This document shows positions 1 through 59,205 of a DNA stretch of 59,205 nucleotides, piece after piece. The stretch is from positions 1 to 59,205 of the forward strand of contig CAYGAW010000053.1 of NCBI GenBank assembly GCA_964347945.1. The letters are read 5' to 3'. The position numbers and the translations under genes are program-made. The first letter of the stretch is position 1. Each line of letters opens with the position of its first letter. Under the pieces are notes generated by a model. It had not been told where the DNA came from and did not search any database. It saw nothing but the letters and a program-made list of their open reading frames with translations. Source of the DNA: an uncultured Anaerolineales bacterium (GTDB lineage Bacteria; Chloroflexota; Anaerolineae; UBA7937; B3-Chlor).

Positions 1-202
1 GCCAAGCCCCATCCCTTGACGCCCGCTTTCAATAGCTGCATGATCAACTCCAGTTTGCCTAAGTGCTGGCGCCAACCACCTCAACAGCAAGGTAGCGCCT
101 TCGGTAGGCGAGCAAGTAGACCGGCAGGCCAAACGGGCCGAAGAGAACGACGACGAATGCCCACAGCACGCTCGTGCTCCAGTCTGAACCTTGGCAGCCA
201 GC

Positions 203-517
203 CTACTCCCCGAGGGACATCGAGCGCACAAGTAGCTGCAATAGCACTCCCTCCAATATGAAAACAACAATAGGAAGCAATGTAGATACCGCCAAGCTGC
301 GCATGATAGACCGGGTATACGGCCACTCGGGCGCCTCTTTGACTCGATTCTCGACTCCGACCCAGGCTGAGAAGGAATCCAACAGCGCTGCCACGCCCTC
401 TATCTCCCCGCTCGCCACCCGCTCCTCCAACGCCGCTGATGAGGCTCTTAGACTGTCGCGCACGACTCTCAGTTGCCGCTCCTTGGCTTCGGCCATGACC
501 CTGTGAGTGTCGATCAT
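203..517 (-). CDS. small membrane protein (helical N-terminus plus TM), ended by a TAG inside what looks like a PLD_nuc_N-type two-TM module
   Basis: ORF track 203..517. ATGA start/stop overlap with the upstream ORF at 514..517. The same frame stays open through 59..202 and encodes SVLWAFVVVLFGPFGLPVYLLAYRRR. Confidence 0.4.
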   Translation of the reverse strand: MIDTHRVMAEAKERQLRVVRDSLRASSAALEERVASGEIEGVAALLDSFSAWVGVENRVKEAPEWPYTRSIMRSLAVSTLLPIVVFILEGVLLQLLVRSMSLGE

Positions 518-1295
518 ATAAAGAACACTAGCACCGGCGCCAGGAAGAGCGGGATGTAAATGATGATGGTCTCGACAGTTATCGTGTACGGGCGAGCAAA
601 GACCACACTCAACGTGGTGCCGGCGATGAGGGCAAAGGCGATGGTCAGGCTCCAGCGCCCGATGGCTTCCAGGGGCTTCAGGTTGAAGATATCGATCTCC
701 AGCCGGCGACTGGCAGCTTCGTGAAAAGCCTGGTACCGGAAAGTGCGACGTAGATGAACCAGCCTGTCAAGCCAAGACCCAGCGCCCCGGTCAGCAGTAG
801 GTACAGTCTTACCCAGAATGGGAAGAGGTTCGACCAAGAACGAGTGAGCGCCAACGCAGCCACCGCGCTGATGCCCAGAGCCAGCCACTCTCTGCGTCGG
901 TTGAAGAGGGGCGCCTCGGCCACAAGTTGCCGATAGTTGTCATCACTTTTCGGCACCAGCGGTCGAAAGGCCTTGATGGCGCTATCGCGTGATCGTCTGA
1001 GGACTGCCTGAATCGACACGAGGTACACGATGATCGCCGGGAACAGCATGAGGGTCCGCCATAGAGGAACATCGAGCGGCCACGTCAGCAGACCGTCCAG
1101 GTACATAGCGCCAGCCAGAATCAGGATCAAGACCAGGCCCACCGCAACTGTTATCTGGAGCCACGACAGCCGGCTTCGCTCTATCAGGTCCTCTATCAAG
1201 GTGGAAGGGGTGGTGATGCTGGTGGTTATTGTGGCCGCTTTTTCCGAATCAGTCCTCACTCTCTCCTCCATCGTAAGCCTTTTGGCCGGCAGCAC
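514..1295 (-). pseudogene. polytopic membrane protein of unknown function, split over two frames (678..1295 and 514..~745)
   Basis: Both ORF pieces contain TM-like hydrophobic runs. One extra T in the minus-strand T4 run (plus-strand AAAA 724..727) joins ...ALSGTRLF to HEAASRRLEIDIFNLKPLEAIGRW... Confidence 0.4.
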
Positions 1296-1495
1296 CCTGG
1301 TATGGGCGGTACTCTAGGGCGTTGTACTCCCTGGTTCACCCGGCACAGCTGCCTGTTCCGTTTGCCAGTTGTCGGCCAGAGAGCATGGATGTTTGCCTAG
1401 CACTGCATCGCTCCTCTGATGGCCTTCCTACTTGGCGGGCCGCCGCCGACGACTTGCCGTTGTGCAGTGGCGCTCGGCCTGTTAGCCGCCATCCT

Positions 1496-1771
1496 TCAGG
1501 CCTCTTGTGCGCGATCCTTCGCCTCAAACCGGTCAAGCATCTCGCGGCACATCTTCGTCGTTTCTTCTCTCTGCTCCGGGTGCATCATGCAAGGACAACA
1601 CTTCATCATCTCGGACATCCGCTCCTCCATGAAGCAACCCACCTCTTTGGCACGCATCTTCCCACAGCACTGCTCCATCATGGATGGCATCGCATCCATC
1701 CACGACCGCATGTCCTCTGGGTCTATGTCGCCGAACATCTCCTCCATCCACTTCGGCATCACGGTCTGCAT
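1496..1771 (-). CDS. small Met/Cys-rich protein (91 aa, 18 Met, 7 Cys), possible metal-binding protein
   Basis: ORF track. Motifs MMEQCCGKM, MMKCCPCMMHP. Third codon positions are mostly G/C, like neighbouring genes. The SD is weak. Confidence 0.55.
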   Translation of the reverse strand: MQTVMPKWMEEMFGDIDPEDMRSWMDAMPSMMEQCCGKMRAKEVGCFMEERMSEMMKCCPCMMHPEQREETTKMCREMLDRFEAKDRAQEA

Positions 1772-2130
1772 CCTTTTCTCTTCTAGCTACTTTCTCTCAC
1801 CGATACTGTCAGGTGGGCCAGCGGCATTGAAACGCATTGTACAGCCCACATGGCAATCTGGCAACCGTCAAGAGTCACGTGCTATCCAGTCGATTGGTGC
1901 TTCCGGCAGGTGCACCAGCAAGTCGTACCCGGTCGGGGTCAATCGCACCTGTATACGGCCACAGACGTCCGCCGTGTCCCATAGTCGATCTCCAAGTCAC
2001 CCACGGTGAGCGATGCTCGTGTTACGGTCGACGTCTGAGCTGCGCGCCGCATCCCCGGTCGCCTCCAGCGAGTGGTTAGGCAGCAGACTCATTGAGAATT
2101 CCGAGTGATTGCAGTTCATGTTGCTGTGGT

Positions 2131-2952
2131 CTACTGTGGTTGTCGCACAAGCGTCCTTCCAAATCTCGCGACCACGATAGCAGCAGGAATCCACAAGACG
2201 ACAGCATAGACCGCAAACCACAGCGTCCCTTGCGCTGGCGAGATTGCTTCAGGACCAAAGATGACCAAGAAACCGGATGAACTTGCGTGTGTGAGCTGAG
2301 CGAGCAATAGGCTCCCGGTGTTGGAGTATATCCAAACTAGGAGAACCCGCATGGCCGTCATGGCCACGAACCACATGGCGATAAAGCGGGGCACCCAATA
2401 TACGCCATAGATGCCAGCCTCGCCCAAGTAGCCAGCCATCGCGTGCCATAATCCGTGGAGGAGCCCCAAATAGATCGTGGCGCGCCAAGTACCGGATTTC
2501 TTTTCCATCCTCGGGAAGGCAAATCCCATCCATCCGATTTCTTCGATGAAACCGGCCAGCAAGCCGAGTAGGATGCCAATGGCGATGAAGTTGGGGGCAA
2601 AATCTGGGGAGACAAGGATGGTGAGTGACCAGAGGACCCCCAGGATGAGCACGGGAAAGATGAGGAGCGCCACTGCGTACCAGCGCAGACTGATCCGCCA
2701 CTCGAGCACTCGTGAAAAGAGACCTCGAAGCCCTATCTTCCCATCGACTAAATAGGTCATTGCGATTCCTGCAATGAATGGCCCAGCCAGCATCAGTGGT
2801 CCCATGCGCATCGCATCCTCGAGCCCCAGTAGTTCTCCGCGTAGGAACTTCGGCCCTCCGATCGCAAAGCTGCCACCCCAGGATATTAGGTAGGCAAGGA
2901 TGAAGTAGCTGGCAAGAGGAAAGCGTTGAATAAGTGACTTGATCTTCATCAC
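2131..2952 (-). CDS. CPBP family intramembrane glutamic endopeptidase (CAAX protease/Abi-like)
   Basis: Multi-TM protein with the CPBP motifs FIEEIGWMGFAFPR (EExxxR) and LLHGLWH (FxxxH-like), plus a third His region LAQLTHAS. Confidence 0.85.
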   Translation of the reverse strand: MMKIKSLIQRFPLASYFILAYLISWGGSFAIGGPKFLRGELLGLEDAMRMGPLMLAGPFIAGIAMTYLVDGKIGLRGLFSRVLEWRISLRWYAVALLIFPVLILGVLWSLTILVSPDFAPNFIAIGILLGLLAGFIEEIGWMGFAFPRMEKKSGTWRATIYLGLLHGLWHAMAGYLGEAGIYGVYWVPRFIAMWFVAMTAMRVLLVWIYSNTGSLLLAQLTHASSSGFLVIFGPEAISPAQGTLWFAVYAVVLWIPAAIVVARFGRTLVRQPQ

Positions 2953-3271
2953 ATATCTCCTTTTTCAGAGACAAGAAGGCCTCGAAAAGGCCCACAGGAA
3001 ACCATGGCAAGGTTGGAGCTCCTATGTACGGTTTCGATGGCTAAGAAAACTCCCAAATGCCGCCCAACTATTGAGTATATGGATTCCACCTCTACCTCTG
3101 GTTTCACCATCATAGACAGAATCCGCTTGTCCCACCCCACTGGTTGCCATTGCAGGGTTTTTCCGGATAACAGCCCTCCCTACATCTCCTCTCCGGAATC
3201 TTTGTGAGGTTGGCAAGTAGGCCCACTATGTAGCGGAATCACAAGAAGACAACGCGTCCTGGAGGGACACG

Positions 3272-3599
3272 ATGCAACTTACTGACAAGAAACCGCTCGG
3301 CCAGGTGCGTGACGCCATCCGCCTACCGTGCTATCGAGTCCACTGGTGCTCCCCACACGCTAGACAGGCGTCGGCAAACTCCCATCGCTTGCATCTCAGC
3401 CGCGGTACGACTTGAGGGCGTACGCCGCCCCAACTGTCCCGGCCTCGCCGCCCAGTCATTCCATCACGCCATTGCCGAGCTCGCTTCCCCACCCGCTCGT
3501 CTCGCCGGTCCTCCTTGTGCGCGTGCACTCTGGTGCCTATATCAGATCCACTGGGGTGAGACGGCGCGGGCCACTTCCAGTGATCAGCTTGCAACTTAG
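3272..3599 (+). pseudogene. decayed N-terminal fragment of a tyrosine recombinase (integron-integrase-like SAM-like N-domain)
   Basis: ATG 3272 sits behind GGAGGG and reads MQLTDKKPLGQVRDAIRL (cf. LLDQVRDAIRLKHYS...). After a +1 shift, ORF 3309..3599 reads ...SFHHAIAE...ARALWCLYQIHWGE (cf. FLTHLAVE...QALxALLFLYRxVLG). It is cut off at the cysK stop and no catalytic domain is present. Confidence 0.3.
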
Positions 3600-4532
3600 C
3601 TACGCATCCTCATCGAAGAGAGGCGTACTCAGGTACCTCTCGCCCGTGTCAGGGAGCACAACCACGATGAGCTTGCCCTCGCTCTCCTGCCTTTTCGCCA
3701 CTTGAAGCGCGGCGAAGGCAGCGGCCCCGGAGGAAATCCCAGCCAGAATGCCTTCTTCTCTGGCTAGGCGGCGAGCCATAGCCCTGGCATCCTCATCCTC
3801 CACTCTAATCACTTCGTCCACGACGCCCAGATTCAGGACTTCAGGGACAAACCCAGCGCCGATCCCTTGGATCTTATGAGGCCCAGGTTCACCGCCGGAT
3901 AGAACAGGTGACTTGACAGGCTCCACAGCTACAGCCTTGAATCCGGGCTTACGAGGCTTCAGCACCTCAGCCACGCCAGTGATCGTGCCTCCCGTCCCGA
4001 CCCCAGCAACCAGGATATCAACCTGTCCATCAGTATCCTCCCAGATCTCCTCAGCGGTTGTGCGACGGTGAATCTCAGGGTTAGCCGGATTCTTGAACTG
4101 CTGGGGGATGAAGTAGCGAGCATCATCAGCCGCCAGCTCCTCCGCCCGCCGTACTGCACCTGGCATGCCCTCGCTGCCGGGCGTCAGGATGAGCTCTGCT
4201 CCGAAAACGTGCAGGAGCTTCCTGCGCTCAATGCTCATCGTGTCCGGCATAGTCAACACGAGCTTGTAACCCTTGCAAGCACACACGAAAGCCAGGCCGA
4301 TTCCCGTGTTCCCACTGGTCGGCTCCAAGATGATGGTGTCCTCTCCTATCAATCCCTCAACCTCGGCAGCCTCGATCATGCTGAGACCTATTCTGTCCTT
4401 AACGCTGGATAAGGGGTTGAACGACTCCAGCTTGGCCAGCACAGTGGCTTCGAGGCCGACACCGATCCTCCTCATCCGCACCAACGGCGTGTTGCCGATC
4501 GTTTCTGTAATGTCTTCGTAAACTCGTGGCAT
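3600..4532 (-). CDS. cysK: cysteine synthase A (O-acetylserine sulfhydrylase)
   Basis: [11 protein letters not shown] (PLP lysine) and [10 protein letters not shown] motifs. Start set at [10 protein letters not shown] (ATG 4532) behind a GGAGG. Confidence 0.95.
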
Positions 4533-4545
4533 CCTTGTGCCTCCC

Positions 4546-5511
4546 CTAGTATCCAACCTTGTACTTCAGATCTGGCTCCTTGATCATCACCACGGCTTTG
4601 GGCGGCACGGAATGCGTCAACCAAACGCTCCCACCTACGACCGAGCCGGCACCAACGACTGTGTCACCGCCTAGGATAGTCGCACCTGCGTAGATGATCA
4701 CTCCGTCCTGTATAGTCGGGTGACGCTTGTATCCTCGCTCGAGAGAACCGTCGGGCGCCCTCCGAAATCCATAACCGCCCAGAGTGACTCCCTGATAGAG
4801 GGTAACGTTGTCGCCGATTTCCGTCGTCTCACCTATCACCACTCCAGTCCCGTGATCGATGAAGAAGTTCGAACCGATGGTCGCCCCTGGATGAATATCG
4901 ATACTGGTTATGCTGTGAGCATATTCCGTCATCATGCGGGGGATGAAGGGTACTTCTTGCAGCCACAGCTCATGAGACAGCCGATAGATGGTAACGGCTA
5001 ACACCCCCGGATAGCTGAGGACGATCTCTTCTAGGCTTCTGGCAGCAGGATCCCGGTCAAAGGCTGCCTTGACATCGCCCATCAGCACCTTGCGCAGCGC
5101 TGGGATCTTCTGCAAGAATCTCGTCGCCTGCGCCTGACCCAACTTCCGGCATTGGTTGCATAGCTCGCCAGACTCAATGCAGCCATGACGTACACTCAGG
5201 GAAACCTGCACCGACAGCTTGTTGAATACTTGCAAGGTCTTGTCGCGCACGTAGTCAGCAAAATCGCCCGGATCTGAATCCCGCTCTCCAAAGAATCCGG
5301 GGTAGATCAGGTTCCGCAGATCTTCGAGTAGCTCGGCGACTTCACTGCGAGAAGGGAATGAGATCGCGCCCCCATCAACAATGCTCTCCTGGCAGCTCTC
5401 CAACATGGCATCAACCGCAGCAGCCAATTCCTTCTTGGAGCCTCTAGTTAGGTCAAACTCAGTGTCCAAAACTCCTCCCATCGACGGTGTGTCCAGTTCC
5501 TCTCCTTGCAT
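4546..5511 (-). CDS. cysE: serine O-acetyltransferase
   Basis: Left-handed beta-helix hexapeptide region [51 protein letters not shown]. 14 nt upstream of cysK. Confidence 0.9.
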
Positions 5512-5645
5512 GTAACCTCCTCACGAATCAATCCAGGCGGTTGGCGCCCCCCACCAGTGTCCTCCTGTCGCGGAAACAGTCCACGGCGCAAAGCAATCCT
5601 CCTGCGCAATCTCACGCGGTGAAGTCTGCGCTGCAGATTGGTGCT

Positions 5646-6080
5646 CTATGCCATTGACGAGGCAGCCTGCTTGCTGTGGACGCGACGGGCCAAGTCCTCA
5701 AGCGTAGTGGATTCTAGTATGTCCATGCAGGCGCGATGCATCTCAGCGCACACCTCCTGCGTGACGCAGGTATCCCTCCTGTCGCACGCCTCGGAGCCAG
5801 TCACGCACTCGACGAGACCCTTCCTTGCTTCGAAGATGCTGTAGATCTCTCGCAGCTTCATCTGAGTGGGGTGTCTGGCGAGTCTGTGTCCTCCTGGGAC
5901 GCCGCGCACAGTCCTGATCAGGCCCGCGGAGCGAAGGGAGACCAGTGGGTGCTCCAAGTACTTGCGGGAAACCTGCTGGCGGGCGCCTATCTCCCTGGCG
6001 CTGACTACTCCGTCATTATAGTTCAGAGCCAGATCCAGCATAGCTCTCGTGCCATAGCGAGTCCTGATGCTAAGTTTCAT
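5646..6080 (-). CDS. Rrf2 family transcriptional regulator (CymR/IscR-like) with a Cys cluster
   Basis: N-terminal wHTH MKLSIRTRYGTRAMLDLAL...REIGARQQVSRKYLEHPLVSLRSAGLIRTVRGVPGGHRL. Cys-rich stretch CVTGSEACDRRDTCVTQEVC. First gene of the cysE-cysK cluster. Confidence 0.9.
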   Translation of the reverse strand: MKLSIRTRYGTRAMLDLALNYNDGVVSAREIGARQQVSRKYLEHPLVSLRSAGLIRTVRGVPGGHRLARHPTQMKLREIYSIFEARKGLVECVTGSEACDRRDTCVTQEVCAEMHRACMDILESTTLEDLARRVHSKQAASSMA

Positions 6081-6112
6081 TATGGTGTCCTAATCCTATA
6101 GGTATAGTTGAA

Positions 6113-6142
6113 ATTCTGCACTACAAGAGCCGTACATGTCAA
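6113..6142 (-). promoter_or_regulatory. candidate sigma-70 promoter for rrf2-cysE-cysK (TTGACA-18-CAGAAT)
   Basis: Minus strand TTGACA (6137..6142), 18-nt spacer, CAGAAT (6113..6118). The palindrome CCTATAGG (6094..6101) lies between it and the SD. Confidence 0.4.
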
Positions 6143-6265
6143 GCGGTGGTCTCTTGACGAGTAGTCGAGTCCGCCTCTCGCTGGAGCAGCAGCCCAGCGG
6201 CGCAGACCGGTTCCCATTTCGCCCCTTTTGCGCTTTCCCAAGCAACTGTGATAGCATGTTATGAA

Positions 6266-7078
6266 ATGACCGAGCACTTGACTGGTCAGCCCGATGTGAA
6301 CATCGAACTGGTAAAGGACTGGCTGCGCGAGGCAGGAAGGATCGCGCTGAGCCATTTCAATCGGGTGGAGGGCACCTGCAAGCCGGACCGATCGCTGGTT
6401 ACCGACGCCGACTACGAGATAGAGGAGTTGCTGACAGGCTATCTGAGAGCCACCTATCCCCAACACGGAATCATCGGAGAAGAAAAGGCCAATGATGTTC
6501 GTGGCGATTGCGTCTGGGCCATCGACCCGCTGGACGGCACACGATCCTTCTTGGCTGGCCTTCCCGTATGGGGCGTCTCCATCGGCTTGCTGTGGCGATG
6601 GGAGCCGTGGCTCGGCGTGTTCCATATGCCCTTACTCGACGACTGGTACTACAGCGCCAGTCCCACAAGTGGTGCCTTCTGGAACGACCAACCGATCCGG
6701 TGTCCAGCTAGGGATGAGTGGGACGAGAATAGCCTGCTTTGCGTGCCCTCTGACATCCACCGCCGCTATGACATAGATTTCCCTGGGATAACACGTGCCC
6801 TTGGCAGCACTGCGGCTCATCTCTGCTTCGTGGCCCGTGGAAATGCGATCGCCATGCTCATGGACAACCCTGGCATCTGGGATATCGCCGCTGGCGCTGC
6901 CATCCTCCTGGCAGCCGGCGGCACCCTGCGCTTTCTGGGCGGCACGGGGGTCGACCTGCAAAGTTTGCTAGAGGACGGCACATCCCAGCAGCCCATTCTG
7001 GGAGCGCATCCCCTACTCATCGATCGCATCGCGCATCGCATCAGGCCCAGAGGCGCAGCCGACCACACCGCACACTGA
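6266..7078 (+). CDS. inositol monophosphatase family protein (SuhB/IMPase-like)
   Basis: WAIDPLDGTRSFLAGLPVWGVSIGL signature. The ORF opens at GTG 6248; the first in-frame ATG is 6266. Confidence 0.85.
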   Translation: MTEHLTGQPDVNIELVKDWLREAGRIALSHFNRVEGTCKPDRSLVTDADYEIEELLTGYLRATYPQHGIIGEEKANDVRGDCVWAIDPLDGTRSFLAGLPVWGVSIGLLWRWEPWLGVFHMPLLDDWYYSASPTSGAFWNDQPIRCPARDEWDENSLLCVPSDIHRRYDIDFPGITRALGSTAAHLCFVARGNAIAMLMDNPGIWDIAAGAAILLAAGGTLRFLGGTGVDLQSLLEDGTSQQPILGAHPLLIDRIAHRIRPRGAADHTAH

Positions 7079-7204
7079 TCACTTCGCCCTCCTGGCGCGC
7101 CCTGCAGCCCGTTCCCAGGGCCAGAGGCTATTCACCGCCGCTTGCTCTGTCCTTCTGTTCGAGGCTACAATGGCGCACAGGGTAGCATCCCAAGGGAGGT
7201 ATTG

Positions 7205-7894
7205 ATGGTTGGAGCGTTCTTCGACGTCGTAGGCACGATCTACAAAGGAGCTTTCTGGAGGGACATCTCTCAGCATCACCGAGAGCAGAAGCGAAACCGC
7301 TTCTGGGTATGGGCCTATGTCATTTGGCACATGGCTGGTTGGCCGCTCAACTTGGCAGGGCTGCTCAGCCAGAAAAGCTGGTACGAAGCCTGGGCCCGCG
7401 ATATGGGTTGGCTGCTTCGCGGCTTCACGGTGGAAGAGGCACAGGAGTTGTTCGACTGGATCACCGATGAGCGGTTCGTCCCCGATCTGCGCTCGGACAT
7501 CATGGATATCTTGCGTGATCATCAGTCCAAGGGTCATGTCGTCGCGCTGGTATCTGGTAGCCCCCAGCGCCTGCTGGATATGATCGCCTCCCGCTTGGAA
7601 ATACAACACGCCGTGGGGACTGCGTTCGAAATCAAAGACGGCCGGTATACCGGCAAGATTGCCGGGCCACTGGTTATGTATGAGGGCAAGATGGCAGTGC
7701 TGCAAGATTTCGCTGCCCAGAATGCCATCTTGATTGATTGGGGAGACAGTTACGCATACGGAGATAGCCGATCCGACATAGAACTCCTCAAGAGCGTCGG
7801 CCATCCTGTGGCAGTGTACCCCGACGAACAACTGAAAGGGCTCGCCCTGGAGAGAGGCTGGAAGATCATCGGCGAGCGTGAGCCCCGAACTTAA
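7205..7894 (+). CDS. HAD-IB family hydrolase (SerB-like fold) with an atypical motif I
   Basis: VALVSGSP...GKxxxL and GDSRSDIELL motifs. Start at MVGAFFDVVGT (ATG 7205) behind GGGAGG. Motif I reads DVVGT rather than DxDxT. Confidence 0.8.
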   Translation: MVGAFFDVVGTIYKGAFWRDISQHHREQKRNRFWVWAYVIWHMAGWPLNLAGLLSQKSWYEAWARDMGWLLRGFTVEEAQELFDWITDERFVPDLRSDIMDILRDHQSKGHVVALVSGSPQRLLDMIASRLEIQHAVGTAFEIKDGRYTGKIAGPLVMYEGKMAVLQDFAAQNAILIDWGDSYAYGDSRSDIELLKSVGHPVAVYPDEQLKGLALERGWKIIGEREPRT

Positions 7895-8099
7895 CCCTTC
7901 CATTCGCACTTGACAGCCTGGATCCCACACCCTTCGTCACGATGGTTGGGGTCTTTCTTCTTCTGCCTCAATCATACGGCATTCCCCTCCTCCACGAATA
8001 TGCACTGTGGTCGCCGTCCGACCCATCCTCTGAGAAATGTGAAGCGCATAGTCTCATCGCGATTTATCTTCATAGCGTCGCCACCCCTCTGCAGAAGCC

Positions 8100-8128
8100 T
8101 TGACAGGCCGGGCGCGAGCACGTATAAT
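8100..8128 (+). promoter_or_regulatory. consensus sigma-70 promoter TTGACA-17-TATAAT
   Basis: TTGACA 8100..8105, 17-nt spacer, TATAAT 8123..8128, about 95 nt upstream of the GTG at 8226. Confidence 0.6.
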
Positions 8129-8225
8129 TGCTGACGCCGAGACGTTCAGTTGGACAACGGCTGGTCAGTCGTTGGCTCCCCTTTCTCTGGCACTTCTTCT
8201 GGGTTCGCGCAAAGGAGGATGTTGA

Positions 8226-10478
8226 GTGGAAACCAAGGAAAGGATCTTGATAATCGAAGACAGCGAAGACGTCGTCACCTTTCTGACCGAGAGCATCCTC
8301 CACCCCAACGGCTACGACACCTTAGTGTCCCGCGATGGCAAGGACGGTCTGCGCCGAGCACTGGGAGACCGACCCGATCTGATCCTCCTGGACCTGAATC
8401 TGCCGCGTATGACCGGTATGGAGATCCTCAAAGTCCTCCACAAGAGGGGGACTCACACACCGGTGATCTTGATGACGTTCTATGGGTCGGAGGAGATCGC
8501 TGTGGAGGCCTTCCGCCTCGGTGTGAAGAACTACATAGTCAAGCCATTCAAGCCCCGGGAGGTTATCGACGCCGTCGAGGATGCTCTGGCTGAGGGCCGC
8601 CTGCGCCAGGAAAAGGAACGGCTCACCGAAGAGCTGATGCGCACCAACAAGCAGCTGGAGCACCGAGTCCACGAACTGACCTTGCTGTACGAGATCACGC
8701 AGTCCATGGCGAAGCTCATGGACTTGGAGACCTTGCTCTCCCGAATGGTTGAGGCGTCGGTTTTTCTGAGCAAAGCAGATGAGGGTATGCTCTTCCTCCT
8801 AGATACGGAAACGGACGAGCTATACCTCAGAGCTGCCAAGGGAGTGGGCGAGAAATACGCCCGGGGATTGCGGCTGAGGGCCGAAGACAGCCTCATTGGC
8901 AAGGTAGTGCGCAGCGGCGAACCGTTACGTGTAGCAAGCGCCGAGGATCGTCTGCAGCTAAAGGTCAAGACCGGCTACCTCGTCAACTCGCTCCTCTATG
9001 TTCCCCTGAAGTTACGAAACGAGATCAGGGGTGTGCTTGGGGTATCCAACCGGGTCAGCGACAAGGCATTCTCTTCCGCTGATCAACATCGCCTCAGCAT
9101 CCTCGCTGACCACGCCGTCATCGCGTTGGAGAACGCTCGCCTCTATGAAGCGGAGCAGCGCCGCGCGCTCCAGATGGCGATGACCAGTCACCTCAGTCAA
9201 AGGATCAGCTCCATCCTCGACATTGAAGCTCTCCTCTCCGAGGTAGTGGAACTCCTCAAGCAGAGTTTCGGCTTCTACTACGTACAAATCCTGCTACGGC
9301 ATGAGCCAGGCCAACTCGTCATGCGTGAGGGGACCGGCGAGACAGGACAGAGCATCAAGGACAGCTTGTACCAGGTGGCCATTGATGACCAAACCGTTGT
9401 CGGCTGGGCAGCCAATCACGGTGAGACCCTGTGTGTGAACAGTGTGCAGCAGGAGCCACGATTTCGCACCCATGAACTGTTGCCAGCCACGATGGCGGAA
9501 CTGGCCGTTCCTCTCAGGTCAGGGAACGAACTGATCGGCGTTCTGGATATCCTCAGCGATCAAGAGGGGGCCTTCGATTTCGACGATGAGACCATACTGC
9601 AAATGCTGGGGGACCAGATAGCTGTTGCCATACAGAATGCGTCTTCGTACCAACGGCTGAGAAAACAGGCAGAGCTACTCAATACCTTGACCCATATCCC
9701 GACTACCACAGCCTCTGCCGAGATTGTGGATGAGATAGTCAAGAAACTGATGGAAGGCATCAACGGCATCCTGCCTGTGGAAGCTGGCTCCTTGCTTCTC
9801 ATAGACGATGCCGCTAAGGAGTTGGAGTTCAAGATAACCCTACACGGACGCAGAGAGAAGTTGGCACAATTCCGGCTGGAGCTGGGACAGGGCATCGCTG
9901 GCTGGGTGGCCGAGCACGGAGAGCCACTGCTGGTGGACGACGTGACGGAGGATCCTCGCTACTATCCCCAGATAGCCCAAGCCATCGGCTTCGAGGCTCG
10001 ATCGATCCTCTGCGTCCCCCTCAAGACGAAGCAGCGAGTCATCGGCGTCATCGAGCTGATTAATAGGCTAGGCAGAGGTGCTGACACTCGCTTCACTCAG
10101 GATGATCTGGAGATTCTCACGGCGCTCGCCGCCCCGATAGCCTCGGCGCTCGACAGTGCAAGACTCCAGAAGACAGGACAAGGGGAAATCACTCACGCGC
10201 AGAGAGAGACCCTTGCATCGATGTCCCAATATCTCTATAAGCCCCTGAAGGCCTTTGCTACAAACACGTACGCGCTCAAAGTCGCCATCGAGAGAGGAAC
10301 CGTCGCTTGTACCGATGACACGCTGGAGCAACTGCTCACCTCCATGGAACGTAGAATAGCGCAAATGGCCTCGTTCGCTCAGCTCCTAAGTACGTTGTCC
10401 TCCCCTGACAGTAGCCCCCAGGACTGGGTCAGTATCGAGCAAACGCTGGAAAGGTTCAGAGCCAAGTACGATTCCTAG
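8226..10478 (+). CDS. response-regulator receiver protein with three GAF domains and a C-terminal His-less HisKA-like helical domain
   Basis: REC motifs IIEDSED, LILLDLNLP, PVILMT, VKPFK. Three GAF-like blocks, each ending in an ...ARLYE/SSYQRL/ARLQ helix. C-terminus SMSQYLYKPLKAF replaces the SHELRTPL H-box. No HATPase domain. Confidence 0.85.
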   Translation: METKERILIIEDSEDVVTFLTESILHPNGYDTLVSRDGKDGLRRALGDRPDLILLDLNLPRMTGMEILKVLHKRGTHTPVILMTFYGSEEIAVEAFRLGVKNYIVKPFKPREVIDAVEDALAEGRLRQEKERLTEELMRTNKQLEHRVHELTLLYEITQSMAKLMDLETLLSRMVEASVFLSKADEGMLFLLDTETDELYLRAAKGVGEKYARGLRLRAEDSLIGKVVRSGEPLRVASAEDRLQLKVKTGYLVNSLLYVPLKLRNEIRGVLGVSNRVSDKAFSSADQHRLSILADHAVIALENARLYEAEQRRALQMAMTSHLSQRISSILDIEALLSEVVELLKQSFGFYYVQILLRHEPGQLVMREGTGETGQSIKDSLYQVAIDDQTVVGWAANHGETLCVNSVQQEPRFRTHELLPATMAELAVPLRSGNELIGVLDILSDQEGAFDFDDETILQMLGDQIAVAIQNASSYQRLRKQAELLNTLTHIPTTTASAEIVDEIVKKLMEGINGILPVEAGSLLLIDDAAKELEFKITLHGRREKLAQFRLELGQGIAGWVAEHGEPLLVDDVTEDPRYYPQIAQAIGFEARSILCVPLKTKQRVIGVIELINRLGRGADTRFTQDDLEILTALAAPIASALDSARLQKTGQGEITHAQRETLASMSQYLYKPLKAFATNTYALKVAIERGTVACTDDTLEQLLTSMERRIAQMASFAQLLSTLSSPDSSPQDWVSIEQTLERFRAKYDS

Positions 10479-10785
10479 AGCTGCTATCGTCGGCGGACGC
10501 CGAACCGATTGGTCGCCCACTTGCTGATGACGGATCAGTACATCATCTCTCACTTCCCAGACTCCCGAGGCCGATCAGAAAAGCGGCTTGCCCCTCGCGG
10601 CCGTGCAGCGATTCCGGCGCCTCGCGTACGGGCGACCTGTCGAGCCCGATGAGCGTGCTAGAACCTCGGAATGGAGTTGACGGCAGCAAACCGGGAGGAG
10701 AGACTATCCCCATGAAGGGGGCTTGGAAGGTTTTCATGACTGGCGGGCCGTCCAGCGCCGTCATCTTGAGTGAAGGCTCTACGCC

Positions 10786-11739
10786 ATGCATAATGCGATA
10801 ACGGACGTACCAGGTGTCAAGGTAGGACACTATACCGACCTCCAAGCTGCCACGGGCTGCACCGTGCTCCTTTTCGAGGAAGGAGCCGTGGGCGGGGTGG
10901 AAGTCCGCGGCGCGGCCCCTGGAACACGGGAGACGGACCTACTTCGCCCCCTGCGTCTTGTCCAGCGTGCACATGCTGTCCTGCTGGCTGGCGGTTCGGC
11001 TTTTGGACTGGACGCCGCCACCGGAGTGATGCGCTATCTGGAGGAGAGGAACATCGGCTTCGACACCAGGGTTGTGAAAGTGCCCATCGTACCGGCCGCC
11101 GCTCTATTCGATCTTGATCTCGGCGACCCATCGGTTAGGCCAAATTCTGACGGCGGCTACCAGGCGTGTCTTGCCGCTGTCGCTAGTCCGCCGCCCGAGG
11201 GCAATGTGGGCGCAGGGACGGGCGCCACCGTGGGGAAATTGCTGGGTCTTTCCCAGGCCATGAAAGGAGGGCTCGGAACTGCCAGCCAGGAGATGGGAGA
11301 GGGACTTGTGGTGGGAGCTCTGGTGGCGGTCAACTGCTTGGGCGATGTTGTGGATCCCAAGACAGGCCAGATACTGGCCGGGGCACGCCACCCCGAGGCC
11401 GGGGGCTTCCTCAACTCCTCAGAGGCAATAAAGCAGTGGTCTGCACACACCACATCGCCCTTTGCTAACACCACCATCGGTGTCGTGGCCACTAACGCCC
11501 GTCTGAGCAAGGAGGAGACCAACAAGCTTGCTCAACTCGCCTTGGATGGTTACAGTCACGCCATCCGCCCCACCACGATGTACGATGGCGACGCACTCTT
11601 CGCCTTCTCCGCAGGTGACAAGGTGGCCGACCTCTCCGCTATCGGCGCTGCAGGCTCCGAGGCGGTGGCCGAGGCCATAGTGCGCGCCATCAAGACGGCC
11701 AAGTCCCTACACGGCATTCCCGCTCACAGAGACATCTAG
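10786..11739 (+). CDS. P1/S58 family peptidase (DmpA-like L-aminopeptidase/D-esterase)
   Basis: NAITDVPGVKVGHYTD N-terminus and the GTTIGVVATNARLSKEE-type nucleophile region. Confidence 0.85.
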   Translation: MHNAITDVPGVKVGHYTDLQAATGCTVLLFEEGAVGGVEVRGAAPGTRETDLLRPLRLVQRAHAVLLAGGSAFGLDAATGVMRYLEERNIGFDTRVVKVPIVPAAALFDLDLGDPSVRPNSDGGYQACLAAVASPPPEGNVGAGTGATVGKLLGLSQAMKGGLGTASQEMGEGLVVGALVAVNCLGDVVDPKTGQILAGARHPEAGGFLNSSEAIKQWSAHTTSPFANTTIGVVATNARLSKEETNKLAQLALDGYSHAIRPTTMYDGDALFAFSAGDKVADLSAIGAAGSEAVAEAIVRAIKTAKSLHGIPAHRDI

Positions 11740-11756
11740 CGCCTCTGTCGAAGCCC

Positions 11757-11786
11757 TTGACACAAGAGAGGCGAGCAGGCTATAAT
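11757..11786 (+). promoter_or_regulatory. consensus sigma-70 promoter TTGACA-18-TATAAT
   Basis: TTGACA 11757..11762, TATAAT 11781..11786, about 100 nt upstream of the GTG at 11888. Confidence 0.6.
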
Positions 11787-11887
11787 TGGTGCCGCCGGTG
11801 GGATCGTTGTCAAGAGAAGGCAGTCTCAGCACACGTCTGTGCTCGCCCTTGCAGAATCTCTAGTCCGAGCCAAAGGGAGTTGCAGAA

Positions 11888-13123
11888 GTGGAGACCAGAG
11901 AAAGAATCCTCATCATCGAGGACAGCCAGGACATCATCGACTTCCTCACTGACACCATCCTCAGCCCACGTGGCTACGAGCCTGTGGTGGCGACCAGCGG
12001 CCAGGAGGGTCTAGGCCGAGCTGTGGACGATCCACCGCATCTAATAATCCTCGACTTGAATCTGCCCCATATGACCGGCATGGAGGTTCTCCGTGGGCTG
12101 CACGAGACAGTTCCCACCATTCCCGTACTGCTGATGATCTTCTCGGGTTCTGAGGAAATCGCGGTAGAGGCCTTCCGTCTCGGTGTCAAGAACTATGTGC
12201 TGAAGCCTCTCAAGCCCAATGAGGTCCTCCAGGCGATCGACCACGCCCTGCGCGAGACCAGACTGCGGCGCGAGAAGGAATTGCTGACTGAGGAGTTGAT
12301 GCGGACCAACAAGCAGCTGGACCAGCGCGTTCGCGAACTGACCCTGCTGTACGAGATAACGCAGGCTATGACCAGCTCGCTTGACTTGGAGACGCTGCTC
12401 TCCCGAGTCGTCGAGGCTTCCGTATTCCTGACCAAAGCCGATGAAGGAATGCTGTTCCTCATAGACGAGCTAACAGGTGACCTATACCTCCGAGCCGCTA
12501 AGGGTGTCGGAGACAAACGTGCGTCCATGCTCCTGCTGCCGGCGCGCGATAGCCTCATTGGACAGGTGGCCAAAACGGGAGAACCGCTCCGGATCGCTAG
12601 CACTGATCCTCGCCTGGATTTCACGGTTAAGACAGGCTACATGGTCAATTCCCTTCTTTATGTGCCTTTGAAGCTCCGTGGAGTCACCAAGGGTGTACTG
12701 GCGGTCTCGAACCGCATAAGCGATCGAGCGTTCACCCGCACCGATCAGAGCCGCATGGATCTGCTGGCCGATCACGCCGTGATAGCCCTTGAAACCGCCA
12801 AACTCTACCAAACGACGAGAGAACAGATGTCCAACACCTTCGGAGATACGCTGAATGCCCTTTCCCAATACGCCTACGAGCCCTTGAAGGCCTTTGCTGC
12901 GGACACATACGCACTGAAGGCCAATGCAGAAAAGGGAATCATCTTCTGCGTCGATGACACACTGAACCAACTGCTCAACTCCATGGAGCGCAGGATAGAG
13001 CAAATGGCCTCCCTAACAGAAATCCTCAGTGGACTGGCCTCCCTGGATAGCACCGCCGAGGACTGGAAAGACCTCGAGCACAGGTTCGAGAACCTCAAGG
13101 CGAGATACCCCTCCTATCAGTGA
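11888..13123 (+). CDS. response-regulator receiver protein with one GAF domain and a C-terminal His-less HisKA-like domain (paralog of 8226..10478)
   Basis: Collinear with the longer paralog in REC, linker (EELMRTNKQL...ELTLLYEITQ), GAF1 and the C-terminal block (ALSQYAYEPLKAFAADTYALK...NSMERRIEQMAS). Confidence 0.85.
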   Translation: METRERILIIEDSQDIIDFLTDTILSPRGYEPVVATSGQEGLGRAVDDPPHLIILDLNLPHMTGMEVLRGLHETVPTIPVLLMIFSGSEEIAVEAFRLGVKNYVLKPLKPNEVLQAIDHALRETRLRREKELLTEELMRTNKQLDQRVRELTLLYEITQAMTSSLDLETLLSRVVEASVFLTKADEGMLFLIDELTGDLYLRAAKGVGDKRASMLLLPARDSLIGQVAKTGEPLRIASTDPRLDFTVKTGYMVNSLLYVPLKLRGVTKGVLAVSNRISDRAFTRTDQSRMDLLADHAVIALETAKLYQTTREQMSNTFGDTLNALSQYAYEPLKAFAADTYALKANAEKGIIFCVDDTLNQLLNSMERRIEQMASLTEILSGLASLDSTAEDWKDLEHRFENLKARYPSYQ

Positions 13124-13136
13124 GCGCTCTTCGGAG

Positions 13137-13925
13137 ATGGTCAAACAATCTGCCTCCAACATCCTGGCTATCGACATAGGCAACACCAACACCGTCTTGG
13201 GTGTGTACAACGGCGACGAACTGATCGCCTATTGGCGAATGGCCACCGCCTTGCACAGGATGGCTGATGAGAACGCCGTTCTACTGGACTCCTTGTTCCG
13301 TCACGCAGGCCTTTCGTTCTCCGACATCCACGACGGTATTCTCTCCTGTGTTGTGCCTCCGCTCCTGCCCGTCTTTCAGGAGATGTGCCAAAGATACATG
13401 GACTTCACCCCTCTGGTAATCGAGCCAGGCACGAAGACGGGGATGAGGATTCTCTACGACAACCCTCAGGAGGTGGGAGCCGACCGTATCGTCAACGCCG
13501 TGGCAGCGAAGCAATTGTACGGAACGCCTCTTATCGTCATCGACTTCGGCACCGCCACCACTTTTGACGCCATCTCCGCTGAAGGCGATTACCTAGGCGG
13601 GGCGATCGCCCCAGGAGTCAACGTTGCCGCCGAAGCCCTCGCTGCGCGGGCGGCCAAGCTGCCCCACATTGAGTTGGCCGTGCCCCCACGGGCCATCGGC
13701 AGAAACACCATCGCCAGCATGCAGTCTGGCATTATGTACGGGTATGTCAGCCTAGTCGAAGGAATGGTGGCCCGCTTGAAGGAGGAACTGGTCGGTGACG
13801 CCCATGTCGTGGCCACCGGCGGCCTGGCCCCGATCATAGCCCGACACACCCCCGTCATAGACGACGTGAACCAGAACCTTACCTTGCAAGGACTGAGGCT
13901 CCTGTACAAGCTCAATCGGTCCTAA
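13137..13925 (+). CDS. coaX: type III pantothenate kinase
   Basis: LAIDIGNTNTVLGVY, GADRIVNAVAA and VIDFGTATTFD motifs. Start moved to ATG 13137 (MVKQSASN); the upstream part of the ORF is Arg/Ser-rich junk. Confidence 0.9.
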   Translation: MVKQSASNILAIDIGNTNTVLGVYNGDELIAYWRMATALHRMADENAVLLDSLFRHAGLSFSDIHDGILSCVVPPLLPVFQEMCQRYMDFTPLVIEPGTKTGMRILYDNPQEVGADRIVNAVAAKQLYGTPLIVIDFGTATTFDAISAEGDYLGGAIAPGVNVAAEALAARAAKLPHIELAVPPRAIGRNTIASMQSGIMYGYVSLVEGMVARLKEELVGDAHVVATGGLAPIIARHTPVIDDVNQNLTLQGLRLLYKLNRS

Positions 13926-14042
13926 ACCCGCTCTCGCCCTACGGACAGCACCCCTGTATCCCTTTCAATGCCCATCCCGACACCCGCCCTTCGCCCGTCT
14001 GCTCTCACCCTTCCCGGAGATCCAAGTGATTTGGTATGGGAT

Positions 14043-14056
14043 GGAACATATGTTCT
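14043..14056. promoter_or_regulatory. LexA (Cheo-type) box GGAACATATGTTCT
   Basis: Perfect GAAC-N4-GTTC palindrome in the coaX / 14198-gene spacer. Same core as the box at recA. Confidence 0.5.
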
Positions 14057-14134
14057 AGACGACTATGTTTGGCTGGTCCTCCTGCGCCGTTGTTCATGCG
14101 CGACCGATTAGTAGCCCTCCGACGCAGCGCCTGC

Positions 14135-14164
14135 TTGACCAGAGGCCGGCTAAGGCGCTACAAT
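14135..14164 (+). promoter_or_regulatory. candidate sigma-70 promoter TTGACC-18-TACAAT
   Basis: TTGACC 14135..14140, TACAAT 14159..14164, about 35 nt upstream of ATG 14198. Confidence 0.45.
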
Positions 14165-14197
14165 CTTCGAGGTGTGCGCCATCCGGCTCAGGGGCAA

Positions 14198-14959
14198 ATG
14201 CGGCAGATGTGGTCGGCGAACTATCAGTTCCGTACCTTCTCCGTGGGTGACCAGGAAGTACCAGCAGTGATGCTGGGAACGTCTCCCTTCATCGGTGCAG
14301 GTCAATTCGGCAAGAAGGCCGAGTTCTACTACAACCGATTCTTCCTTCAGCCAGAGAACATCATCGACATCGTAGTGCGCGCCGTCGAGTTGGGAGTGAA
14401 CGCCGTACAGGTCATAGCCTACCACCAGGTGCTAGAAGCTGTCCATGAGGCGGCGAAGAGGACGCGCACCGAGTTGTTTCTCATGGGAACGGTGGGCCTG
14501 GGCAGCATCGAGCGGGAGATTCGGATGGTGCTCGACGTCGGTGCTCAAGGCGTGTTAGTCCACGGAAGTCTAGCTGACAGGGACATGCCCTTCGCCTGCC
14601 AGCACCTGGCAAAGCTCAGAGAGCAAGGACTGGTCACTGGCATCGCCACCCACAGACCAGGGATGACCATCCCCCGTGTCGAGGAGATGGAAGAGGTAGC
14701 GTTGATCCTCTCTCCCTTCAACAAACTTGGCAGATTCATGGACCCTTCAGTGGACTCTACCTTGCAGGCTATCGAAAGCACCTCCAAGCCAATCATCGCT
14801 ATGAAGCCGCTGGCTGCCGGCAGGTTGTCCCCGCAAGAAGGTCTGGCTTATCTCCCGGGCAAGCTCGCGGGCGTCGCTGTGGGGATCGCGTCAGTGAAGG
14901 AGGCGGAGGAGACCTTTGCGGTGGCGAAGAGGTACTTCCCCCCATCCCCCACAGCGTAG
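14198..14959 (+). CDS. hypothetical protein, alternating beta/alpha pattern suggestive of a TIM-barrel-like enzyme
   Basis: ORF track 14036..14959. Start moved to MRQMWSANYQ (ATG 14198 or 14207) because the upstream part is Arg-rich and overlaps the promoter. No family motif recognised. Confidence 0.6.
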   Translation: MRQMWSANYQFRTFSVGDQEVPAVMLGTSPFIGAGQFGKKAEFYYNRFFLQPENIIDIVVRAVELGVNAVQVIAYHQVLEAVHEAAKRTRTELFLMGTVGLGSIEREIRMVLDVGAQGVLVHGSLADRDMPFACQHLAKLREQGLVTGIATHRPGMTIPRVEEMEEVALILSPFNKLGRFMDPSVDSTLQAIESTSKPIIAMKPLAAGRLSPQEGLAYLPGKLAGVAVGIASVKEAEETFAVAKRYFPPSPTA

Positions 14960-15484
14960 CGCCGTAAGTGGCAAGCAGGCTCAGCGGCCCGCAACGCGCA
15001 CGGAAGGCTGCGAGTAGCGGTAGCAATCTCCGACTTCTGTGGCACCCAGCGACATTAGCCGCTCATGACCCTGGTAAGGCGCCCATCTCGGACGGCTTCC
15101 CTGCTACGGGTTGACACCCGCCACACCATGGCCGTCGCCCGACCGACCGCACTGATCCTGGCCTTGGCCTCGCATTCGCCTACCGCCCTCCACCCACGGG
15201 GCCACCTTCTCGGTGCCACCCTGCCTATCTGGCCTGGGGGGACGCTACCAGGCTTCGAGGAACCGAGATAACGCCCGGGAAGCTTCAGCACCTTTCTCAG
15301 AGCAGTGCTTGCCCACATGCACCTCGTCGCGAGCCCCACTCCCAGGAGAAGGTGAGCGTGCGACCGCCGAAAATGGGTCAGGCTAGCGATAGACAGCCAA
15401 CACTGCCACAGGGGAGCAACCAGCCCCTTTCCGCCCCAATAACGTGAGGCCCGGGGCTGAGGCACAATGGAACAGCCAGCCGCC

Positions 15485-16231
15485 CTACTCTCTCTGCTTC
15501 GCCGTTCGGGCCAGTAGAAAGATGCTGGGCGCTAGCTTCAGAGAGGCGGTGGCTCCTTGGAGACGAGCATCTATCGCCACCAGCCAGGAAGAGGGAAGCA
15601 ATCGCTTGAAGAAACCCAGGCGCAGCGAGGACACCGCCAACGCCCTCTCCATGTGGAAACCACTCTCTCTCAATCCTTCATCGATGTATGAGGGGTGGAA
15701 GTTGAAGTGGAGCGGCGCATACTCCACAGGATCGGCTGAGAAGGGCTCACGCTGGGATCGCCCCAGCAAGTAGCGGAATATCTCCTTCAGATTCCGCTTG
15801 TTGGCGTACTCGAGGATGTATCTTGCCTCGGGACGAAGGATGCGGTGGATTTCGGCGAAAGCAGCGGGCACGTTGGTCAGGTGGTGCAGCACCCTTACAG
15901 TGAGGGCAACGTCGAAAGCCCCGGTGACGAGGGGCAGCCGATACACATCGCCCACCACATAGACGAACCTTCCGTCCTCCCCACACCGCCTCTGGGCCTC
16001 GCGCAACTGAGATTCGGCCGGATCGAGCAGTACCACCTGCTGGTATCCCTCATAGAGATCGGCCAGGCGCCCAAAGGCAGCCCCTATCTCCACCAGGCGG
16101 CCGCCGCGCGGGGGCAGGAGCTTCCTCAGGGCCACCCGCTCAACGGCATCTTCGTAGTCACGCGCAACCCAGAATTCGCCCCGGTAGTCGTATCCTTCGT
16201 AGTCGCACAGGGGTGGAGAGGTCTCGCCCAT
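15485..16231 (-). CDS. class I SAM-dependent methyltransferase
   Basis: LVEIGAAFGRLADLY (motif I), VVLLDPAESQL, GAFDVALTVRVLHHL. Confidence 0.8.
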   Translation of the reverse strand: MGETSPPLCDYEGYDYRGEFWVARDYEDAVERVALRKLLPPRGGRLVEIGAAFGRLADLYEGYQQVVLLDPAESQLREAQRRCGEDGRFVYVVGDVYRLPLVTGAFDVALTVRVLHHLTNVPAAFAEIHRILRPEARYILEYANKRNLKEIFRYLLGRSQREPFSADPVEYAPLHFNFHPSYIDEGLRESGFHMERALAVSSLRLGFFKRLLPSSWLVAIDARLQGATASLKLAPSIFLLARTAKQRE

Positions 16232-16254
16232 GTTTCACGTGCAACATTCAATAG

Positions 16255-16760
16255 CTACTTCCGACACCCCGCCAGCACCCAAGGAAACGGATAGTAGACC
16301 CTCTCCACGTCCAAGCACCCTCTGACCATCCTCCACAACTCACCTGCGCTCCACCTATGCAAGTGCTCAGGATCATTCCCCCAGCCCCGTCCATTCTTGC
16401 CCTGCAGGAACTTGCACAGCATGAAGAGCGGCTCGTTGGCAACGCTGATCAAACACCGGCACCTACTCACCCCCCCAACTCCCACAAAGCCGGCGTCAGA
16501 TCCACCAGATCCCCCACCACCTCGAGGCAAAGACCCGACTCCAAGCTCTCGTCTGCGCAAGCACGTCTCCTGATGTCTTCCATCTGGAAGAAGATCTCAG
16601 CATGCTTCGCTTTGGCTTGCGTGAGCGCCGCAAAGTCAGAGTCCACCCCCTGCATCGGCAGATCCCCATCGACACTCACCAATCGATATGCGGTGCCCCC
16701 TTCCCCACAACCCACATCGAGGATGCTGTCCGCACCGCTCATGGCCACCAATTCCGCCAC
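16255..16760 (-). pseudogene. class I SAM-dependent methyltransferase disrupted by a frameshift in a G7 run
   Basis: ORF 16467..16760 (ILDVGCGEGG...LWELGG*) stops directly at the C7 run 16470..16476. ORF 16255..16560 continues in another frame through the same run (GGVSRCRCLISVANEP...). Confidence 0.55.
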
Positions 16761-16780
16761 TCGATGGTGGAAATGCCAGA

Positions 16781-17995
16781 TCAGCGTCCGCCGCTCAGGG
16801 TTGGGGCTCTCGCCCTGTAGTTCTCACCATGCTGGATTCGCCTCATCATCGCCGGATGGCTGTACAGTAGCACCTCCACCCAGCGCTCGGGATCTACCTC
16901 GGCCAGGTTTTGGTTGGCCAACTTCACCATCACCGACACGAAGGCCTCCGGTCTCCCCGTCATCTGCAAGGCGAACTCGTCCGCCATCCCCTCCCGCCAC
17001 CGCGAAAAGCCGTTGATCACAGGCGTGCTCACGGCCATGAAGGCCCCCATCACAAGCGCCAGCAACGGCAGCCCGGCCACGTCATCCAGCCCAGCGAACC
17101 CCATCACCCTCACGCCCCAACCCAGCACCACGTGGGCCAGATAAAGCCCTACCAGTGTCAACGTAGACTGCAAGATCAGCCCCCACCACATGTCGTGTCG
17201 CACCTGATGACCCAGTTCGTGCGCTAGAATGCTCTCGATCTCGTCCGGCCCGTAGTCCGAGTACAATGTGTCCCCCAATACGATGCGCCGCGTGGACCCA
17301 AGGCCCATCAGCATGGCGTTGCCGGCCTTGGTCCTGCTACTCAGGTTTATCGTGAACACGCCCTTCACCTTGGTCTTCGCCCTCTCAGCCAGCCTCGTCA
17401 GCCGCGCCACCAACTCCTCATCTCCCACCGGTGTAAGCTTGAAGAACAGCGGCACTATCAGCAGAGGAGCCACGTTTGTCAAGATAACCGTGACCAGCAG
17501 CATGAACACTGCAGTCACCAGCCACCAAAGCGACGGTAGTGACCTCAACAGGAAGTACATTACCTCAACCACCACCACCCCCAACGCCAGGCTCAGGACA
17601 CCGGCCTTTGCCTGGTCCACTACCCATCCCCTCTTGGTCTGCGTAGATAGACCATAGCGGTGAGGAAGCACGAAGCCACCATAGTACTCCAAAGGCAGGA
17701 GCAACAAACCGTAGGCCAGCGAGAAAACGAGGAAATACGCTCCCACCACCAACACCGGCTGAGTCAAGAACGCCTCGATGCCGCCTGTCATCCACGCCGA
17801 TATCCCTGTGACAAGCAACAGCACCGCGAAGCCACCCCCCAACGCCATGTCAGCTACCAACAACCGGTGTTTGAGCCTTGCATACGCCTTCGCCTCGTCC
17901 TGCCGGCGAGGATCGATATCCTCTGCGGTCAGCAGCTGCTTGGCGCAGACCCGCGATCCCGCCGGTGCGGAGTCCACAGCCGAGTGTCTATACAT
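16781..17995 (-). CDS. M48 family metallopeptidase (Ste24/HtpX-like), multi-TM
   Basis: HELGHQVRHD zinc motif and the downstream EVDPERWVEVLLYSHPAMMRRI block. N-terminal TM helices. Confidence 0.85.
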   Translation of the reverse strand: MYRHSAVDSAPAGSRVCAKQLLTAEDIDPRRQDEAKAYARLKHRLLVADMALGGGFAVLLLVTGISAWMTGGIEAFLTQPVLVVGAYFLVFSLAYGLLLLPLEYYGGFVLPHRYGLSTQTKRGWVVDQAKAGVLSLALGVVVVEVMYFLLRSLPSLWWLVTAVFMLLVTVILTNVAPLLIVPLFFKLTPVGDEELVARLTRLAERAKTKVKGVFTINLSSRTKAGNAMLMGLGSTRRIVLGDTLYSDYGPDEIESILAHELGHQVRHDMWWGLILQSTLTLVGLYLAHVVLGWGVRVMGFAGLDDVAGLPLLALVMGAFMAVSTPVINGFSRWREGMADEFALQMTGRPEAFVSVMVKLANQNLAEVDPERWVEVLLYSHPAMMRRIQHGENYRARAPTLSGGR

Positions 17996-18004
17996 GGTTT
18001 CCAG

Positions 18005-18033
18005 TTGCGATCAATCTCAACAGATGCTATACT
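18005..18033 (+). promoter_or_regulatory. candidate sigma-70 promoter TTGCGA-17-TATACT
   Basis: TTGCGA 18005..18010, TATACT 18028..18033, upstream of ATG 18123. Confidence 0.45.
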
Positions 18034-18122
18034 CTTCAGTTGCCTGACATCATAACACAAAGGGTGTGTTCGGTCAAATACTCTTACCTCACTCCTGGGA
18101 TTTTCGACCTGTGCACCACCAC

Positions 18123-18929
18123 ATGGACAACGCTGCGCCTCCCATCATCACCCTCACCACCGATTTCGGCATGGAAGATGGCAACGTCGGAGTGATGAAA
18201 GGAGTCATCCTAGGCCTGAACCCCGATGCGACCATCGTGGACCTCACTCACGATATCCCCCCTCAGGACGTCGCAGCTGCCGCCTACGTGCTGCGCCGGG
18301 CCTACGGCTACTTCCCAACGGGCACCATCCACGTGGTGGTCGTCGATCCTGGTGTCGGCACCGGCCGCCGTGCTATCGCAGTACACAGTCCCGACGCCTC
18401 CTTCGTCGCCCCTGACAACGGCGTCCTGACCTACGTGGTCCAGCAACTCCGCGCCGCACACCAGGAGCTGCGCATCGTAAACCTCACCAACCGACGGTAC
18501 TGGTTGCCCCAGGTGAGCAACGTCTTCCACGGTCGCGACATCTTTGCCCCCGTAGCCGCCCACCTTTCGCTCGGCGTCCAGATCGACGCCCTTGGCACGC
18601 AGCTTGATGACATCGTGACGATCCCCCTGCCCCGCCTTGAGATCCACAGACGGAAGATCACCGGTCAGGTAGCTCACGTCGACCATTTCGGCAATCTATT
18701 GACAAACATCCCACGCTCAGACTTGCTCTCTCTCGGAGACCGCCTGATTGTCAGACTAGCTGAGAGAGAGATAAAGGGTGTCAGCAACACCTTTGCCCAG
18801 GGCGAAGACGGGGAACTCATCGCTTACATCGACAGTTCAGCCCACCTAGCCATAGCCGTGGTCAACGGTAGCGCACAACGACTGCTGAACAGCAGCGTGG
18901 GCACATCGGTCGAGGTACAGCCTTCCTAG
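18123..18929 (+). CDS. SAM hydrolase / SAM-dependent halogenase family protein (DUF62, SAM hydroxide adenosyltransferase-like)
   Basis: ITLTTDFGMEDGNVGVMKGVI, VVVDPGVGT and FHGRDIFAP motifs. Start set at MDNAAPPI (ATG 18123). Confidence 0.85.
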   Translation: MDNAAPPIITLTTDFGMEDGNVGVMKGVILGLNPDATIVDLTHDIPPQDVAAAAYVLRRAYGYFPTGTIHVVVVDPGVGTGRRAIAVHSPDASFVAPDNGVLTYVVQQLRAAHQELRIVNLTNRRYWLPQVSNVFHGRDIFAPVAAHLSLGVQIDALGTQLDDIVTIPLPRLEIHRRKITGQVAHVDHFGNLLTNIPRSDLLSLGDRLIVRLAEREIKGVSNTFAQGEDGELIAYIDSSAHLAIAVVNGSAQRLLNSSVGTSVEVQPS

Positions 18930-18955
18930 GCAACGTCTATACATCGGGAGCAGCT

Positions 18956-19546
18956 GTGAGCGAGCGCTTGATATTCGAGGAAGAGATAGAAGCCTTGATC
19001 GCCCGGTTTGGTCACCCTCGGAGACACACCTGCACCATTGACGTCACCCACCAGACGTTCCATACCTGGATCCGGAAGATATCCACCGGGCCCGTGGCCT
19101 GTCGCGGCGAGGTAGTAATGGTTGTCGTTCGCCCCAACGGCAACGTCCTCTTGCACACCAAGCACTTCTACCCGCACGGAGTCTACCGCCTCCCCAGCGG
19201 TCGTGTCCTGTGGCAAGAGACGGTGGAAGAGACCCTACATCGCGAACTCAAAGAGGAGACCAACCTTGACGTGAAGGTCGAGCGATTTGTGGGCCTCATC
19301 GAATACGAACTCAAATGCAAGGACAGTTGCATTCCCTTCGTCTCCTACGTCTTCCAGGTACGTGAGGTGGGCGGCCAACTCTGCTGCCTCGACGACCGAG
19401 AGGGAATCACCGACTTCCGCGAAGCATCCCTGGGGGACCTCGCCAGCGTGGCCGCACAGTTGGAGCGGCTTGAGCCTCGGTGGCGAGACTGGGGCAACTT
19501 CAGGGCCATCGCTCACCGCATGGTAGAGGAACTGCTCGGAGACTGA
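18956..19546 (+). CDS. NUDIX hydrolase
   Basis: Nudix box GRVLWQETVEETLHRELKEETNL. GTG start. Confidence 0.85.
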   Translation: MSERLIFEEEIEALIARFGHPRRHTCTIDVTHQTFHTWIRKISTGPVACRGEVVMVVVRPNGNVLLHTKHFYPHGVYRLPSGRVLWQETVEETLHRELKEETNLDVKVERFVGLIEYELKCKDSCIPFVSYVFQVREVGGQLCCLDDREGITDFREASLGDLASVAAQLERLEPRWRDWGNFRAIAHRMVEELLGD

Positions 19547-19695
19547 CTGCCTCCCTTGTCTTGTATGCCAAACCTCGCCGCTCTCACCTCGATCCTCATC
19601 GTTCCTAAGCTTATCTGACAGCCTCACCAGCAGCGGGATCTCCAGGCGCGACGACGAGAAAACCTTGCACTTCAATCTCTCTCCCTCACCACGCC

Positions 19696-20712
19696 CTAAC
19701 TGCCACTAAAATGATCCCACCCCCCTCCTCTTATAGGAACCTCCTCGCCGTTTGCCAGTTCTATCCAGCGCCCCGCATCTCCAGGAAGCACCTCGCCAAT
19801 GCATGTTACTCTGGTACCCGTCGCTTCACCCACCAACGCCACCACTTCCCTTTCGGCCTCCCGCGGTACAGTGAAACAAAGCTCGTAGTCCTCCCCGCCC
19901 CCCACCGCCAGCGCCCAATCCGCCCTACCCATCAGCGCCGCAATCCTCTGAGTCGCCTCCGATATAGGCAGCCGCTCCGCCCACAGGCGTACCCCCACAT
20001 CGCTCCTTTCACAAATGTGACCGATGTCGCTGCTCAGCCCGTCGCTGAGGTCGATCATGGCACTCGTCCGTCCATCGCTGGCGATGGCGCGCCCCTCCCT
20101 AATCCTCGGCGTCGGCGTCAGATACGCGTCCCGGACTCGGTCCGCTCCTTCCCTCTCCACCGCCAAGTCGGCCTGGCGCATGAGGGCCAGCCCCGCCGCC
20201 GCCTCACCCAACCACCCGGTCACCAACACCCGGTCCCCAGGGCGAGCGCCCGAGCGCAGAAGCACTTCCTCACGCCTCACCCGACCAAGGAGGAACAGAT
20301 CCACCACGATAGGGCCCTCCGTCCTGGACATGTTGCCGCCCACTATGTCAGCGCCGTACGCAGCTATCTCCTCCCGCAGACCATCGTAGAGTGCCTCCAC
20401 CCAACTAACCTCCAGTTCCGGCCGCAACGCCAGCGAGACTAAGCAGTGTTGCGGAATGCCTCCCTTGGCTGCGATATCGCTCAGGTTGATCGCCGCCGCC
20501 TTGCGCCCCAATTGATACGGTGTGACCAACTGGGTCAGGAAATGAATCCCTTCTACCTGGATATCACACGTGGCCAGTTGATATGTCTCGCGGTCCAGCT
20601 CCAACACCGCGACGTCGTCCCCGACGCCCACATACACGTCATCGAGGTACCCCGGCAGGCGTCCGGCTATTCTCTCGATCAAGGGGAATTCACCCAAATC
20701 CGAGACTCTCAT
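19696..20712 (-). CDS. thiL: thiamine-monophosphate kinase
   Basis: GEFPLIERI...GVGDDVAVL N-terminus and AIR-synthase-related fold motifs (ATCDIQVEGIHF, GGEDYEL). Confidence 0.9.
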   Translation of the reverse strand: MRVSDLGEFPLIERIAGRLPGYLDDVYVGVGDDVAVLELDRETYQLATCDIQVEGIHFLTQLVTPYQLGRKAAAINLSDIAAKGGIPQHCLVSLALRPELEVSWVEALYDGLREEIAAYGADIVGGNMSRTEGPIVVDLFLLGRVRREEVLLRSGARPGDRVLVTGWLGEAAAGLALMRQADLAVEREGADRVRDAYLTPTPRIREGRAIASDGRTSAMIDLSDGLSSDIGHICERSDVGVRLWAERLPISEATQRIAALMGRADWALAVGGGEDYELCFTVPREAEREVVALVGEATGTRVTCIGEVLPGDAGRWIELANGEEVPIRGGGWDHFSGS

Positions 20713-20869
20713 TCTCGTCAGCCTCCACGTCTCTCAGTGGCTGTGACCAAACAGCCTTCGCACAGGCTTCAACTTCCCTCTCCGCTCGTCCCCCGCCCCG
20801 AGCGCCTCTTTATCAAGCTGGCAGCCCTTGTGTGGTGCAGGGCTCGGCCGCCTCACGTCCCAAGCACAC

Positions 20870-20901
20870 AAAAAAACCCGCACGGCTTCTCCCATGCGGG
20901 T
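20870..20901 (-). terminator. intrinsic terminator downstream of tRNA-Asn
   Basis: Minus strand ACCCGCA-N12-TGCGGGT followed by T7. Confidence 0.6.
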
Positions 20902-20947
20902 TGGACGGCGGGCGACGACTGTGCACCTCAAACACGCCCTTTCCAGG

Positions 20948-21020
20948 CTCCTCGGGCAGGACTCGAACCTACAACCCGCCGGTTAACAGCCGGCTGCTCT
21001 ACCAGTTGAGCTACCGAGGA
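20948..21020 (-). tRNA. tRNA-Asn (anticodon GTT)
   Basis: Manual cloverleaf: acceptor TCCTCGG/CCGAGGA, D arm GCTC/GAGC, anticodon stem GCCGG/CCGGC with loop CTGTTAA, T arm GTAGG-TTCGAGT-CCTGC, discriminator G. CCA is not encoded. Confidence 0.95.
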
Positions 21021-21064
21021 ACGACCTTAAGCATATTATACTGCGCAGCCAGCCTCTAGTCAAC

Positions 21065-22729
21065 TCACCCCAGGTAGTCTCGCAGCTTGCGACTCGACTT
21101 GGGGTGTCGGAGCTTTCGCAGCGCCTTCGCCTCTATTTGGCGGACACGCTCCCGCGTCACGCCCAGCGTCCTTCCGACCTCCTCCAAAGTCCGACTTTGC
21201 CCATCCCTAAGTCCGAAACGCAACGTCAAGACCTTGCGCTCCCTCTCGCTGAGCGACTCCAGTAGATCACTCATTTGCTCTCGAAGCAGCTCTCGCGATG
21301 CGGTATCGATGGGACCAGGAATAGATTCATCCTCTATGAAATCCGCCAGGGAACTGTCTTCCCCGCTACCAATGGGCATCTCCAACGACATGGGCTCCTG
21401 GGAAATGCGGATAATCCGCCTCACTTTGGCGGCTGCCCTCCTCCACCTCCGCTGCAAGATGGAGTCGACGGGCTCGTCATTGCTTCGCGCTTTCACAATG
21501 GCCAGCTTGTCCTCATCGGACAGCAATCCCTCCATCTGCAGCGCTATCTCCTCAGCTGAGGGCTCTCTTCCTAACTCCTGTGTGAGCCGACGTGACGTCC
21601 GCAGCACTCGATTGATGTCCTCCACCACATGGATAGGGATGCGAATGGTACGCCCTTGGTCGGCGATGGCGCGGCCGATACCCTGCCGGATCCACCACGT
21701 AGCATAGGTACTGAACTTAAAGCCGCGCCGGTAGTCGAACTTCTCCACTGCCCGCAGGAGGCCGATGTTGCCCTCCTGGATCACGTCCAAGAACGTAATC
21801 CCCCTCCCCATGTACTGCTTGGCCACGCTCACAACCAGACGCAAGTTGGCCACGATCAGAACTTTGCGGGAGAAGGTTGCCAACTCGTCCACGGCCTCGA
21901 ACCTGTCTAAAATCGCGCTGTGGCTTTCCCGCGTCGCGGGCAAGTACTTCCGTTTTGTGGGAATCCTACCAGTCTTACGAAAGTGGGACCCTATCAGAGC
22001 CCTCAATTCAGGCGGTAGTAGATAGAAGTCGAGACAAAGATCGTGTATCTTCCTGGTGAGCATGTCCCATTCAGTCGCTAGCAGGTCCTGCCCGTCGCCG
22101 TCGCCCTCACTCTCTGACGACTCCAGGACGATGGCCAGTTCATCCGTTTCGGCAAAGTCTTCCTCGCCGATACTACTCAGATAATCAGTCAGGTATGATT
22201 CCTCACCGGCTTGTACCACCGGTCGGGAAATTGTTTCTATCTCACCGGCCAGTTTCGCCAACTCCGGCGCAGGGACCCCCAACTGGTCACAGAGCGCTGT
22301 GATAGTTTCCCAATCCGCCCGCAGCGATTCTTGAGCCCTCGTTGCGATCTGCAGCCACGCCTCTTCGCCACTCTCGCCGCTAACTTGCTGTCCGATCTCG
22401 TCAAGGTACCGAGGCGCCATCATCTTCATGCTGTGCCATTTCTCGTCGGCTGCCGACAGCAGAGAAACATGCCCTATTTCCCTCAGATACATCCTTACCG
22501 GGTCGCTGGATTCCAGCCCCTCCAGATCCAGAAGAGCGTCAAGGGAAACATCGACGTCCTCCTCCTGGGCCGTCGAAGGCTCTTCCATCGTCGTTCCCGC
22601 TAGTTCCTCGTCCGGAGAAACGGCTGTGTCGTCCACAGATTCACGCACTCCCTCCACCTTATTCGTGGAGGTCCCTTCTTCCACGTTTACTTCTTCGATC
22701 TCTAGGCTCCCGTCGGACGGCTCCGACAT
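21065..22729 (-). CDS. rpoD: primary RNA polymerase sigma factor
   Basis: Regions 1.2 ([11 protein letters not shown]), 2 ([33 protein letters not shown]), 3 and 4 ([15 protein letters not shown]...TLEEVG...[10 protein letters not shown]). Start placed at MSEPSDG; the ORF opens at 22771. Confidence 0.95.
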
Positions 22730-22780
22730 CCTGACTCCCACCATCCGTCCTCGGACCTGGGCAGGCACCACCGGTCCTCC

Positions 22781-24658
22781 TCATCGTGCGTCTTCCCGCG
22801 CCCACGCGCCCTTGGATTCTCTCTCCCTCTCACGCTGCTGAATCCTCTGTCTCAGAGAATCAACTCTCTCCCGCAGCGCCAGTTCATCCTCACCACCTTG
22901 GCGCGCATCGTGAAGAAGACTCTCTAGCTGCCCTAACTCCCTCCGATCGTTTCGATCCCTCAGCCTGGACACGGTCCGTCGGATCTCCTCCGGCAAATCC
23001 TCTTCTCGCAGGCGGGGTCCCTTCGCTTCAGACTCAAGTATGACCGCCAGATGCTGAACAAGGAGCGGATCTAGTGCGTCGCGGAACTCACCGATATCGA
23101 GGGCGCCCTCCCGCTCTATCGAATCCAGCAAAGCCGCGAAAATGGAGCGGTTCTCTGGCGCGAAGAAATCGTCCGCCGCCAATTCCTCGACTTCATGCAC
23201 GAATGTAGGCGCCTTCAGTAGCAGGGCCAGACAGTAGTTCTCCAATGCAGCCGAGGATTGCACGATGGACAGTAGGCCAGAATCTGCATGAGGCGTCTCC
23301 GCCCTGCCTCGGCCCTTGAACCGACTCAGTTCGGCAGCCAACAGCCTCTCATCTATTCTAACTAGGCCGGCCAGTTTCTGCAAATAATGGGCACGCTCGA
23401 TCCCGTCTCCTATCTCTGCGATCAGTGCCAGCAGCTCCTGAACCAACGCAGATTTCCCCTGGGCTGTGTCGAGCTCGACGCCGCCGGTGGCCATTTGGAA
23501 GTAGTAGTCCATGAGCGGCAGCGCCTCCTCCACCAGTCGCGCCCAGCGCTCCGGTTCCTCTCTAATCACATCATCTGGATCCTGGCCGGGCGGCATGGTG
23601 ATGACCTTGATGTTGGAGTCCACGTATCTCTTCAACCATATGTGCTCGTAGGTCTCCCTGATCTCTGGACTTCGACGGTGCTCCACCCCATAGTGCTTCT
23701 TGACCACTTCCAAGCCCCTGAGGCTGGCCTGCTCTCCTGCCGCGTCGGCGTCCATGGCCAAAGTGAAGCTCTTGGTTACCTTCCTCAGGATTCGCACCTG
23801 GTTCTCGGTCAGGGCGGTGCCCATGGAGGCCACGACATTCCGGAACCCGTGCTGATTCGCCATCAGCACGTCCATGTATCCCTCCACGATGATGGCAGTG
23901 CCTTCCTCGCGAATGGCCTCCTTCGCCAGATGGATGCCATAGAGAATGCCGCCCTTGTCGAAGACGGGCGTCTGCGGAGTGTTCACGTACTTGGGCTCGG
24001 CATCGCCCAGGGCGCGCGCGCCAAACCCCAGAACCGCACCCCTATCATCGCAGATCGGGAAGACCAAGCGCCCCCGGAAACGGTCGTAGCATCCACCGCT
24101 CTCCCGCTCGACGGTCAGACCAGCGGCGAACACATCCGCCTCCCGGTACCCCTTTGCTGACAAATGCTGGCTCAGAGCCTCCCAGTCGGGCAGAGAATAG
24201 CCCAACTGGAAAGCCCTCCACGTTTCGGCTCGAATCTCGCGCCCGGCCAAGTAGTCTCGCGCAATCTCTCCGTCGGTCGAATGGATCAGAAGATGGTTGA
24301 AGTATTGGGCAGCAGCCGCGTTGATCTCGTGCAGTAGCTTGCGCCGCTTGTCTTCCACCTTCTGAGCCTCTGTGCGCGGAGCCAGAGGTATCCCCGCCCG
24401 CTGTGCCAGTTCCCGCAAGGCCTCCGAGAACTCCAGGTTCTCCTTCTTCATCAGGAAGGTGAAAACGTCTCCTCCGCTGGCGCACGCCCCAAAACAGTAC
24501 CACCTCTGCCCATCGGGGAAAACGACAAACGAGGGGGTGGTGTCAGCGTGAAATGGACACAGCCCCTTATAGTTCCGTCCCGCTTTCTTCAACGGCACGT
24601 AGGTGGAGATGAACTCGACGATGTCTATTCTGTCCTTGATCTCGTCAGTGACGTCCAT
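22781..24658 (-). CDS. dnaG: DNA primase
   Basis: Zn-finger CPFHADTTPSFVV...CFGC and TOPRIM IIVEGYMDV...DADAAG. Directly upstream of rpoD. Confidence 0.95.
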   Translation of the reverse strand: MDVTDEIKDRIDIVEFISTYVPLKKAGRNYKGLCPFHADTTPSFVVFPDGQRWYCFGACASGGDVFTFLMKKENLEFSEALRELAQRAGIPLAPRTEAQKVEDKRRKLLHEINAAAAQYFNHLLIHSTDGEIARDYLAGREIRAETWRAFQLGYSLPDWEALSQHLSAKGYREADVFAAGLTVERESGGCYDRFRGRLVFPICDDRGAVLGFGARALGDAEPKYVNTPQTPVFDKGGILYGIHLAKEAIREEGTAIIVEGYMDVLMANQHGFRNVVASMGTALTENQVRILRKVTKSFTLAMDADAAGEQASLRGLEVVKKHYGVEHRRSPEIRETYEHIWLKRYVDSNIKVITMPPGQDPDDVIREEPERWARLVEEALPLMDYYFQMATGGVELDTAQGKSALVQELLALIAEIGDGIERAHYLQKLAGLVRIDERLLAAELSRFKGRGRAETPHADSGLLSIVQSSAALENYCLALLLKAPTFVHEVEELAADDFFAPENRSIFAALLDSIEREGALDIGEFRDALDPLLVQHLAVILESEAKGPRLREEDLPEEIRRTVSRLRDRNDRRELGQLESLLHDARQGGEDELALRERVDSLRQRIQQRERERESKGAWAREDAR

Positions 24659-24676
24659 TGCTCTGGCGAGAGATCT

Positions 24677-26206
24677 CTACTTGGCGTAGTCTACGGCCCT
24701 CTTCTCGCGTATGACGGTGACCTTGATCTGCCCCGGATACTCAAGATTCTCCTCCACCTTGCGAGCCACATCCTTCGATAGGCGCAGGATGCCCAGGTCG
24801 TCAATCTCGTCTGGCCTGACCACGATCCTTATCTCGCGACCCGCCTGGATGGCGTAGCATTCGCTGATCCCCTGGAAGGAACTGGCCACCTCCTCCAAAG
24901 CCTTGATGCGCCTGAAATAGGTCTCCAGGCTCTCGCGGCGCGCTCCAGGGCGCCCTCCCGATATGGCATCCGCTGCCGCCACCAGCACCGCCTCGACGCT
25001 TTGGGCTTCCTCTTCCTGGTGGTGAGCGGCGACCGCATTGACCAGCCCCGCCGACTTGCCGTGGCGCCTGGCGATATCAGCGCCGATCAAAGCGTGGGGC
25101 CCCTCCACCTCGTGATCGACCGCCTTGCCGATGTCATGCAACAAGCCTCCCTCCTTGGCCAGCCGGACATCAGCGCCAACCTCGGCAGCCATCATCCCCG
25201 CGAGGTGCGCTGTCTGTATGGAGTGTTCCAACTGGTTCTGGCCATAGCTGGTCCTGTACCTCAACCTTCCCAGCAGCTTGACCAGTTCAGGGTGCATCCC
25301 TGTCACACCCACGTCGAAGACCGCTCGCTCCCCCTCCTCCTGGATAATAGCTTCCACCTCTCGCTTGGATTTCGACACCACCTCCTCGATCCGCCCCGGA
25401 TGGATGCGCCCGTCCATGATGAGTTTGGTGAGCGACAAACGGGCGATTTCACGCCTTACTGGATCGAAACTGGAGATGGTCACTGCTTCGGGCGTGTCAT
25501 CAACGATCAGATCCACACCTGCGGCGTTCTCCAGAGCTCTGATGTTGCGACCCCCACGTCCGATAATGCGACCCTTCAACTCATCGCTAGGCAAATCCAC
25601 CGTCGAGACACTGACCTCTGCCACTTCCTCGGAGGCATAGCGCTGAATGGCCTCGCTGATGACCTTCCGAGCCTTTCGATCCGCCGTCTCCCTCGCCTCC
25701 TGTTCCACCTCGCGTATTACGCGGGCCATCTCCTGACGGCTCTCCTCCTCGACGGTTCGCAAAAGCAGGTCCGTGGCCTCCTCTCTGCTCAGGGAGGAGA
25801 TGGCTTCCAACTCCTCAGTGCGCCTTTGTTTGAGTTCCTCCAGCTCCGCCTCGGTCTGCTTCAGCCTAGTCTCTTGAGCAGCAGCTTTCCTTTCCCGCTC
25901 CTCGAGGGGTTCCAGACGACGCTCCAGGCTCTCCTGCCTCTTCTGCAGGCGCTCCTCCTGATTGCGCACGCGCCTGCGCCTCTGCTTCAGTTCTTCCTCT
26001 CCCTCTCGCAGTATGTTGAGCGACTCATCCTTGGCCTCCAGCAGCATCTCCTTCTGCTTCGTCTCCGCATCGGCCACGATCTGCTCCGCCTCTGCTTGAG
26101 CCTCTTTCACTTTGGACGTAGCCAAGTACTGCCTAACCACATAGCCCACCGCGAATCCGCCGAAGGCTGCGGCTAGTAATCCCAATGCGACCATAATAGG
26201 TTCCAT
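24677..26206 (-). CDS. rny: ribonuclease Y
   Basis: N-terminal TM, long Glu/Lys/Arg coiled coil, KH ([15 protein letters not shown]) and HD (LLHDIGK) domains. Confidence 0.95.
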
Positions 26207-26247
26207 CTGCCGCTACACTCCTTTCCAACACTTCCCACACACGGTGG

Positions 26248-26889
26248 CTAACTGTCCTCCCCGCCTTCCTCAGCACTCTGCTGAAGTAGACGCGATACCG
26301 TTTCCCTTACCACCTCGTAACCGAAACCTCGTCGCCGAAGGAAGCCGTACATCTTTTGACGAAAAACGCGATCATCCAGATGATCATACCTCTGGGCCTG
26401 ACTCACGGCAGCCCGATAAGCACTCTCCTCCTCATCAATCTCACTCAAGACCTCTGCTATCAGTTCGTCGTCGATTCCCTTTTGCCGCAATTCGTGCCGC
26501 AAGGCGCGGCGACCCCGGGGTTTGAAGGTCTCTCGGTTCTCCACCCAGTACCGGGCGAACGCCCCGTCGTCCAGCAGCCCTGCCGCGCTCAGCCGCTCCA
26601 GAACCGCCTCGCCGACCTCCGTGGAGACCTGCTTTTTCCTCAGGTAACGCCTCAACTCAGCACTGCTACGTGGGCGATAGGCCAGGTAATCAAGAGCCCT
26701 ATCGTACGCCTTCTGGACAGCGTCCCGTGACTGCAGCTCTCGGATTTCCTCCTCAGAGAGGATATCCCCGCGCTTCAGCGACGCTGCTACGCCCATCGCT
26801 AGGCTGAAACCGTACTCGCCGTCAAGATAGACGTTGACTCGATCCATTTTCCTCTTCTGGACCTTGATCTCGGTGATCTCGCCTGCCAC
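26248..26889 (-). CDS. recX: recombination regulator RecX
   Basis: RecX-type three-repeat helical protein (ALDYLAYRPRSSAELRRYLRKK..., GFLRRRGF). Sits between recA and rny. Confidence 0.85.
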   Translation of the reverse strand: MAGEITEIKVQKRKMDRVNVYLDGEYGFSLAMGVAASLKRGDILSEEEIRELQSRDAVQKAYDRALDYLAYRPRSSAELRRYLRKKQVSTEVGEAVLERLSAAGLLDDGAFARYWVENRETFKPRGRRALRHELRQKGIDDELIAEVLSEIDEEESAYRAAVSQAQRYDHLDDRVFRQKMYGFLRRRGFGYEVVRETVSRLLQQSAEEGGEDS

Positions 26890-26905
26890 GTCAAGCGCTC
26901 AGAAC

Positions 26906-26933
26906 AAAAAAGGCTGTGGCGCACAGCCACAGC
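26906..26933 (-). terminator. intrinsic terminator in the recA-recX spacer
   Basis: Minus strand GCTGTGGC-TGTGC-GCCACAGC then C and T6. Lies 17 nt upstream of the recX start and about 320 nt downstream of the recA stop. Confidence 0.6.
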
Positions 26934-27255
26934 TACGGAAGGCAGAGCAGTAGTGCCTGCCTAGAGATAAAGGGAGAATCCTCTTGTAGCCCGTCGCTTT
27001 AGTACGACGGCCTATCCCTCAACACCCGGCTTCTGAAGTACTCCGTTATGCGGTGAGCTCTGAGACCCCAGGTTCAACTGTGGTGCAGTTCACAATCCCC
27101 GTCTGCCGCGCCATTAGAAACTTGGTCACATGAAACTCGCCGCCCACTTCGCTTCTTCCTCTTCCAAGACCAATCGCTGAGGGAAAGGAGCGCTCCCCCT
27201 CCATCACGTAAGATGCTGAGTCCCTAGCTATGGGTCTGTGCAGCGTCCGGCTACT

Positions 27256-28356
27256 CTAACCCTCTGCTTCTCCCGACGGTTCCTCCGAACCCGCCGTCGA
27301 CTGACGATGCTCCTTTTCGCTTGCTTCGCGAAGTTCGCTGACAGGCCAACGCACGGGAGGAAGGCCGGCCCGTTGGCGAACTTTGTCACTGATCTCCTGT
27401 GCTACCGAGGGATTCTCCCGCAGGAAGTCCTTGGCGTTCTCCCGGCCCTGTCCTAGCCTCGTGTCGCCATAGGAGAAGTAGGCTCCCCTCTTGTCCACGA
27501 GCCCCATGTCCACGCCGACGTCAATGAGATCACCCTCTCGAGAGATACCTTCGTCGTACATGATGTCAAACTCCGCCGACTTGAAGGGAGGTGCCACCTT
27601 ATTCTTCTTCACCCAAACCTTCGTCCGGTTGCCGATCACCTCGGTTCCAGCCTTGATGGACTGCACCCGTCGAATATCCAGACGCACCGAAGAATAGAAC
27701 TTCAAGGCACGTCCCCCGGGTGTCGTCTCTGGGCTGCCAAAGAGAACTCCCACCTTCATTCGCAGCTGGTTGGTGAAGATCACGGCGGTCTTGGAACGCT
27801 TGATGGCCCCCGTCAGCTTCCGCAGGGCCTGGGACATCAGCCGCGCCTGCAACGCCACGTGCTGGTCACCCATCTCCCCTTCGATCTCAGCCCTGGGCAC
27901 CAGTGCCGCCACTGAGTCCACAACCACCACGTCTATCGCTCCGCTACGCACGAGAGCCTCGGTGATCTCCAGTGCCTGCTCTGCGGTGTCCGGTTGGGAG
28001 ATGAGCAACTCCTCGATGTCCACCCCACACTTGGCGGCGTAGATAGGATCGAGGACGTGTTCCACATCTATGAAGGCCGCAATGCCCCCATCACGCTGGG
28101 CCTCAGCAATGATATGTTGGCAAAGGGTAGTCTTGCCTGAACCCTCGGGGCCGAATATCTCGGCCACCCTCCCGCGAGGTATGCCTCCCACGCCCAGTGC
28201 GATGTCCAGGCCCATAGACCCTGTGGGTATGACCTCCACATCCATACCCGGGGCCTCTCCCAGTTTCATCACAGCTCCGTCGCCATACCGCTTCGTTAGC
28301 TGTGAGAGGGTAATCTCTAGCGCCTTCTCGCGACCCTCTTTCTCCGCCATTGACAC
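27256..28356 (-). CDS. recA: recombinase RecA
   Basis: Walker [21 protein letters not shown], and L1/L2 regions. Has a C-terminal acidic/Ser-rich extension. Confidence 0.98.
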
Positions 28357-28419
28357 TCCCTCCGGGTTCGCCCCTAGTAATTGAGTTTACTCCAAACCAT
28401 AACAAAAGGCAAACGCGTT

Positions 28420-28433
28420 AGAACTTATGTTCT
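28420..28433. promoter_or_regulatory. LexA (Cheo-type) SOS box AGAACTTATGTTCT at recA
   Basis: Perfect GAAC-N4-GTTC abutting the downstream edge of the recA -10 element. Confidence 0.7.
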
Positions 28434-28462
28434 ATTATACCACAAAAGGCCGCAACCTGCAA
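28434..28462 (-). promoter_or_regulatory. recA promoter TTGCAG-17-TGgTATAAT (extended -10)
   Basis: Minus strand TTGCAG (28457..28462), 17-nt spacer ending in TGG, TATAAT (28434..28439). Confidence 0.5.
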
Positions 28463-28493
28463 ACTGTGATATACTCTAAGCCGAAACAGAACG

Positions 28494-30911
28494 ATGCACG
28501 AGATTGAACGGTTCATTCCTGACAAGCCGAACGAAGAGCAAATCCCCCTGGAGCGTTATCTGCAACCTCTACCGCGCAACGTGGTAGCAGCGTATGTCGT
28601 CGAGTGCACCAATCCGGGCAATCTCGTCATGGACCCTTTCCCGCAAAGGGGTACGCTGTTGGTCGAAGCGGCTGCCAGCGGAAGGAGGGGCATCGCCGCC
28701 AGCTTCAACCCGGTCCGCACCCTGCTCGTGCACGGTATCCTGACCCTCCCCTCGCCACACGAGATCGATGCCGCGACCGTGCGACTGGGCGACAGTCTGA
28801 AAAGAGGTATTCCGCTGCGGGAGCACATCAACCAGCTATACGCCAGCTCCTGTCACCACTGTGCGCGTCCCCTCGTCGTCGATTATTTCCTCTGGCATGG
28901 AGAAGACGACAGGCCAGTGGAGAAGTACTATCACTGCACGCACTGCGACGCCGAAGGCCGATTCCCTGTCGAGGACACTGACCTCACTGTGCTGGACAGC
29001 GTGGAGAAGCAAGGAGTCCACTACTGGTATCTTCTGGAGAGGCTGGCTCAGCCTCATGAGCCAGAACGGAAGCTGGCCGAGGAACTTCTGAACCTCTACA
29101 CTCCGCGGAATCTCTACGCCTTGACGGACCTCTCTATGAAGATAGAGACCCTCTTTGTCGATTCACCGCTGCAGAATGCGCTGCAGTTGATCCTAGTGCA
29201 GTGCTTCGACACCTGCAGCAAGCTCGGCGCCTCCCCCCTGCCCAGACCCACGGTGCTCCACCTGCGTCCGCCGACCAGATTCATGGAGCGAAACGTATGG
29301 CATGCCTTCGAAGAGGCGTACCGGTTGGTACGCCTCCTATCGCCGTCCGGGCCAATGGCTGTCACCACCGACACCGAGAGCCTCGTGGGCGAAGCGGAGG
29401 CGGAGGTAAGCGTGATCAACGAACCACTCCACAGAGTGGCCGCCAGGCTGCCACCCTCCAGCGTGAGCTTGGTCGTTGCCGCACCTCCTCCCTACTATCG
29501 CCCCTTCTGGACGCTCTCCTACTTATGGAGCGGCTGGCTGTGGGGTAGAGAAAAGGCAACACTCCTGAAACCCTTGCTGAGGCGGAAGATGATGGGCTGG
29601 TCGTGGTACCGAAGAAGTCTGGGTGCGGCCCTGAAGACTCTCCACCGCCCCCTTCGACCCCAGGGTAGCATGATCTTCATTCTCGAGCGGGCTAGTCTGA
29701 CCCACATCAATAACGTGATACTGGCCGCCGTGGGGGCGGCATTCAAGCTACGGAGGATCTTGTACCAGCCAGAAGATGTGCATCCCCCCGAGGAACCCAT
29801 GCAGGGTGTGGACGGAGCGTATCGCCTCACCTTTACCAGAGATGATGGACCCGGCCAGGATCTGGACGACCTGTCGCCTGGTGCCGTGGCTCTGGCCCTG
29901 CAGGAGGCAGCACTGAGGGCAGCCCGGGAGTTGCTCAGGGAGCGAGGCGAGGCACTCCACTTCGGTTGGCTCCACAGCGCCATCTACCAGCGATGGAGCC
30001 GGGACGGTTTGCTGACACAAGCGCTCGCCCTCGGCGAGCGTGTCTCCATGCCTGATTTCCTCGACGAGCAGATGGAGAGCGCTCTACAGGAGGCGTTGGC
30101 AAGGGAGGTGTTGGAACTCCTGCCTAAGGATGCAGACGAAGCGAGCGGTGCTGTTCAATGGTGGATGAAGGCAAAGGGTTATCCGCCACGCCCCTTGGCG
30201 GATCGGTTGGAGCGAGCGGTCTATCAGATTCTCACGGACGGACGTGACTGCAGCCACGAAGACCTCTGCGACGACATCTATTCTCGCTTTCCGGGTATCT
30301 TCACCCCTCCGCCTGGCCTCGTCCAAGCCTGCATAGACTCCTATGCACAGCGTGACGATGCCTCGGATAAGTGCAATCTCCGACCAGAGGAAGAGGCGAC
30401 GAGTCTCGCCGAAGAGAGGGTGGAAGGCCTGAAGTTGCTGATGCAGGTGGGACAGCGCCTTGGCTATCAGGTGTCCCTGTCCAAGCGACGTGTGCCGCAG
30501 CTCTCCACTGGCACAGACCCCATCTCGCGAGTTCGTTTGCCCAGGGGTTTGGATGTCAGTTGGGACAGCGAATGGGCGGGCCTCCACACCTTTGCCTTCA
30601 AGCAAACGACCAGGTTCGGCGACATCCTCAGTCACGGAGGCCAGGATCACAGCGAGTCGCACCGGTACATCCTCATCGCCGACCGTCGGCTGGATCTGCT
30701 GCGGTTCAGAATCGAGAGTGAGTTCCTGTTGCGAAGAGCGCTGAACGAAGGGGAGTGGCAGTTCATCAAGCTGAAGCACCTCAGGGACCTGGGCACCAAG
30801 AAGCACCTCGATCGCCCCGATTTGGACCAGATCATAGGGCTGGAACCCCTCATCGAGCGGCCGGAAGCGCAGCTGCCCCTGTTCCCGCCCTCAGAGTTCG
30901 AAAGCGATTGA
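28494..30911 (+). CDS. large hypothetical protein: amino-methyltransferase-like fold with degenerate motifs I and IV, inserted CxxC...CxxC Zn-ribbon, and an unknown ~450-aa C-terminal region
   Basis: LVMDPFPQRGTLLVEAAASGRRGIAASFNP (motif I-like), CHHCARP...CTHCDAEG, SLVVAAPPPYY (motif IV-like, no D/N/S). Confidence refers to the ORF being real, not to any function. Confidence 0.7.
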   Translation: MHEIERFIPDKPNEEQIPLERYLQPLPRNVVAAYVVECTNPGNLVMDPFPQRGTLLVEAAASGRRGIAASFNPVRTLLVHGILTLPSPHEIDAATVRLGDSLKRGIPLREHINQLYASSCHHCARPLVVDYFLWHGEDDRPVEKYYHCTHCDAEGRFPVEDTDLTVLDSVEKQGVHYWYLLERLAQPHEPERKLAEELLNLYTPRNLYALTDLSMKIETLFVDSPLQNALQLILVQCFDTCSKLGASPLPRPTVLHLRPPTRFMERNVWHAFEEAYRLVRLLSPSGPMAVTTDTESLVGEAEAEVSVINEPLHRVAARLPPSSVSLVVAAPPPYYRPFWTLSYLWSGWLWGREKATLLKPLLRRKMMGWSWYRRSLGAALKTLHRPLRPQGSMIFILERASLTHINNVILAAVGAAFKLRRILYQPEDVHPPEEPMQGVDGAYRLTFTRDDGPGQDLDDLSPGAVALALQEAALRAARELLRERGEALHFGWLHSAIYQRWSRDGLLTQALALGERVSMPDFLDEQMESALQEALAREVLELLPKDADEASGAVQWWMKAKGYPPRPLADRLERAVYQILTDGRDCSHEDLCDDIYSRFPGIFTPPPGLVQACIDSYAQRDDASDKCNLRPEEEATSLAEERVEGLKLLMQVGQRLGYQVSLSKRRVPQLSTGTDPISRVRLPRGLDVSWDSEWAGLHTFAFKQTTRFGDILSHGGQDHSESHRYILIADRRLDLLRFRIESEFLLRRALNEGEWQFIKLKHLRDLGTKKHLDRPDLDQIIGLEPLIERPEAQLPLFPPSEFESD

Positions 30912-30929
30912 AGGCAGCCAGGACGAGGG

Positions 30930-31598
30930 ATGAGGGACAAGGTCATACTGTCGTGGAGCGGTGGAAAAGATGCCGCCCTCGCGTTTCGCGAATTGCAGAG
31001 GAGGGAACAGTACGAGCTAATCGCTCTCCTAACCGTCGTGACCGAGGAGTATGACAGGATCAGCATGCACGGCGTTCCGCGAGTTCTCCTGCACCGGCAG
31101 GCTGATTCCCTTGGCCTTCCCCTGGAAACGATCTCCATTTCGAAGAGCGCCTCCAACGAGGGATACGAACGTGCCATGCGTGAGCTCTTGGAGAAGTACC
31201 TGACCCTCGGCGTCTCCTCCGTCGCTTTCGGAGACATCTTCCTGGAGGACGTTCGGAGCTACAGGGAGCACAATCTGGCCAAGGTCGGCATGAAAGCGGT
31301 GTTTCCGCTGTGGCAGAGGGATACTGGTCCACTCGCGCAGACCTTCATAGACCTGGGCTTCGAAGCGGTCGTCACCTGCGTCGACTCTAGCATGCTCGAT
31401 GGGTCCTTCGCGGGTCGGGATTTCGATGAGCGATTCCTGTCCGATTTGCCTGTTCACGTGGATCCCTGCGGCGAGAATGGAGAGTTCCACACCTTCGTGT
31501 ACGCCGGACCCATCTTCACTGACTCGATACCGCTCGAGAAGGGAGAAGTCGTTCTCAGAGATGACCGCTTCTACTACTGCGATCTGCTTTCCGCATAG
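30930..31598 (+). CDS. PP-loop ATP pyrophosphatase of the DUF71 / MJ0570 / Dph6 (diphthine-ammonia ligase-like) family
   Basis: VILSWSGGKDAALA PP-loop, GDIFLEDVRSYRE, PCGENGEFHTFV. 19 nt downstream of the 805-aa gene. Confidence 0.85.
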   Translation: MRDKVILSWSGGKDAALAFRELQRREQYELIALLTVVTEEYDRISMHGVPRVLLHRQADSLGLPLETISISKSASNEGYERAMRELLEKYLTLGVSSVAFGDIFLEDVRSYREHNLAKVGMKAVFPLWQRDTGPLAQTFIDLGFEAVVTCVDSSMLDGSFAGRDFDERFLSDLPVHVDPCGENGEFHTFVYAGPIFTDSIPLEKGEVVLRDDRFYYCDLLSA

Positions 31599-31776
31599 TG
31601 CTGCCGAGGGCCTTCCGCCTGCGCCCAGCGCTGGTTGAGTAGCTTCGCAGCGAAGCGGAGAAGCGTATCGAAACCAAGCGGCTTCCCACACATAACCGAT
31701 TCCCAACAGCCCCTCGGTCTGGTCCCGATACGGCCCTTCGGGCCTACTCGACCGGCGTCTGACCCGCGCTCGACGC

Positions 31777-31819
31777 AAAAAAAGGGCAGGGTGTCGCCCA
31801 TCGAGCGATCACCCTGCCC
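31777..31819 (-). terminator. intrinsic terminator downstream of the 673-aa exported-protein gene
   Basis: Minus strand GGGCAGGGTG-N16-CACCCTGCCC followed by T7. Confidence 0.65.
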
Positions 31820-31865
31820 CTACTCGTCCAGCAGTCTTGTTAACTTCGAATCTTGGCCCTCAAAT

Positions 31866-33887
31866 CTACGGCAGGACGTCTATATTGATGATCAGAAACG
31901 CCCGGTCGACATTGAATTCGTCCTTGCACCAGAAGCCGGACAACCCCTCGGCCGGCCCACCGTCGACCACGTTTGCCGCAGCTTTGGTGACAGCGTTTTG
32001 GCAGATGAGGGTGTCAGCGTCGAACATATCCCAGTCAGTCAGTGAGATGCCAATGGTCAGGTCTTCATCATTAGCCAGATGAACCGTCATGGTGTCCTGA
32101 CCCTCGAACAGATCTGCTATGGGTATCCCAGGCCAGACATGGTTGCTGTCGATCAATGCGGTCGGATCGACCGTTATGACCCACGGCTCCCCTGGCGCGG
32201 GCAGCGGCGGCGGCTCCCTCTCGATCCGCTCGCCGTTGGCGTATATGCTGCCGTACCAGACCTCCACTTCGCAGTTCGTACAACCAGGATCGGGAGCGGG
32301 GCAATCGTTGGGGATGCAAAGGGTCCACAGCCCTTCCCAGCCCCCGGGAAGCATGCTCACTTCCACCACTTTCGTGCAGGGGTCCCCCAGCAACACCTCG
32401 GAGTCGCTGTGTAGTGATTCCGGCCCCACGCCAAGCACGCCCTCGTACGCCGTCAGCGTGAAGGCCCACACCCCGTCGCACCAGGGGGTTACGTCCTCCT
32501 CGTTGACCTGCATAAAGCGGAGGTTGCGGCCCGGTTGCTCGTACAGAAGGACACCGTCTCGGTACAGCCTGAACCCTTCCGCCGGTTGCGTGGGGTCGTC
32601 GTCCCAACTCCAGGTGAAGTAGTGGCCAAAGACCATGTCATAGTTGTACTGCAGGTCGTACGGTCGATTGATCTCCGGCGCGGGGTCACAAGAGCCCAAA
32701 CAGATGCGGTACACAACCCTGAACGACCCGACCCCTCCTTCGGAGTACACTTCGATGGGGTCGCCGTTCCAATTGGCCTCGGGGTGCTCCCTCGTGAAGC
32801 TACCCAGGTCGCGCGGTATCAACTCGCCAGGGGAGAAGCCCCAGCAGTCCGCGAACACGCTCACGGTGTCTCCAGGGGTCACGGCTACGGGGCGACTATT
32901 CGCGCCGCTCAATTCAGACGCGATGTCCCAGTAGTTCTGGTCCGGAGGGCCCACGTGGTCGAGGTAGTCGGTGGTATCTATGGGGACCCTCTCCATCGCG
33001 TCCTCCAACTGGACGTTGCAGTACACCGCCAGATACCACTGATCGGTCTCCAACTCCAGAGCCTCGAACTCCAGCGCCACGGGTGGTGGTGGCGGGTCCG
33101 GCGGGTCCGCTGGAGGAGCTGGCGGATCTGGTGCAGGGTCAGGTGGCGGCTCTCCTGGAGGCGGGTCCTCATCCGGAGGAGGCGACTCCTCGTCCACAGA
33201 CGGGGGCTCCACCTCGGGCGGCAGCTCCGGCGGGACGTCACCGCCCGGCGGGGTGTCACCGGTGCCTTCATCCTCAGCTATGTAGGGAACGTACAGCACT
33301 TGACCCGGCGTCAGCGGCACCGCTGGATCCACCCCTGGGGTACAGGCCAATATGTCCTCCACCGTCACTTCGTATCCGGCAGCGATGCCCTCCAGCGTCT
33401 CGCCCTCCTGCACCTCATGGATCAGCACCGGAACGCCTGCACACCCCTCAGCAGGCATCTCGGTGGGTACGTCGGGTCCCTGTACCGCGTTGACGCTGAT
33501 GGAGGCCTGACCCGAGGCATCGGCCATGTTGTAGCCCCTCACCGTGATGGTGTGGTTGCCCGGGGTCGTGGGTTCCCAATTGGCCATCAACGGGAACGGG
33601 TTCGTCCCGTCGGGCAAAGCGCTAGCCTGCGATATGACAAACTGGCCATCAACCCACAACTCCATACGGGCAATGCCGCTCGGATCCTGCCCCGTGGCGA
33701 AGATCTGAACTGCCTGCCCCACTACCACCTCGTCTCCCTGGCGAGGGCTGTCAATCGAGACCGTCGGTTCCACCGCGGCCTCTGCCGTGGGCACGTTGAG
33801 CCAGTAGTACAAGGCAGCCAGTGCGCCCACAACCAAGCACAAAACGACGAGCACGATGACGATGACGGCTATCCATCTTCCGCTCAT
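31866..33887 (-). CDS. membrane-anchored exported protein: Ig-like domain, LysM domain, Pro-rich linker, Cys-containing C-terminal region of unknown fold
   Basis: N-terminal TM (WIAVIVIVLVVLCLVVGALAALYYW). Big-like block (ARMELWVDG...GNHTITVRGYN). LysM (HEVQEGETLEGIAAGYEVTVEDILACTPG...GQVLYVP). PPELPPEVEPP...PPDPPPPP linker. Confidence 0.8.
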   Translation of the reverse strand: MSGRWIAVIVIVLVVLCLVVGALAALYYWLNVPTAEAAVEPTVSIDSPRQGDEVVVGQAVQIFATGQDPSGIARMELWVDGQFVISQASALPDGTNPFPLMANWEPTTPGNHTITVRGYNMADASGQASISVNAVQGPDVPTEMPAEGCAGVPVLIHEVQEGETLEGIAAGYEVTVEDILACTPGVDPAVPLTPGQVLYVPYIAEDEGTGDTPPGGDVPPELPPEVEPPSVDEESPPPDEDPPPGEPPPDPAPDPPAPPADPPDPPPPPVALEFEALELETDQWYLAVYCNVQLEDAMERVPIDTTDYLDHVGPPDQNYWDIASELSGANSRPVAVTPGDTVSVFADCWGFSPGELIPRDLGSFTREHPEANWNGDPIEVYSEGGVGSFRVVYRICLGSCDPAPEINRPYDLQYNYDMVFGHYFTWSWDDDPTQPAEGFRLYRDGVLLYEQPGRNLRFMQVNEEDVTPWCDGVWAFTLTAYEGVLGVGPESLHSDSEVLLGDPCTKVVEVSMLPGGWEGLWTLCIPNDCPAPDPGCTNCEVEVWYGSIYANGERIEREPPPLPAPGEPWVITVDPTALIDSNHVWPGIPIADLFEGQDTMTVHLANDEDLTIGISLTDWDMFDADTLICQNAVTKAAANVVDGGPAEGLSGFWCKDEFNVDRAFLIINIDVLP

Positions 33888-34030
33888 CTAGAATCTCCTT
33901 TCATCCTCCCTCGAAGTGGGACTCCCTCCCACCAGTCAGCGAATTCGGCTAGACTCACTCTCCAAGGCCCTTTGGCTCATCACACCAAGCCTGGACCTCA
34001 ATGGTCAGTTTCAAGACCGCGCTTAACACC

Positions 34031-35257
34031 CTACTCAACGACGTAGCAGTATTGAACGGTGACGGTGCGCGTTGAGCTGTCGGATCGGTTGCCTACGCTA
34101 TCGAAGGCCTGGATGTAGTATTGCAAGGTTGACGTATTGCCATACCCGTAGCTCACAGGGGGGTTGAGGCTCAGCTCTAGGTCATTAGGCCCTATCGCTG
34201 CTGAGTGTATCCCCGTTTGAACCTGGCTCATGGGTTTCGCCTGCCACTGCCCAGCTGGCCTTCCTGCCTCGACAACCCGATAGGCCACCTTGACCGCAGA
34301 CACCCCCGACGGGTCGGTAACGTTGTAGGCGTTTATGCCAACCTCGATGGGGTACGTTGGCGTGCAAGAATCGTATTCATCCCAATAGATGAGGCCGGGG
34401 GAGTGACCAACTCGGCCTATCGCGGGCCCCTCCGTATCACCCGGGATCACCACCACGGTGATGCTCGCGGTGACCGGGCCACCATAGCCGTTCGCTACGA
34501 GTTCGTATGCTCTCGTGGAGGTGGGACACCTATCCTCGGAGCCAGGGTTTTCGGTCACACCCTGGCCATCGAAGTATATCTCAGTCGGGGCCTGCACTTG
34601 CCAGTCGAATCTGACGCACTCGCCCTTCGTGATCTGGGTCTTACTGACCTCGAACCTGGTGATCACGACCCGCAGCGGCGGTGTGGGTGTACTCGTTGGA
34701 GTAGAGGTCGGCGTGTTGGTGGGCACAGCGGTTGACGTAGGCGTGTGGGTCGGCACCGCCGTCGAAGTGGGTGTGGCGGTCGGCACCTCTGGCGGCACCT
34801 CGGTCTCCGTGGGCGTGGCCGTCGGCACCTCGGGAGGCGGTGGGGGCGGAGCAGGCTCCCCGCTGACGAAGACCGTCGACGGCTCCGACCAGGCCTGATT
34901 GTCCGCGTGGTCGGTCGTCACGCACTCCAACACGTACGTGCCTGGCGCTGGGGCCTGAAAGCTCAGCTCAGCGGTGAAGTACTCGTTTCCCGGGTCGGGG
35001 TTGGCGGCACCATTGGCGAAGGAGCCGTTCACCCATAACTCCCCCGAGGCTACCCCCCCAACGGCGAAGAAGTGGCACAGAACCGGGTTCTCCCCCAGGG
35101 GGATCTCGGCGCCGTCCGGCGGCCCGCCGACCCAGGCGTTGATCGTGGCGAGGGTCATCTTCATCGCCATGGGCTCCTCCTCACAAGAGGCCAGAACCAC
35201 GGCGGACACCAGGAACAGGCCCGCCACAATGGCCTTGACCCGTCGATTGTTGCTCAT
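34031..35257 (-). CDS. lipoprotein with Ig-like domains and a Pro/Thr-rich repeat linker
   Basis: Lipobox VVLASC. ELWVNG Ig-like block. PEVPTATPTETEVPPEVPTATPTSTAVPTHTPTSTAVPTNTPTSTPTSTPTPP. Confidence 0.8.
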   Translation of the reverse strand: MSNNRRVKAIVAGLFLVSAVVLASCEEEPMAMKMTLATINAWVGGPPDGAEIPLGENPVLCHFFAVGGVASGELWVNGSFANGAANPDPGNEYFTAELSFQAPAPGTYVLECVTTDHADNQAWSEPSTVFVSGEPAPPPPPPEVPTATPTETEVPPEVPTATPTSTAVPTHTPTSTAVPTNTPTSTPTSTPTPPLRVVITRFEVSKTQITKGECVRFDWQVQAPTEIYFDGQGVTENPGSEDRCPTSTRAYELVANGYGGPVTASITVVVIPGDTEGPAIGRVGHSPGLIYWDEYDSCTPTYPIEVGINAYNVTDPSGVSAVKVAYRVVEAGRPAGQWQAKPMSQVQTGIHSAAIGPNDLELSLNPPVSYGYGNTSTLQYYIQAFDSVGNRSDSSTRTVTVQYCYVVE

Positions 35258-35540
35258 AATGTCTGTCCTCCTTCTACTCTCTAGGATAGCGGATGAGCCG
35301 ATGGATTACCCCGAAAGGTGAAGCCCTTGCCTCTGGCTATGCTGCCTTATAGGGGAAATCCAATCCTGGTGCGAGACACACCGGTGAGGAACTGGCAACG
35401 AGGCGCGAACACCATCATTCACCGAGCGACCACACAACAGAATTGGCTGCCACGCTGTGCTGAGCACCCTCATAGCCTCCTCGCTGTAACCTCGCAGCCT
35501 CCAGTTAATGGCGGCAGTATATCATAACTCTGCTAGGCTG

Positions 35541-36101
35541 TCAAACCTGGCCAGCTGATGCCTGCCTGTGGAACTCCTGGATGGCTGCCTTCTGCACGGC
35601 GCTGGGCCGCACGAAGGGACGGACGCGACGAATGGAGGCCCAGGTTTGATCAGGCGTCAGCCCGCTGCACACCAGATACGCAGCCACAGTTGTGGCGGCC
35701 CGGCCCACGCCGCTGAGGCAGTGTACATACACACCCCGCCCTTCATCCAGTGCCTGACCGATGAAGGCACTCGCCGCCCCCAATTGCTGCAAGGTCGGTG
35801 GCGTGTCGTCCGCCGTGGGCAGCCAGAGATGCTTCTCCAAGGATACGCCACGCTCCCTGTCGTCAGAGCTTTCCCGCAGGCTGACGGTGGCGCCGATACC
35901 CAGATTCGCCATGCGCGCCAACCCATGACGGTAGTGTTGCCCGCCCAGGTACAGGTTGGGGGCGATACGGCTCGTCCTGGGCGGAGACATACCGGTGAGC
36001 AGCCGCAGGGCATGGTCAACCAGCCAAAGGAGGGTCACCCAGAGGCCCTGTTCCCGCAGGCGACTGATGAGGATGCCCAGCCCCTTGCGGATTCTGATCA
36101 T
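35541..36101 (-). CDS. dual-specificity / tyrosine protein phosphatase family protein
   Basis: P-loop VHCLSGVGRAAT (HCxxGxxR[S/T]) and LYLGG motif. Confidence 0.8.
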   Translation of the reverse strand: MIRIRKGLGILISRLREQGLWVTLLWLVDHALRLLTGMSPPRTSRIAPNLYLGGQHYRHGLARMANLGIGATVSLRESSDDRERGVSLEKHLWLPTADDTPPTLQQLGAASAFIGQALDEGRGVYVHCLSGVGRAATTVAAYLVCSGLTPDQTWASIRRVRPFVRPSAVQKAAIQEFHRQASAGQV

Positions 36102-36129
36102 CGAAGACTAGTGGATAGTGGCAGCGTTT

Positions 36130-36345
36130 CTAGCCGACGCTTCCTTCTTCAACGAGGAAGGCTATCTTCACGTCCACTCTGTACTCTGTGATTTTGCCGT
36201 CCTCGACCGCGACATTATGGCGCACGACGTCGGCGCCCACGATACCGCGAAGCGTCTCCGCTGCCTTGTTCACGGCGTTCTCGGTCGCCTCCTCCCAACT
36301 GTTGGGCGAGGTTCCCACCAGCTCGATCACCTTCAGTACCGGCAT
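36130..36345 (-). CDS. dodecin family flavin-binding protein
   Basis: KVIELVGTSPNSWEEATENAV...VEDGKITEYRVDVKIAF matches the dodecin pattern. Confidence 0.85.
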   Translation of the reverse strand: MPVLKVIELVGTSPNSWEEATENAVNKAAETLRGIVGADVVRHNVAVEDGKITEYRVDVKIAFLVEEGSVG

Positions 36346-36369
36346 CAGTATACCTCCTTCATCAGTTCT

Positions 36370-36801
36370 TCAGTGGACTGTTGACAAGTCCCTCACAAGG
36401 CCCGGGCTTTCCCGGGCCGGAACGGCCTCCTTGTTTTCCTGTGATCTCTGAGCATACTCGTCACCCCAGTATACTCGCCATTCGGAAATCAGACCATCTT
36501 TGACCTCCACTGTCCAAACAAGCGTTTCTCTTTCCTCTATCTCACGTGGAACATGGGAGCCTGTGGTCTGGCCAATGATCGCCACTCCATCGCCTCCTCG
36601 AAGCGCATGGAGAACATGTATCTTATGGTTGGGGAACTCCGCCAGGTACCCTGCCATGAATCCCTTTTCCATGTAGACTCTACCACGGATATCCGTGAAT
36701 TTGAGATCCTCCGAGATTAGCGAAGCTATGCCTGCAAGGTCTCCTTCATTTACGTACTCGATGAACCTGAGCACTGTCGCTCCAGGGGACGATTCAGCCA
36801 C
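36370..36801 (-). CDS. NTF2/SnoaL-like fold protein
   Basis: VLRFIEYVNEGDLAGIASLISEDLKF... and ...VKDGLISEWRVY are typical of SnoaL-like domains. Confidence 0.7.
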   Translation of the reverse strand: MAESSPGATVLRFIEYVNEGDLAGIASLISEDLKFTDIRGRVYMEKGFMAGYLAEFPNHKIHVLHALRGGDGVAIIGQTTGSHVPREIEERETLVWTVEVKDGLISEWRVYWGDEYAQRSQENKEAVPARESPGLVRDLSTVH

Positions 36802-36928
36802 TGGCCTTCCCTCCTATGCACAAGGAGCAGTTGGGCGCGTCTGCAACCGCACAACTGCCGCGATGCCCTACCGTTGGGGTATGCGCTTCCGCTCCAGGTG
36901 CTAGCATGAACGCCAACCACTGCTCGCG

Positions 36929-37780
36929 TCAGTCATCACGCGTTCGCACCAAGGCCGTCACCACCTCTTCAACAAGCGGGGTTGATGGTGCATCTTTCAA
37001 GTGTGCCATGCGGCGATAGACGTCCGCCGCCGCAGCGTGAAACCCTCCAGGGAGGCCAGCTTCCGCAAAGGTGGCTGAGATCTCCTCCATCTCGCCAGCA
37101 AACCGCCACGCCTTGGCCGTGACCCGTCGACTGCGGTCCACAGCCTCCCCGGCAAATCCAGGCCAGTTCCTCTCCCATCGCTGCTCCAGCTCCTCCCACA
37201 CATCAAGCGCCTGCGCCGTGGCCAGGATGGCGCACAGCAGCGCTGTGCTTCCCTTGGTCCAAGCAGAGTAGCACATCTTGAGCGCCGACGCCTTGCCAAT
37301 CGCCTCACCAACGACCGTGGTTTCCAGAGGGCCGGCAGAGAAGCAGGCCGCTACTTTGGCAGCGTCCCTGCCCGAGAGGTAGAGCCAGGTGAAGTTCGGT
37401 TCCCATGCGGGTGCGCCGATGATGCCGCCATCCACGAAGCTCACGCCAGCAGTCGTCATCCGCTCGCCGATGTGCACCGCTCGCTGGGGAGAGATAGCGT
37501 TGGCATCCAGATAGAGGCCCGCGAAACCGTGGCTCAGGACTTGCTCGGCCACATCCTCGGCGGCGTGGGGCGGGCAGACGCAGACCATGACCGAGCAGAC
37601 TTGGCACAGGTTTGCCATGGTGCCTGCATCGTGGAGGGTGAATTGATCCGCCCGCTGGCTGGTTTGCGCACTGCGCCCTTCTGAGGCCCAATAGACCTCG
37701 CAACCGCTGTTCTGCGCCGAAGCCGCCACGGAGATGCCCATATTCCCCGGATGCAGAATGCCCAGTTTTGGCTTCTGCAT
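36929..37780 (-). CDS. NAD(P)-dependent oxidoreductase (6-PGDH-type NAD-binding domain plus DUF1932-like C-terminus)
   Basis: KLGILHPGNMGISVA Rossmann motif. Start set at MQKPKLG (ATG 37780). Confidence 0.75.
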   Translation of the reverse strand: MQKPKLGILHPGNMGISVAASAQNSGCEVYWASEGRSAQTSQRADQFTLHDAGTMANLCQVCSVMVCVCPPHAAEDVAEQVLSHGFAGLYLDANAISPQRAVHIGERMTTAGVSFVDGGIIGAPAWEPNFTWLYLSGRDAAKVAACFSAGPLETTVVGEAIGKASALKMCYSAWTKGSTALLCAILATAQALDVWEELEQRWERNWPGFAGEAVDRSRRVTAKAWRFAGEMEEISATFAEAGLPGGFHAAAADVYRRMAHLKDAPSTPLVEEVVTALVRTRDD

Positions 37781-37864
37781 TGTCTCGTTCCTTCTCGATT
37801 TCCTATCCAAATGACGCTGTCCTCCTGGCGACCCACCGCAACGAACTGTTGGGCACGCCGGCTT

Positions 37865-38515
37865 CTAGGATGTCCCCTGGTCACAGCCCATAGTAACCGT
37901 ATGCACTGGGATAGATCGTGCTCCAACCAGGATCACCCGCGTATGCAGCACGTACACTGGTGGCCCCGGCTGCTCGCTCAAATGCGGCCTGCTAGCGGTG
38001 GTGACTCTCCCAGCATACTCACGGCCCAACACCTGATATCGATGCTGCAGCGTCCACGGATACCGGCCATTCACCCGTACCTGGTAGTTCTGGCGCACGC
38101 TCACGTTCTCTCCCAGCGTCGCTTCCCCGTGCTCCAGCACCTCTACCGTCCTGTGGGCCATCTGATACCGCCACGCCAGGAGGGCAACCCCTGCACTCAG
38201 GACGAGCCCGCCCAGTTCCGCGAAGGGCAGGCCAACGAACGCAGCGACGATCGAGATCGTCAGAGCAGTGCCCACCACGCCGAACACGAAGCCCCACGGC
38301 GAGAAGACCAGAGCGGCGATGGGCCAACCATCGGTGGATAGGATGTGCCACATAACCTGGCACGGCACGTTGCGAGGTGGTAAGGGAGGAGCAGCCAAGC
38401 TCTCTGCGGACGGAGTCGGCACCATGTCGGCTGGAAGGGGCAGGGAGCCACCGCACTTGTCACAGTTTGACTGGAAGGATGTGTAGTCTGTTCCACACCA
38501 GGGACAGGTTGCCAC
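37865..38515 (-). CDS. Zn-ribbon plus TM plus DUF3592-like membrane protein
   Basis: CPWCGTDY...CDKCGG, two TM helices, and a C-terminal beta-rich block like DUF3592. Confidence 0.7.
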   Translation of the reverse strand: MATCPWCGTDYTSFQSNCDKCGGSLPLPADMVPTPSAESLAAPPLPPRNVPCQVMWHILSTDGWPIAALVFSPWGFVFGVVGTALTISIVAAFVGLPFAELGGLVLSAGVALLAWRYQMAHRTVEVLEHGEATLGENVSVRQNYQVRVNGRYPWTLQHRYQVLGREYAGRVTTASRPHLSEQPGPPVYVLHTRVILVGARSIPVHTVTMGCDQGTS

Positions 38516-38636
38516 ATCGATCTCCAGAGTTGACCGGGTCGGTATCGTGGCGCCTGGTCATCTCCATTTGAGCAGCCTGGGGCCGGCCCGCTCGAGCTGA
38601 ACCTCGCGCACGTCCCAAGTCCACGCCAGCCCGTAT

Positions 38637-39224
38637 TCAGGCGGCTGACGGCCACTTTGATCTCCATTCATCCGGCGTATAGGCCCATCCCAGCTGTGTG
38701 CACACAACCTGCCATCGATCCTGCGTCTCAGGCGCATACAAGAACGGCACATAGCCCAGCTTCAGATACGTTTTCAATGCCGCCAGGCGAAAATCCTCGG
38801 TGAAGAGATGAATCTTCCTATAGCCCGCGTCGATGAACCTCGCTGTAACAGCAGCTGATACAGCGATGCCCAATCCTTTCCCAGCATGGGCAGGATCCCC
38901 TGCCAGCCAGCCCAATTCGCCCCAAAAAGGATAGGTGCCCTTGTAGTTGTGCAGTGCCATAGCTGTGGCGACAATCTCCTTGGTCTCCTCGTGGATGACC
39001 ATGAACCAGCCATTTGGGAGGATCTTCGCCAAGGAACGTTCCAGGACCTCATCATTCCAACCGGCCCAACCGGCCAATCCCATGACTTCATAGAAGCGAG
39101 GGATATCTCCCTCTTGGTACGTGCGCAACATATATCCAGGAGGCAACCGAACCATTGGTCGAGAATCAAGCAGATGCTCCGGCCAAAACATACGCAGTTG
39201 TTCGTACGAATTGTTGTTGTCCAT
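38637..39224 (-). CDS. GNAT family N-acetyltransferase
   Basis: Acetyl-CoA motif A region DPAHAGKGLGIAVSAAV...LKTYLKLGY. Confidence 0.8.
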   Translation of the reverse strand: MDNNNSYEQLRMFWPEHLLDSRPMVRLPPGYMLRTYQEGDIPRFYEVMGLAGWAGWNDEVLERSLAKILPNGWFMVIHEETKEIVATAMALHNYKGTYPFWGELGWLAGDPAHAGKGLGIAVSAAVTARFIDAGYRKIHLFTEDFRLAALKTYLKLGYVPFLYAPETQDRWQVVCTQLGWAYTPDEWRSKWPSAA

Positions 39225-39530
39225 CTTCTCTAAGCGGATAAGCTATGGAGACACAACACTTGACGGCTGTAAGACGGAAGAACTCACCGTTCGGGCGGAC
39301 AGTGCACAGCCTGCGTCCACCTCTAGTTCCGCAGCGGTAAGGTGCAGGGGATCATGGGCCGCCCTTCAGTCTAACAGGCGCTACGGAAGAGCATGCTCTA
39401 CATCACCCCACCGTGCACTATCAGCTGCCCTCTTCTGTGCAGCTACAGGCTGTTCTGCTCTCTGGAGAGGCACAACGTTGCAGACCCGTGCGAAGAAAGG
39501 GCAAGGAGGCAGCATGACCTGGAACTTGCA

Positions 39531-39710
39531 CTACTCTCCTACGACCCTGAGCGTGAGCGTAAGGGCAATAGCTCCTAGTAGCGCTGAAAGCAACCCCGCA
39601 ACCACCCCCGTAAGCACGGGAGACGGGTCTGTGGCCACTGCAACTCCTGACCCCACCGCACCTCCAACACCCGCTGATACCCCAACTGCCATCTTGTGTG
39701 ATCTTTTCAT
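39531..39710 (-). CDS. possible small Gly-zipper membrane peptide (59 aa)
   Basis: MKRSHKMAVGVSAGVGGAVGSGVAVAT...LLSALLGAIALTLTL behind GGAGGA. A competing antisense ORF with an AAGGAGG SD starts at 39514 on the plus strand. Confidence 0.3.
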   Translation of the reverse strand: MKRSHKMAVGVSAGVGGAVGSGVAVATDPSPVLTGVVAGLLSALLGAIALTLTLRVVGE

Positions 39711-40009
39711 TATATGCATCTCCTCCATGGTTGGTTCAGCGGTGAGGAAGGTTCTTCCTAGGCCTCGCGCGCTCCAGAGCCTGCCTTTCTGCTGGGCCGC
39801 CTAGCTACTGATTGTGCCCACTCCTTCCAGCCTGGTCGGTCAGCCTAGGCAGCGCACAGATTTCTAGCCACAGACACGCGATAAGGAGGGCCCGTCTCAT
39901 GAACCAGACACCTGCCACGCAGCTTGCTGAGGCCGAGCGCGATCAAACTTTCACCGGCCAGCAGACAGGTCCTTCGCTGCACAGCAGCGCCAAGTTTCAT
40001 GATGACTCT

Positions 40010-40957
40010 CTATTGAAAGACATAGGTCGTGCCGACACTGTTGAGTATGAACTGGCCTGGCATCTCCGCGGCAAACTGATTGATCGCTTTCCACCCTGTG
40101 CAATGCATGGGCACGACATACTGCGGGCCTATCTTCTTCATCTCCTCAATGGTTCGCCCAATGATAGGCTCGAATACTGGCCCATTGAGATGGAACCCGC
40201 CCAGAACTGCATGAACCACGTCCGTTCGTGCAACATCCTGGGCGTGTTTGACCGTGTTGATGATCCCGGCGTGGGAACATCCGCCGATAACTACCAACCC
40301 CTTGCCCCTTACCTTCACTGCTACGCCTTGGTCATCGTGGAAAGGATCCACAACCCAGTCCCCATCGATTCTTGCTTCGGCCCAAGGGAACCCTCTCTCA
40401 AAACCCGTTACTCGCTCCACCTCGCCTGTAACCAGCACAAGATCTGAGGCCAATGTAGAAGCCTCCTCGGTCTTGTGAGGGACTGCGCCGGCTTCCTCCA
40501 GGGCTTGCCCGTCTAGCGAGGGCAACGGCGTGGGCTGTCCGGCATAAGGGATGTTGAGACGGCGCTCAAGAAAAGCATCCGGATGGAGGGCCAAGGCTAT
40601 TCCCTCACGGGTCCTTGTCAGAAGCTCTGGCAGACCTCCGAAATGGTCGAAATGACCATGGCTCAGGACTACAGACTCAACCTGGCTCAGGTCCACCTTC
40701 AAGAGATCCACATTGTGGAAGAGACACGTCGCCGATATGCCTGCGTCCATCAGTACTACGTGTTGCTCCGAGTCTGCGTGGACTTTGAGCAGGCACGATA
40801 ATCCGTGTTCCGCTACGGGGGCGCTCGGAGGAGGGGTTCTCAGTCGTTGGACGAGCTCCGTGCTCTGCATCAACAGTAGGTCGGTGTAATTGTCCAGTAG
40901 GATTGTGACTTCCAGTTTGTCTGCTTCCCGCAGATGCACTTCAGCCATGGTGCGCAA
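40010..40957 (-). CDS. MBL-fold metallo-hydrolase
   Basis: VLSHGHFDHFGG (HxHxDH) and the downstream GCSHAG and PMHCTG metal-ligand regions. Confidence 0.85.
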   Translation of the reverse strand: MRTMAEVHLREADKLEVTILLDNYTDLLLMQSTELVQRLRTPPPSAPVAEHGLSCLLKVHADSEQHVVLMDAGISATCLFHNVDLLKVDLSQVESVVLSHGHFDHFGGLPELLTRTREGIALALHPDAFLERRLNIPYAGQPTPLPSLDGQALEEAGAVPHKTEEASTLASDLVLVTGEVERVTGFERGFPWAEARIDGDWVVDPFHDDQGVAVKVRGKGLVVIGGCSHAGIINTVKHAQDVARTDVVHAVLGGFHLNGPVFEPIIGRTIEEMKKIGPQYVVPMHCTGWKAINQFAAEMPGQFILNSVGTTYVFQ

Positions 40958-41675
40958 CCTCCATTCGCATCTCGTAGGCTATCGTTCCTGGCATCCCCGG
41001 CCCGCTCCAGCGACTTGCTAGCCTGCGCGCCCATAGTTTGCCTAGCACGACCTCCGGCTGTTGTAAGTAGCTCTGCACCTCTGCATAGAATCTCCCCATG
41101 TGCATTCCATCCATCAGTGCATGATGTCCTTGCACACTCAAGGGCATCTTCAAGACCCTCCCCTCTTCGAAGAACTTCCCCCAGGCAAAACGTGGCACAG
41201 AATCCGCTGGATGCAATTGGAGCGGATGCATGAAGCTGGTGAACGACACCCAAGGGATCGCAGTCATGTACAACAGATCGTCTCGTCCTTGCTCGTTTCC
41301 TAAGGTCGGATGCTCTTTCATGTAGGCTATCTGCTCGTCCGCTCTGGCTGCAAACAACGAGAAGTCCTCAGTATAGTCAAACGTACAGAAGCTGAACAGA
41401 TCCTCATCCGCCAGAATAGTTCCAGATGGGTGTACGATCTCGTGCTCTACCACCTCTCCTGGCCGAATGCGATACCTAAACTCGGGAATCGCGTTCGCTG
41501 CTCGTGTGAGCACGTAGACGATCCCCACAGTAAACGAAAAGCCACGCTGCTTGACAACTGGATGAAATGTTGTCAGGTCTACATTTACACACATGCTGAA
41601 GTGTGGGTAATCCCAGTCCCTGAACACTCTGAAGTGTTCGCGTCGTGGCCACGTCTGTATGTCGATCCGACGCAT
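40941..41675 (-). CDS. CatA-like (type A chloramphenicol acetyltransferase family) O-acetyltransferase
   Basis: WPRREHFRVFRDWDYPHF N-terminus and catalytic LSVQGHHALMDGMH. About 25 aa of C-terminal extension overlaps the MBL gene start. Confidence 0.85.
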   Translation of the reverse strand: MRRIDIQTWPRREHFRVFRDWDYPHFSMCVNVDLTTFHPVVKQRGFSFTVGIVYVLTRAANAIPEFRYRIRPGEVVEHEIVHPSGTILADEDLFSFCTFDYTEDFSLFAARADEQIAYMKEHPTLGNEQGRDDLLYMTAIPWVSFTSFMHPLQLHPADSVPRFAWGKFFEEGRVLKMPLSVQGHHALMDGMHMGRFYAEVQSYLQQPEVVLGKLWARRLASRWSGPGMPGTIAYEMRMEVAHHG

Positions 41676-41913
41676 AGCTGCCTCCCAGACTGATACATAT
41701 GTATTCAGATGGATGTGGAATCGGTCTTCAGCAGCCTAACTACTGACTGGTCGGACCGCTTTCGCCACAGTGGATTGGGCTAACTAGGCGGAAAGGGTCC
41801 TGCGTGGCGCACCCGATTTGGGATGCGCCATGCAGAGTATCCGCCATGCTGCGTGGAATGAGGTCTACGCCGTGTCTAGCGGCAGGACTCAGGCCGAACT
41901 ACCCGCGAGCCAA

Positions 41914-42966
41914 CTATTCCACGGGGTTGCCGCAGTTAGGGCAGAACTTAGAGCCAGCCGGGATATCGGCCTTGCAGTTCGCGCAAATCATGGCCTCGCC
42001 AATCTTGGCCCCGCAGTGGTTGCAGAACTTGGCAGTAGCGGATATGGGATTGCCGCAACTGGGACAGGTCCTTGTGGCTGCAGTAGCGCCCGCAGCAGCC
42101 GCGCCGCCCTGCATGGCCTGGCCCATGATTCCTGCCATCATGGCGCCCATTCCGACACCGGCTCCCATACCTGCCCCCATCTGCGCAAACGTCCCGGCAC
42201 CTTCACCAGTAGCCATAGCGGCCTCTTCAACGGCCCGTGCGGTCTTGAACTGCAGGTACTTTTGCATGTCCCCAATCGCACCCATCGCTGCCCGCTCGTC
42301 GATGGCTTTGGCCGTCTCCTCCGTGGGCGAGATGTTGCTCACGAACAGGATCTTCAGGTCTATACCCACGGTGTTGAAATCGTCCTGCGCCTTGGCCTTC
42401 GTACCAGCGCCAATCTCCTCGTACAGCCTGGGCAGATCGAAGATGGACTTGCTCGCCTCGCCCAGAACGTCGGTCAGGTTGGAGATGATGATGCTGCGCA
42501 GGAAGTTCTCGATGTCGTTGGTGTAGTAGAGTCCCTGCGTGCCGACGATCTTGTTCACGAAGAGCTGGGCATCCTTGATCTGCATCGAATAGGTGCCAAA
42601 GGCCCGCACGCGGACCATGCCCAGGTCCGTGTCCCGCAACGCCACTGCCTCTGGGGTCCCCCACTTCTGATCCACGTACTCCCGCATGTTGGCGAAGTAG
42701 ACCTCTGCCTTGAAGGGCGTCTCGCCACTGAAGGCCTTTCCGATGAGGTCGACCAGCAACGGGATGTTTGCCGTGGAGATAGTATGCCGGCCTGGACCAA
42801 ACACGTCCAGCGCCTTGCCGTCGCGGAAGAAGACCGCTTGCTGGCTCTCGCGCACTATGACCTGAGAGCCAATACGGAAATCTCCCGAACCCTGCTCGGG
42901 GATGCGATGCACCATCTCGCGACCCGTCGCATCGAAATACTCTATGACGTCGAAAACCCTTGCCAT
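41914..42966 (-). CDS. SPFH/band-7 domain protein with two C-terminal Zn-ribbons (COG4260/YdjI-like)
   Basis: SPFH-like N-terminal two-thirds, Gly/Ala/Met-rich linker, then CPSCGNPISATAKFCNHCG and CANCKADIPAGSKFCPNCG. Confidence 0.85.
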   Translation of the reverse strand: MARVFDVIEYFDATGREMVHRIPEQGSGDFRIGSQVIVRESQQAVFFRDGKALDVFGPGRHTISTANIPLLVDLIGKAFSGETPFKAEVYFANMREYVDQKWGTPEAVALRDTDLGMVRVRAFGTYSMQIKDAQLFVNKIVGTQGLYYTNDIENFLRSIIISNLTDVLGEASKSIFDLPRLYEEIGAGTKAKAQDDFNTVGIDLKILFVSNISPTEETAKAIDERAAMGAIGDMQKYLQFKTARAVEEAAMATGEGAGTFAQMGAGMGAGVGMGAMMAGIMGQAMQGGAAAAGATAATRTCPSCGNPISATAKFCNHCGAKIGEAMICANCKADIPAGSKFCPNCGNPVE

Positions 42967-42997
42967 TTCATTGTCCTCCTAATTCGTCTGTCCTAGC

Positions 42998-43531
42998 TTA
43001 CACAGACTCCCCCGCAGTCAGGATCACGTCCTTCCTGCGGTCAAGGGTAGTGTTCAGTTCCTGCAAGAGAAGCAGCGCGTCGTTGGCCAGAGGCCTCAGC
43101 TCTTCCCCGCCCATGGCTGCGATAGCTACCTTGTCCATTGTTTCGGCCAGTTGCTCAACCGAGGTAGTGAGCGCGTTGTCGTAGATGTAGAGGGCATCAA
43201 GTTGCTCCTCCTTGACCCGCACCGCGTCGAACAAACCAGCGTAACCGTATTCGGCCACCTTCAGGCGGTCGATGAGCAGTTGAAGCTGGAGCATCGTCCT
43301 CTCCAGCAACCCCAGATCTTGTAGCTTTCCCTCACTGGCCAACTGATTCTGAACGTTGGACAGCTTGCTTCGCTGCTCCTCGAAGCGCCGCGAGAGGTGC
43401 ATCCGCAATAGCTTGTCCGCCTCCCGGCGCATCTCCTTCTCTTTGTAGCCCCGATAGCCAGGGATCGCACCCACCAGCTTCTCTAGCGACCCGCGGGCAT
43501 CCGATACCGTACCTCTGAGATCCTCCATCAT
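42998..43531 (-). CDS. hypothetical coiled-coil protein co-oriented with the SPFH gene
   Basis: ORF track. Heptad-like helical sequence. 31 nt upstream of the SPFH gene. No recognisable motif. Confidence 0.6.
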   Translation of the reverse strand: MMEDLRGTVSDARGSLEKLVGAIPGYRGYKEKEMRREADKLLRMHLSRRFEEQRSKLSNVQNQLASEGKLQDLGLLERTMLQLQLLIDRLKVAEYGYAGLFDAVRVKEEQLDALYIYDNALTTSVEQLAETMDKVAIAAMGGEELRPLANDALLLLQELNTTLDRRKDVILTAGESV

Positions 43532-43666
43532 TCACCCACCTCCCGTTGTCATCCGGCCTTCGCTCCGGGCCTGTCTACATTGTAACTCATGTCAGCTCAA
43601 AAGGTAAAGCCGCGATCAGCCGGTGCACTTCATCAGACTCTGCTCGAGGAGATCGCTACACGCTCC

Positions 43667-44206
43667 CTAAGCGTAGAAGCAGAGCATGGTGCTGCCATAC
43701 TTGCGCTGATCGGTGAGTTGCAGGTTCGCCAGTTCCAGCTCCTCGTACTCCTTGGGATGGATCTGGGCCACCACCAAGCCACCGGGCGACAGAAGGCCGC
43801 TCTGATCCACGGCCCGGAGGGTCTTGGCCCACAGCCCTTGGTATTGCGGTGGCGCGACATAGATCAGATCGAAGGGCTCCAAGTCTTGCTTTGTCAGGAA
43901 AGCAAAGACGTCTGACTTGACCACCCGCGCCCTGTCAACTAGCCTGGTGTGGGTTAGGTTGTCCTTGATAGTGGCAATCGCTTGTCTCCCCCGATCCACA
44001 AATACCGCGCTGTGCGCTCCCCGGCTGAGGGCCTCAATCCCTACGCTTCCCGTGCCAGCGTAGAGATCAAGGAAACGGGCATCCACCACCATATCCCCCA
44101 ATATGCCAAAGAGGGCTTCCTTGACCCTCTCCCCGACGGGGCGAGTGGAGGATCCAGGCACCATCTTCAGCCTGCGGCCTTTGGCCTCACCTGCTATGAC
44201 CCTCAT
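43667..44206 (-). CDS. rsmD: 16S rRNA (guanine966-N2)-methyltransferase
   Basis: MRVIAGEAKGRRL, FLDLYAGTGSVGIEALSRG, IYVAPPQY (DPPY-like). Start at ATG 44206 behind GGAGGA; the longer ORF extension is Arg/Pro junk. Confidence 0.9.
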   Translation of the reverse strand: MRVIAGEAKGRRLKMVPGSSTRPVGERVKEALFGILGDMVVDARFLDLYAGTGSVGIEALSRGAHSAVFVDRGRQAIATIKDNLTHTRLVDRARVVKSDVFAFLTKQDLEPFDLIYVAPPQYQGLWAKTLRAVDQSGLLSPGGLVVAQIHPKEYEELELANLQLTDQRKYGSTMLCFYA

Positions 44207-44760
44207 GTTCTGTCCTCCATTCCTGCCTCTCGAGCCAGTTGTCCTCGGCGGAGGAATGACTGTAGCCGCGCTGGCCGATATAGACGACCGTCCAATAGCA
44301 GCCAGACGAGGATGGCGACACCTCCCAGCTCCAAAGGTATGGTGAGGCGATCCTCCCGGACCACCTCTCTGTATGCCTCGAGCATACCTCGGACCGAGTG
44401 AAGATCGCGCCAGTTTCCGAACCGCCTGCCGAAGAAAGGATGAAGCAGCGTGTGCGGAAAACGCCACATACGATCTGTGAGAAGATGGCTGTTGAAGGCC
44501 AGGGCGTAGGGCAGCCATTCGCGCGCGAGGAGCAGCGTGGTCAGCAAGATTGGCAGCTGGCAAAAGAACAGTGTATGGGCCCAGACCTGCCCCGTCCGAT
44601 GCTTGGAGAGGCCGCTCAATGCCAGAGCCTTATCGCTCAGGTCGGGGGCCACTGCCCCCACGGCGACCAGGCGATAGTCTGCCTCCCGAAAGAGACCCGC
44701 CCTCTTCTGCAGCAACCTGAGGCCGCCCCAAGCGTAGGCGATGTGGCCCAGCGGCAGCAT
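44203..44760 (-). CDS. DUF457/YdjM-like membrane-bound metal-dependent hydrolase
   Basis: MLPLGHIAYAW..., APDLSDK, SHLLTD patterns. Its TGA overlaps the rsmD ATG (ATGA). It starts 3 nt after the valS stop. Confidence 0.7.
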   Translation of the reverse strand: MLPLGHIAYAWGGLRLLQKRAGLFREADYRLVAVGAVAPDLSDKALALSGLSKHRTGQVWAHTLFFCQLPILLTTLLLAREWLPYALAFNSHLLTDRMWRFPHTLLHPFFGRRFGNWRDLHSVRGMLEAYREVVREDRLTIPLELGGVAILVWLLLDGRLYRPARLQSFLRRGQLAREAGMEDRT

Positions 44761-44763
44761 CCC

Positions 44764-47406
44764 CTAGTTCCCCAAAGCCTCCAGCTTCTCAGCCAGTTTC
44801 TTCAGCTCCCTCTGGTACCGGGCCAGCTTGTCCCGTTCCCGGCACACCACCTCCGGCGGAGCCTTGGTCACGAACCCTACATTGGCCAGCAACTGCTCCG
44901 CGCGAGCGATTTCGCCCTCAAGGTTAGCGATTTCCTCCTCGAAACGCTCACGCTCCTTGTCCGCGTCCACGTCGACGACCAAAGTGGTAGTCAATTGCCC
45001 GGTCACCACTCCGCTGCCGGCGGGCACCTCCTCCAGCTTGACAGCGACCGCCCTAGGCTCCACGCGAGCCAAGAAGGCAAACACGTCCTGCTGAGAAGTC
45101 AAGACTTCGCAGAGGTCTCCAGCCCCTGTGTAAGAGGCCGGCTTTGTCTCTACCGGCCAGCCCTCCTCAGCGCGGCGGTTGCGGATGTCACGGATGTGTT
45201 GCCATATCTCGTGCTGAGCCGCCTCTGCTGCCTCATCGACCAGCCCAGGTTCTGGCCAGGGAGCGATCATCAGACTGTCGCCTTCGTGGGGTACATGTTG
45301 CCATATCTCCTCAGTGACGAACGGCATGAACGGATGAAGGAGCCGTAGGGTGCGCTCGAACACGTGCACCAGCGCGTGCCCGGCTGTCTCCTTCGCGTCC
45401 TCATCCTCCCCGTAGAGCCGCACCTTGGTGGCCTCGATGAACCAGTCTGCAAACTCGCCCCACAGGAACTCGTAGATCTGCTTGCCTGCCTCGCCGAACT
45501 GGTAGCTGTCCAACAGGCGGGTGGCGTCGCTTATCAGCCGGTTGTGACGGGAGAGAATCCAGCGATCCTCGGGCCGCAAGTGGGGCCAAGTCTCGGGTTC
45601 CCCAGAAGGCAGTTCGTAGTCCGCCGGCAGGTTGCCGGTGATGAACCGGGCCATCTGCCATATCTTGTTGGCGAAGTTCCTGCTGGACTCCAGTTTCTCC
45701 TCGTAGAGCTTCATATCCTCTCCTGGGCTGCTGCCGGTGATGATCGTGAAGCGCAGAGCATCGGCTCCGTACTGGGCCACCACATCCAGGGGATCCGCCA
45801 CGTTGCCCCTAGACTTGCTCATCTTCTCACCCTGATCGTCTCGCATCAGCCCATGGAGATAGATGTCGCGGAAGGGCACGTCGCCCATGTGCTCCAAGCC
45901 CAGCATGATCATCCGTGCCACCCAGAAGAAGAGGATGTCGTAGCCAGTCTCCATCACCGACGTGGGATAGAAGTAACGCAGGTCCTCCGTGTCGTCGGGC
46001 CAGCCCAACGTCGAGAAAGGCCACAGACCCGATGAGAACCAGGTGTCCAAGACATCAGGATCCTGACGGATGTTCTTTCCGCCGCAATGCTCGCACTGCG
46101 TCGGATCCACCGTGGCCACAGTGAGGCCATCGCAATCATCGCAGTACCATACAGGGATGCGGTGCCCCCACCAGAGTTGACGGGAGATGCACCAGTCCCG
46201 GATATTCTCCATCCAGTTGTAGTACACTTTGACGAAGCGTTCAGGGACAATCCTGATCCGTCCGTCGCGCACCGCCTCAATGGCAGGTTTGGCCAGAGGC
46301 TTGATCTTGACGAACCACTGCTCCGAGACCAGCGGCTCCACCATGGTGTGGCAGCGCTGGCAGCGGCCCGGGGCGTGGACGTGAGACTGAATCTTGACCA
46401 ACAGCCCCTGCTCCCGGAGATCCTCCACCAGCTTCTCGCGCGCGTCGTAGCGGTCCATCCCCGCATAAGGCCCAGCCTCGTCGTTGAGGGTGGCATCGAG
46501 GTTCATGATATTCACCGTGTCCAGGCTGTGGCGCTCGCCGATGTCATAGTCGTTGGGATCGTGTCCTGGAGTCACCTTGACCGCGCCGGTGCCGAACTCC
46601 GGGTCCACCAACTCATCCGCGATGATGGGGATGCGCCGCCCCAGGGCCGGCAAGATGGCAATCTTGCCCACCATCTCTTCATACCGTTTGTCACGCGGGT
46701 TCACAGCTACCGCCGTGTCGCCCAGGATGGTCTCCGGTCGCGTGGTAGCGACCTCGATGTAACCCCCCTCCTCCAGCGGGTAACGAACGTAGTATAGCTG
46801 GCCCGGTTCATCCTCGTGGGGCGTCTCCAAGTCTGATAGCGCGGTCTGGCACCGGGGACACCAGTTGATGATGTACTCGCCGCGATAGATGAGACCCTTC
46901 CGGTACAGGTTGACGAAGGCCTCTCGCACCGCCCGCGACAGTCCCTCATCCAGAGTAAACCGCTCACGCGTCCAATCGCAAGAGGCTCCCAGGCGGCGGA
47001 GTTGATGGGTGATGATGCCCCCGTATTCGTCCCTCCACTCCCAGAGCATCTCCTCGAACTTCTCTCGCCCCACATCGTGGCGCGTAAGCCCTTGCTTGGC
47101 CAACTCCTTCTCCACCACATTCTGCGTGCTGATGCCAGCGTGGTCGCTGCCAGGCAGCCAGAGCGTGGGCTCTCCGCGCATACGATGGTAGCGGATCATC
47201 AGATCCTCGAAGGCGATGAACATGGCGTGCCCGTGGTGGAGCTCTCCAGTGATGTTGGGCGGCGGAATGACGATGGTGAAGGGCTTCCGATCCCAGTCTA
47301 TCTGCGGGGTGAAGTACCCTCGCTCCTCCCAGAAGGTGTATAGCCTCTCTTCAGTCTCCCGCGGGCTATAGGTCCTCGACATCTCTTTCCCGTTCATGGT
47401 CCTCAA
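44764..47406 (-). CDS. valS: valine--tRNA ligase
   Basis: HIGH (PPPNITGELHHGHA), KMSKS, the CP1 editing domain and the C-terminal coiled coil. Confidence 0.98.
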   Translation of the reverse strand: MRTMNGKEMSRTYSPRETEERLYTFWEERGYFTPQIDWDRKPFTIVIPPPNITGELHHGHAMFIAFEDLMIRYHRMRGEPTLWLPGSDHAGISTQNVVEKELAKQGLTRHDVGREKFEEMLWEWRDEYGGIITHQLRRLGASCDWTRERFTLDEGLSRAVREAFVNLYRKGLIYRGEYIINWCPRCQTALSDLETPHEDEPGQLYYVRYPLEEGGYIEVATTRPETILGDTAVAVNPRDKRYEEMVGKIAILPALGRRIPIIADELVDPEFGTGAVKVTPGHDPNDYDIGERHSLDTVNIMNLDATLNDEAGPYAGMDRYDAREKLVEDLREQGLLVKIQSHVHAPGRCQRCHTMVEPLVSEQWFVKIKPLAKPAIEAVRDGRIRIVPERFVKVYYNWMENIRDWCISRQLWWGHRIPVWYCDDCDGLTVATVDPTQCEHCGGKNIRQDPDVLDTWFSSGLWPFSTLGWPDDTEDLRYFYPTSVMETGYDILFFWVARMIMLGLEHMGDVPFRDIYLHGLMRDDQGEKMSKSRGNVADPLDVVAQYGADALRFTIITGSSPGEDMKLYEEKLESSRNFANKIWQMARFITGNLPADYELPSGEPETWPHLRPEDRWILSRHNRLISDATRLLDSYQFGEAGKQIYEFLWGEFADWFIEATKVRLYGEDEDAKETAGHALVHVFERTLRLLHPFMPFVTEEIWQHVPHEGDSLMIAPWPEPGLVDEAAEAAQHEIWQHIRDIRNRRAEEGWPVETKPASYTGAGDLCEVLTSQQDVFAFLARVEPRAVAVKLEEVPAGSGVVTGQLTTTLVVDVDADKERERFEEEIANLEGEIARAEQLLANVGFVTKAPPEVVCRERDKLARYQRELKKLAEKLEALGN

Positions 47407-47487
47407 ACCTCTCTACACAATGCCCAACTCGCACACTAGCGCCCTTCCTCACGTTAGTCCATTCTCTGTCGCCGGTTTCTCTCGATA

Positions 47488-47659
47488 CCACCACGGCCTG
47501 AAGGCCGTGGCTTGCGCCGATCGCCCTTCGCATTCTGTGGCCTTCAGGCCGCAGTGTATCCCCTGCACCCCACTTCTTTTCACACCCACCACGGCCTGAA
47601 GGGCGTGGCTTGCGCCGATGGCCCTTCGCATTCTGTGGCCTGCGGGCCACAGTCTATCC
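47488..47659. repeat. two tandem ~74-nt palindromic (REP-like) units, period 98 nt
   Basis: Unit 1 is 47488..47561 and unit 2 is 47586..47659, with about 6 mismatches in 74 by eye. Each starts CCACCACGGCCTGAAGG.CGTGG, has the core CTTGCGCCGAT.GCCCTTCGCATT, and ends CTGTGGCC....GGCC.CAG. Confidence 0.8.
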
Positions 47660-47680
47660 GAGCGAAACATCCAGTGACAG

Positions 47681-47953
47681 TAGCAACAAGCCCCTTCCAT
47701 CTTGAGGACGAAAGGGGCTCTTCCGCGGTACCACCTCGATTCCGCCAAGGCGCTGGCCCTGACGGCGCTCGCCGGGCTATAACGGGCCCAACCGAAGGAA
47801 CCTACTGAGCTGTCAAGCTGTTCAGCTCCCCGACTCCCAGGCGACCTTCAGCGGTTTCGTTGCGGGAGGCTTTCAGCCGCTGACCTCCCTTCTCTAGCAA
47901 CTCCAGACCGCCTACTCCTCCTGATCGCCGTCTTTGTTGGATCTTCTATTCTC
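47681..47953 (-). promoter_or_regulatory. T-box riboswitch leader (putative Val specifier GUC) of valS
   Basis: Minus strand AATCGAGGTGGTACCGCGGAAGAGCCCC (T-box sequence, 47715..47742). Terminator-like helix GAGCCCCTT-N15-AAGGGGCTT. AGAGA box. GAAGGUCG specifier-like context with GUC at 47843..47845. Confidence 0.8.
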
Positions 47954-47959
47954 TGAGCT

Positions 47960-47988
47960 ATTCTAACCGATTTTCCGTTTCCTGTCAA
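47960..47988 (-). promoter_or_regulatory. sigma-70 promoter TTGACA-17-TAGAAT for the valS T-box leader
   Basis: Minus strand TTGACA (47983..47988), 17-nt spacer, TAGAAT (47960..47965). Confidence 0.55.
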
Positions 47989-48050
47989 GGGACGCCCGAC
48001 ATCGCTCCCAGCCTGAGACCGCCTGCCCCGACGGAACACAAATCATCTGT

Positions 48051-48626
48051 CTAGAAGCCAAGGGCTCCTCCCACAGCACCGGCACCCAGGCCCAAGAGCC
48101 CAAGCACTATCCCGGCCACGACTGAGATTGCAATCAAGGCAATCCAGCCCAGGATGACGGTGACGATGGTCTGCACCCACTCCAGATCCAGGGCCTCCTT
48201 GGTCGCTACGAACCAGGCGATCACCATCAGGACCCAGGCGATGAACATGACTGGAGCCAACAGGCAGCCCAGGGCAGTGGAGAAGGCGGCCACGGCTCCG
48301 ATGACCCCCACCACCTGCCACACGTACGCCAGACCCAGAGTCCGCACTAACTCTTCGAAGGTGACGTCAGCGTTGAACACGGCACGCCCTACCCAGTTGA
48401 TGACGAGCGCAGCCACGGCGAAACCGATGACGGCAAAGATGGTGCCCCCTACTGCGCCGATCAGCCATCGGACCACGTTGCTGCTTGCCTGAGCCCCGAG
48501 TTGGTTGAGGAGTGCGACCACGACCACCAGGATCCAGGCGGTGGTCGTGAACGTAGTGTCCTTCTCGACCTCGGCGTAGACTCCCTTGCGGAACGTGAAC
48601 GCGCCAATGATACGTTCGATCAGCAT
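48051..48626 (-). CDS. Yip1 family membrane protein
   Basis: MLIERIIGAFTFRKGVYAEVEKD N-terminus followed by five TM helices. Start at ATG 48626 behind AGGAGGGAG. Confidence 0.75.
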   Translation of the reverse strand: MLIERIIGAFTFRKGVYAEVEKDTTFTTTAWILVVVVALLNQLGAQASSNVVRWLIGAVGGTIFAVIGFAVAALVINWVGRAVFNADVTFEELVRTLGLAYVWQVVGVIGAVAAFSTALGCLLAPVMFIAWVLMVIAWFVATKEALDLEWVQTIVTVILGWIALIAISVVAGIVLGLLGLGAGAVGGALGF

Positions 48627-48795
48627 GTCTCTCCCTCCTTGTGCAGAAACTGTGATGAGCACCTTTGAACTGTAGCACGACCCGGCCGCTTCCTACGCTA
48701 TCCTACCCTCCTTCCTGTTCCTGCGCCGGCCTGCCTCCGCTTCTTGCCGACCAATCAGTGGGGTTCAGGCCAGCCACACACTATGCCGTCGATCC

Positions 48796-49548
48796 CTATT
48801 CCGGTTCCACGGACGAAGCGCCGGACGTGTCGATCGTCCCCAGCGAGGGCCGGCCCAGATACGTGACGTGTGAAGCGCCACTCGCATCCGCATCCAGTCT
48901 CCCACTCGCGTTCACGGTAACCCGGCTGGCGCCGCTGGCCTCGACGCTCGCGTCAGCCACTGGGAAACCGGACAGGTCCACGCGGCTCGCCCCCGAGGCA
49001 TCGATGATCACGTCTTCCGCAGAGCCCCTCAGAGTCAGGTCGCTGGCACCGGAAATGTCGAATCGCGCATCTGCACATTCGATGTCGCCCCTCAAACCGC
49101 TCGCCCCGGACACGCCCACCGTGAGTGCCGCTGAGGACTTGAACCCGCTGATCGTGGCGCGACTTGCGCCGCTCAGATCAAGCCCTGCCAGATCGGGCAT
49201 GGTTACTTCCGCGCGCCTGGCGGCATCCGCGATCACGTAGCGGTGGTCGGGCTCTAGGCCGATCTTCAGCGTGCTGCCTTCCTTGACTACCTGAAGATAC
49301 TCTATCAGGCTTTCATCAATGTCGATGATCACGCTGAACTCGCCGCCCTGCCTGATGTCCGCCGTAAAGGCATGGCTCACTTCAACTTGGTCGAACCCGG
49401 TGATGGAGAACTCCTCGGTCACCACATTGCCCGAGACTTGTATCAACTCGCCGGTCTCCTGGATGAGGTCGCCAATGTCGGGGATACCACAACAGGCGCT
49501 CACGAATGGAACCAACACGATGAGTGTCAAGAGGATATACTTTCTCAT
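48796..49548 (-). CDS. DUF2807 / head-GIN-domain lipoprotein
   Basis: Signal peptide and lipobox (VPFVSAC). Repeated xSGAS beta-helix rungs (DLSGASRATISG, DISGASDLTLRG, DASGASRVDLSG...). Start at ATG 49548 behind AAGGAGG. Confidence 0.75.
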   Translation of the reverse strand: MRKYILLTLIVLVPFVSACCGIPDIGDLIQETGELIQVSGNVVTEEFSITGFDQVEVSHAFTADIRQGGEFSVIIDIDESLIEYLQVVKEGSTLKIGLEPDHRYVIADAARRAEVTMPDLAGLDLSGASRATISGFKSSAALTVGVSGASGLRGDIECADARFDISGASDLTLRGSAEDVIIDASGASRVDLSGFPVADASVEASGASRVTVNASGRLDADASGASHVTYLGRPSLGTIDTSGASSVEPE

Positions 49549-49630
49549 CTCTACCTCCTTGCATAGCCTCGTCTTGTGATGCCACACGTTGCTCTCTCCA
49601 TCTCGTCCTCGGAGAGTCTCTCCTCCTTCA

Positions 49631-49659
49631 AGTATAGCATCTATCTCGTGCCTGGCCAA
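49631..49659 (-). promoter_or_regulatory. candidate sigma-70 promoter TTGGCC-17-TATACT
   Basis: Minus strand TTGGCC (49654..49659), 17-nt spacer, TATACT (49631..49636), upstream of the DUF2807 gene. Confidence 0.45.
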
Positions 49660-49724
49660 GCTCGTACTCTCATGGCGCGCGATTCCTCTCTGTCAGCTGC
49701 CATGGCCTCCAAGCACAGGATCAC

Positions 49725-52286
49725 TCACAGAAGACTCACCGGATCTACATCCACGCGCCATCCCAGAGGCAAATCCAGGTCCCCCAGCAGCGAATGGGGA
49801 TCGCGACCGCGCACGACAAGATGCCATCGATACTGGCCGCGTATGCGGCTCAAGAAAGCCGGGGCAGGCCCTATGAGGTCGATCATCGGCAATCCCAGCC
49901 GCGCTATCTTCTGCTGGAGTACCCGTTGCATCCTCCCGGCCTCTTCTTCACAACGTTGTGCATCGCGATGTACATACACCAGCCTCACCAGACGGCTGAA
50001 CGGGGGGTATCTCTGCTGCTTGCGGAATTCCATCTCCTCCTTGTAGAACCCCTCGTAGTCGTGGCCGCTGGCAGCCTCTATACAATAGTGATTGGGCGCA
50101 TACGTCTGCACGATCACCTTGCCACCTAGGATGCTTCGTCCCGCGCGCCCCGCCACCTGGGTCAGCAGCTGGAAGGTCCGCTCACCTGCACGGAAGTCCG
50201 GCAAGTACAGTGCCGTGTCCGCCGTTATCACCCCCACGAGAGTGACCAAGGGCAGGTCCAACCCCTTCGCTATCATCTGTGTGCCAATCATCACGTCGGC
50301 CTCGTGATTGATAAACCGCTCGAGTATCTCTTCGTGGGCCATCCTGCCCCCAGTGGTGTCCCGATCCCACCGGACGATCTGGGCCTCAGGAAAGAGCTGC
50401 TTGGTCACAGCTTCCACCTTCTGAGTACCAACCCCAAAGTGCTTGATCCGCTCACTGTGGCAACTGGGGCAGGCGTCGGGCACGATCGTCTGCCAGTTAC
50501 AGTGATGGCAGACCAGCGCATCCTCCGGGAAGTGGTAGGCCAGAGGCACATCGCACCGCTTGCACTTCATGACATGACCGCAATCCCGGCACATGACGAA
50601 GGTCGTCGCCCCGCGGCGGTTGAGGAACAGTATGACCTGCTCCTTGGCGGCGAGGGTCTCCCTCATGCTTTCTCGCAGGGCACGGCTGAAGATGCTTCGA
50701 TTCCCGGCCTTGAGTTCCTGCCGCAAGTCCACGACTTGCACCGGCGGCAGATCCATGTACACCGCGTCGTCGTATCCCTCACCCACCTCTTTGACACCAG
50801 CACGTTCTGCCTCAATAGCGTACCGTGCTCTCTGTTCCTCAATTCGCCGCCGATGGCCCATGATGCGCTGCGGCAGGTGAAGCAGCTTGTACTGCCCCCT
50901 TTGAGCGCGATGATAGGTGACCACATCAGGGGTGGCAGTGCCCAGGATGATTTTGCAGCCAGTTATCTCCGCCAACTTGATTGCCACATCTCGCGCATGA
51001 TAGCGCGGCGTCCTTTCCTGCTTGTAGCTCCACTCGTGCTCCTCGTCAATGACGATCACGCCCAGTCTGGGCAAAGGGGCGAAGACGGCCGAACGGGAGC
51101 CAATGACGATGTCCACCAGACCATCCCGGATCCGCCGCCACCCATCGTACCGTTCCCCCATGGAGAGTTTGCTGTGGAGTACAGCGATACGTCCAGGAAA
51201 GCGAGCCCCGAAGCGGCGAATGGTCTGCGGCGTCAGGGCTATCTCCGGCACCAGGACTATGCCCTGCTGACCCTTGGCCAGCAGTTCGTGCAAGGCCCGC
51301 AGGTATATTTCGGTCTTCCCACTGCCGGTGACGCCATGGAGCAGGAAGACCTCAGAGCCCGCGGTGTGCAGACTGGCCTCAATCTGCCACCAGGCAGCGT
51401 CCTGAGCCGGGGTCAGTTTCGGCGGAGTGGTCGGAACGAAGGTGCGCGCCTGCAAAGGGTCTCTCCATACCTCCTGCTCCGTAAACTCGATGTGTCCCTT
51501 CGCAGCCAGTGCTCTCAAAGTGGAGCTGCTCACCCCCAGTTCGGAGTAAATCTCGGACACGGGCGTGGAACCGTGATCGGCCAGATACTGAACAACGGCA
51601 CTCTGCACCGGCGCCCTGCGCAGTCGCTCCCACACGGCAGGACTCACATCGCCGTCGAGACACGCCACCCGTTCGGTCTTGGGCTTCACCTTGGCTTCCG
51701 CCAGTTCGGAGCGTTTAACTATCACACCCCTGCGGGCAAGTCCATCGACCAACGAACGGTGATTCTTCAGTTTCAACCTTCTCCCCAGGGTATGGAGCTC
51801 CACCTCGCCCTCGCGCTGAAGCATTCGGATGATGGCCCGGTGCTCAGCATCCAAGCCGGCGGGCAGAGGCCGCTCGGTGCTGAGACGGAGGATCACTCGA
51901 GTCTTCCGCGCCATACCTGGAGGCAGCATGAGCAGCACCACATCAATCAACGGCGCCAGGTAGTAGCTGCTGATCCAAGAGGCCAACTCTATCTGAGCAT
52001 GCGAAAGAACGGGGGTCGCATCGGCTACCTCGTACAAGTCTTTGGTCTCCTGTACGGGAGACTCCTCATCGAAGCCGAAAATCACCCCCTGTAGACGACG
52101 AGACCCAAAGGGGACGACGACCAACTGGCCCAACCGTACCTCGTCGCGGAGATCGGGGGGTATGGAATAGTGGAAGGTTTTTCCCAGAGTAGAGCCGTTC
52201 TCCTCTTCCACAGCGGGTTCGTCGCCCAACACCGTTCTGCGCGGCTGGACGCGGGTATTGACCACGACCTTGGCGTATCTCATCAT
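49725..52286 (-). CDS. priA: primosomal replication restart helicase PriA
   Basis: Walker A LLHGVTGSGKTE, DEEH box (VIDEEHE), and the Cys-rich Zn insertion CRDCGHVMKCKRCDVPLAYH...CHHCN...CPSC. Confidence 0.95.
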   Translation of the reverse strand: MMRYAKVVVNTRVQPRRTVLGDEPAVEEENGSTLGKTFHYSIPPDLRDEVRLGQLVVVPFGSRRLQGVIFGFDEESPVQETKDLYEVADATPVLSHAQIELASWISSYYLAPLIDVVLLMLPPGMARKTRVILRLSTERPLPAGLDAEHRAIIRMLQREGEVELHTLGRRLKLKNHRSLVDGLARRGVIVKRSELAEAKVKPKTERVACLDGDVSPAVWERLRRAPVQSAVVQYLADHGSTPVSEIYSELGVSSSTLRALAAKGHIEFTEQEVWRDPLQARTFVPTTPPKLTPAQDAAWWQIEASLHTAGSEVFLLHGVTGSGKTEIYLRALHELLAKGQQGIVLVPEIALTPQTIRRFGARFPGRIAVLHSKLSMGERYDGWRRIRDGLVDIVIGSRSAVFAPLPRLGVIVIDEEHEWSYKQERTPRYHARDVAIKLAEITGCKIILGTATPDVVTYHRAQRGQYKLLHLPQRIMGHRRRIEEQRARYAIEAERAGVKEVGEGYDDAVYMDLPPVQVVDLRQELKAGNRSIFSRALRESMRETLAAKEQVILFLNRRGATTFVMCRDCGHVMKCKRCDVPLAYHFPEDALVCHHCNWQTIVPDACPSCHSERIKHFGVGTQKVEAVTKQLFPEAQIVRWDRDTTGGRMAHEEILERFINHEADVMIGTQMIAKGLDLPLVTLVGVITADTALYLPDFRAGERTFQLLTQVAGRAGRSILGGKVIVQTYAPNHYCIEAASGHDYEGFYKEEMEFRKQQRYPPFSRLVRLVYVHRDAQRCEEEAGRMQRVLQQKIARLGLPMIDLIGPAPAFLSRIRGQYRWHLVVRGRDPHSLLGDLDLPLGWRVDVDPVSLL

Positions 52287-52445
52287 CTACTCGCCTGTGG
52301 GATCCCGTGGAGAGGACGGTCTGAACCCTACCACACTATACCATCGTTGCCCCTGCATATCAAGAGAAAGTATCGGTTCCTGGGATTCCGGCTGCGCGTA
52401 TGCTATAATGGGCGGTCACTCACCCCTTGAAGACGGGAGGGCTTC

Positions 52446-52868
52446 GTGCGTTTCTTCATCGCCGGCATCATGCAAGGCTCACGCCGAGATGACGACATTT
52501 GCGCCCAGGATTATCGCACCACCATCAGAGGCATTGTCTTGGACAAGTACCCCGAGGCCAACGTAATCTGCCCCTTCGAGTTGTATCCGGACAGCCCCTT
52601 CTATGGCCCTGAGGAGGGCAAGCGGACTTTTCTGGATCTAGCCGACCGGGCGACGGAGGCTGATTTCCTCATCGCCTACCTGCCTGAGGCCAGCATGGGC
52701 ACTGCTGTCGAGATGTGGCAGGCCTATCGGGGCGGCGCGCGTATCTTCAGCATCTCCCCCATGACTGAGAACTGGGTCGTCAAGTTCCTCTCCGAGCGAG
52801 TCTTTGCCACCATGGAGGAGTTCGCAGAGTTCGTGGCCAGCGGTGGCCTCGACGGGATCACCAGTTAG
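52446..52868 (+). CDS. hypothetical protein, possibly nucleoside 2-deoxyribosyltransferase-like fold
   Basis: [11 protein letters not shown]... and ...[22 protein letters not shown] resemble the NDT/Rcl pattern. GTG start behind GGGAGGG. TGcTATAAT extended -10 at 52411..52419. Confidence 0.5.
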
Positions 52869-52906
52869 AGAGCTTCACAGTTATTGAGTCTCCTAGAGGC
52901 ACCCAG

Positions 52907-53392
52907 ATGGAAGACGAAACGAGAACACCAGCACATCAGATAGGCGAGTTGCTATCCCAACGAGGTCTGACCCTCGCTGTGGCCGAGTCGTGCACCGGCG
53001 GGCTGCTGGGCCATCTGATCACCAGCGTGCCGGGCAGTTCCGCCTACTTCGAGGGTGGAGTGATCAGCTACTCCAACGAGGCCAAAGAACGCGTCCTCGG
53101 CGTCCCCCACGAGACCCTGTTGGCGCACGGCGCCGTGAGCAAGGAGACCGCTATTGCCATGGCCCAGGGCGCCCGACGCCTCCTGCAAACAGACGTAGCG
53201 TTATCGGTGACGGGCATCGCCGGGCCTACGGGCGGCACACCCGAGAAGCCCGTGGGACTAGTCTATCTCGGGTTGGCCGCCGAGGGCGTCGACCTGTGGG
53301 AGAAGCACCTCTGGCCAGGGGACCGTGCAGATAACAAGACACTATCGGCCGAAGGTGCACTGCAGCTACTGCTGAAGTACCTGAGACGGTAA
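52907..53392 (+). CDS. CinA C-terminal domain protein (nicotinamide-nucleotide amidase PncC-like)
   Basis: [31 protein letters not shown] motifs. Confidence 0.9.
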
Positions 53393-53403
53393 TCTCCCTC
53401 GCC

Positions 53404-54666
53404 TCAAGCACTGCGCACTAGCCTCCCCGCTCTTAGCCTCGGCAACCACACACTCATCAATACCGCGGCCAGCAGAGCCAGCCCCGCCCCGAACAGGAAG
53501 GGTGCTGCCGGGCCCAGCCCTTGCCATAAGAGGCCAGCGAAGATACTTGCCGGCAGGGCCATCACCCCCACTACTCCGTTGTACGCCCCGTAGGCCGTGC
53601 CATGCTGCTCAGGCCTGACCATGTCCGACACCAAAGCCCTGGCCACACCTTCGGTCATCCCGTAGTACACACCGTATAGCGCGTACAACAGCCACACCTG
53701 CCACCCCGCGGCAGCAAGAGCGAACCCAAGGTACACCACCCCGTAAAGCAGCCACCCACCAACGATCACCCCGCGCCGACCAAGGCGGTCCGAGAGAACA
53801 CCGGCCGGGCTGGAAACCAGGCTGTACACCAGATTGAGCGCCAGCAATGCCCCCATCACACCCAGTACCGACAGTCCTCGCTCCTGGGCGCGGAGGATGA
53901 GAAAGGCATCTGACGAATTGCCCAGAGTAAACAGTGCCAGAATCAGCAAGAAACCCCGGAAGCGCACATCGAACCCTTTCAGCGTGAGCGAAGGCGCCTC
54001 CATTACTGATGCCCGCCTCCGGATGTCACGCGCCCCAAAGGCCAACACCAGTACGGCCAGCGTCGCCGGGATCACACTCAGCAACACCACGCTCTGGAAC
54101 GTCACTCGTTCCAGCGTCCCGCCCATTGCCTGGATAGCCCAGATTACTCCAGCCGCAACGAGCAATCCGGTGAAAGCGCCTGCCGTATCCATGGCCCGAT
54201 GGAGGCCAAAGCTCAACCCCCTTTGGCTCTCGTCTATGGAATCCGCGATGAGCGCGTCGCGTGGCGCAGTTCGAATCCCCTTGCCCACCCTGTCCGCGAA
54301 GCGCACGGCGAAGACCCAAACCCAAGACGTCGCAAAGTAGAGGATAGGCTTGACCGTAGCGGAGAGCCCATAACCTGCCACGGTCAGCCATTTCCGCTGC
54401 CCCAGCCTGTCCGACAACCAGCCCGAGAAGATCTTGAATAGACTCGATGTCGTCTCCGCTAGCCCCTCTATAAGCCCAATGATCGAGGTACTGGCACCCA
54501 GTACGTTCGCCAGGAAGAGGGGCAAGAGGTTGAGAATCATCTCACTGGAGACGTCGGTCAAGAAGCTGGTCACGCTCAATACCCATACATTGCGTGGCAA
54601 CCCTCGCCAGCTCTCTTGAGTTTGCGGGCGAACCTCCTCTGGTTTGAGCAATTCTTCCCCGCTCAT
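53404..54666 (-). CDS. MFS transporter
   Basis: 12 predicted TM helices and the GWLSDRLGQRK-type loop motif between TM2 and TM3. Confidence 0.9.
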   Translation of the reverse strand: MSGEELLKPEEVRPQTQESWRGLPRNVWVLSVTSFLTDVSSEMILNLLPLFLANVLGASTSIIGLIEGLAETTSSLFKIFSGWLSDRLGQRKWLTVAGYGLSATVKPILYFATSWVWVFAVRFADRVGKGIRTAPRDALIADSIDESQRGLSFGLHRAMDTAGAFTGLLVAAGVIWAIQAMGGTLERVTFQSVVLLSVIPATLAVLVLAFGARDIRRRASVMEAPSLTLKGFDVRFRGFLLILALFTLGNSSDAFLILRAQERGLSVLGVMGALLALNLVYSLVSSPAGVLSDRLGRRGVIVGGWLLYGVVYLGFALAAAGWQVWLLYALYGVYYGMTEGVARALVSDMVRPEQHGTAYGAYNGVVGVMALPASIFAGLLWQGLGPAAPFLFGAGLALLAAVLMSVWLPRLRAGRLVRSA

Positions 54667-54950
54667 GAGTCTCTTTCGTCCTCTAGCACCTCATACACCA
54701 GCTCAGCGATCTTCCCTCGGCCTCGGCCAGCACACCCGGTTCCTTTGACGCCTGGTACAGGATACGTCTCTTGGAGAAGCCGAGCAAGAACTGCCTGATC
54801 ATCGCCCTCACTGAGCATGATATCTGATCACGTTATCGTCGTTCGACATTTTGATTCAAGAGGAGGAAGCTGCACGCACTGTAGGACAGGTTGGCAACCT
54901 TTCCTACTCAACACTACGCTTCGAGTTTCGAATGAGGGGACTGTCGACGA

Positions 54951-55766
54951 TCAGGGGGAAGCGTCTTCCCAAGGTAGATCAGCCTCCAGGAGAACCTGGT
55001 AGGCCCGCCCCTTCTGAGAACCGAAGAGCTGACCAGGAGGATAGCGCAGCAGGAACTCCTCGACGACCCGATACTGCTCTCCCGCCAAATGGGCGCCCTC
55101 CCTGGCATCGACGAGTTCTATCCCAACCAGTGGACTATCCCAGGGAGCCACCTGGCTCTGCTGACCCCCGGGCAGACCGTCTATGGGCCCCAGGTCGGTA
55201 GCGGTCAGTACTCCCGAGCGGGGCATGAAGACGGTGGCGCCGGAAGGCTCAACGCCCATCAACTCAAAATACGCGTCCGAGAACGCAGTCGGTGCATCAG
55301 CGAAGTCATAGGGATAGATAGCGACCGTCTTGGAGCACTCGAGGAGATTGACTATCACGTGCCTCCATGGCATATCGGGCAGTGCAGGCGAGGGCATATA
55401 TTGGTCATCGAGTTCGAAGAACCCGGTATCAGCGATGAAGCTGAGAAGCTCTGCGACTTCCTCTTCGCTGATATGCCCGGTCCTGACCACCCGATCTGTT
55501 CCCACACTAGACTGCTCATCGCTGGCCAGAACCACGAATCCATCGCCGTAAATGCTCGCTTCCGCCACGTGCCTCCCCGTCGGCGGAGGCGTCAGGCCAC
55601 CGTATGTGTCTGCCTCGACAATGAGGACTCCCGGACTCCGATCGTAATCCAACGAGCTGAGACAAGGAAAAGGTGTGCTCTCATCTGCCACACCTCCGTC
55701 CCCGCACGCGACCAGAATCAGGACTGTTGCCAGTCCAATGCCGGACCGGATCTGTGCCCCTACCAC
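54951..55766 (-). CDS. hypothetical lipoprotein
   Basis: Signal peptide with lipobox LILVAC. No other motif recognised. Confidence 0.6.
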   Translation of the reverse strand: MVGAQIRSGIGLATVLILVACGDGGVADESTPFPCLSSLDYDRSPGVLIVEADTYGGLTPPPTGRHVAEASIYGDGFVVLASDEQSSVGTDRVVRTGHISEEEVAELLSFIADTGFFELDDQYMPSPALPDMPWRHVIVNLLECSKTVAIYPYDFADAPTAFSDAYFELMGVEPSGATVFMPRSGVLTATDLGPIDGLPGGQQSQVAPWDSPLVGIELVDAREGAHLAGEQYRVVEEFLLRYPPGQLFGSQKGRAYQVLLEADLPWEDASP

Positions 55767-55827
55767 GACAAGCGACCGAAAAAAGTGGGGCCAGCGTATG
55801 CATCACGCTGACCCCACAACCTCTCAC

Positions 55828-56616
55828 CTACGTCGGTGGACTGATGTCGAGCGGCTGGTTAACGTTACGGATTTCCATCAGGAAGTGCATCTCACCACTC
55901 TCATCCAGACAATTCACGGCGGCCTCAGCCTCCCTCTTGACAGGGAACTTTCCATCCACGGCCACCCAGATATTGTCCTCCGCCGAGGCGAAGGTGCAGC
56001 CAGCCATAGCAGCTCCCCAGACAGTCCCCTCGGCAGTTCGGTAGTGATGGGACTGAACGCCGTTCATCATCTCCTGCCCCAAGTACTGCGCGTCCTCGGG
56101 GTCGCCGGTGAAGAAGGTGTCCCACCAGTAGACCATGCTGAACATGTCAAACATCTCGAGCATGGAGTCATCCACGACTGGGATCTCCTGCCAGGGATCC
56201 CCGCCTTCTCGCATCCACATCTTGCCTTGCTCCTCGATGTAGATGATCTCCATGCTGGTGGACTCACCGTCCGTCACGCTGGAGAAGCCCAGTTGCTCCG
56301 CCCTTGTGGGCTCGCTCTGGCGCTTTCCCTCCATATCCAGCAAGACTTCCTGCGCCTGCCCTTCCATGGTACTCAGCCCATCGATATGAAGCGTGTAAGC
56401 GTACGAACTGAGGCCCTCCAAAGCCTCCACGTCCAGTTCGAATGGCAGTTCCTCAGGTGGAGGGGTCGGCTCTGGCGTCTCCCCTGGAGCAGGTGGTGCC
56501 TGCGTCTCCTCCTCCGTTGGCCCGCCGCCAGGAACCCCCGGCATGCAGGCCAACGTGAGCGAAACCAAGACGCCAATGCTCAACAGCACCGTCAACGCTT
56601 TCTTTCTCCTGTACAC
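55828..56616 (-). CDS. hypothetical lipoprotein
   Basis: Signal peptide with lipobox LTLAC and a Pro/Glu/Thr-rich linker. No other motif recognised. Confidence 0.6.
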   Translation of the reverse strand: MYRRKKALTVLLSIGVLVSLTLACMPGVPGGGPTEEETQAPPAPGETPEPTPPPEELPFELDVEALEGLSSYAYTLHIDGLSTMEGQAQEVLLDMEGKRQSEPTRAEQLGFSSVTDGESTSMEIIYIEEQGKMWMREGGDPWQEIPVVDDSMLEMFDMFSMVYWWDTFFTGDPEDAQYLGQEMMNGVQSHHYRTAEGTVWGAAMAGCTFASAEDNIWVAVDGKFPVKREAEAAVNCLDESGEMHFLMEIRNVNQPLDISPPT

Positions 56617-56761
56617 TTGCTACCTCCTTCTTTCCTTCACCCTACCTCATCAATTTTACCTTCAATCAAGGCATCAGATTGGCCTACGCCCCTGCGCCCT
56701 GCTTCGCGAGCCATGCCTCTTCGCTCACATCAGTTGGCATCACCTCGCCCGCCTCACCACC

Positions 56762-57820
56762 TCACGAGTGGATCACTCCCCTCAGAAGGAGCAACCCTGT
56801 GATCACAACCGCCCCTGCGAGCGCCGCCAGTAGGCACCCTCTGGCCCACGGTCGAGATGTGTCGCTACCCCTGAACAGCAGCAAGAGCCCGATGATGAGG
56901 CCCGCAGGCGGGATCAAGGCCGAGAGCGCATAGAGCAAGAGGTCCGGCCTCCGTTCCCACTCCACCAGCAGCGGACTGGCATTGAAGATCGACGAGTAGG
57001 TACCGCTGATGATGCCGATCAGAAGCGTCAACACAAAACTCCTGATGGTGATGCCGCCAAAGAGTAGCAGGGCCGTCAAGGTGAAGACGACGGTCAGCTG
57101 CGTATTGATGGATCGGTCCAAGGTTTGGATGATGCTATGATTCACGATATCCTCGACGGGTTGGCCAGCGTATCGTCTACTATTCTCACGGATGCGGTCG
57201 AACACGACGATGCTGTCATGCACCGAGAAGCCGATCACAGTCAAGAGGGCCGTCAGGAACAAAGCATCCACCTCAAAACCGCGCACCCAACCAAGGATGG
57301 AGGCGAGCCCCACCACCACGAAAATGTCGTGCACCATGGCGATGATGGCGCAGGTCCCGTATCGCACCGGCCTCATCACGTGGCGAAAGGCAAAAGAGAT
57401 GTAGATCAGGATGGCCACCGCCGCCATGCCCACGACTATGTAGGCCCGTCGCTGCACCTCGCCCCCCACTGCCGGGCCAACCGATTCGAAACGCAATTCG
57501 GTGAAGCTTCCGAACCGCTCCTCTAGGTCTTGCTGGATCTTCCCCTTAGTCCCTGCATCCAGCGTCTTGCTGCGAATCAGGAAGATGTTCCCGGGCGAAC
57601 TCTGCACCATCGTGTCGCCAAAGCCATACTGGCCAAAGAGTTCCTTCAATTGGGCAGGTTGAACTACCACGGCTTGCTCAAACTGGAGCTCCAGTATCGA
57701 TCCGCCGGTGAAGTCTATGGAGAAATTGAGCCCGAAGAGGATCAGGGATATCAGTCCCGGGACGACGACCACGGCCGAAATGAGGTAGTATAAATAGCGC
57801 CTGCCTACTATGTCGAGCAT
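56762..57820 (-). CDS. secF: protein translocase subunit SecF with a ~60-aa extra C-terminal two-TM extension
   Basis: IDFTGGS, the typical 6-TM SecF core, and FDRIREN. Confidence 0.9.
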   Translation of the reverse strand: MLDIVGRRYLYYLISAVVVVPGLISLILFGLNFSIDFTGGSILELQFEQAVVVQPAQLKELFGQYGFGDTMVQSSPGNIFLIRSKTLDAGTKGKIQQDLEERFGSFTELRFESVGPAVGGEVQRRAYIVVGMAAVAILIYISFAFRHVMRPVRYGTCAIIAMVHDIFVVVGLASILGWVRGFEVDALFLTALLTVIGFSVHDSIVVFDRIRENSRRYAGQPVEDIVNHSIIQTLDRSINTQLTVVFTLTALLLFGGITIRSFVLTLLIGIISGTYSSIFNASPLLVEWERRPDLLLYALSALIPPAGLIIGLLLLFRGSDTSRPWARGCLLAALAGAVVITGLLLLRGVIHS

Positions 57821-57829
57821 CCCTATTCC

Positions 57830-59205
57830 CTACACCCCGAACCAGCGATGGTGCTTGACCATGTCCAGGTCAATGGTCAGCCGCAGGAAAGTACGAGTGA
57901 CGATGATGGCAGTGAACATGCTGACCACCACGCCGATGCCCAATGTGAGCGCGAACCCTTTGACGACGCTGGCTCCGAAATACGAGCCGAACCAAAAGAG
58001 TACGGCACAGGTGATGATAGTGGAGAAGTTAGAGTCGCGGATCGACGGCCAGGCGCGGCTGAAACCCTGCTCCACGGCCAGCCCCAACCCCTTCCCGGCG
58101 CGGAGCTCCTCCTTCATCCGTTCGAAGATGAGAATATTGGCATCAACGGCCATACCCACAGAGAGTATGAAGCCAGCGATGCCCGGGAGGGTCAGAACCA
58201 CCGGTATCAGTTTGAACAGCGCCAACACAATAGCCACATAGATCATCAGTGCCACATCGGCCAGCAGTCCTGGCAGCCGATAGTAGAGCAGCATGAAGAC
58301 TACCACTATACCGAGGCCGATGGCACCGGCGATGAGGCTCTTTCGCAGGGAATCCTCACCCAACGTGGGACCAACCGTACGGTTTGTCTCCACGCGCAAC
58401 GGGATGGGCAGGGCCCCGTACCGCAGTCGGATGACGATGCTCTCCGCTTCCTCCGGTGGAAAGCCTCCTTCCCTGGTGATGCGAACAGATCCGCCGGGGA
58501 TAGGCTCGTTGATCGTGGCGCAGCTGACAACCTCCTTGTCCAACACGATACACATGATCTGTCCCACGTGAGCCCTGGTGTACTGCTCGAAGAGCACAGC
58601 CCCCGCATCGTTCAGCTGAAAGCGGATCTCCATCAGCCCCACCTGGTCGAACCCGATGCCAGCCTCACTCAGGTGGCGTCCGGTCATGATCGTCTCATAC
58701 ACGGGCTCCTCCGGAGCGGGGGAAACGGTCGGAGTGACGGGGATTGTGGGGCTCAACACGGGTGATGGCGTGACGGTGACCGGAGGGGTCGCCGTGATGG
58801 TGGCCGCCCCGACCTCCGCGGTAGCTGTCGATGTGGGCGCAACGGTTGGCGTCGCCACTGTTGTCGGTGTGATCGTTACAGTGGGCGTGATGACAGCTCC
58901 AGGGGCTACCTCCTCTGTGGTCCTCACCGTCATATCCGGCGGCAAGTACGTGTATCCAGCATCGATGAACTCCAAGAGGCCCGTCTCGCCGAAAGTCTCG
59001 ATGGCCCGCTCTGGGTCCTCGATGCCGGGCAACTCGACGATGATCCGGCGGCTGCCTGACAGCTGGATCAGGGGCTCCGAGACACCCAAGCTGTTCACCC
59101 GTTGCTCGATGATGGCCCTGGTGGCTTCCAGGGCAAGAGGATCGACGCTCTCCTCAGGGGGTAGGTCCGCTTCTAGGAGCACCTGCAAACCCCCCTGGAG
59201 ATCCA
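57830..59205 (-). CDS. secD: protein translocase subunit SecD (5' end outside the window) with a Thr/Pro/Val-rich insertion in the periplasmic head
   Basis: The frame is open to the window edge and reads ...DLQGGLQVLLEADL (LGLDLxGG motif). Conserved TM core VDANILIFERMKEE. Insertion ITPTVTITPTTVATPTVAPTSTA...VTPTVSPAPEEP. Confidence 0.9.
   Translation of the reverse strand, partial: DLQGGLQVLLEADLPPEESVDPLALEATRAIIEQRVNSLGVSEPLIQLSGSRRIIVELPGIEDPERAIETFGETGLLEFIDAGYTYLPPDMTVRTTEEVAPGAVITPTVTITPTTVATPTVAPTSTATAEVGAATITATPPVTVTPSPVLSPTIPVTPTVSPAPEEPVYETIMTGRHLSEAGIGFDQVGLMEIRFQLNDAGAVLFEQYTRAHVGQIMCIVLDKEVVSCATINEPIPGGSVRITREGGFPPEEAESIVIRLRYGALPIPLRVETNRTVGPTLGEDSLRKSLIAGAIGLGIVVVFMLLYYRLPGLLADVALMIYVAIVLALFKLIPVVLTLPGIAGFILSVGMAVDANILIFERMKEELRAGKGLGLAVEQGFSRAWPSIRDSNFSTIITCAVLFWFGSYFGASVVKGFALTLGIGVVVSMFTAIIVTRTFLRLTIDLDMVKHHRWFGV

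Follow-up and report, generated by a model that had tools for sequence, protein, structure and literature searches.

By profile homology, the systems closest to the protein described here are the zinc-ribbon N6-adenine DNA methyltransferases of the PglXI/COG1743 type, which belong to the PF01555 lineage and occur in BREX type 3 and, as mad2, in MADS. The N4/N6 methylases TTHA0409 (2zif), CcrM (6pbd) and the Pandoravirus N4-cytosine DNA methylase (S4VQ82) share its fold. To our knowledge, none of these three carries a clamp motif. DNMT1, acting with PCNA, is the eukaryotic replication-coupled methylase, and NucS/EndoMS is an enzyme of endonuclease fold whose C-terminus bears a clamp motif. Both of these are active. 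The canonical motif for binding the beta sliding clamp is Q-phi-x-[L/M]-[F/L], with QLxLF as its strongest form (PMC11139829). Two further systems bear on the surrounding genes. The Gram-positive-type LexA operator motif is GAAC-N4-GTTC (PMC3323433). DUF71-B12 is a predicted B12/cobamide-salvage subgroup of COG2102 with the signature ENGEF/YH, versus EGGE/DxE in Dph6, and 75 of its 102 members adjoined B12 transporters (de Crecy-Lagard et al. 2012, PMC3541065).

In the window, the whole 59-kb stretch of DNA analyzed, recA and the gene for an 805-aa protein are divergent, with a 137-nt spacer between them, and a 222-aa ORF follows the 805-aa ORF after a gap of 18 nt. The genes are:

24677..26206, minus strand: rny (RNase Y), on the same strand after recA and recX
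26248..26889, minus strand: recX (RecX domains), on the same strand after recA
27256..28356, minus strand: recA (PF00154, E 1.7e-132)
28494..30911, plus strand: gene for the 805-aa protein (ORF call), a member of a large uncharacterized Chloroflexota family
30930..31598, plus strand: gene for a DUF71 PP-loop ATPase of 222 aa (ORF call and PF01902)

The first-pass annotation had recorded both plus-strand ORFs, degenerate methylase motifs, a four-Cys zinc ribbon, the DUF71 PP-loop gene and a LexA box, and all were found as claimed. Their arrangement beside recA is local gene order only. The region may well consist of three independent units rather than one module: recA with its LexA operator, the 805-aa gene, and the DUF71-B12-type ATPase gene.

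The 805-aa protein has 192 close homologues. A profile search at E<=1e-30 gives 758 representative clusters at 50% identity, and full-length homologues of 34-99% identity are present in hundreds of metagenome-assembled genomes. Over the 758 clusters and 165 species genomes, full-length conservation extends from 99% down to ~26% identity. Every identifiable member is from the Chloroflexota, so that this large, unnamed Anaerolineae/Chloroflexota family appears specific to the phylum. It is annotated as "hypothetical" throughout, in agreement with the earlier claim that no function has been described. Conservation was scored over 155 diverse members, and motif degeneracy was also checked in 39 close members. 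Some 55 positions, among them those of the zinc ligands and of the C-terminal motif, reach at least 85% conservation. The AlphaFold2 model (pLDDT 88.6, pTM 0.87) orders the protein as a methylase fold, zinc ribbon, two winged helices, an endonuclease-like fold and a disordered tail with the clamp motif. Its features, all on the plus strand, are:

28494..29858: class-I (N4/N6 DNA) methyltransferase fold, residues 1-455, in which beta2 and beta3 are separated by a large insertion (Foldseek and profiles)
28623..28712: degenerate motif I/II region, LVMDPFPQRGT...GIAASFNP, residues 44-73 (HMMER alignments to N4/N6 methylases)
28851..28946: zinc ribbon CxxC-N24-CxxC, C120, C123, C148 and C151 (conservation and model)
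29097..29300: family-specific motifs of the inserted domain, LYTPRN (residues 202-206) and F-x-ERNVW (residues 265-269) (conservation)
29466..29546: degenerate motif IV, SLVVAAPPPYY (residues 325-335), then the hallmark LSYLWSGWLWG (residues 341-351) (alignment columns)
29952..30389: two winged-helix-like domains, residues ~487-632 (model topology, Foldseek)
30390..30869: restriction-endonuclease-like (PD-(D/E)xK-like) alpha/beta domain, residues ~633-792 (model topology, Foldseek)
30870..30884: QLPLF, residues 793-797, putative beta-sliding-clamp-binding motif in the disordered tail (motif count, conservation, pLDDT)

The methylase ancestry is visible in both profiles and structure. Residues 44-73, LVMDPFPQRGTLLVEAAASGRRGIAASFNP, align to solved N4/N6 methylases. 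They also match the stretch of PF01555 that contains motif I, at E 1e-3 and 19.6 bits, below the gathering score of 26.7; apart from this sub-threshold match, a Pfam profile search of the 805-aa protein returned neither DUF1156 nor any other Pfam match. Among the 39 close members, PF01555 matches 29 (best E 5e-12), the PglXI profile 32 (best E 2e-12), the MTase_II models of PADLOC 36, and mad2 3. The best Foldseek match in BFVD is the Pandoravirus methylase (E 1.6e-8). In the PDB, TTHA0409 and CcrM are matched at probability 1.0 but with E-values of just ~3e-3 to 1e-2. The first-pass claim of a methylase scaffold with a zinc ribbon is borne out in this PF01555/COG1743 (PglXI)-like form, and we consider descent of the family from zinc-ribbon N4/N6 DNA methyltransferases of this type a plausible origin, at roughly even odds.

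Motifs I and IV, already noted as degenerate, are conserved as such across the family. The motif I consensus is (V/I)LDPFCQxxT, or DPFG(A/S)SP in the Anaerolineaceae branch, and D47-P48 is 86-90% conserved. The family alignments contain no branch with the GxG of motif I and none with the (D/N/S)PP(Y/F) of motif IV, the site of which reads APPRLDP, PPHPDP or LPRPNQ in other clades. At the catalytic polar site the alignments show A, S, T, L, N or D; the aromatic site is occupied by R, P, H or N, and N, S or H replaces the acidic residue of motif II. Directly after motif IV, W345, W348 and G351 of the hallmark are 94-100% conserved. Since both motifs are degenerate across the whole family, canonical methyl transfer is unlikely, judging from the motifs. 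The protein may still bind SAM, or its catalytic arrangement may be an unusual one.

All four zinc-ribbon cysteines are 99-100% conserved in the 155 diverse members, and beta-hairpins span residues 117-158 of the model. The two CxxC pairs stand as first described, but their spacing is N24 and not N31. The PglXI profile match falls on residues 160-242, and in the inserted domain Y202, R205, E265, N267 and W269 are 97-100% conserved. Toward the C-terminus, the model predicts the order H-H-H-E-E twice in the winged-helix region, which Foldseek matches to the cullin WHB and to ORC winged helices (rmsd ~2.5 A, probability ~1.0, weak E-values). The endonuclease-like domain has a predicted alpha-beta-beta-beta-alpha-beta topology, and its Foldseek matches are weak: FokI (E 0.034), AF2093, YaeQ and SfsA. 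No structural match to the C-terminal half reaches E<1e-3. The only conserved residues of the endonuclease-like domain are W690, F700, R732, L735, W755 and K759, and neither a catalytic triad nor a conserved acidic pair is found among the 155 members. On the model, the C-terminal half is predicted to be two winged helices and an endonuclease-like fold lacking a catalytic triad, with weak structural matches.

The tail (residues 793-805) has a pLDDT below 50. Q793 is 97% conserved, and Q[LIVM]x[LM][FL] lies within the last 16 residues in 56/63 and 208/250 family members (83-89%), compared with 2 of 626 control ORFs (0.3%). Most members without the strict motif carry something close to it, for example QLPLW, QLSLI or, in hexameric form, QIPLPL. 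In sequence, terminal position, disorder and acidic flanks, QLPLF fits the canonical definition. Short linear motifs can mislead, and we consider, with middling confidence, that the tail carries a putative beta-clamp-binding motif of the canonical kind.

The spacer between recA and the 805-aa gene contains three elements:

28420..28433, no strand: LexA box AGAACTTATGTTCT, 60 nt before the ATG at 28494, read as the recA operator
28434..28463, minus strand: recA-direction promoter, TTTGCA, 18-nt spacer, TGgTATAAT (10/12 matches, extended -10)
28467..28475, plus strand: extended -10 TGATATACT (TGnTATACT), the 805-aa gene's own promoter, conserved in aligned spacers

The recA-direction promoter is the sole promoter-like site picked up in the spacer, and its GCAA and TATA blocks are kept in 15 close-clade genomes. 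Across 15 aligned intergenic regions, the extended -10 of the 805-aa gene varies at n and nowhere else; it ends 18 nt before the ATG, leaving a short leader without a Shine-Dalgarno sequence. As first reported, it does not overlap the LexA box. The box is read as the operator of recA because it abuts the -10 of the conserved recA-direction promoter, where it covers the predicted +1; it lies 49-62 nt upstream of the point where transcription from the 805-aa gene's own promoter is predicted to begin. GAAC-N4-GTTC occurs twice in the whole window, with 0.72 occurrences expected by chance. A perfect copy is present in 16 of 18 recA-adjacent family loci, and none lies upstream of the family gene in non-recA-adjacent loci with enough upstream sequence. 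LexA control of the 805-aa/DUF71 operon, previously raised as a possibility, finds no support in a box that travels with recA and sits outside the 805-aa gene's own promoter.

Nor is the family gene always near recA or the box: recA adjoins it in 18 of 66 loci with enough upstream sequence. In these 18 loci the divergent upstream neighbor is recA; a different clade has polA in that position in 7 loci. This context is suggestive evidence for the reading preferred below. In the Anaerolineaceae branch, the conserved neighbors are a NusG paralogue and a class-A penicillin-binding protein. These are not DNA-metabolism genes, and therefore gene context gives no uniform functional signal. No BREX, MADS or restriction partner genes lie beside the family gene in the neighborhoods examined, and the contexts are housekeeping.

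The 222-aa protein matches PF01902 (Diphthami_syn_2) at E 5e-36 but scores 80.8 against a cut-off of 197.3 with the Dph6 NCBIfam model. Its signature motifs, both on the plus strand, are:

30951-30974, plus strand: PP-loop SWSGGKDA, residues 8-15
31473-31490, plus strand: ENGEFH, residues 182-187

The DUF71 assignment made earlier holds; the nucleic-acid-modifying role proposed with it does not, as ENGEFH is the DUF71-B12 signature. By these motifs, the protein is classified as a DUF71-B12-type PP-loop ATPase, not the nucleic-acid-modifying type.

From sequence and predicted structure, our preferred reading, to which we give a probability of about 0.5, is that the 805-aa protein derives from a methylase, is catalytically dead, and binds DNA while tethered to the clamp. 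The family would have kept the fold of a methylase, together with the zinc ribbon and an inserted domain like that of PglXI, and lost the motif I glycine loop and the catalytic tetrapeptide in every branch. It would have gained the two winged helices, the endonuclease-like fold and the disordered tail with QLPLF. Through its tail, the protein may bind sliding clamps loaded on DNA, either in the wake of replication forks or at repair patches. Its zinc-ribbon, inserted and winged-helix domains would contact DNA there, and the protein would serve as a DNA-binding, reader or scaffold factor that does not methylate.

The first-pass annotation had instead proposed a module of two genes, possibly SOS-controlled, in which the methylase-like protein works with the adenylating DUF71 enzyme in DNA/RNA modification or repair. 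The two genes do share a strand, with 18 nt between them, next to recA and a LexA box, and the pair recurs in 7 of the 9 loci of the closest clade (the exceptions are L004 and L008). Spacing is 18-46 nt in most of these close-clade genomes and the pairing is fairly stable; the two genes are likely co-transcribed in this clade and may be functionally linked in this lineage. Phylogenomic co-occurrence nevertheless contradicts the module, with no DUF71 gene downstream in any of the 51 loci outside the clade. The supposed "hard-wired" pair is not co-conserved, an outcome that the first-pass annotation had itself named as a refutation, and the DUF71 gene is a lineage-specific neighbor, not part of a conserved module. 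With the B12-subgroup signature and the behavior of the LexA box also against it, this reading is very unlikely. Even less credible is that a restriction-modification or BREX-type defense gene is decaying here and has no present function. Such a remnant would account for the homology to PADLOC PglXI and Type II methylase profiles and for the degenerate motifs in both enzyme-like domains, but it fits poorly with full-length conservation across the family, strongly conserved positions and housekeeping contexts.

An active, non-canonical DNA methyltransferase on the clamp, a bacterial counterpart to the replication-coupled maintenance methylation that DNMT1 performs on PCNA, would explain the complete class-I fold, the conserved D47-P48 and clamp motif, and the first glycine retained in the Anaerolineaceae branch. 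It is improbable given that neither GxG nor (D/N/S)PP(Y/F/W) survives in any branch and that the polar, aromatic and motif II positions are substituted as above. Somewhat less doubtful, though still unlikely, is that the Q-phi-x-L-F peptide is structural or binds a non-clamp partner, placing the protein off the replisome, for example in a transcription- or cell-envelope-linked role. The Anaerolineaceae neighbors would suit such a role, and clamp binding is predicted from the motif. The close fit of the motif to the canonical definition, the DNA-enzyme-derived domains that make up the remaining protein, and recA or polA as divergent neighbor in 25 loci favor the clamp.

Compared with the described systems, the LexA operator is nothing unusual: the same perfect palindrome lies directly 3' of the recA -10, in classical repression geometry, and is merely located in a divergent intergenic region. 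The 222-aa protein shares the PP-loop and ENGEFH with the DUF71-B12 subgroup; unlike most published members, it has no B12 transport or cbiB genes anywhere in its 59-kb window. The 805-aa family resembles PglXI/COG1743 methyltransferases in placing motif I first, in its zinc ribbon and in a conserved helical insertion at residues 160-242. It differs from them in the loss of both catalytic motifs, in the absence of BREX/MADS partner genes, and in the extra winged helices, endonuclease-like domain and clamp-binding tail. Sequence alignment with the N4/N6 methylases spans the HPxxxP / DPFxGSGT / GRxxIGxE region, but TTHA0409, CcrM and the Pandoravirus methylase are 250-490 residues long with intact catalytic motifs. 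Residues 456-805 resemble the FokI-like Type IIS layout of winged-helix recognition followed by a C-terminal PD-(D/E)xK domain over 372 aligned columns; the match (E 0.034) is not significant, and the catalytic D...(D/E)xK is not conserved. Pol II, Pol IV, UmuC, MutS and Hda, among others, carry Q-phi-x-[L/M]-[F/L] at a disordered terminus with acidic flanks, as seen here in PEAQLPLFPPSEFESD; unlike the 805-aa protein, for which clamp binding is putative, none of the described clamp partners is methylase-derived. No homology to DNMT1 or NucS/EndoMS is claimed, NucS is absent from the Foldseek matches of the C-terminal half, and, in contrast to both, the two enzyme-like domains of the 805-aa protein lack catalytic residues. 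The likeness to DNMT1-PCNA and NucS/EndoMS is architectural: a DNA-modification or nuclease-fold protein brought to new DNA by a terminal clamp peptide.

The 805-aa protein has lost canonical catalytic motifs and has conserved a zinc ribbon and a clamp-type terminal motif. Its architecture runs from a methylase fold with the zinc ribbon through two winged-helix-like units and an endonuclease-like domain to a QLPLF tail. The sequence features claimed for the locus by the first-pass annotation are present as described, one Cys-pair spacing excepted. The main features of the locus are as follows.

27256..28356, minus strand: recA, divergent from the 805-aa gene over a 137-nt spacer
28420..28433: GAAC-N4-GTTC (LexA) box AGAACTTATGTTCT in the recA/805-aa spacer
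28463..28434, recA strand: recA-direction promoter, TTTGCA, 18-nt spacer, TGgTATAAT; the sole sigma-70-like site in the spacer
28467..28475, plus strand: extended -10 of the 805-aa gene, TGATATACT, in the same spacer
28494..30911, plus strand: the 805-aa gene (ORF), whose residues 44-73 are the motif I/II region LVMDPFPQRGTLLVEAAASGRRGIAASFNP
30930..31598, plus strand: the DUF71 gene (ORF, 222 aa)

The 805-aa gene genuinely belongs to a large family, so far uncharacterised, that is at least class-wide and contains hundreds of 50%-identity clusters. The 192 close homologues share 34-99% identity, and every one is full length and annotated as hypothetical. In an exhaustive profile search, the number of representative clusters is 758 at E<=1e-30 and rises to 1860 at E<=1e-10. 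The divergent Anaerolineaceae branch has 2237 matches; those that carry a name all come from Anaerolineaceae or Chloroflexota. Approximately 90% of the family length has no Pfam or NCBIfam model; an NCBIfam search with the 805-aa protein gives no match, and a PDB sequence search gives only methylase matches at E about 0.2. Part of this large unnamed family may already fall under a very recent Pfam entry, PF27126, which the precomputed annotation lists for P0117, the 860-aa homologue at locus L034. The model had no match when the family was scanned locally against Pfam.

The first-pass description of a "COG1743-type scaffold" is fair as a statement of ancestry, given the PglXI, PF01555 and N4/N6-methylase fold matches. 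Among 39 members, the PADLOC PglXI model has 32 matches, the best at E 2e-12, and the Type II methylase models have 36. PF01555 matches 29 of 39 relatives (E<=0.01, best E 5e-12) with its motif-I part; at 19.6 bits, the window protein stays below the gathering cut-off of 26.7. DUF1156 (PF06634), the COG1743 N-terminal domain, has no match at E<=1 in the window protein or at E<=0.01 in the 39 members. The AlphaFold2 model is confident (pLDDT 88.6, pTM 0.87), and Foldseek on this model assigns the protein a class-I SAM-methyltransferase fold. For the N-terminal half, the best BFVD match is a Pandoravirus N4-cytosine methylase (E 1.6e-8), and the PDB matches are TTHA0409 and CcrM, with probability 1.0 and weak E-values.

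Motifs I and IV, read as degenerate in the window protein, prove degenerate in all family branches. Motif I is DPFPQRGT in the window and DPFCQxxT, DPF(A/P)Q or DPFG(A/S)SP in the family, and the GxG of the glycine loop F-x-G-x-G is absent from every branch. The acidic residue of motif II is replaced by N, S or H. At motif IV (SLVVAAPPPYY, residues 325-335), the window has AAPPPYY and other clades have APPRLDP, PPHPDP or LPRPNQ; both the polar and the aromatic positions of (D/N/S)-P-P-(Y/F/W) are unconserved in the family. The residues conserved at >=85% among 155 diverse members are the four zinc ligands, LYTPRN (Y202, R205), ERNVW (E265, N267, W269), LSYLWSGWLxG (W345, W348, G351) and scattered positions in the C-terminal half. 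The zinc ligands are C120/C123 and C148/C151, and the spacing between the pairs is 24 residues rather than the 31 first counted.

Because whole-chain Foldseek against the PDB returned only generic Rossmann methylases (E>=1e-3), residues 456-805 were modelled separately (pLDDT 86.6). In the model, they form two winged-helix-like units and an alpha/beta domain of restriction-endonuclease-like topology. The alpha-beta-beta-beta-alpha-beta order fits a PD-(D/E)xK core, and the best fold matches, FokI (E 0.034), AF2093, YaeQ and SfsA, are weak (E 0.03-0.4), as is a match to the cullin WHB (rmsd 2.5 Å). A profile of residues 456-805 has no meaningful match in the PDB. With no fold match at E<1e-3 for these residues, the winged-helix and endonuclease-like assignments stay tentative. 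The catalytic D...(D/E)-x-K is not conserved in the 155 diverse members, and beta3 carries no conserved acidic residue or lysine. D687 is conserved in the close subfamily only; W690, F700, R732, W755 and K759 are conserved family-wide. A NucS-like nuclease was considered and rejected, there being neither a fold match nor catalytic residues.

The last 13 residues are a predicted disordered tail (pLDDT below 50) that holds QLPLF at residues 793-797. Q793 is 97% conserved in the 155 diverse members. In their last 16 residues, 56 of 63 full-length locus members and 208 of 250 retrieved proteins (83-89%) match the strict pattern Q[LIVM]x[LM][FL], and the exceptions are mostly near-variants (QLPLW, QLSLI and the hexameric QIPLPL). 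As a control, 2 of 626 other ORFs of the same loci carry the pattern (0.3%). Beta-clamp-binding motifs are Q-phi-x-[L/M][F/L] or Q-phi-x-[L/M]-x-[F/L]; QLxLF is the best binder, and the motifs are often found at a disordered C-terminus with acidic flanks (2024 beta-clamp review, PMC11139829). The window tail, PEAQLPLFPPSEFESD, fits this definition on every count. By its sequence and the model, the 805-aa protein thus has a canonical clamp-binding-type motif in a predicted disordered, accessible segment.

When one genome per GTDB species was scanned under profile guidance, 165 proved to encode a relative, and neighbourhoods were compared at 80 loci with flanks up to 10 kb, all from Chloroflexota. 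All-against-all ORF clustering of these loci gave clade-specific blocks only, with no universal conserved neighbour. A divergent recA-recX-rny-dnaG block lies upstream in 18 of the 66 loci with enough upstream DNA. Other clades have their own stable contexts: polA< gene> PALP>; gene> DJ-1> cobalamin adenosyltransferase> AP_endonuc_2>; and, in Anaerolineaceae, NusG-like< gene> <PBP1. In a clade of ~43% identity, DNA polymerase I (polA) is divergent from the family gene (L013-L016, L019, L022 and L073; for example L016:1054-3864, minus strand) and is a second, independent DNA-replication/repair neighbour that replaces recA. A third clade (L037, L038, L041, L045, L046, L052 and L053; for example L041:5429-6103) has DJ-1/PfpI, a PduO-type cobalamin adenosyltransferase and an AP_endonuc_2 TIM-barrel gene downstream. 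At four loci of the Anaerolineaceae branch (L081-L084), the family gene converges on a class-A penicillin-binding protein of ~1170-1190 aa, and three of them have a 170-aa NusG-like paralogue and a multi-GAF histidine kinase upstream.

The first-pass annotation had joined the 805-aa and DUF71 genes into a novel nucleic acid modification or repair module beside recA, possibly under LexA control. This module is not sustained. DUF71 lies 3' of the family gene in 7 of 9 close-clade loci (>=57% identity) with enough downstream DNA, and an eighth close-clade locus, cut by a contig end, also has it; L004 and L008 are inside the close clade and lack it. Outside the closest clade, DUF71 is downstream in 0 of 51 loci, so the pair is not co-conserved. 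The 222-aa protein belongs to PF01902 (Diphthami_syn_2/DUF71; E 5e-36). The Dph6 diphthine-ammonia ligase was rejected as its identity, because the window protein scores 80.8 bits against the Dph6 equivalog TIGR03679 of NCBIfam, far below the cut-off of 197.3, and has ENGEFH (residues 182-187, within PCGENGEFHTF at 179-189) in place of EGGE/DxE. Among DUF71 proteins, those of bacteria make up a subgroup of their own, DUF71-B12, in which ENGEF/YH replaces the Dph6 EGGE/DxE and a role in cobamide salvage is predicted (De Crecy-Lagard et al., PMC3541065). The window protein carries this signature, which places it in a family whose function, as predicted in print, is unrelated to nucleic acids. 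Annotation of this neighbour should accordingly read DUF71-B12 type, not diphthine-ammonia ligase. PADLOC gives no match for DUF71, and a Pfam scan of all sizeable ORFs found no B12 transport, cbiB or other cobamide genes in the window. A B12-related gene is downstream in two clades (DUF71-B12 in the window clade, Cob_adeno_trans in the third clade), by coincidence or ancestral synteny. A 249-aa antisense ORF (31029-31778, minus strand) overlaps the DUF71 gene almost completely and is most likely spurious in this 59% GC genome.

Alignment of 15 close-clade intergenic regions reveals four conserved blocks in the spacer: the recA -35, the recA -10, the LexA box and a plus-strand TGnTATACT. The last of these indicates a separate extended -10 promoter for the 805-aa gene, whose leader is short (~12 nt) and lacks a Shine-Dalgarno sequence. 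The recA -10 abuts the LexA box, which covers the predicted recA transcription start. Relative to the 805-aa gene, the box is outside the promoter, 49-62 nt upstream of that promoter's predicted start. Of the 18 recA-adjacent loci, 16 carry a perfect GAAC-N4-GTTC box, and a scan upstream of all loci with enough upstream sequence found no perfect box without a recA neighbour. Since the box tracks recA only and is outside the promoter of the 805-aa gene, that gene does not qualify as a member of the SOS regulon, and the suggested LexA control is not supported; on this sequence evidence the box belongs to recA. A literature search on Chloroflexi SOS work found nothing specific. A two-gene SOS module of the 805-aa protein and DUF71, for which the adjacency within the close clade speaks, is very unlikely, and the association of DUF71 and LexA box is very probably incidental. 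Both recA, canonical together with recX by Pfam, with its SOS box, and the DUF71-B12 gene are ordinary. There is no conserved unit of methylase-like protein, adenylating enzyme and SOS box, and the module is not worth pursuing.

The recA and 805-aa promoters are interleaved face-to-face (28434-28475), and the recA -35 (28458-28463) has the LexA box to one side and the plus-strand TGnTATACT to the other. Because this layout is kept in 15 genomes, competition between the two promoters could indirectly couple recA and the 805-aa gene. The second and only other GAAC-N4-GTTC in the window, GGAACATATGTTCT (14043-14056), lies between coaX (13029..13925, type III pantothenate kinase) and an ORF without a Pfam match (ending at 14959, probably starting near 14198). 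The site may point to an SOS gene as yet uncharacterised, or it may have arisen by chance, with 0.72 sites expected per window. Elsewhere in the window, two paralogous response-regulator-plus-GAF proteins with near-identical N-termini, VETKERILIIEDS..., are encoded within 8226-13123 (8226..10478, 750 aa with three GAF domains; 11888..13123, 411 aa) and flank a Peptidase_S58 gene (10786..11739). On the minus strand, a chloramphenicol-acetyltransferase-family gene (40941..41675; PF00302, E 2e-38) overlaps a metallo-beta-lactamase-fold gene (40010..40957) by 17 nt.

The apparently dead methylase and endonuclease-like fold and the clamp tail together predict sliding-clamp recruitment. The tail would tether the 805-aa protein to DNA-loaded sliding clamps, the zinc-ribbon, PglXI-like inserted and winged-helix parts would bind DNA, and on DNA that has just been replicated or repaired the protein would serve as a reader or scaffold that does not methylate. 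We put the probability of such a clamp-tethered, non-methylating DNA-binding reader or scaffold at roughly 0.5. A role in DNA metabolism agrees with divergent recA (18 loci) and, in another clade, polA (7 loci), neighbours that are not universal; the Anaerolineaceae gene context is unrelated to DNA metabolism. Several other readings must be weighed. The tail might bind a partner other than the sliding clamp, which is unlikely for a motif that fits the clamp consensus. The retained fold would suit an active, non-canonical methylase on the sliding clamp, and the loss of motifs I and IV in every branch makes this quite improbable. BREX type 3 PglXI and MADS mad2, the relatives by profile, are genes of defence operons, whereas no defence partners (BrxC/PglZ, mad genes) occur in 84 loci of the 805-aa family, where the neighbours are recA, polA, PALP, DJ-1, NusG-like and PBP1. 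A pseudogene or decaying defence remnant, to which the lost motifs might point, was rejected because conservation is too strong; that the family is such a remnant is hardly credible.

The clamp-tethered reader or scaffold permits a broader and more tentative reading. The family may be a lineage-specific, near-ubiquitous replisome/repair accessory factor of Anaerolineae-type Chloroflexota. It would be a restriction-modification-like fusion that has been domesticated, in which an inactive N4/N6 methylase bearing a zinc ribbon is joined to winged helices and an inactive endonuclease fold; the protein would sit on the beta clamp via QLxLF and read or mark new DNA without methylating it. Its roles could then include strand discrimination, replication control or repair targeting. 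The replication and repair biology of the phylum is almost unexplored. If true, bacteria would gain their first described clamp partner of methylase origin; a literature search for such a partner found no report. If confirmed, it would also define a new class of clamp client and show restriction-modification enzymes domesticated into housekeeping DNA-binding pseudoenzymes.

Such a combination, an apparently dead methylase joined to an equally dead endonuclease-like fold and a tail of clamp-binding type, has not been described before, and the known kinds that it touches are methylase-derived pseudoenzymes and clamp clients. The closest analogies to the clamp-tailed 805-aa protein are NucS/EndoMS and, in eukaryotes, the DNMT1-PCNA pair, in which a methylase is recruited by the clamp.
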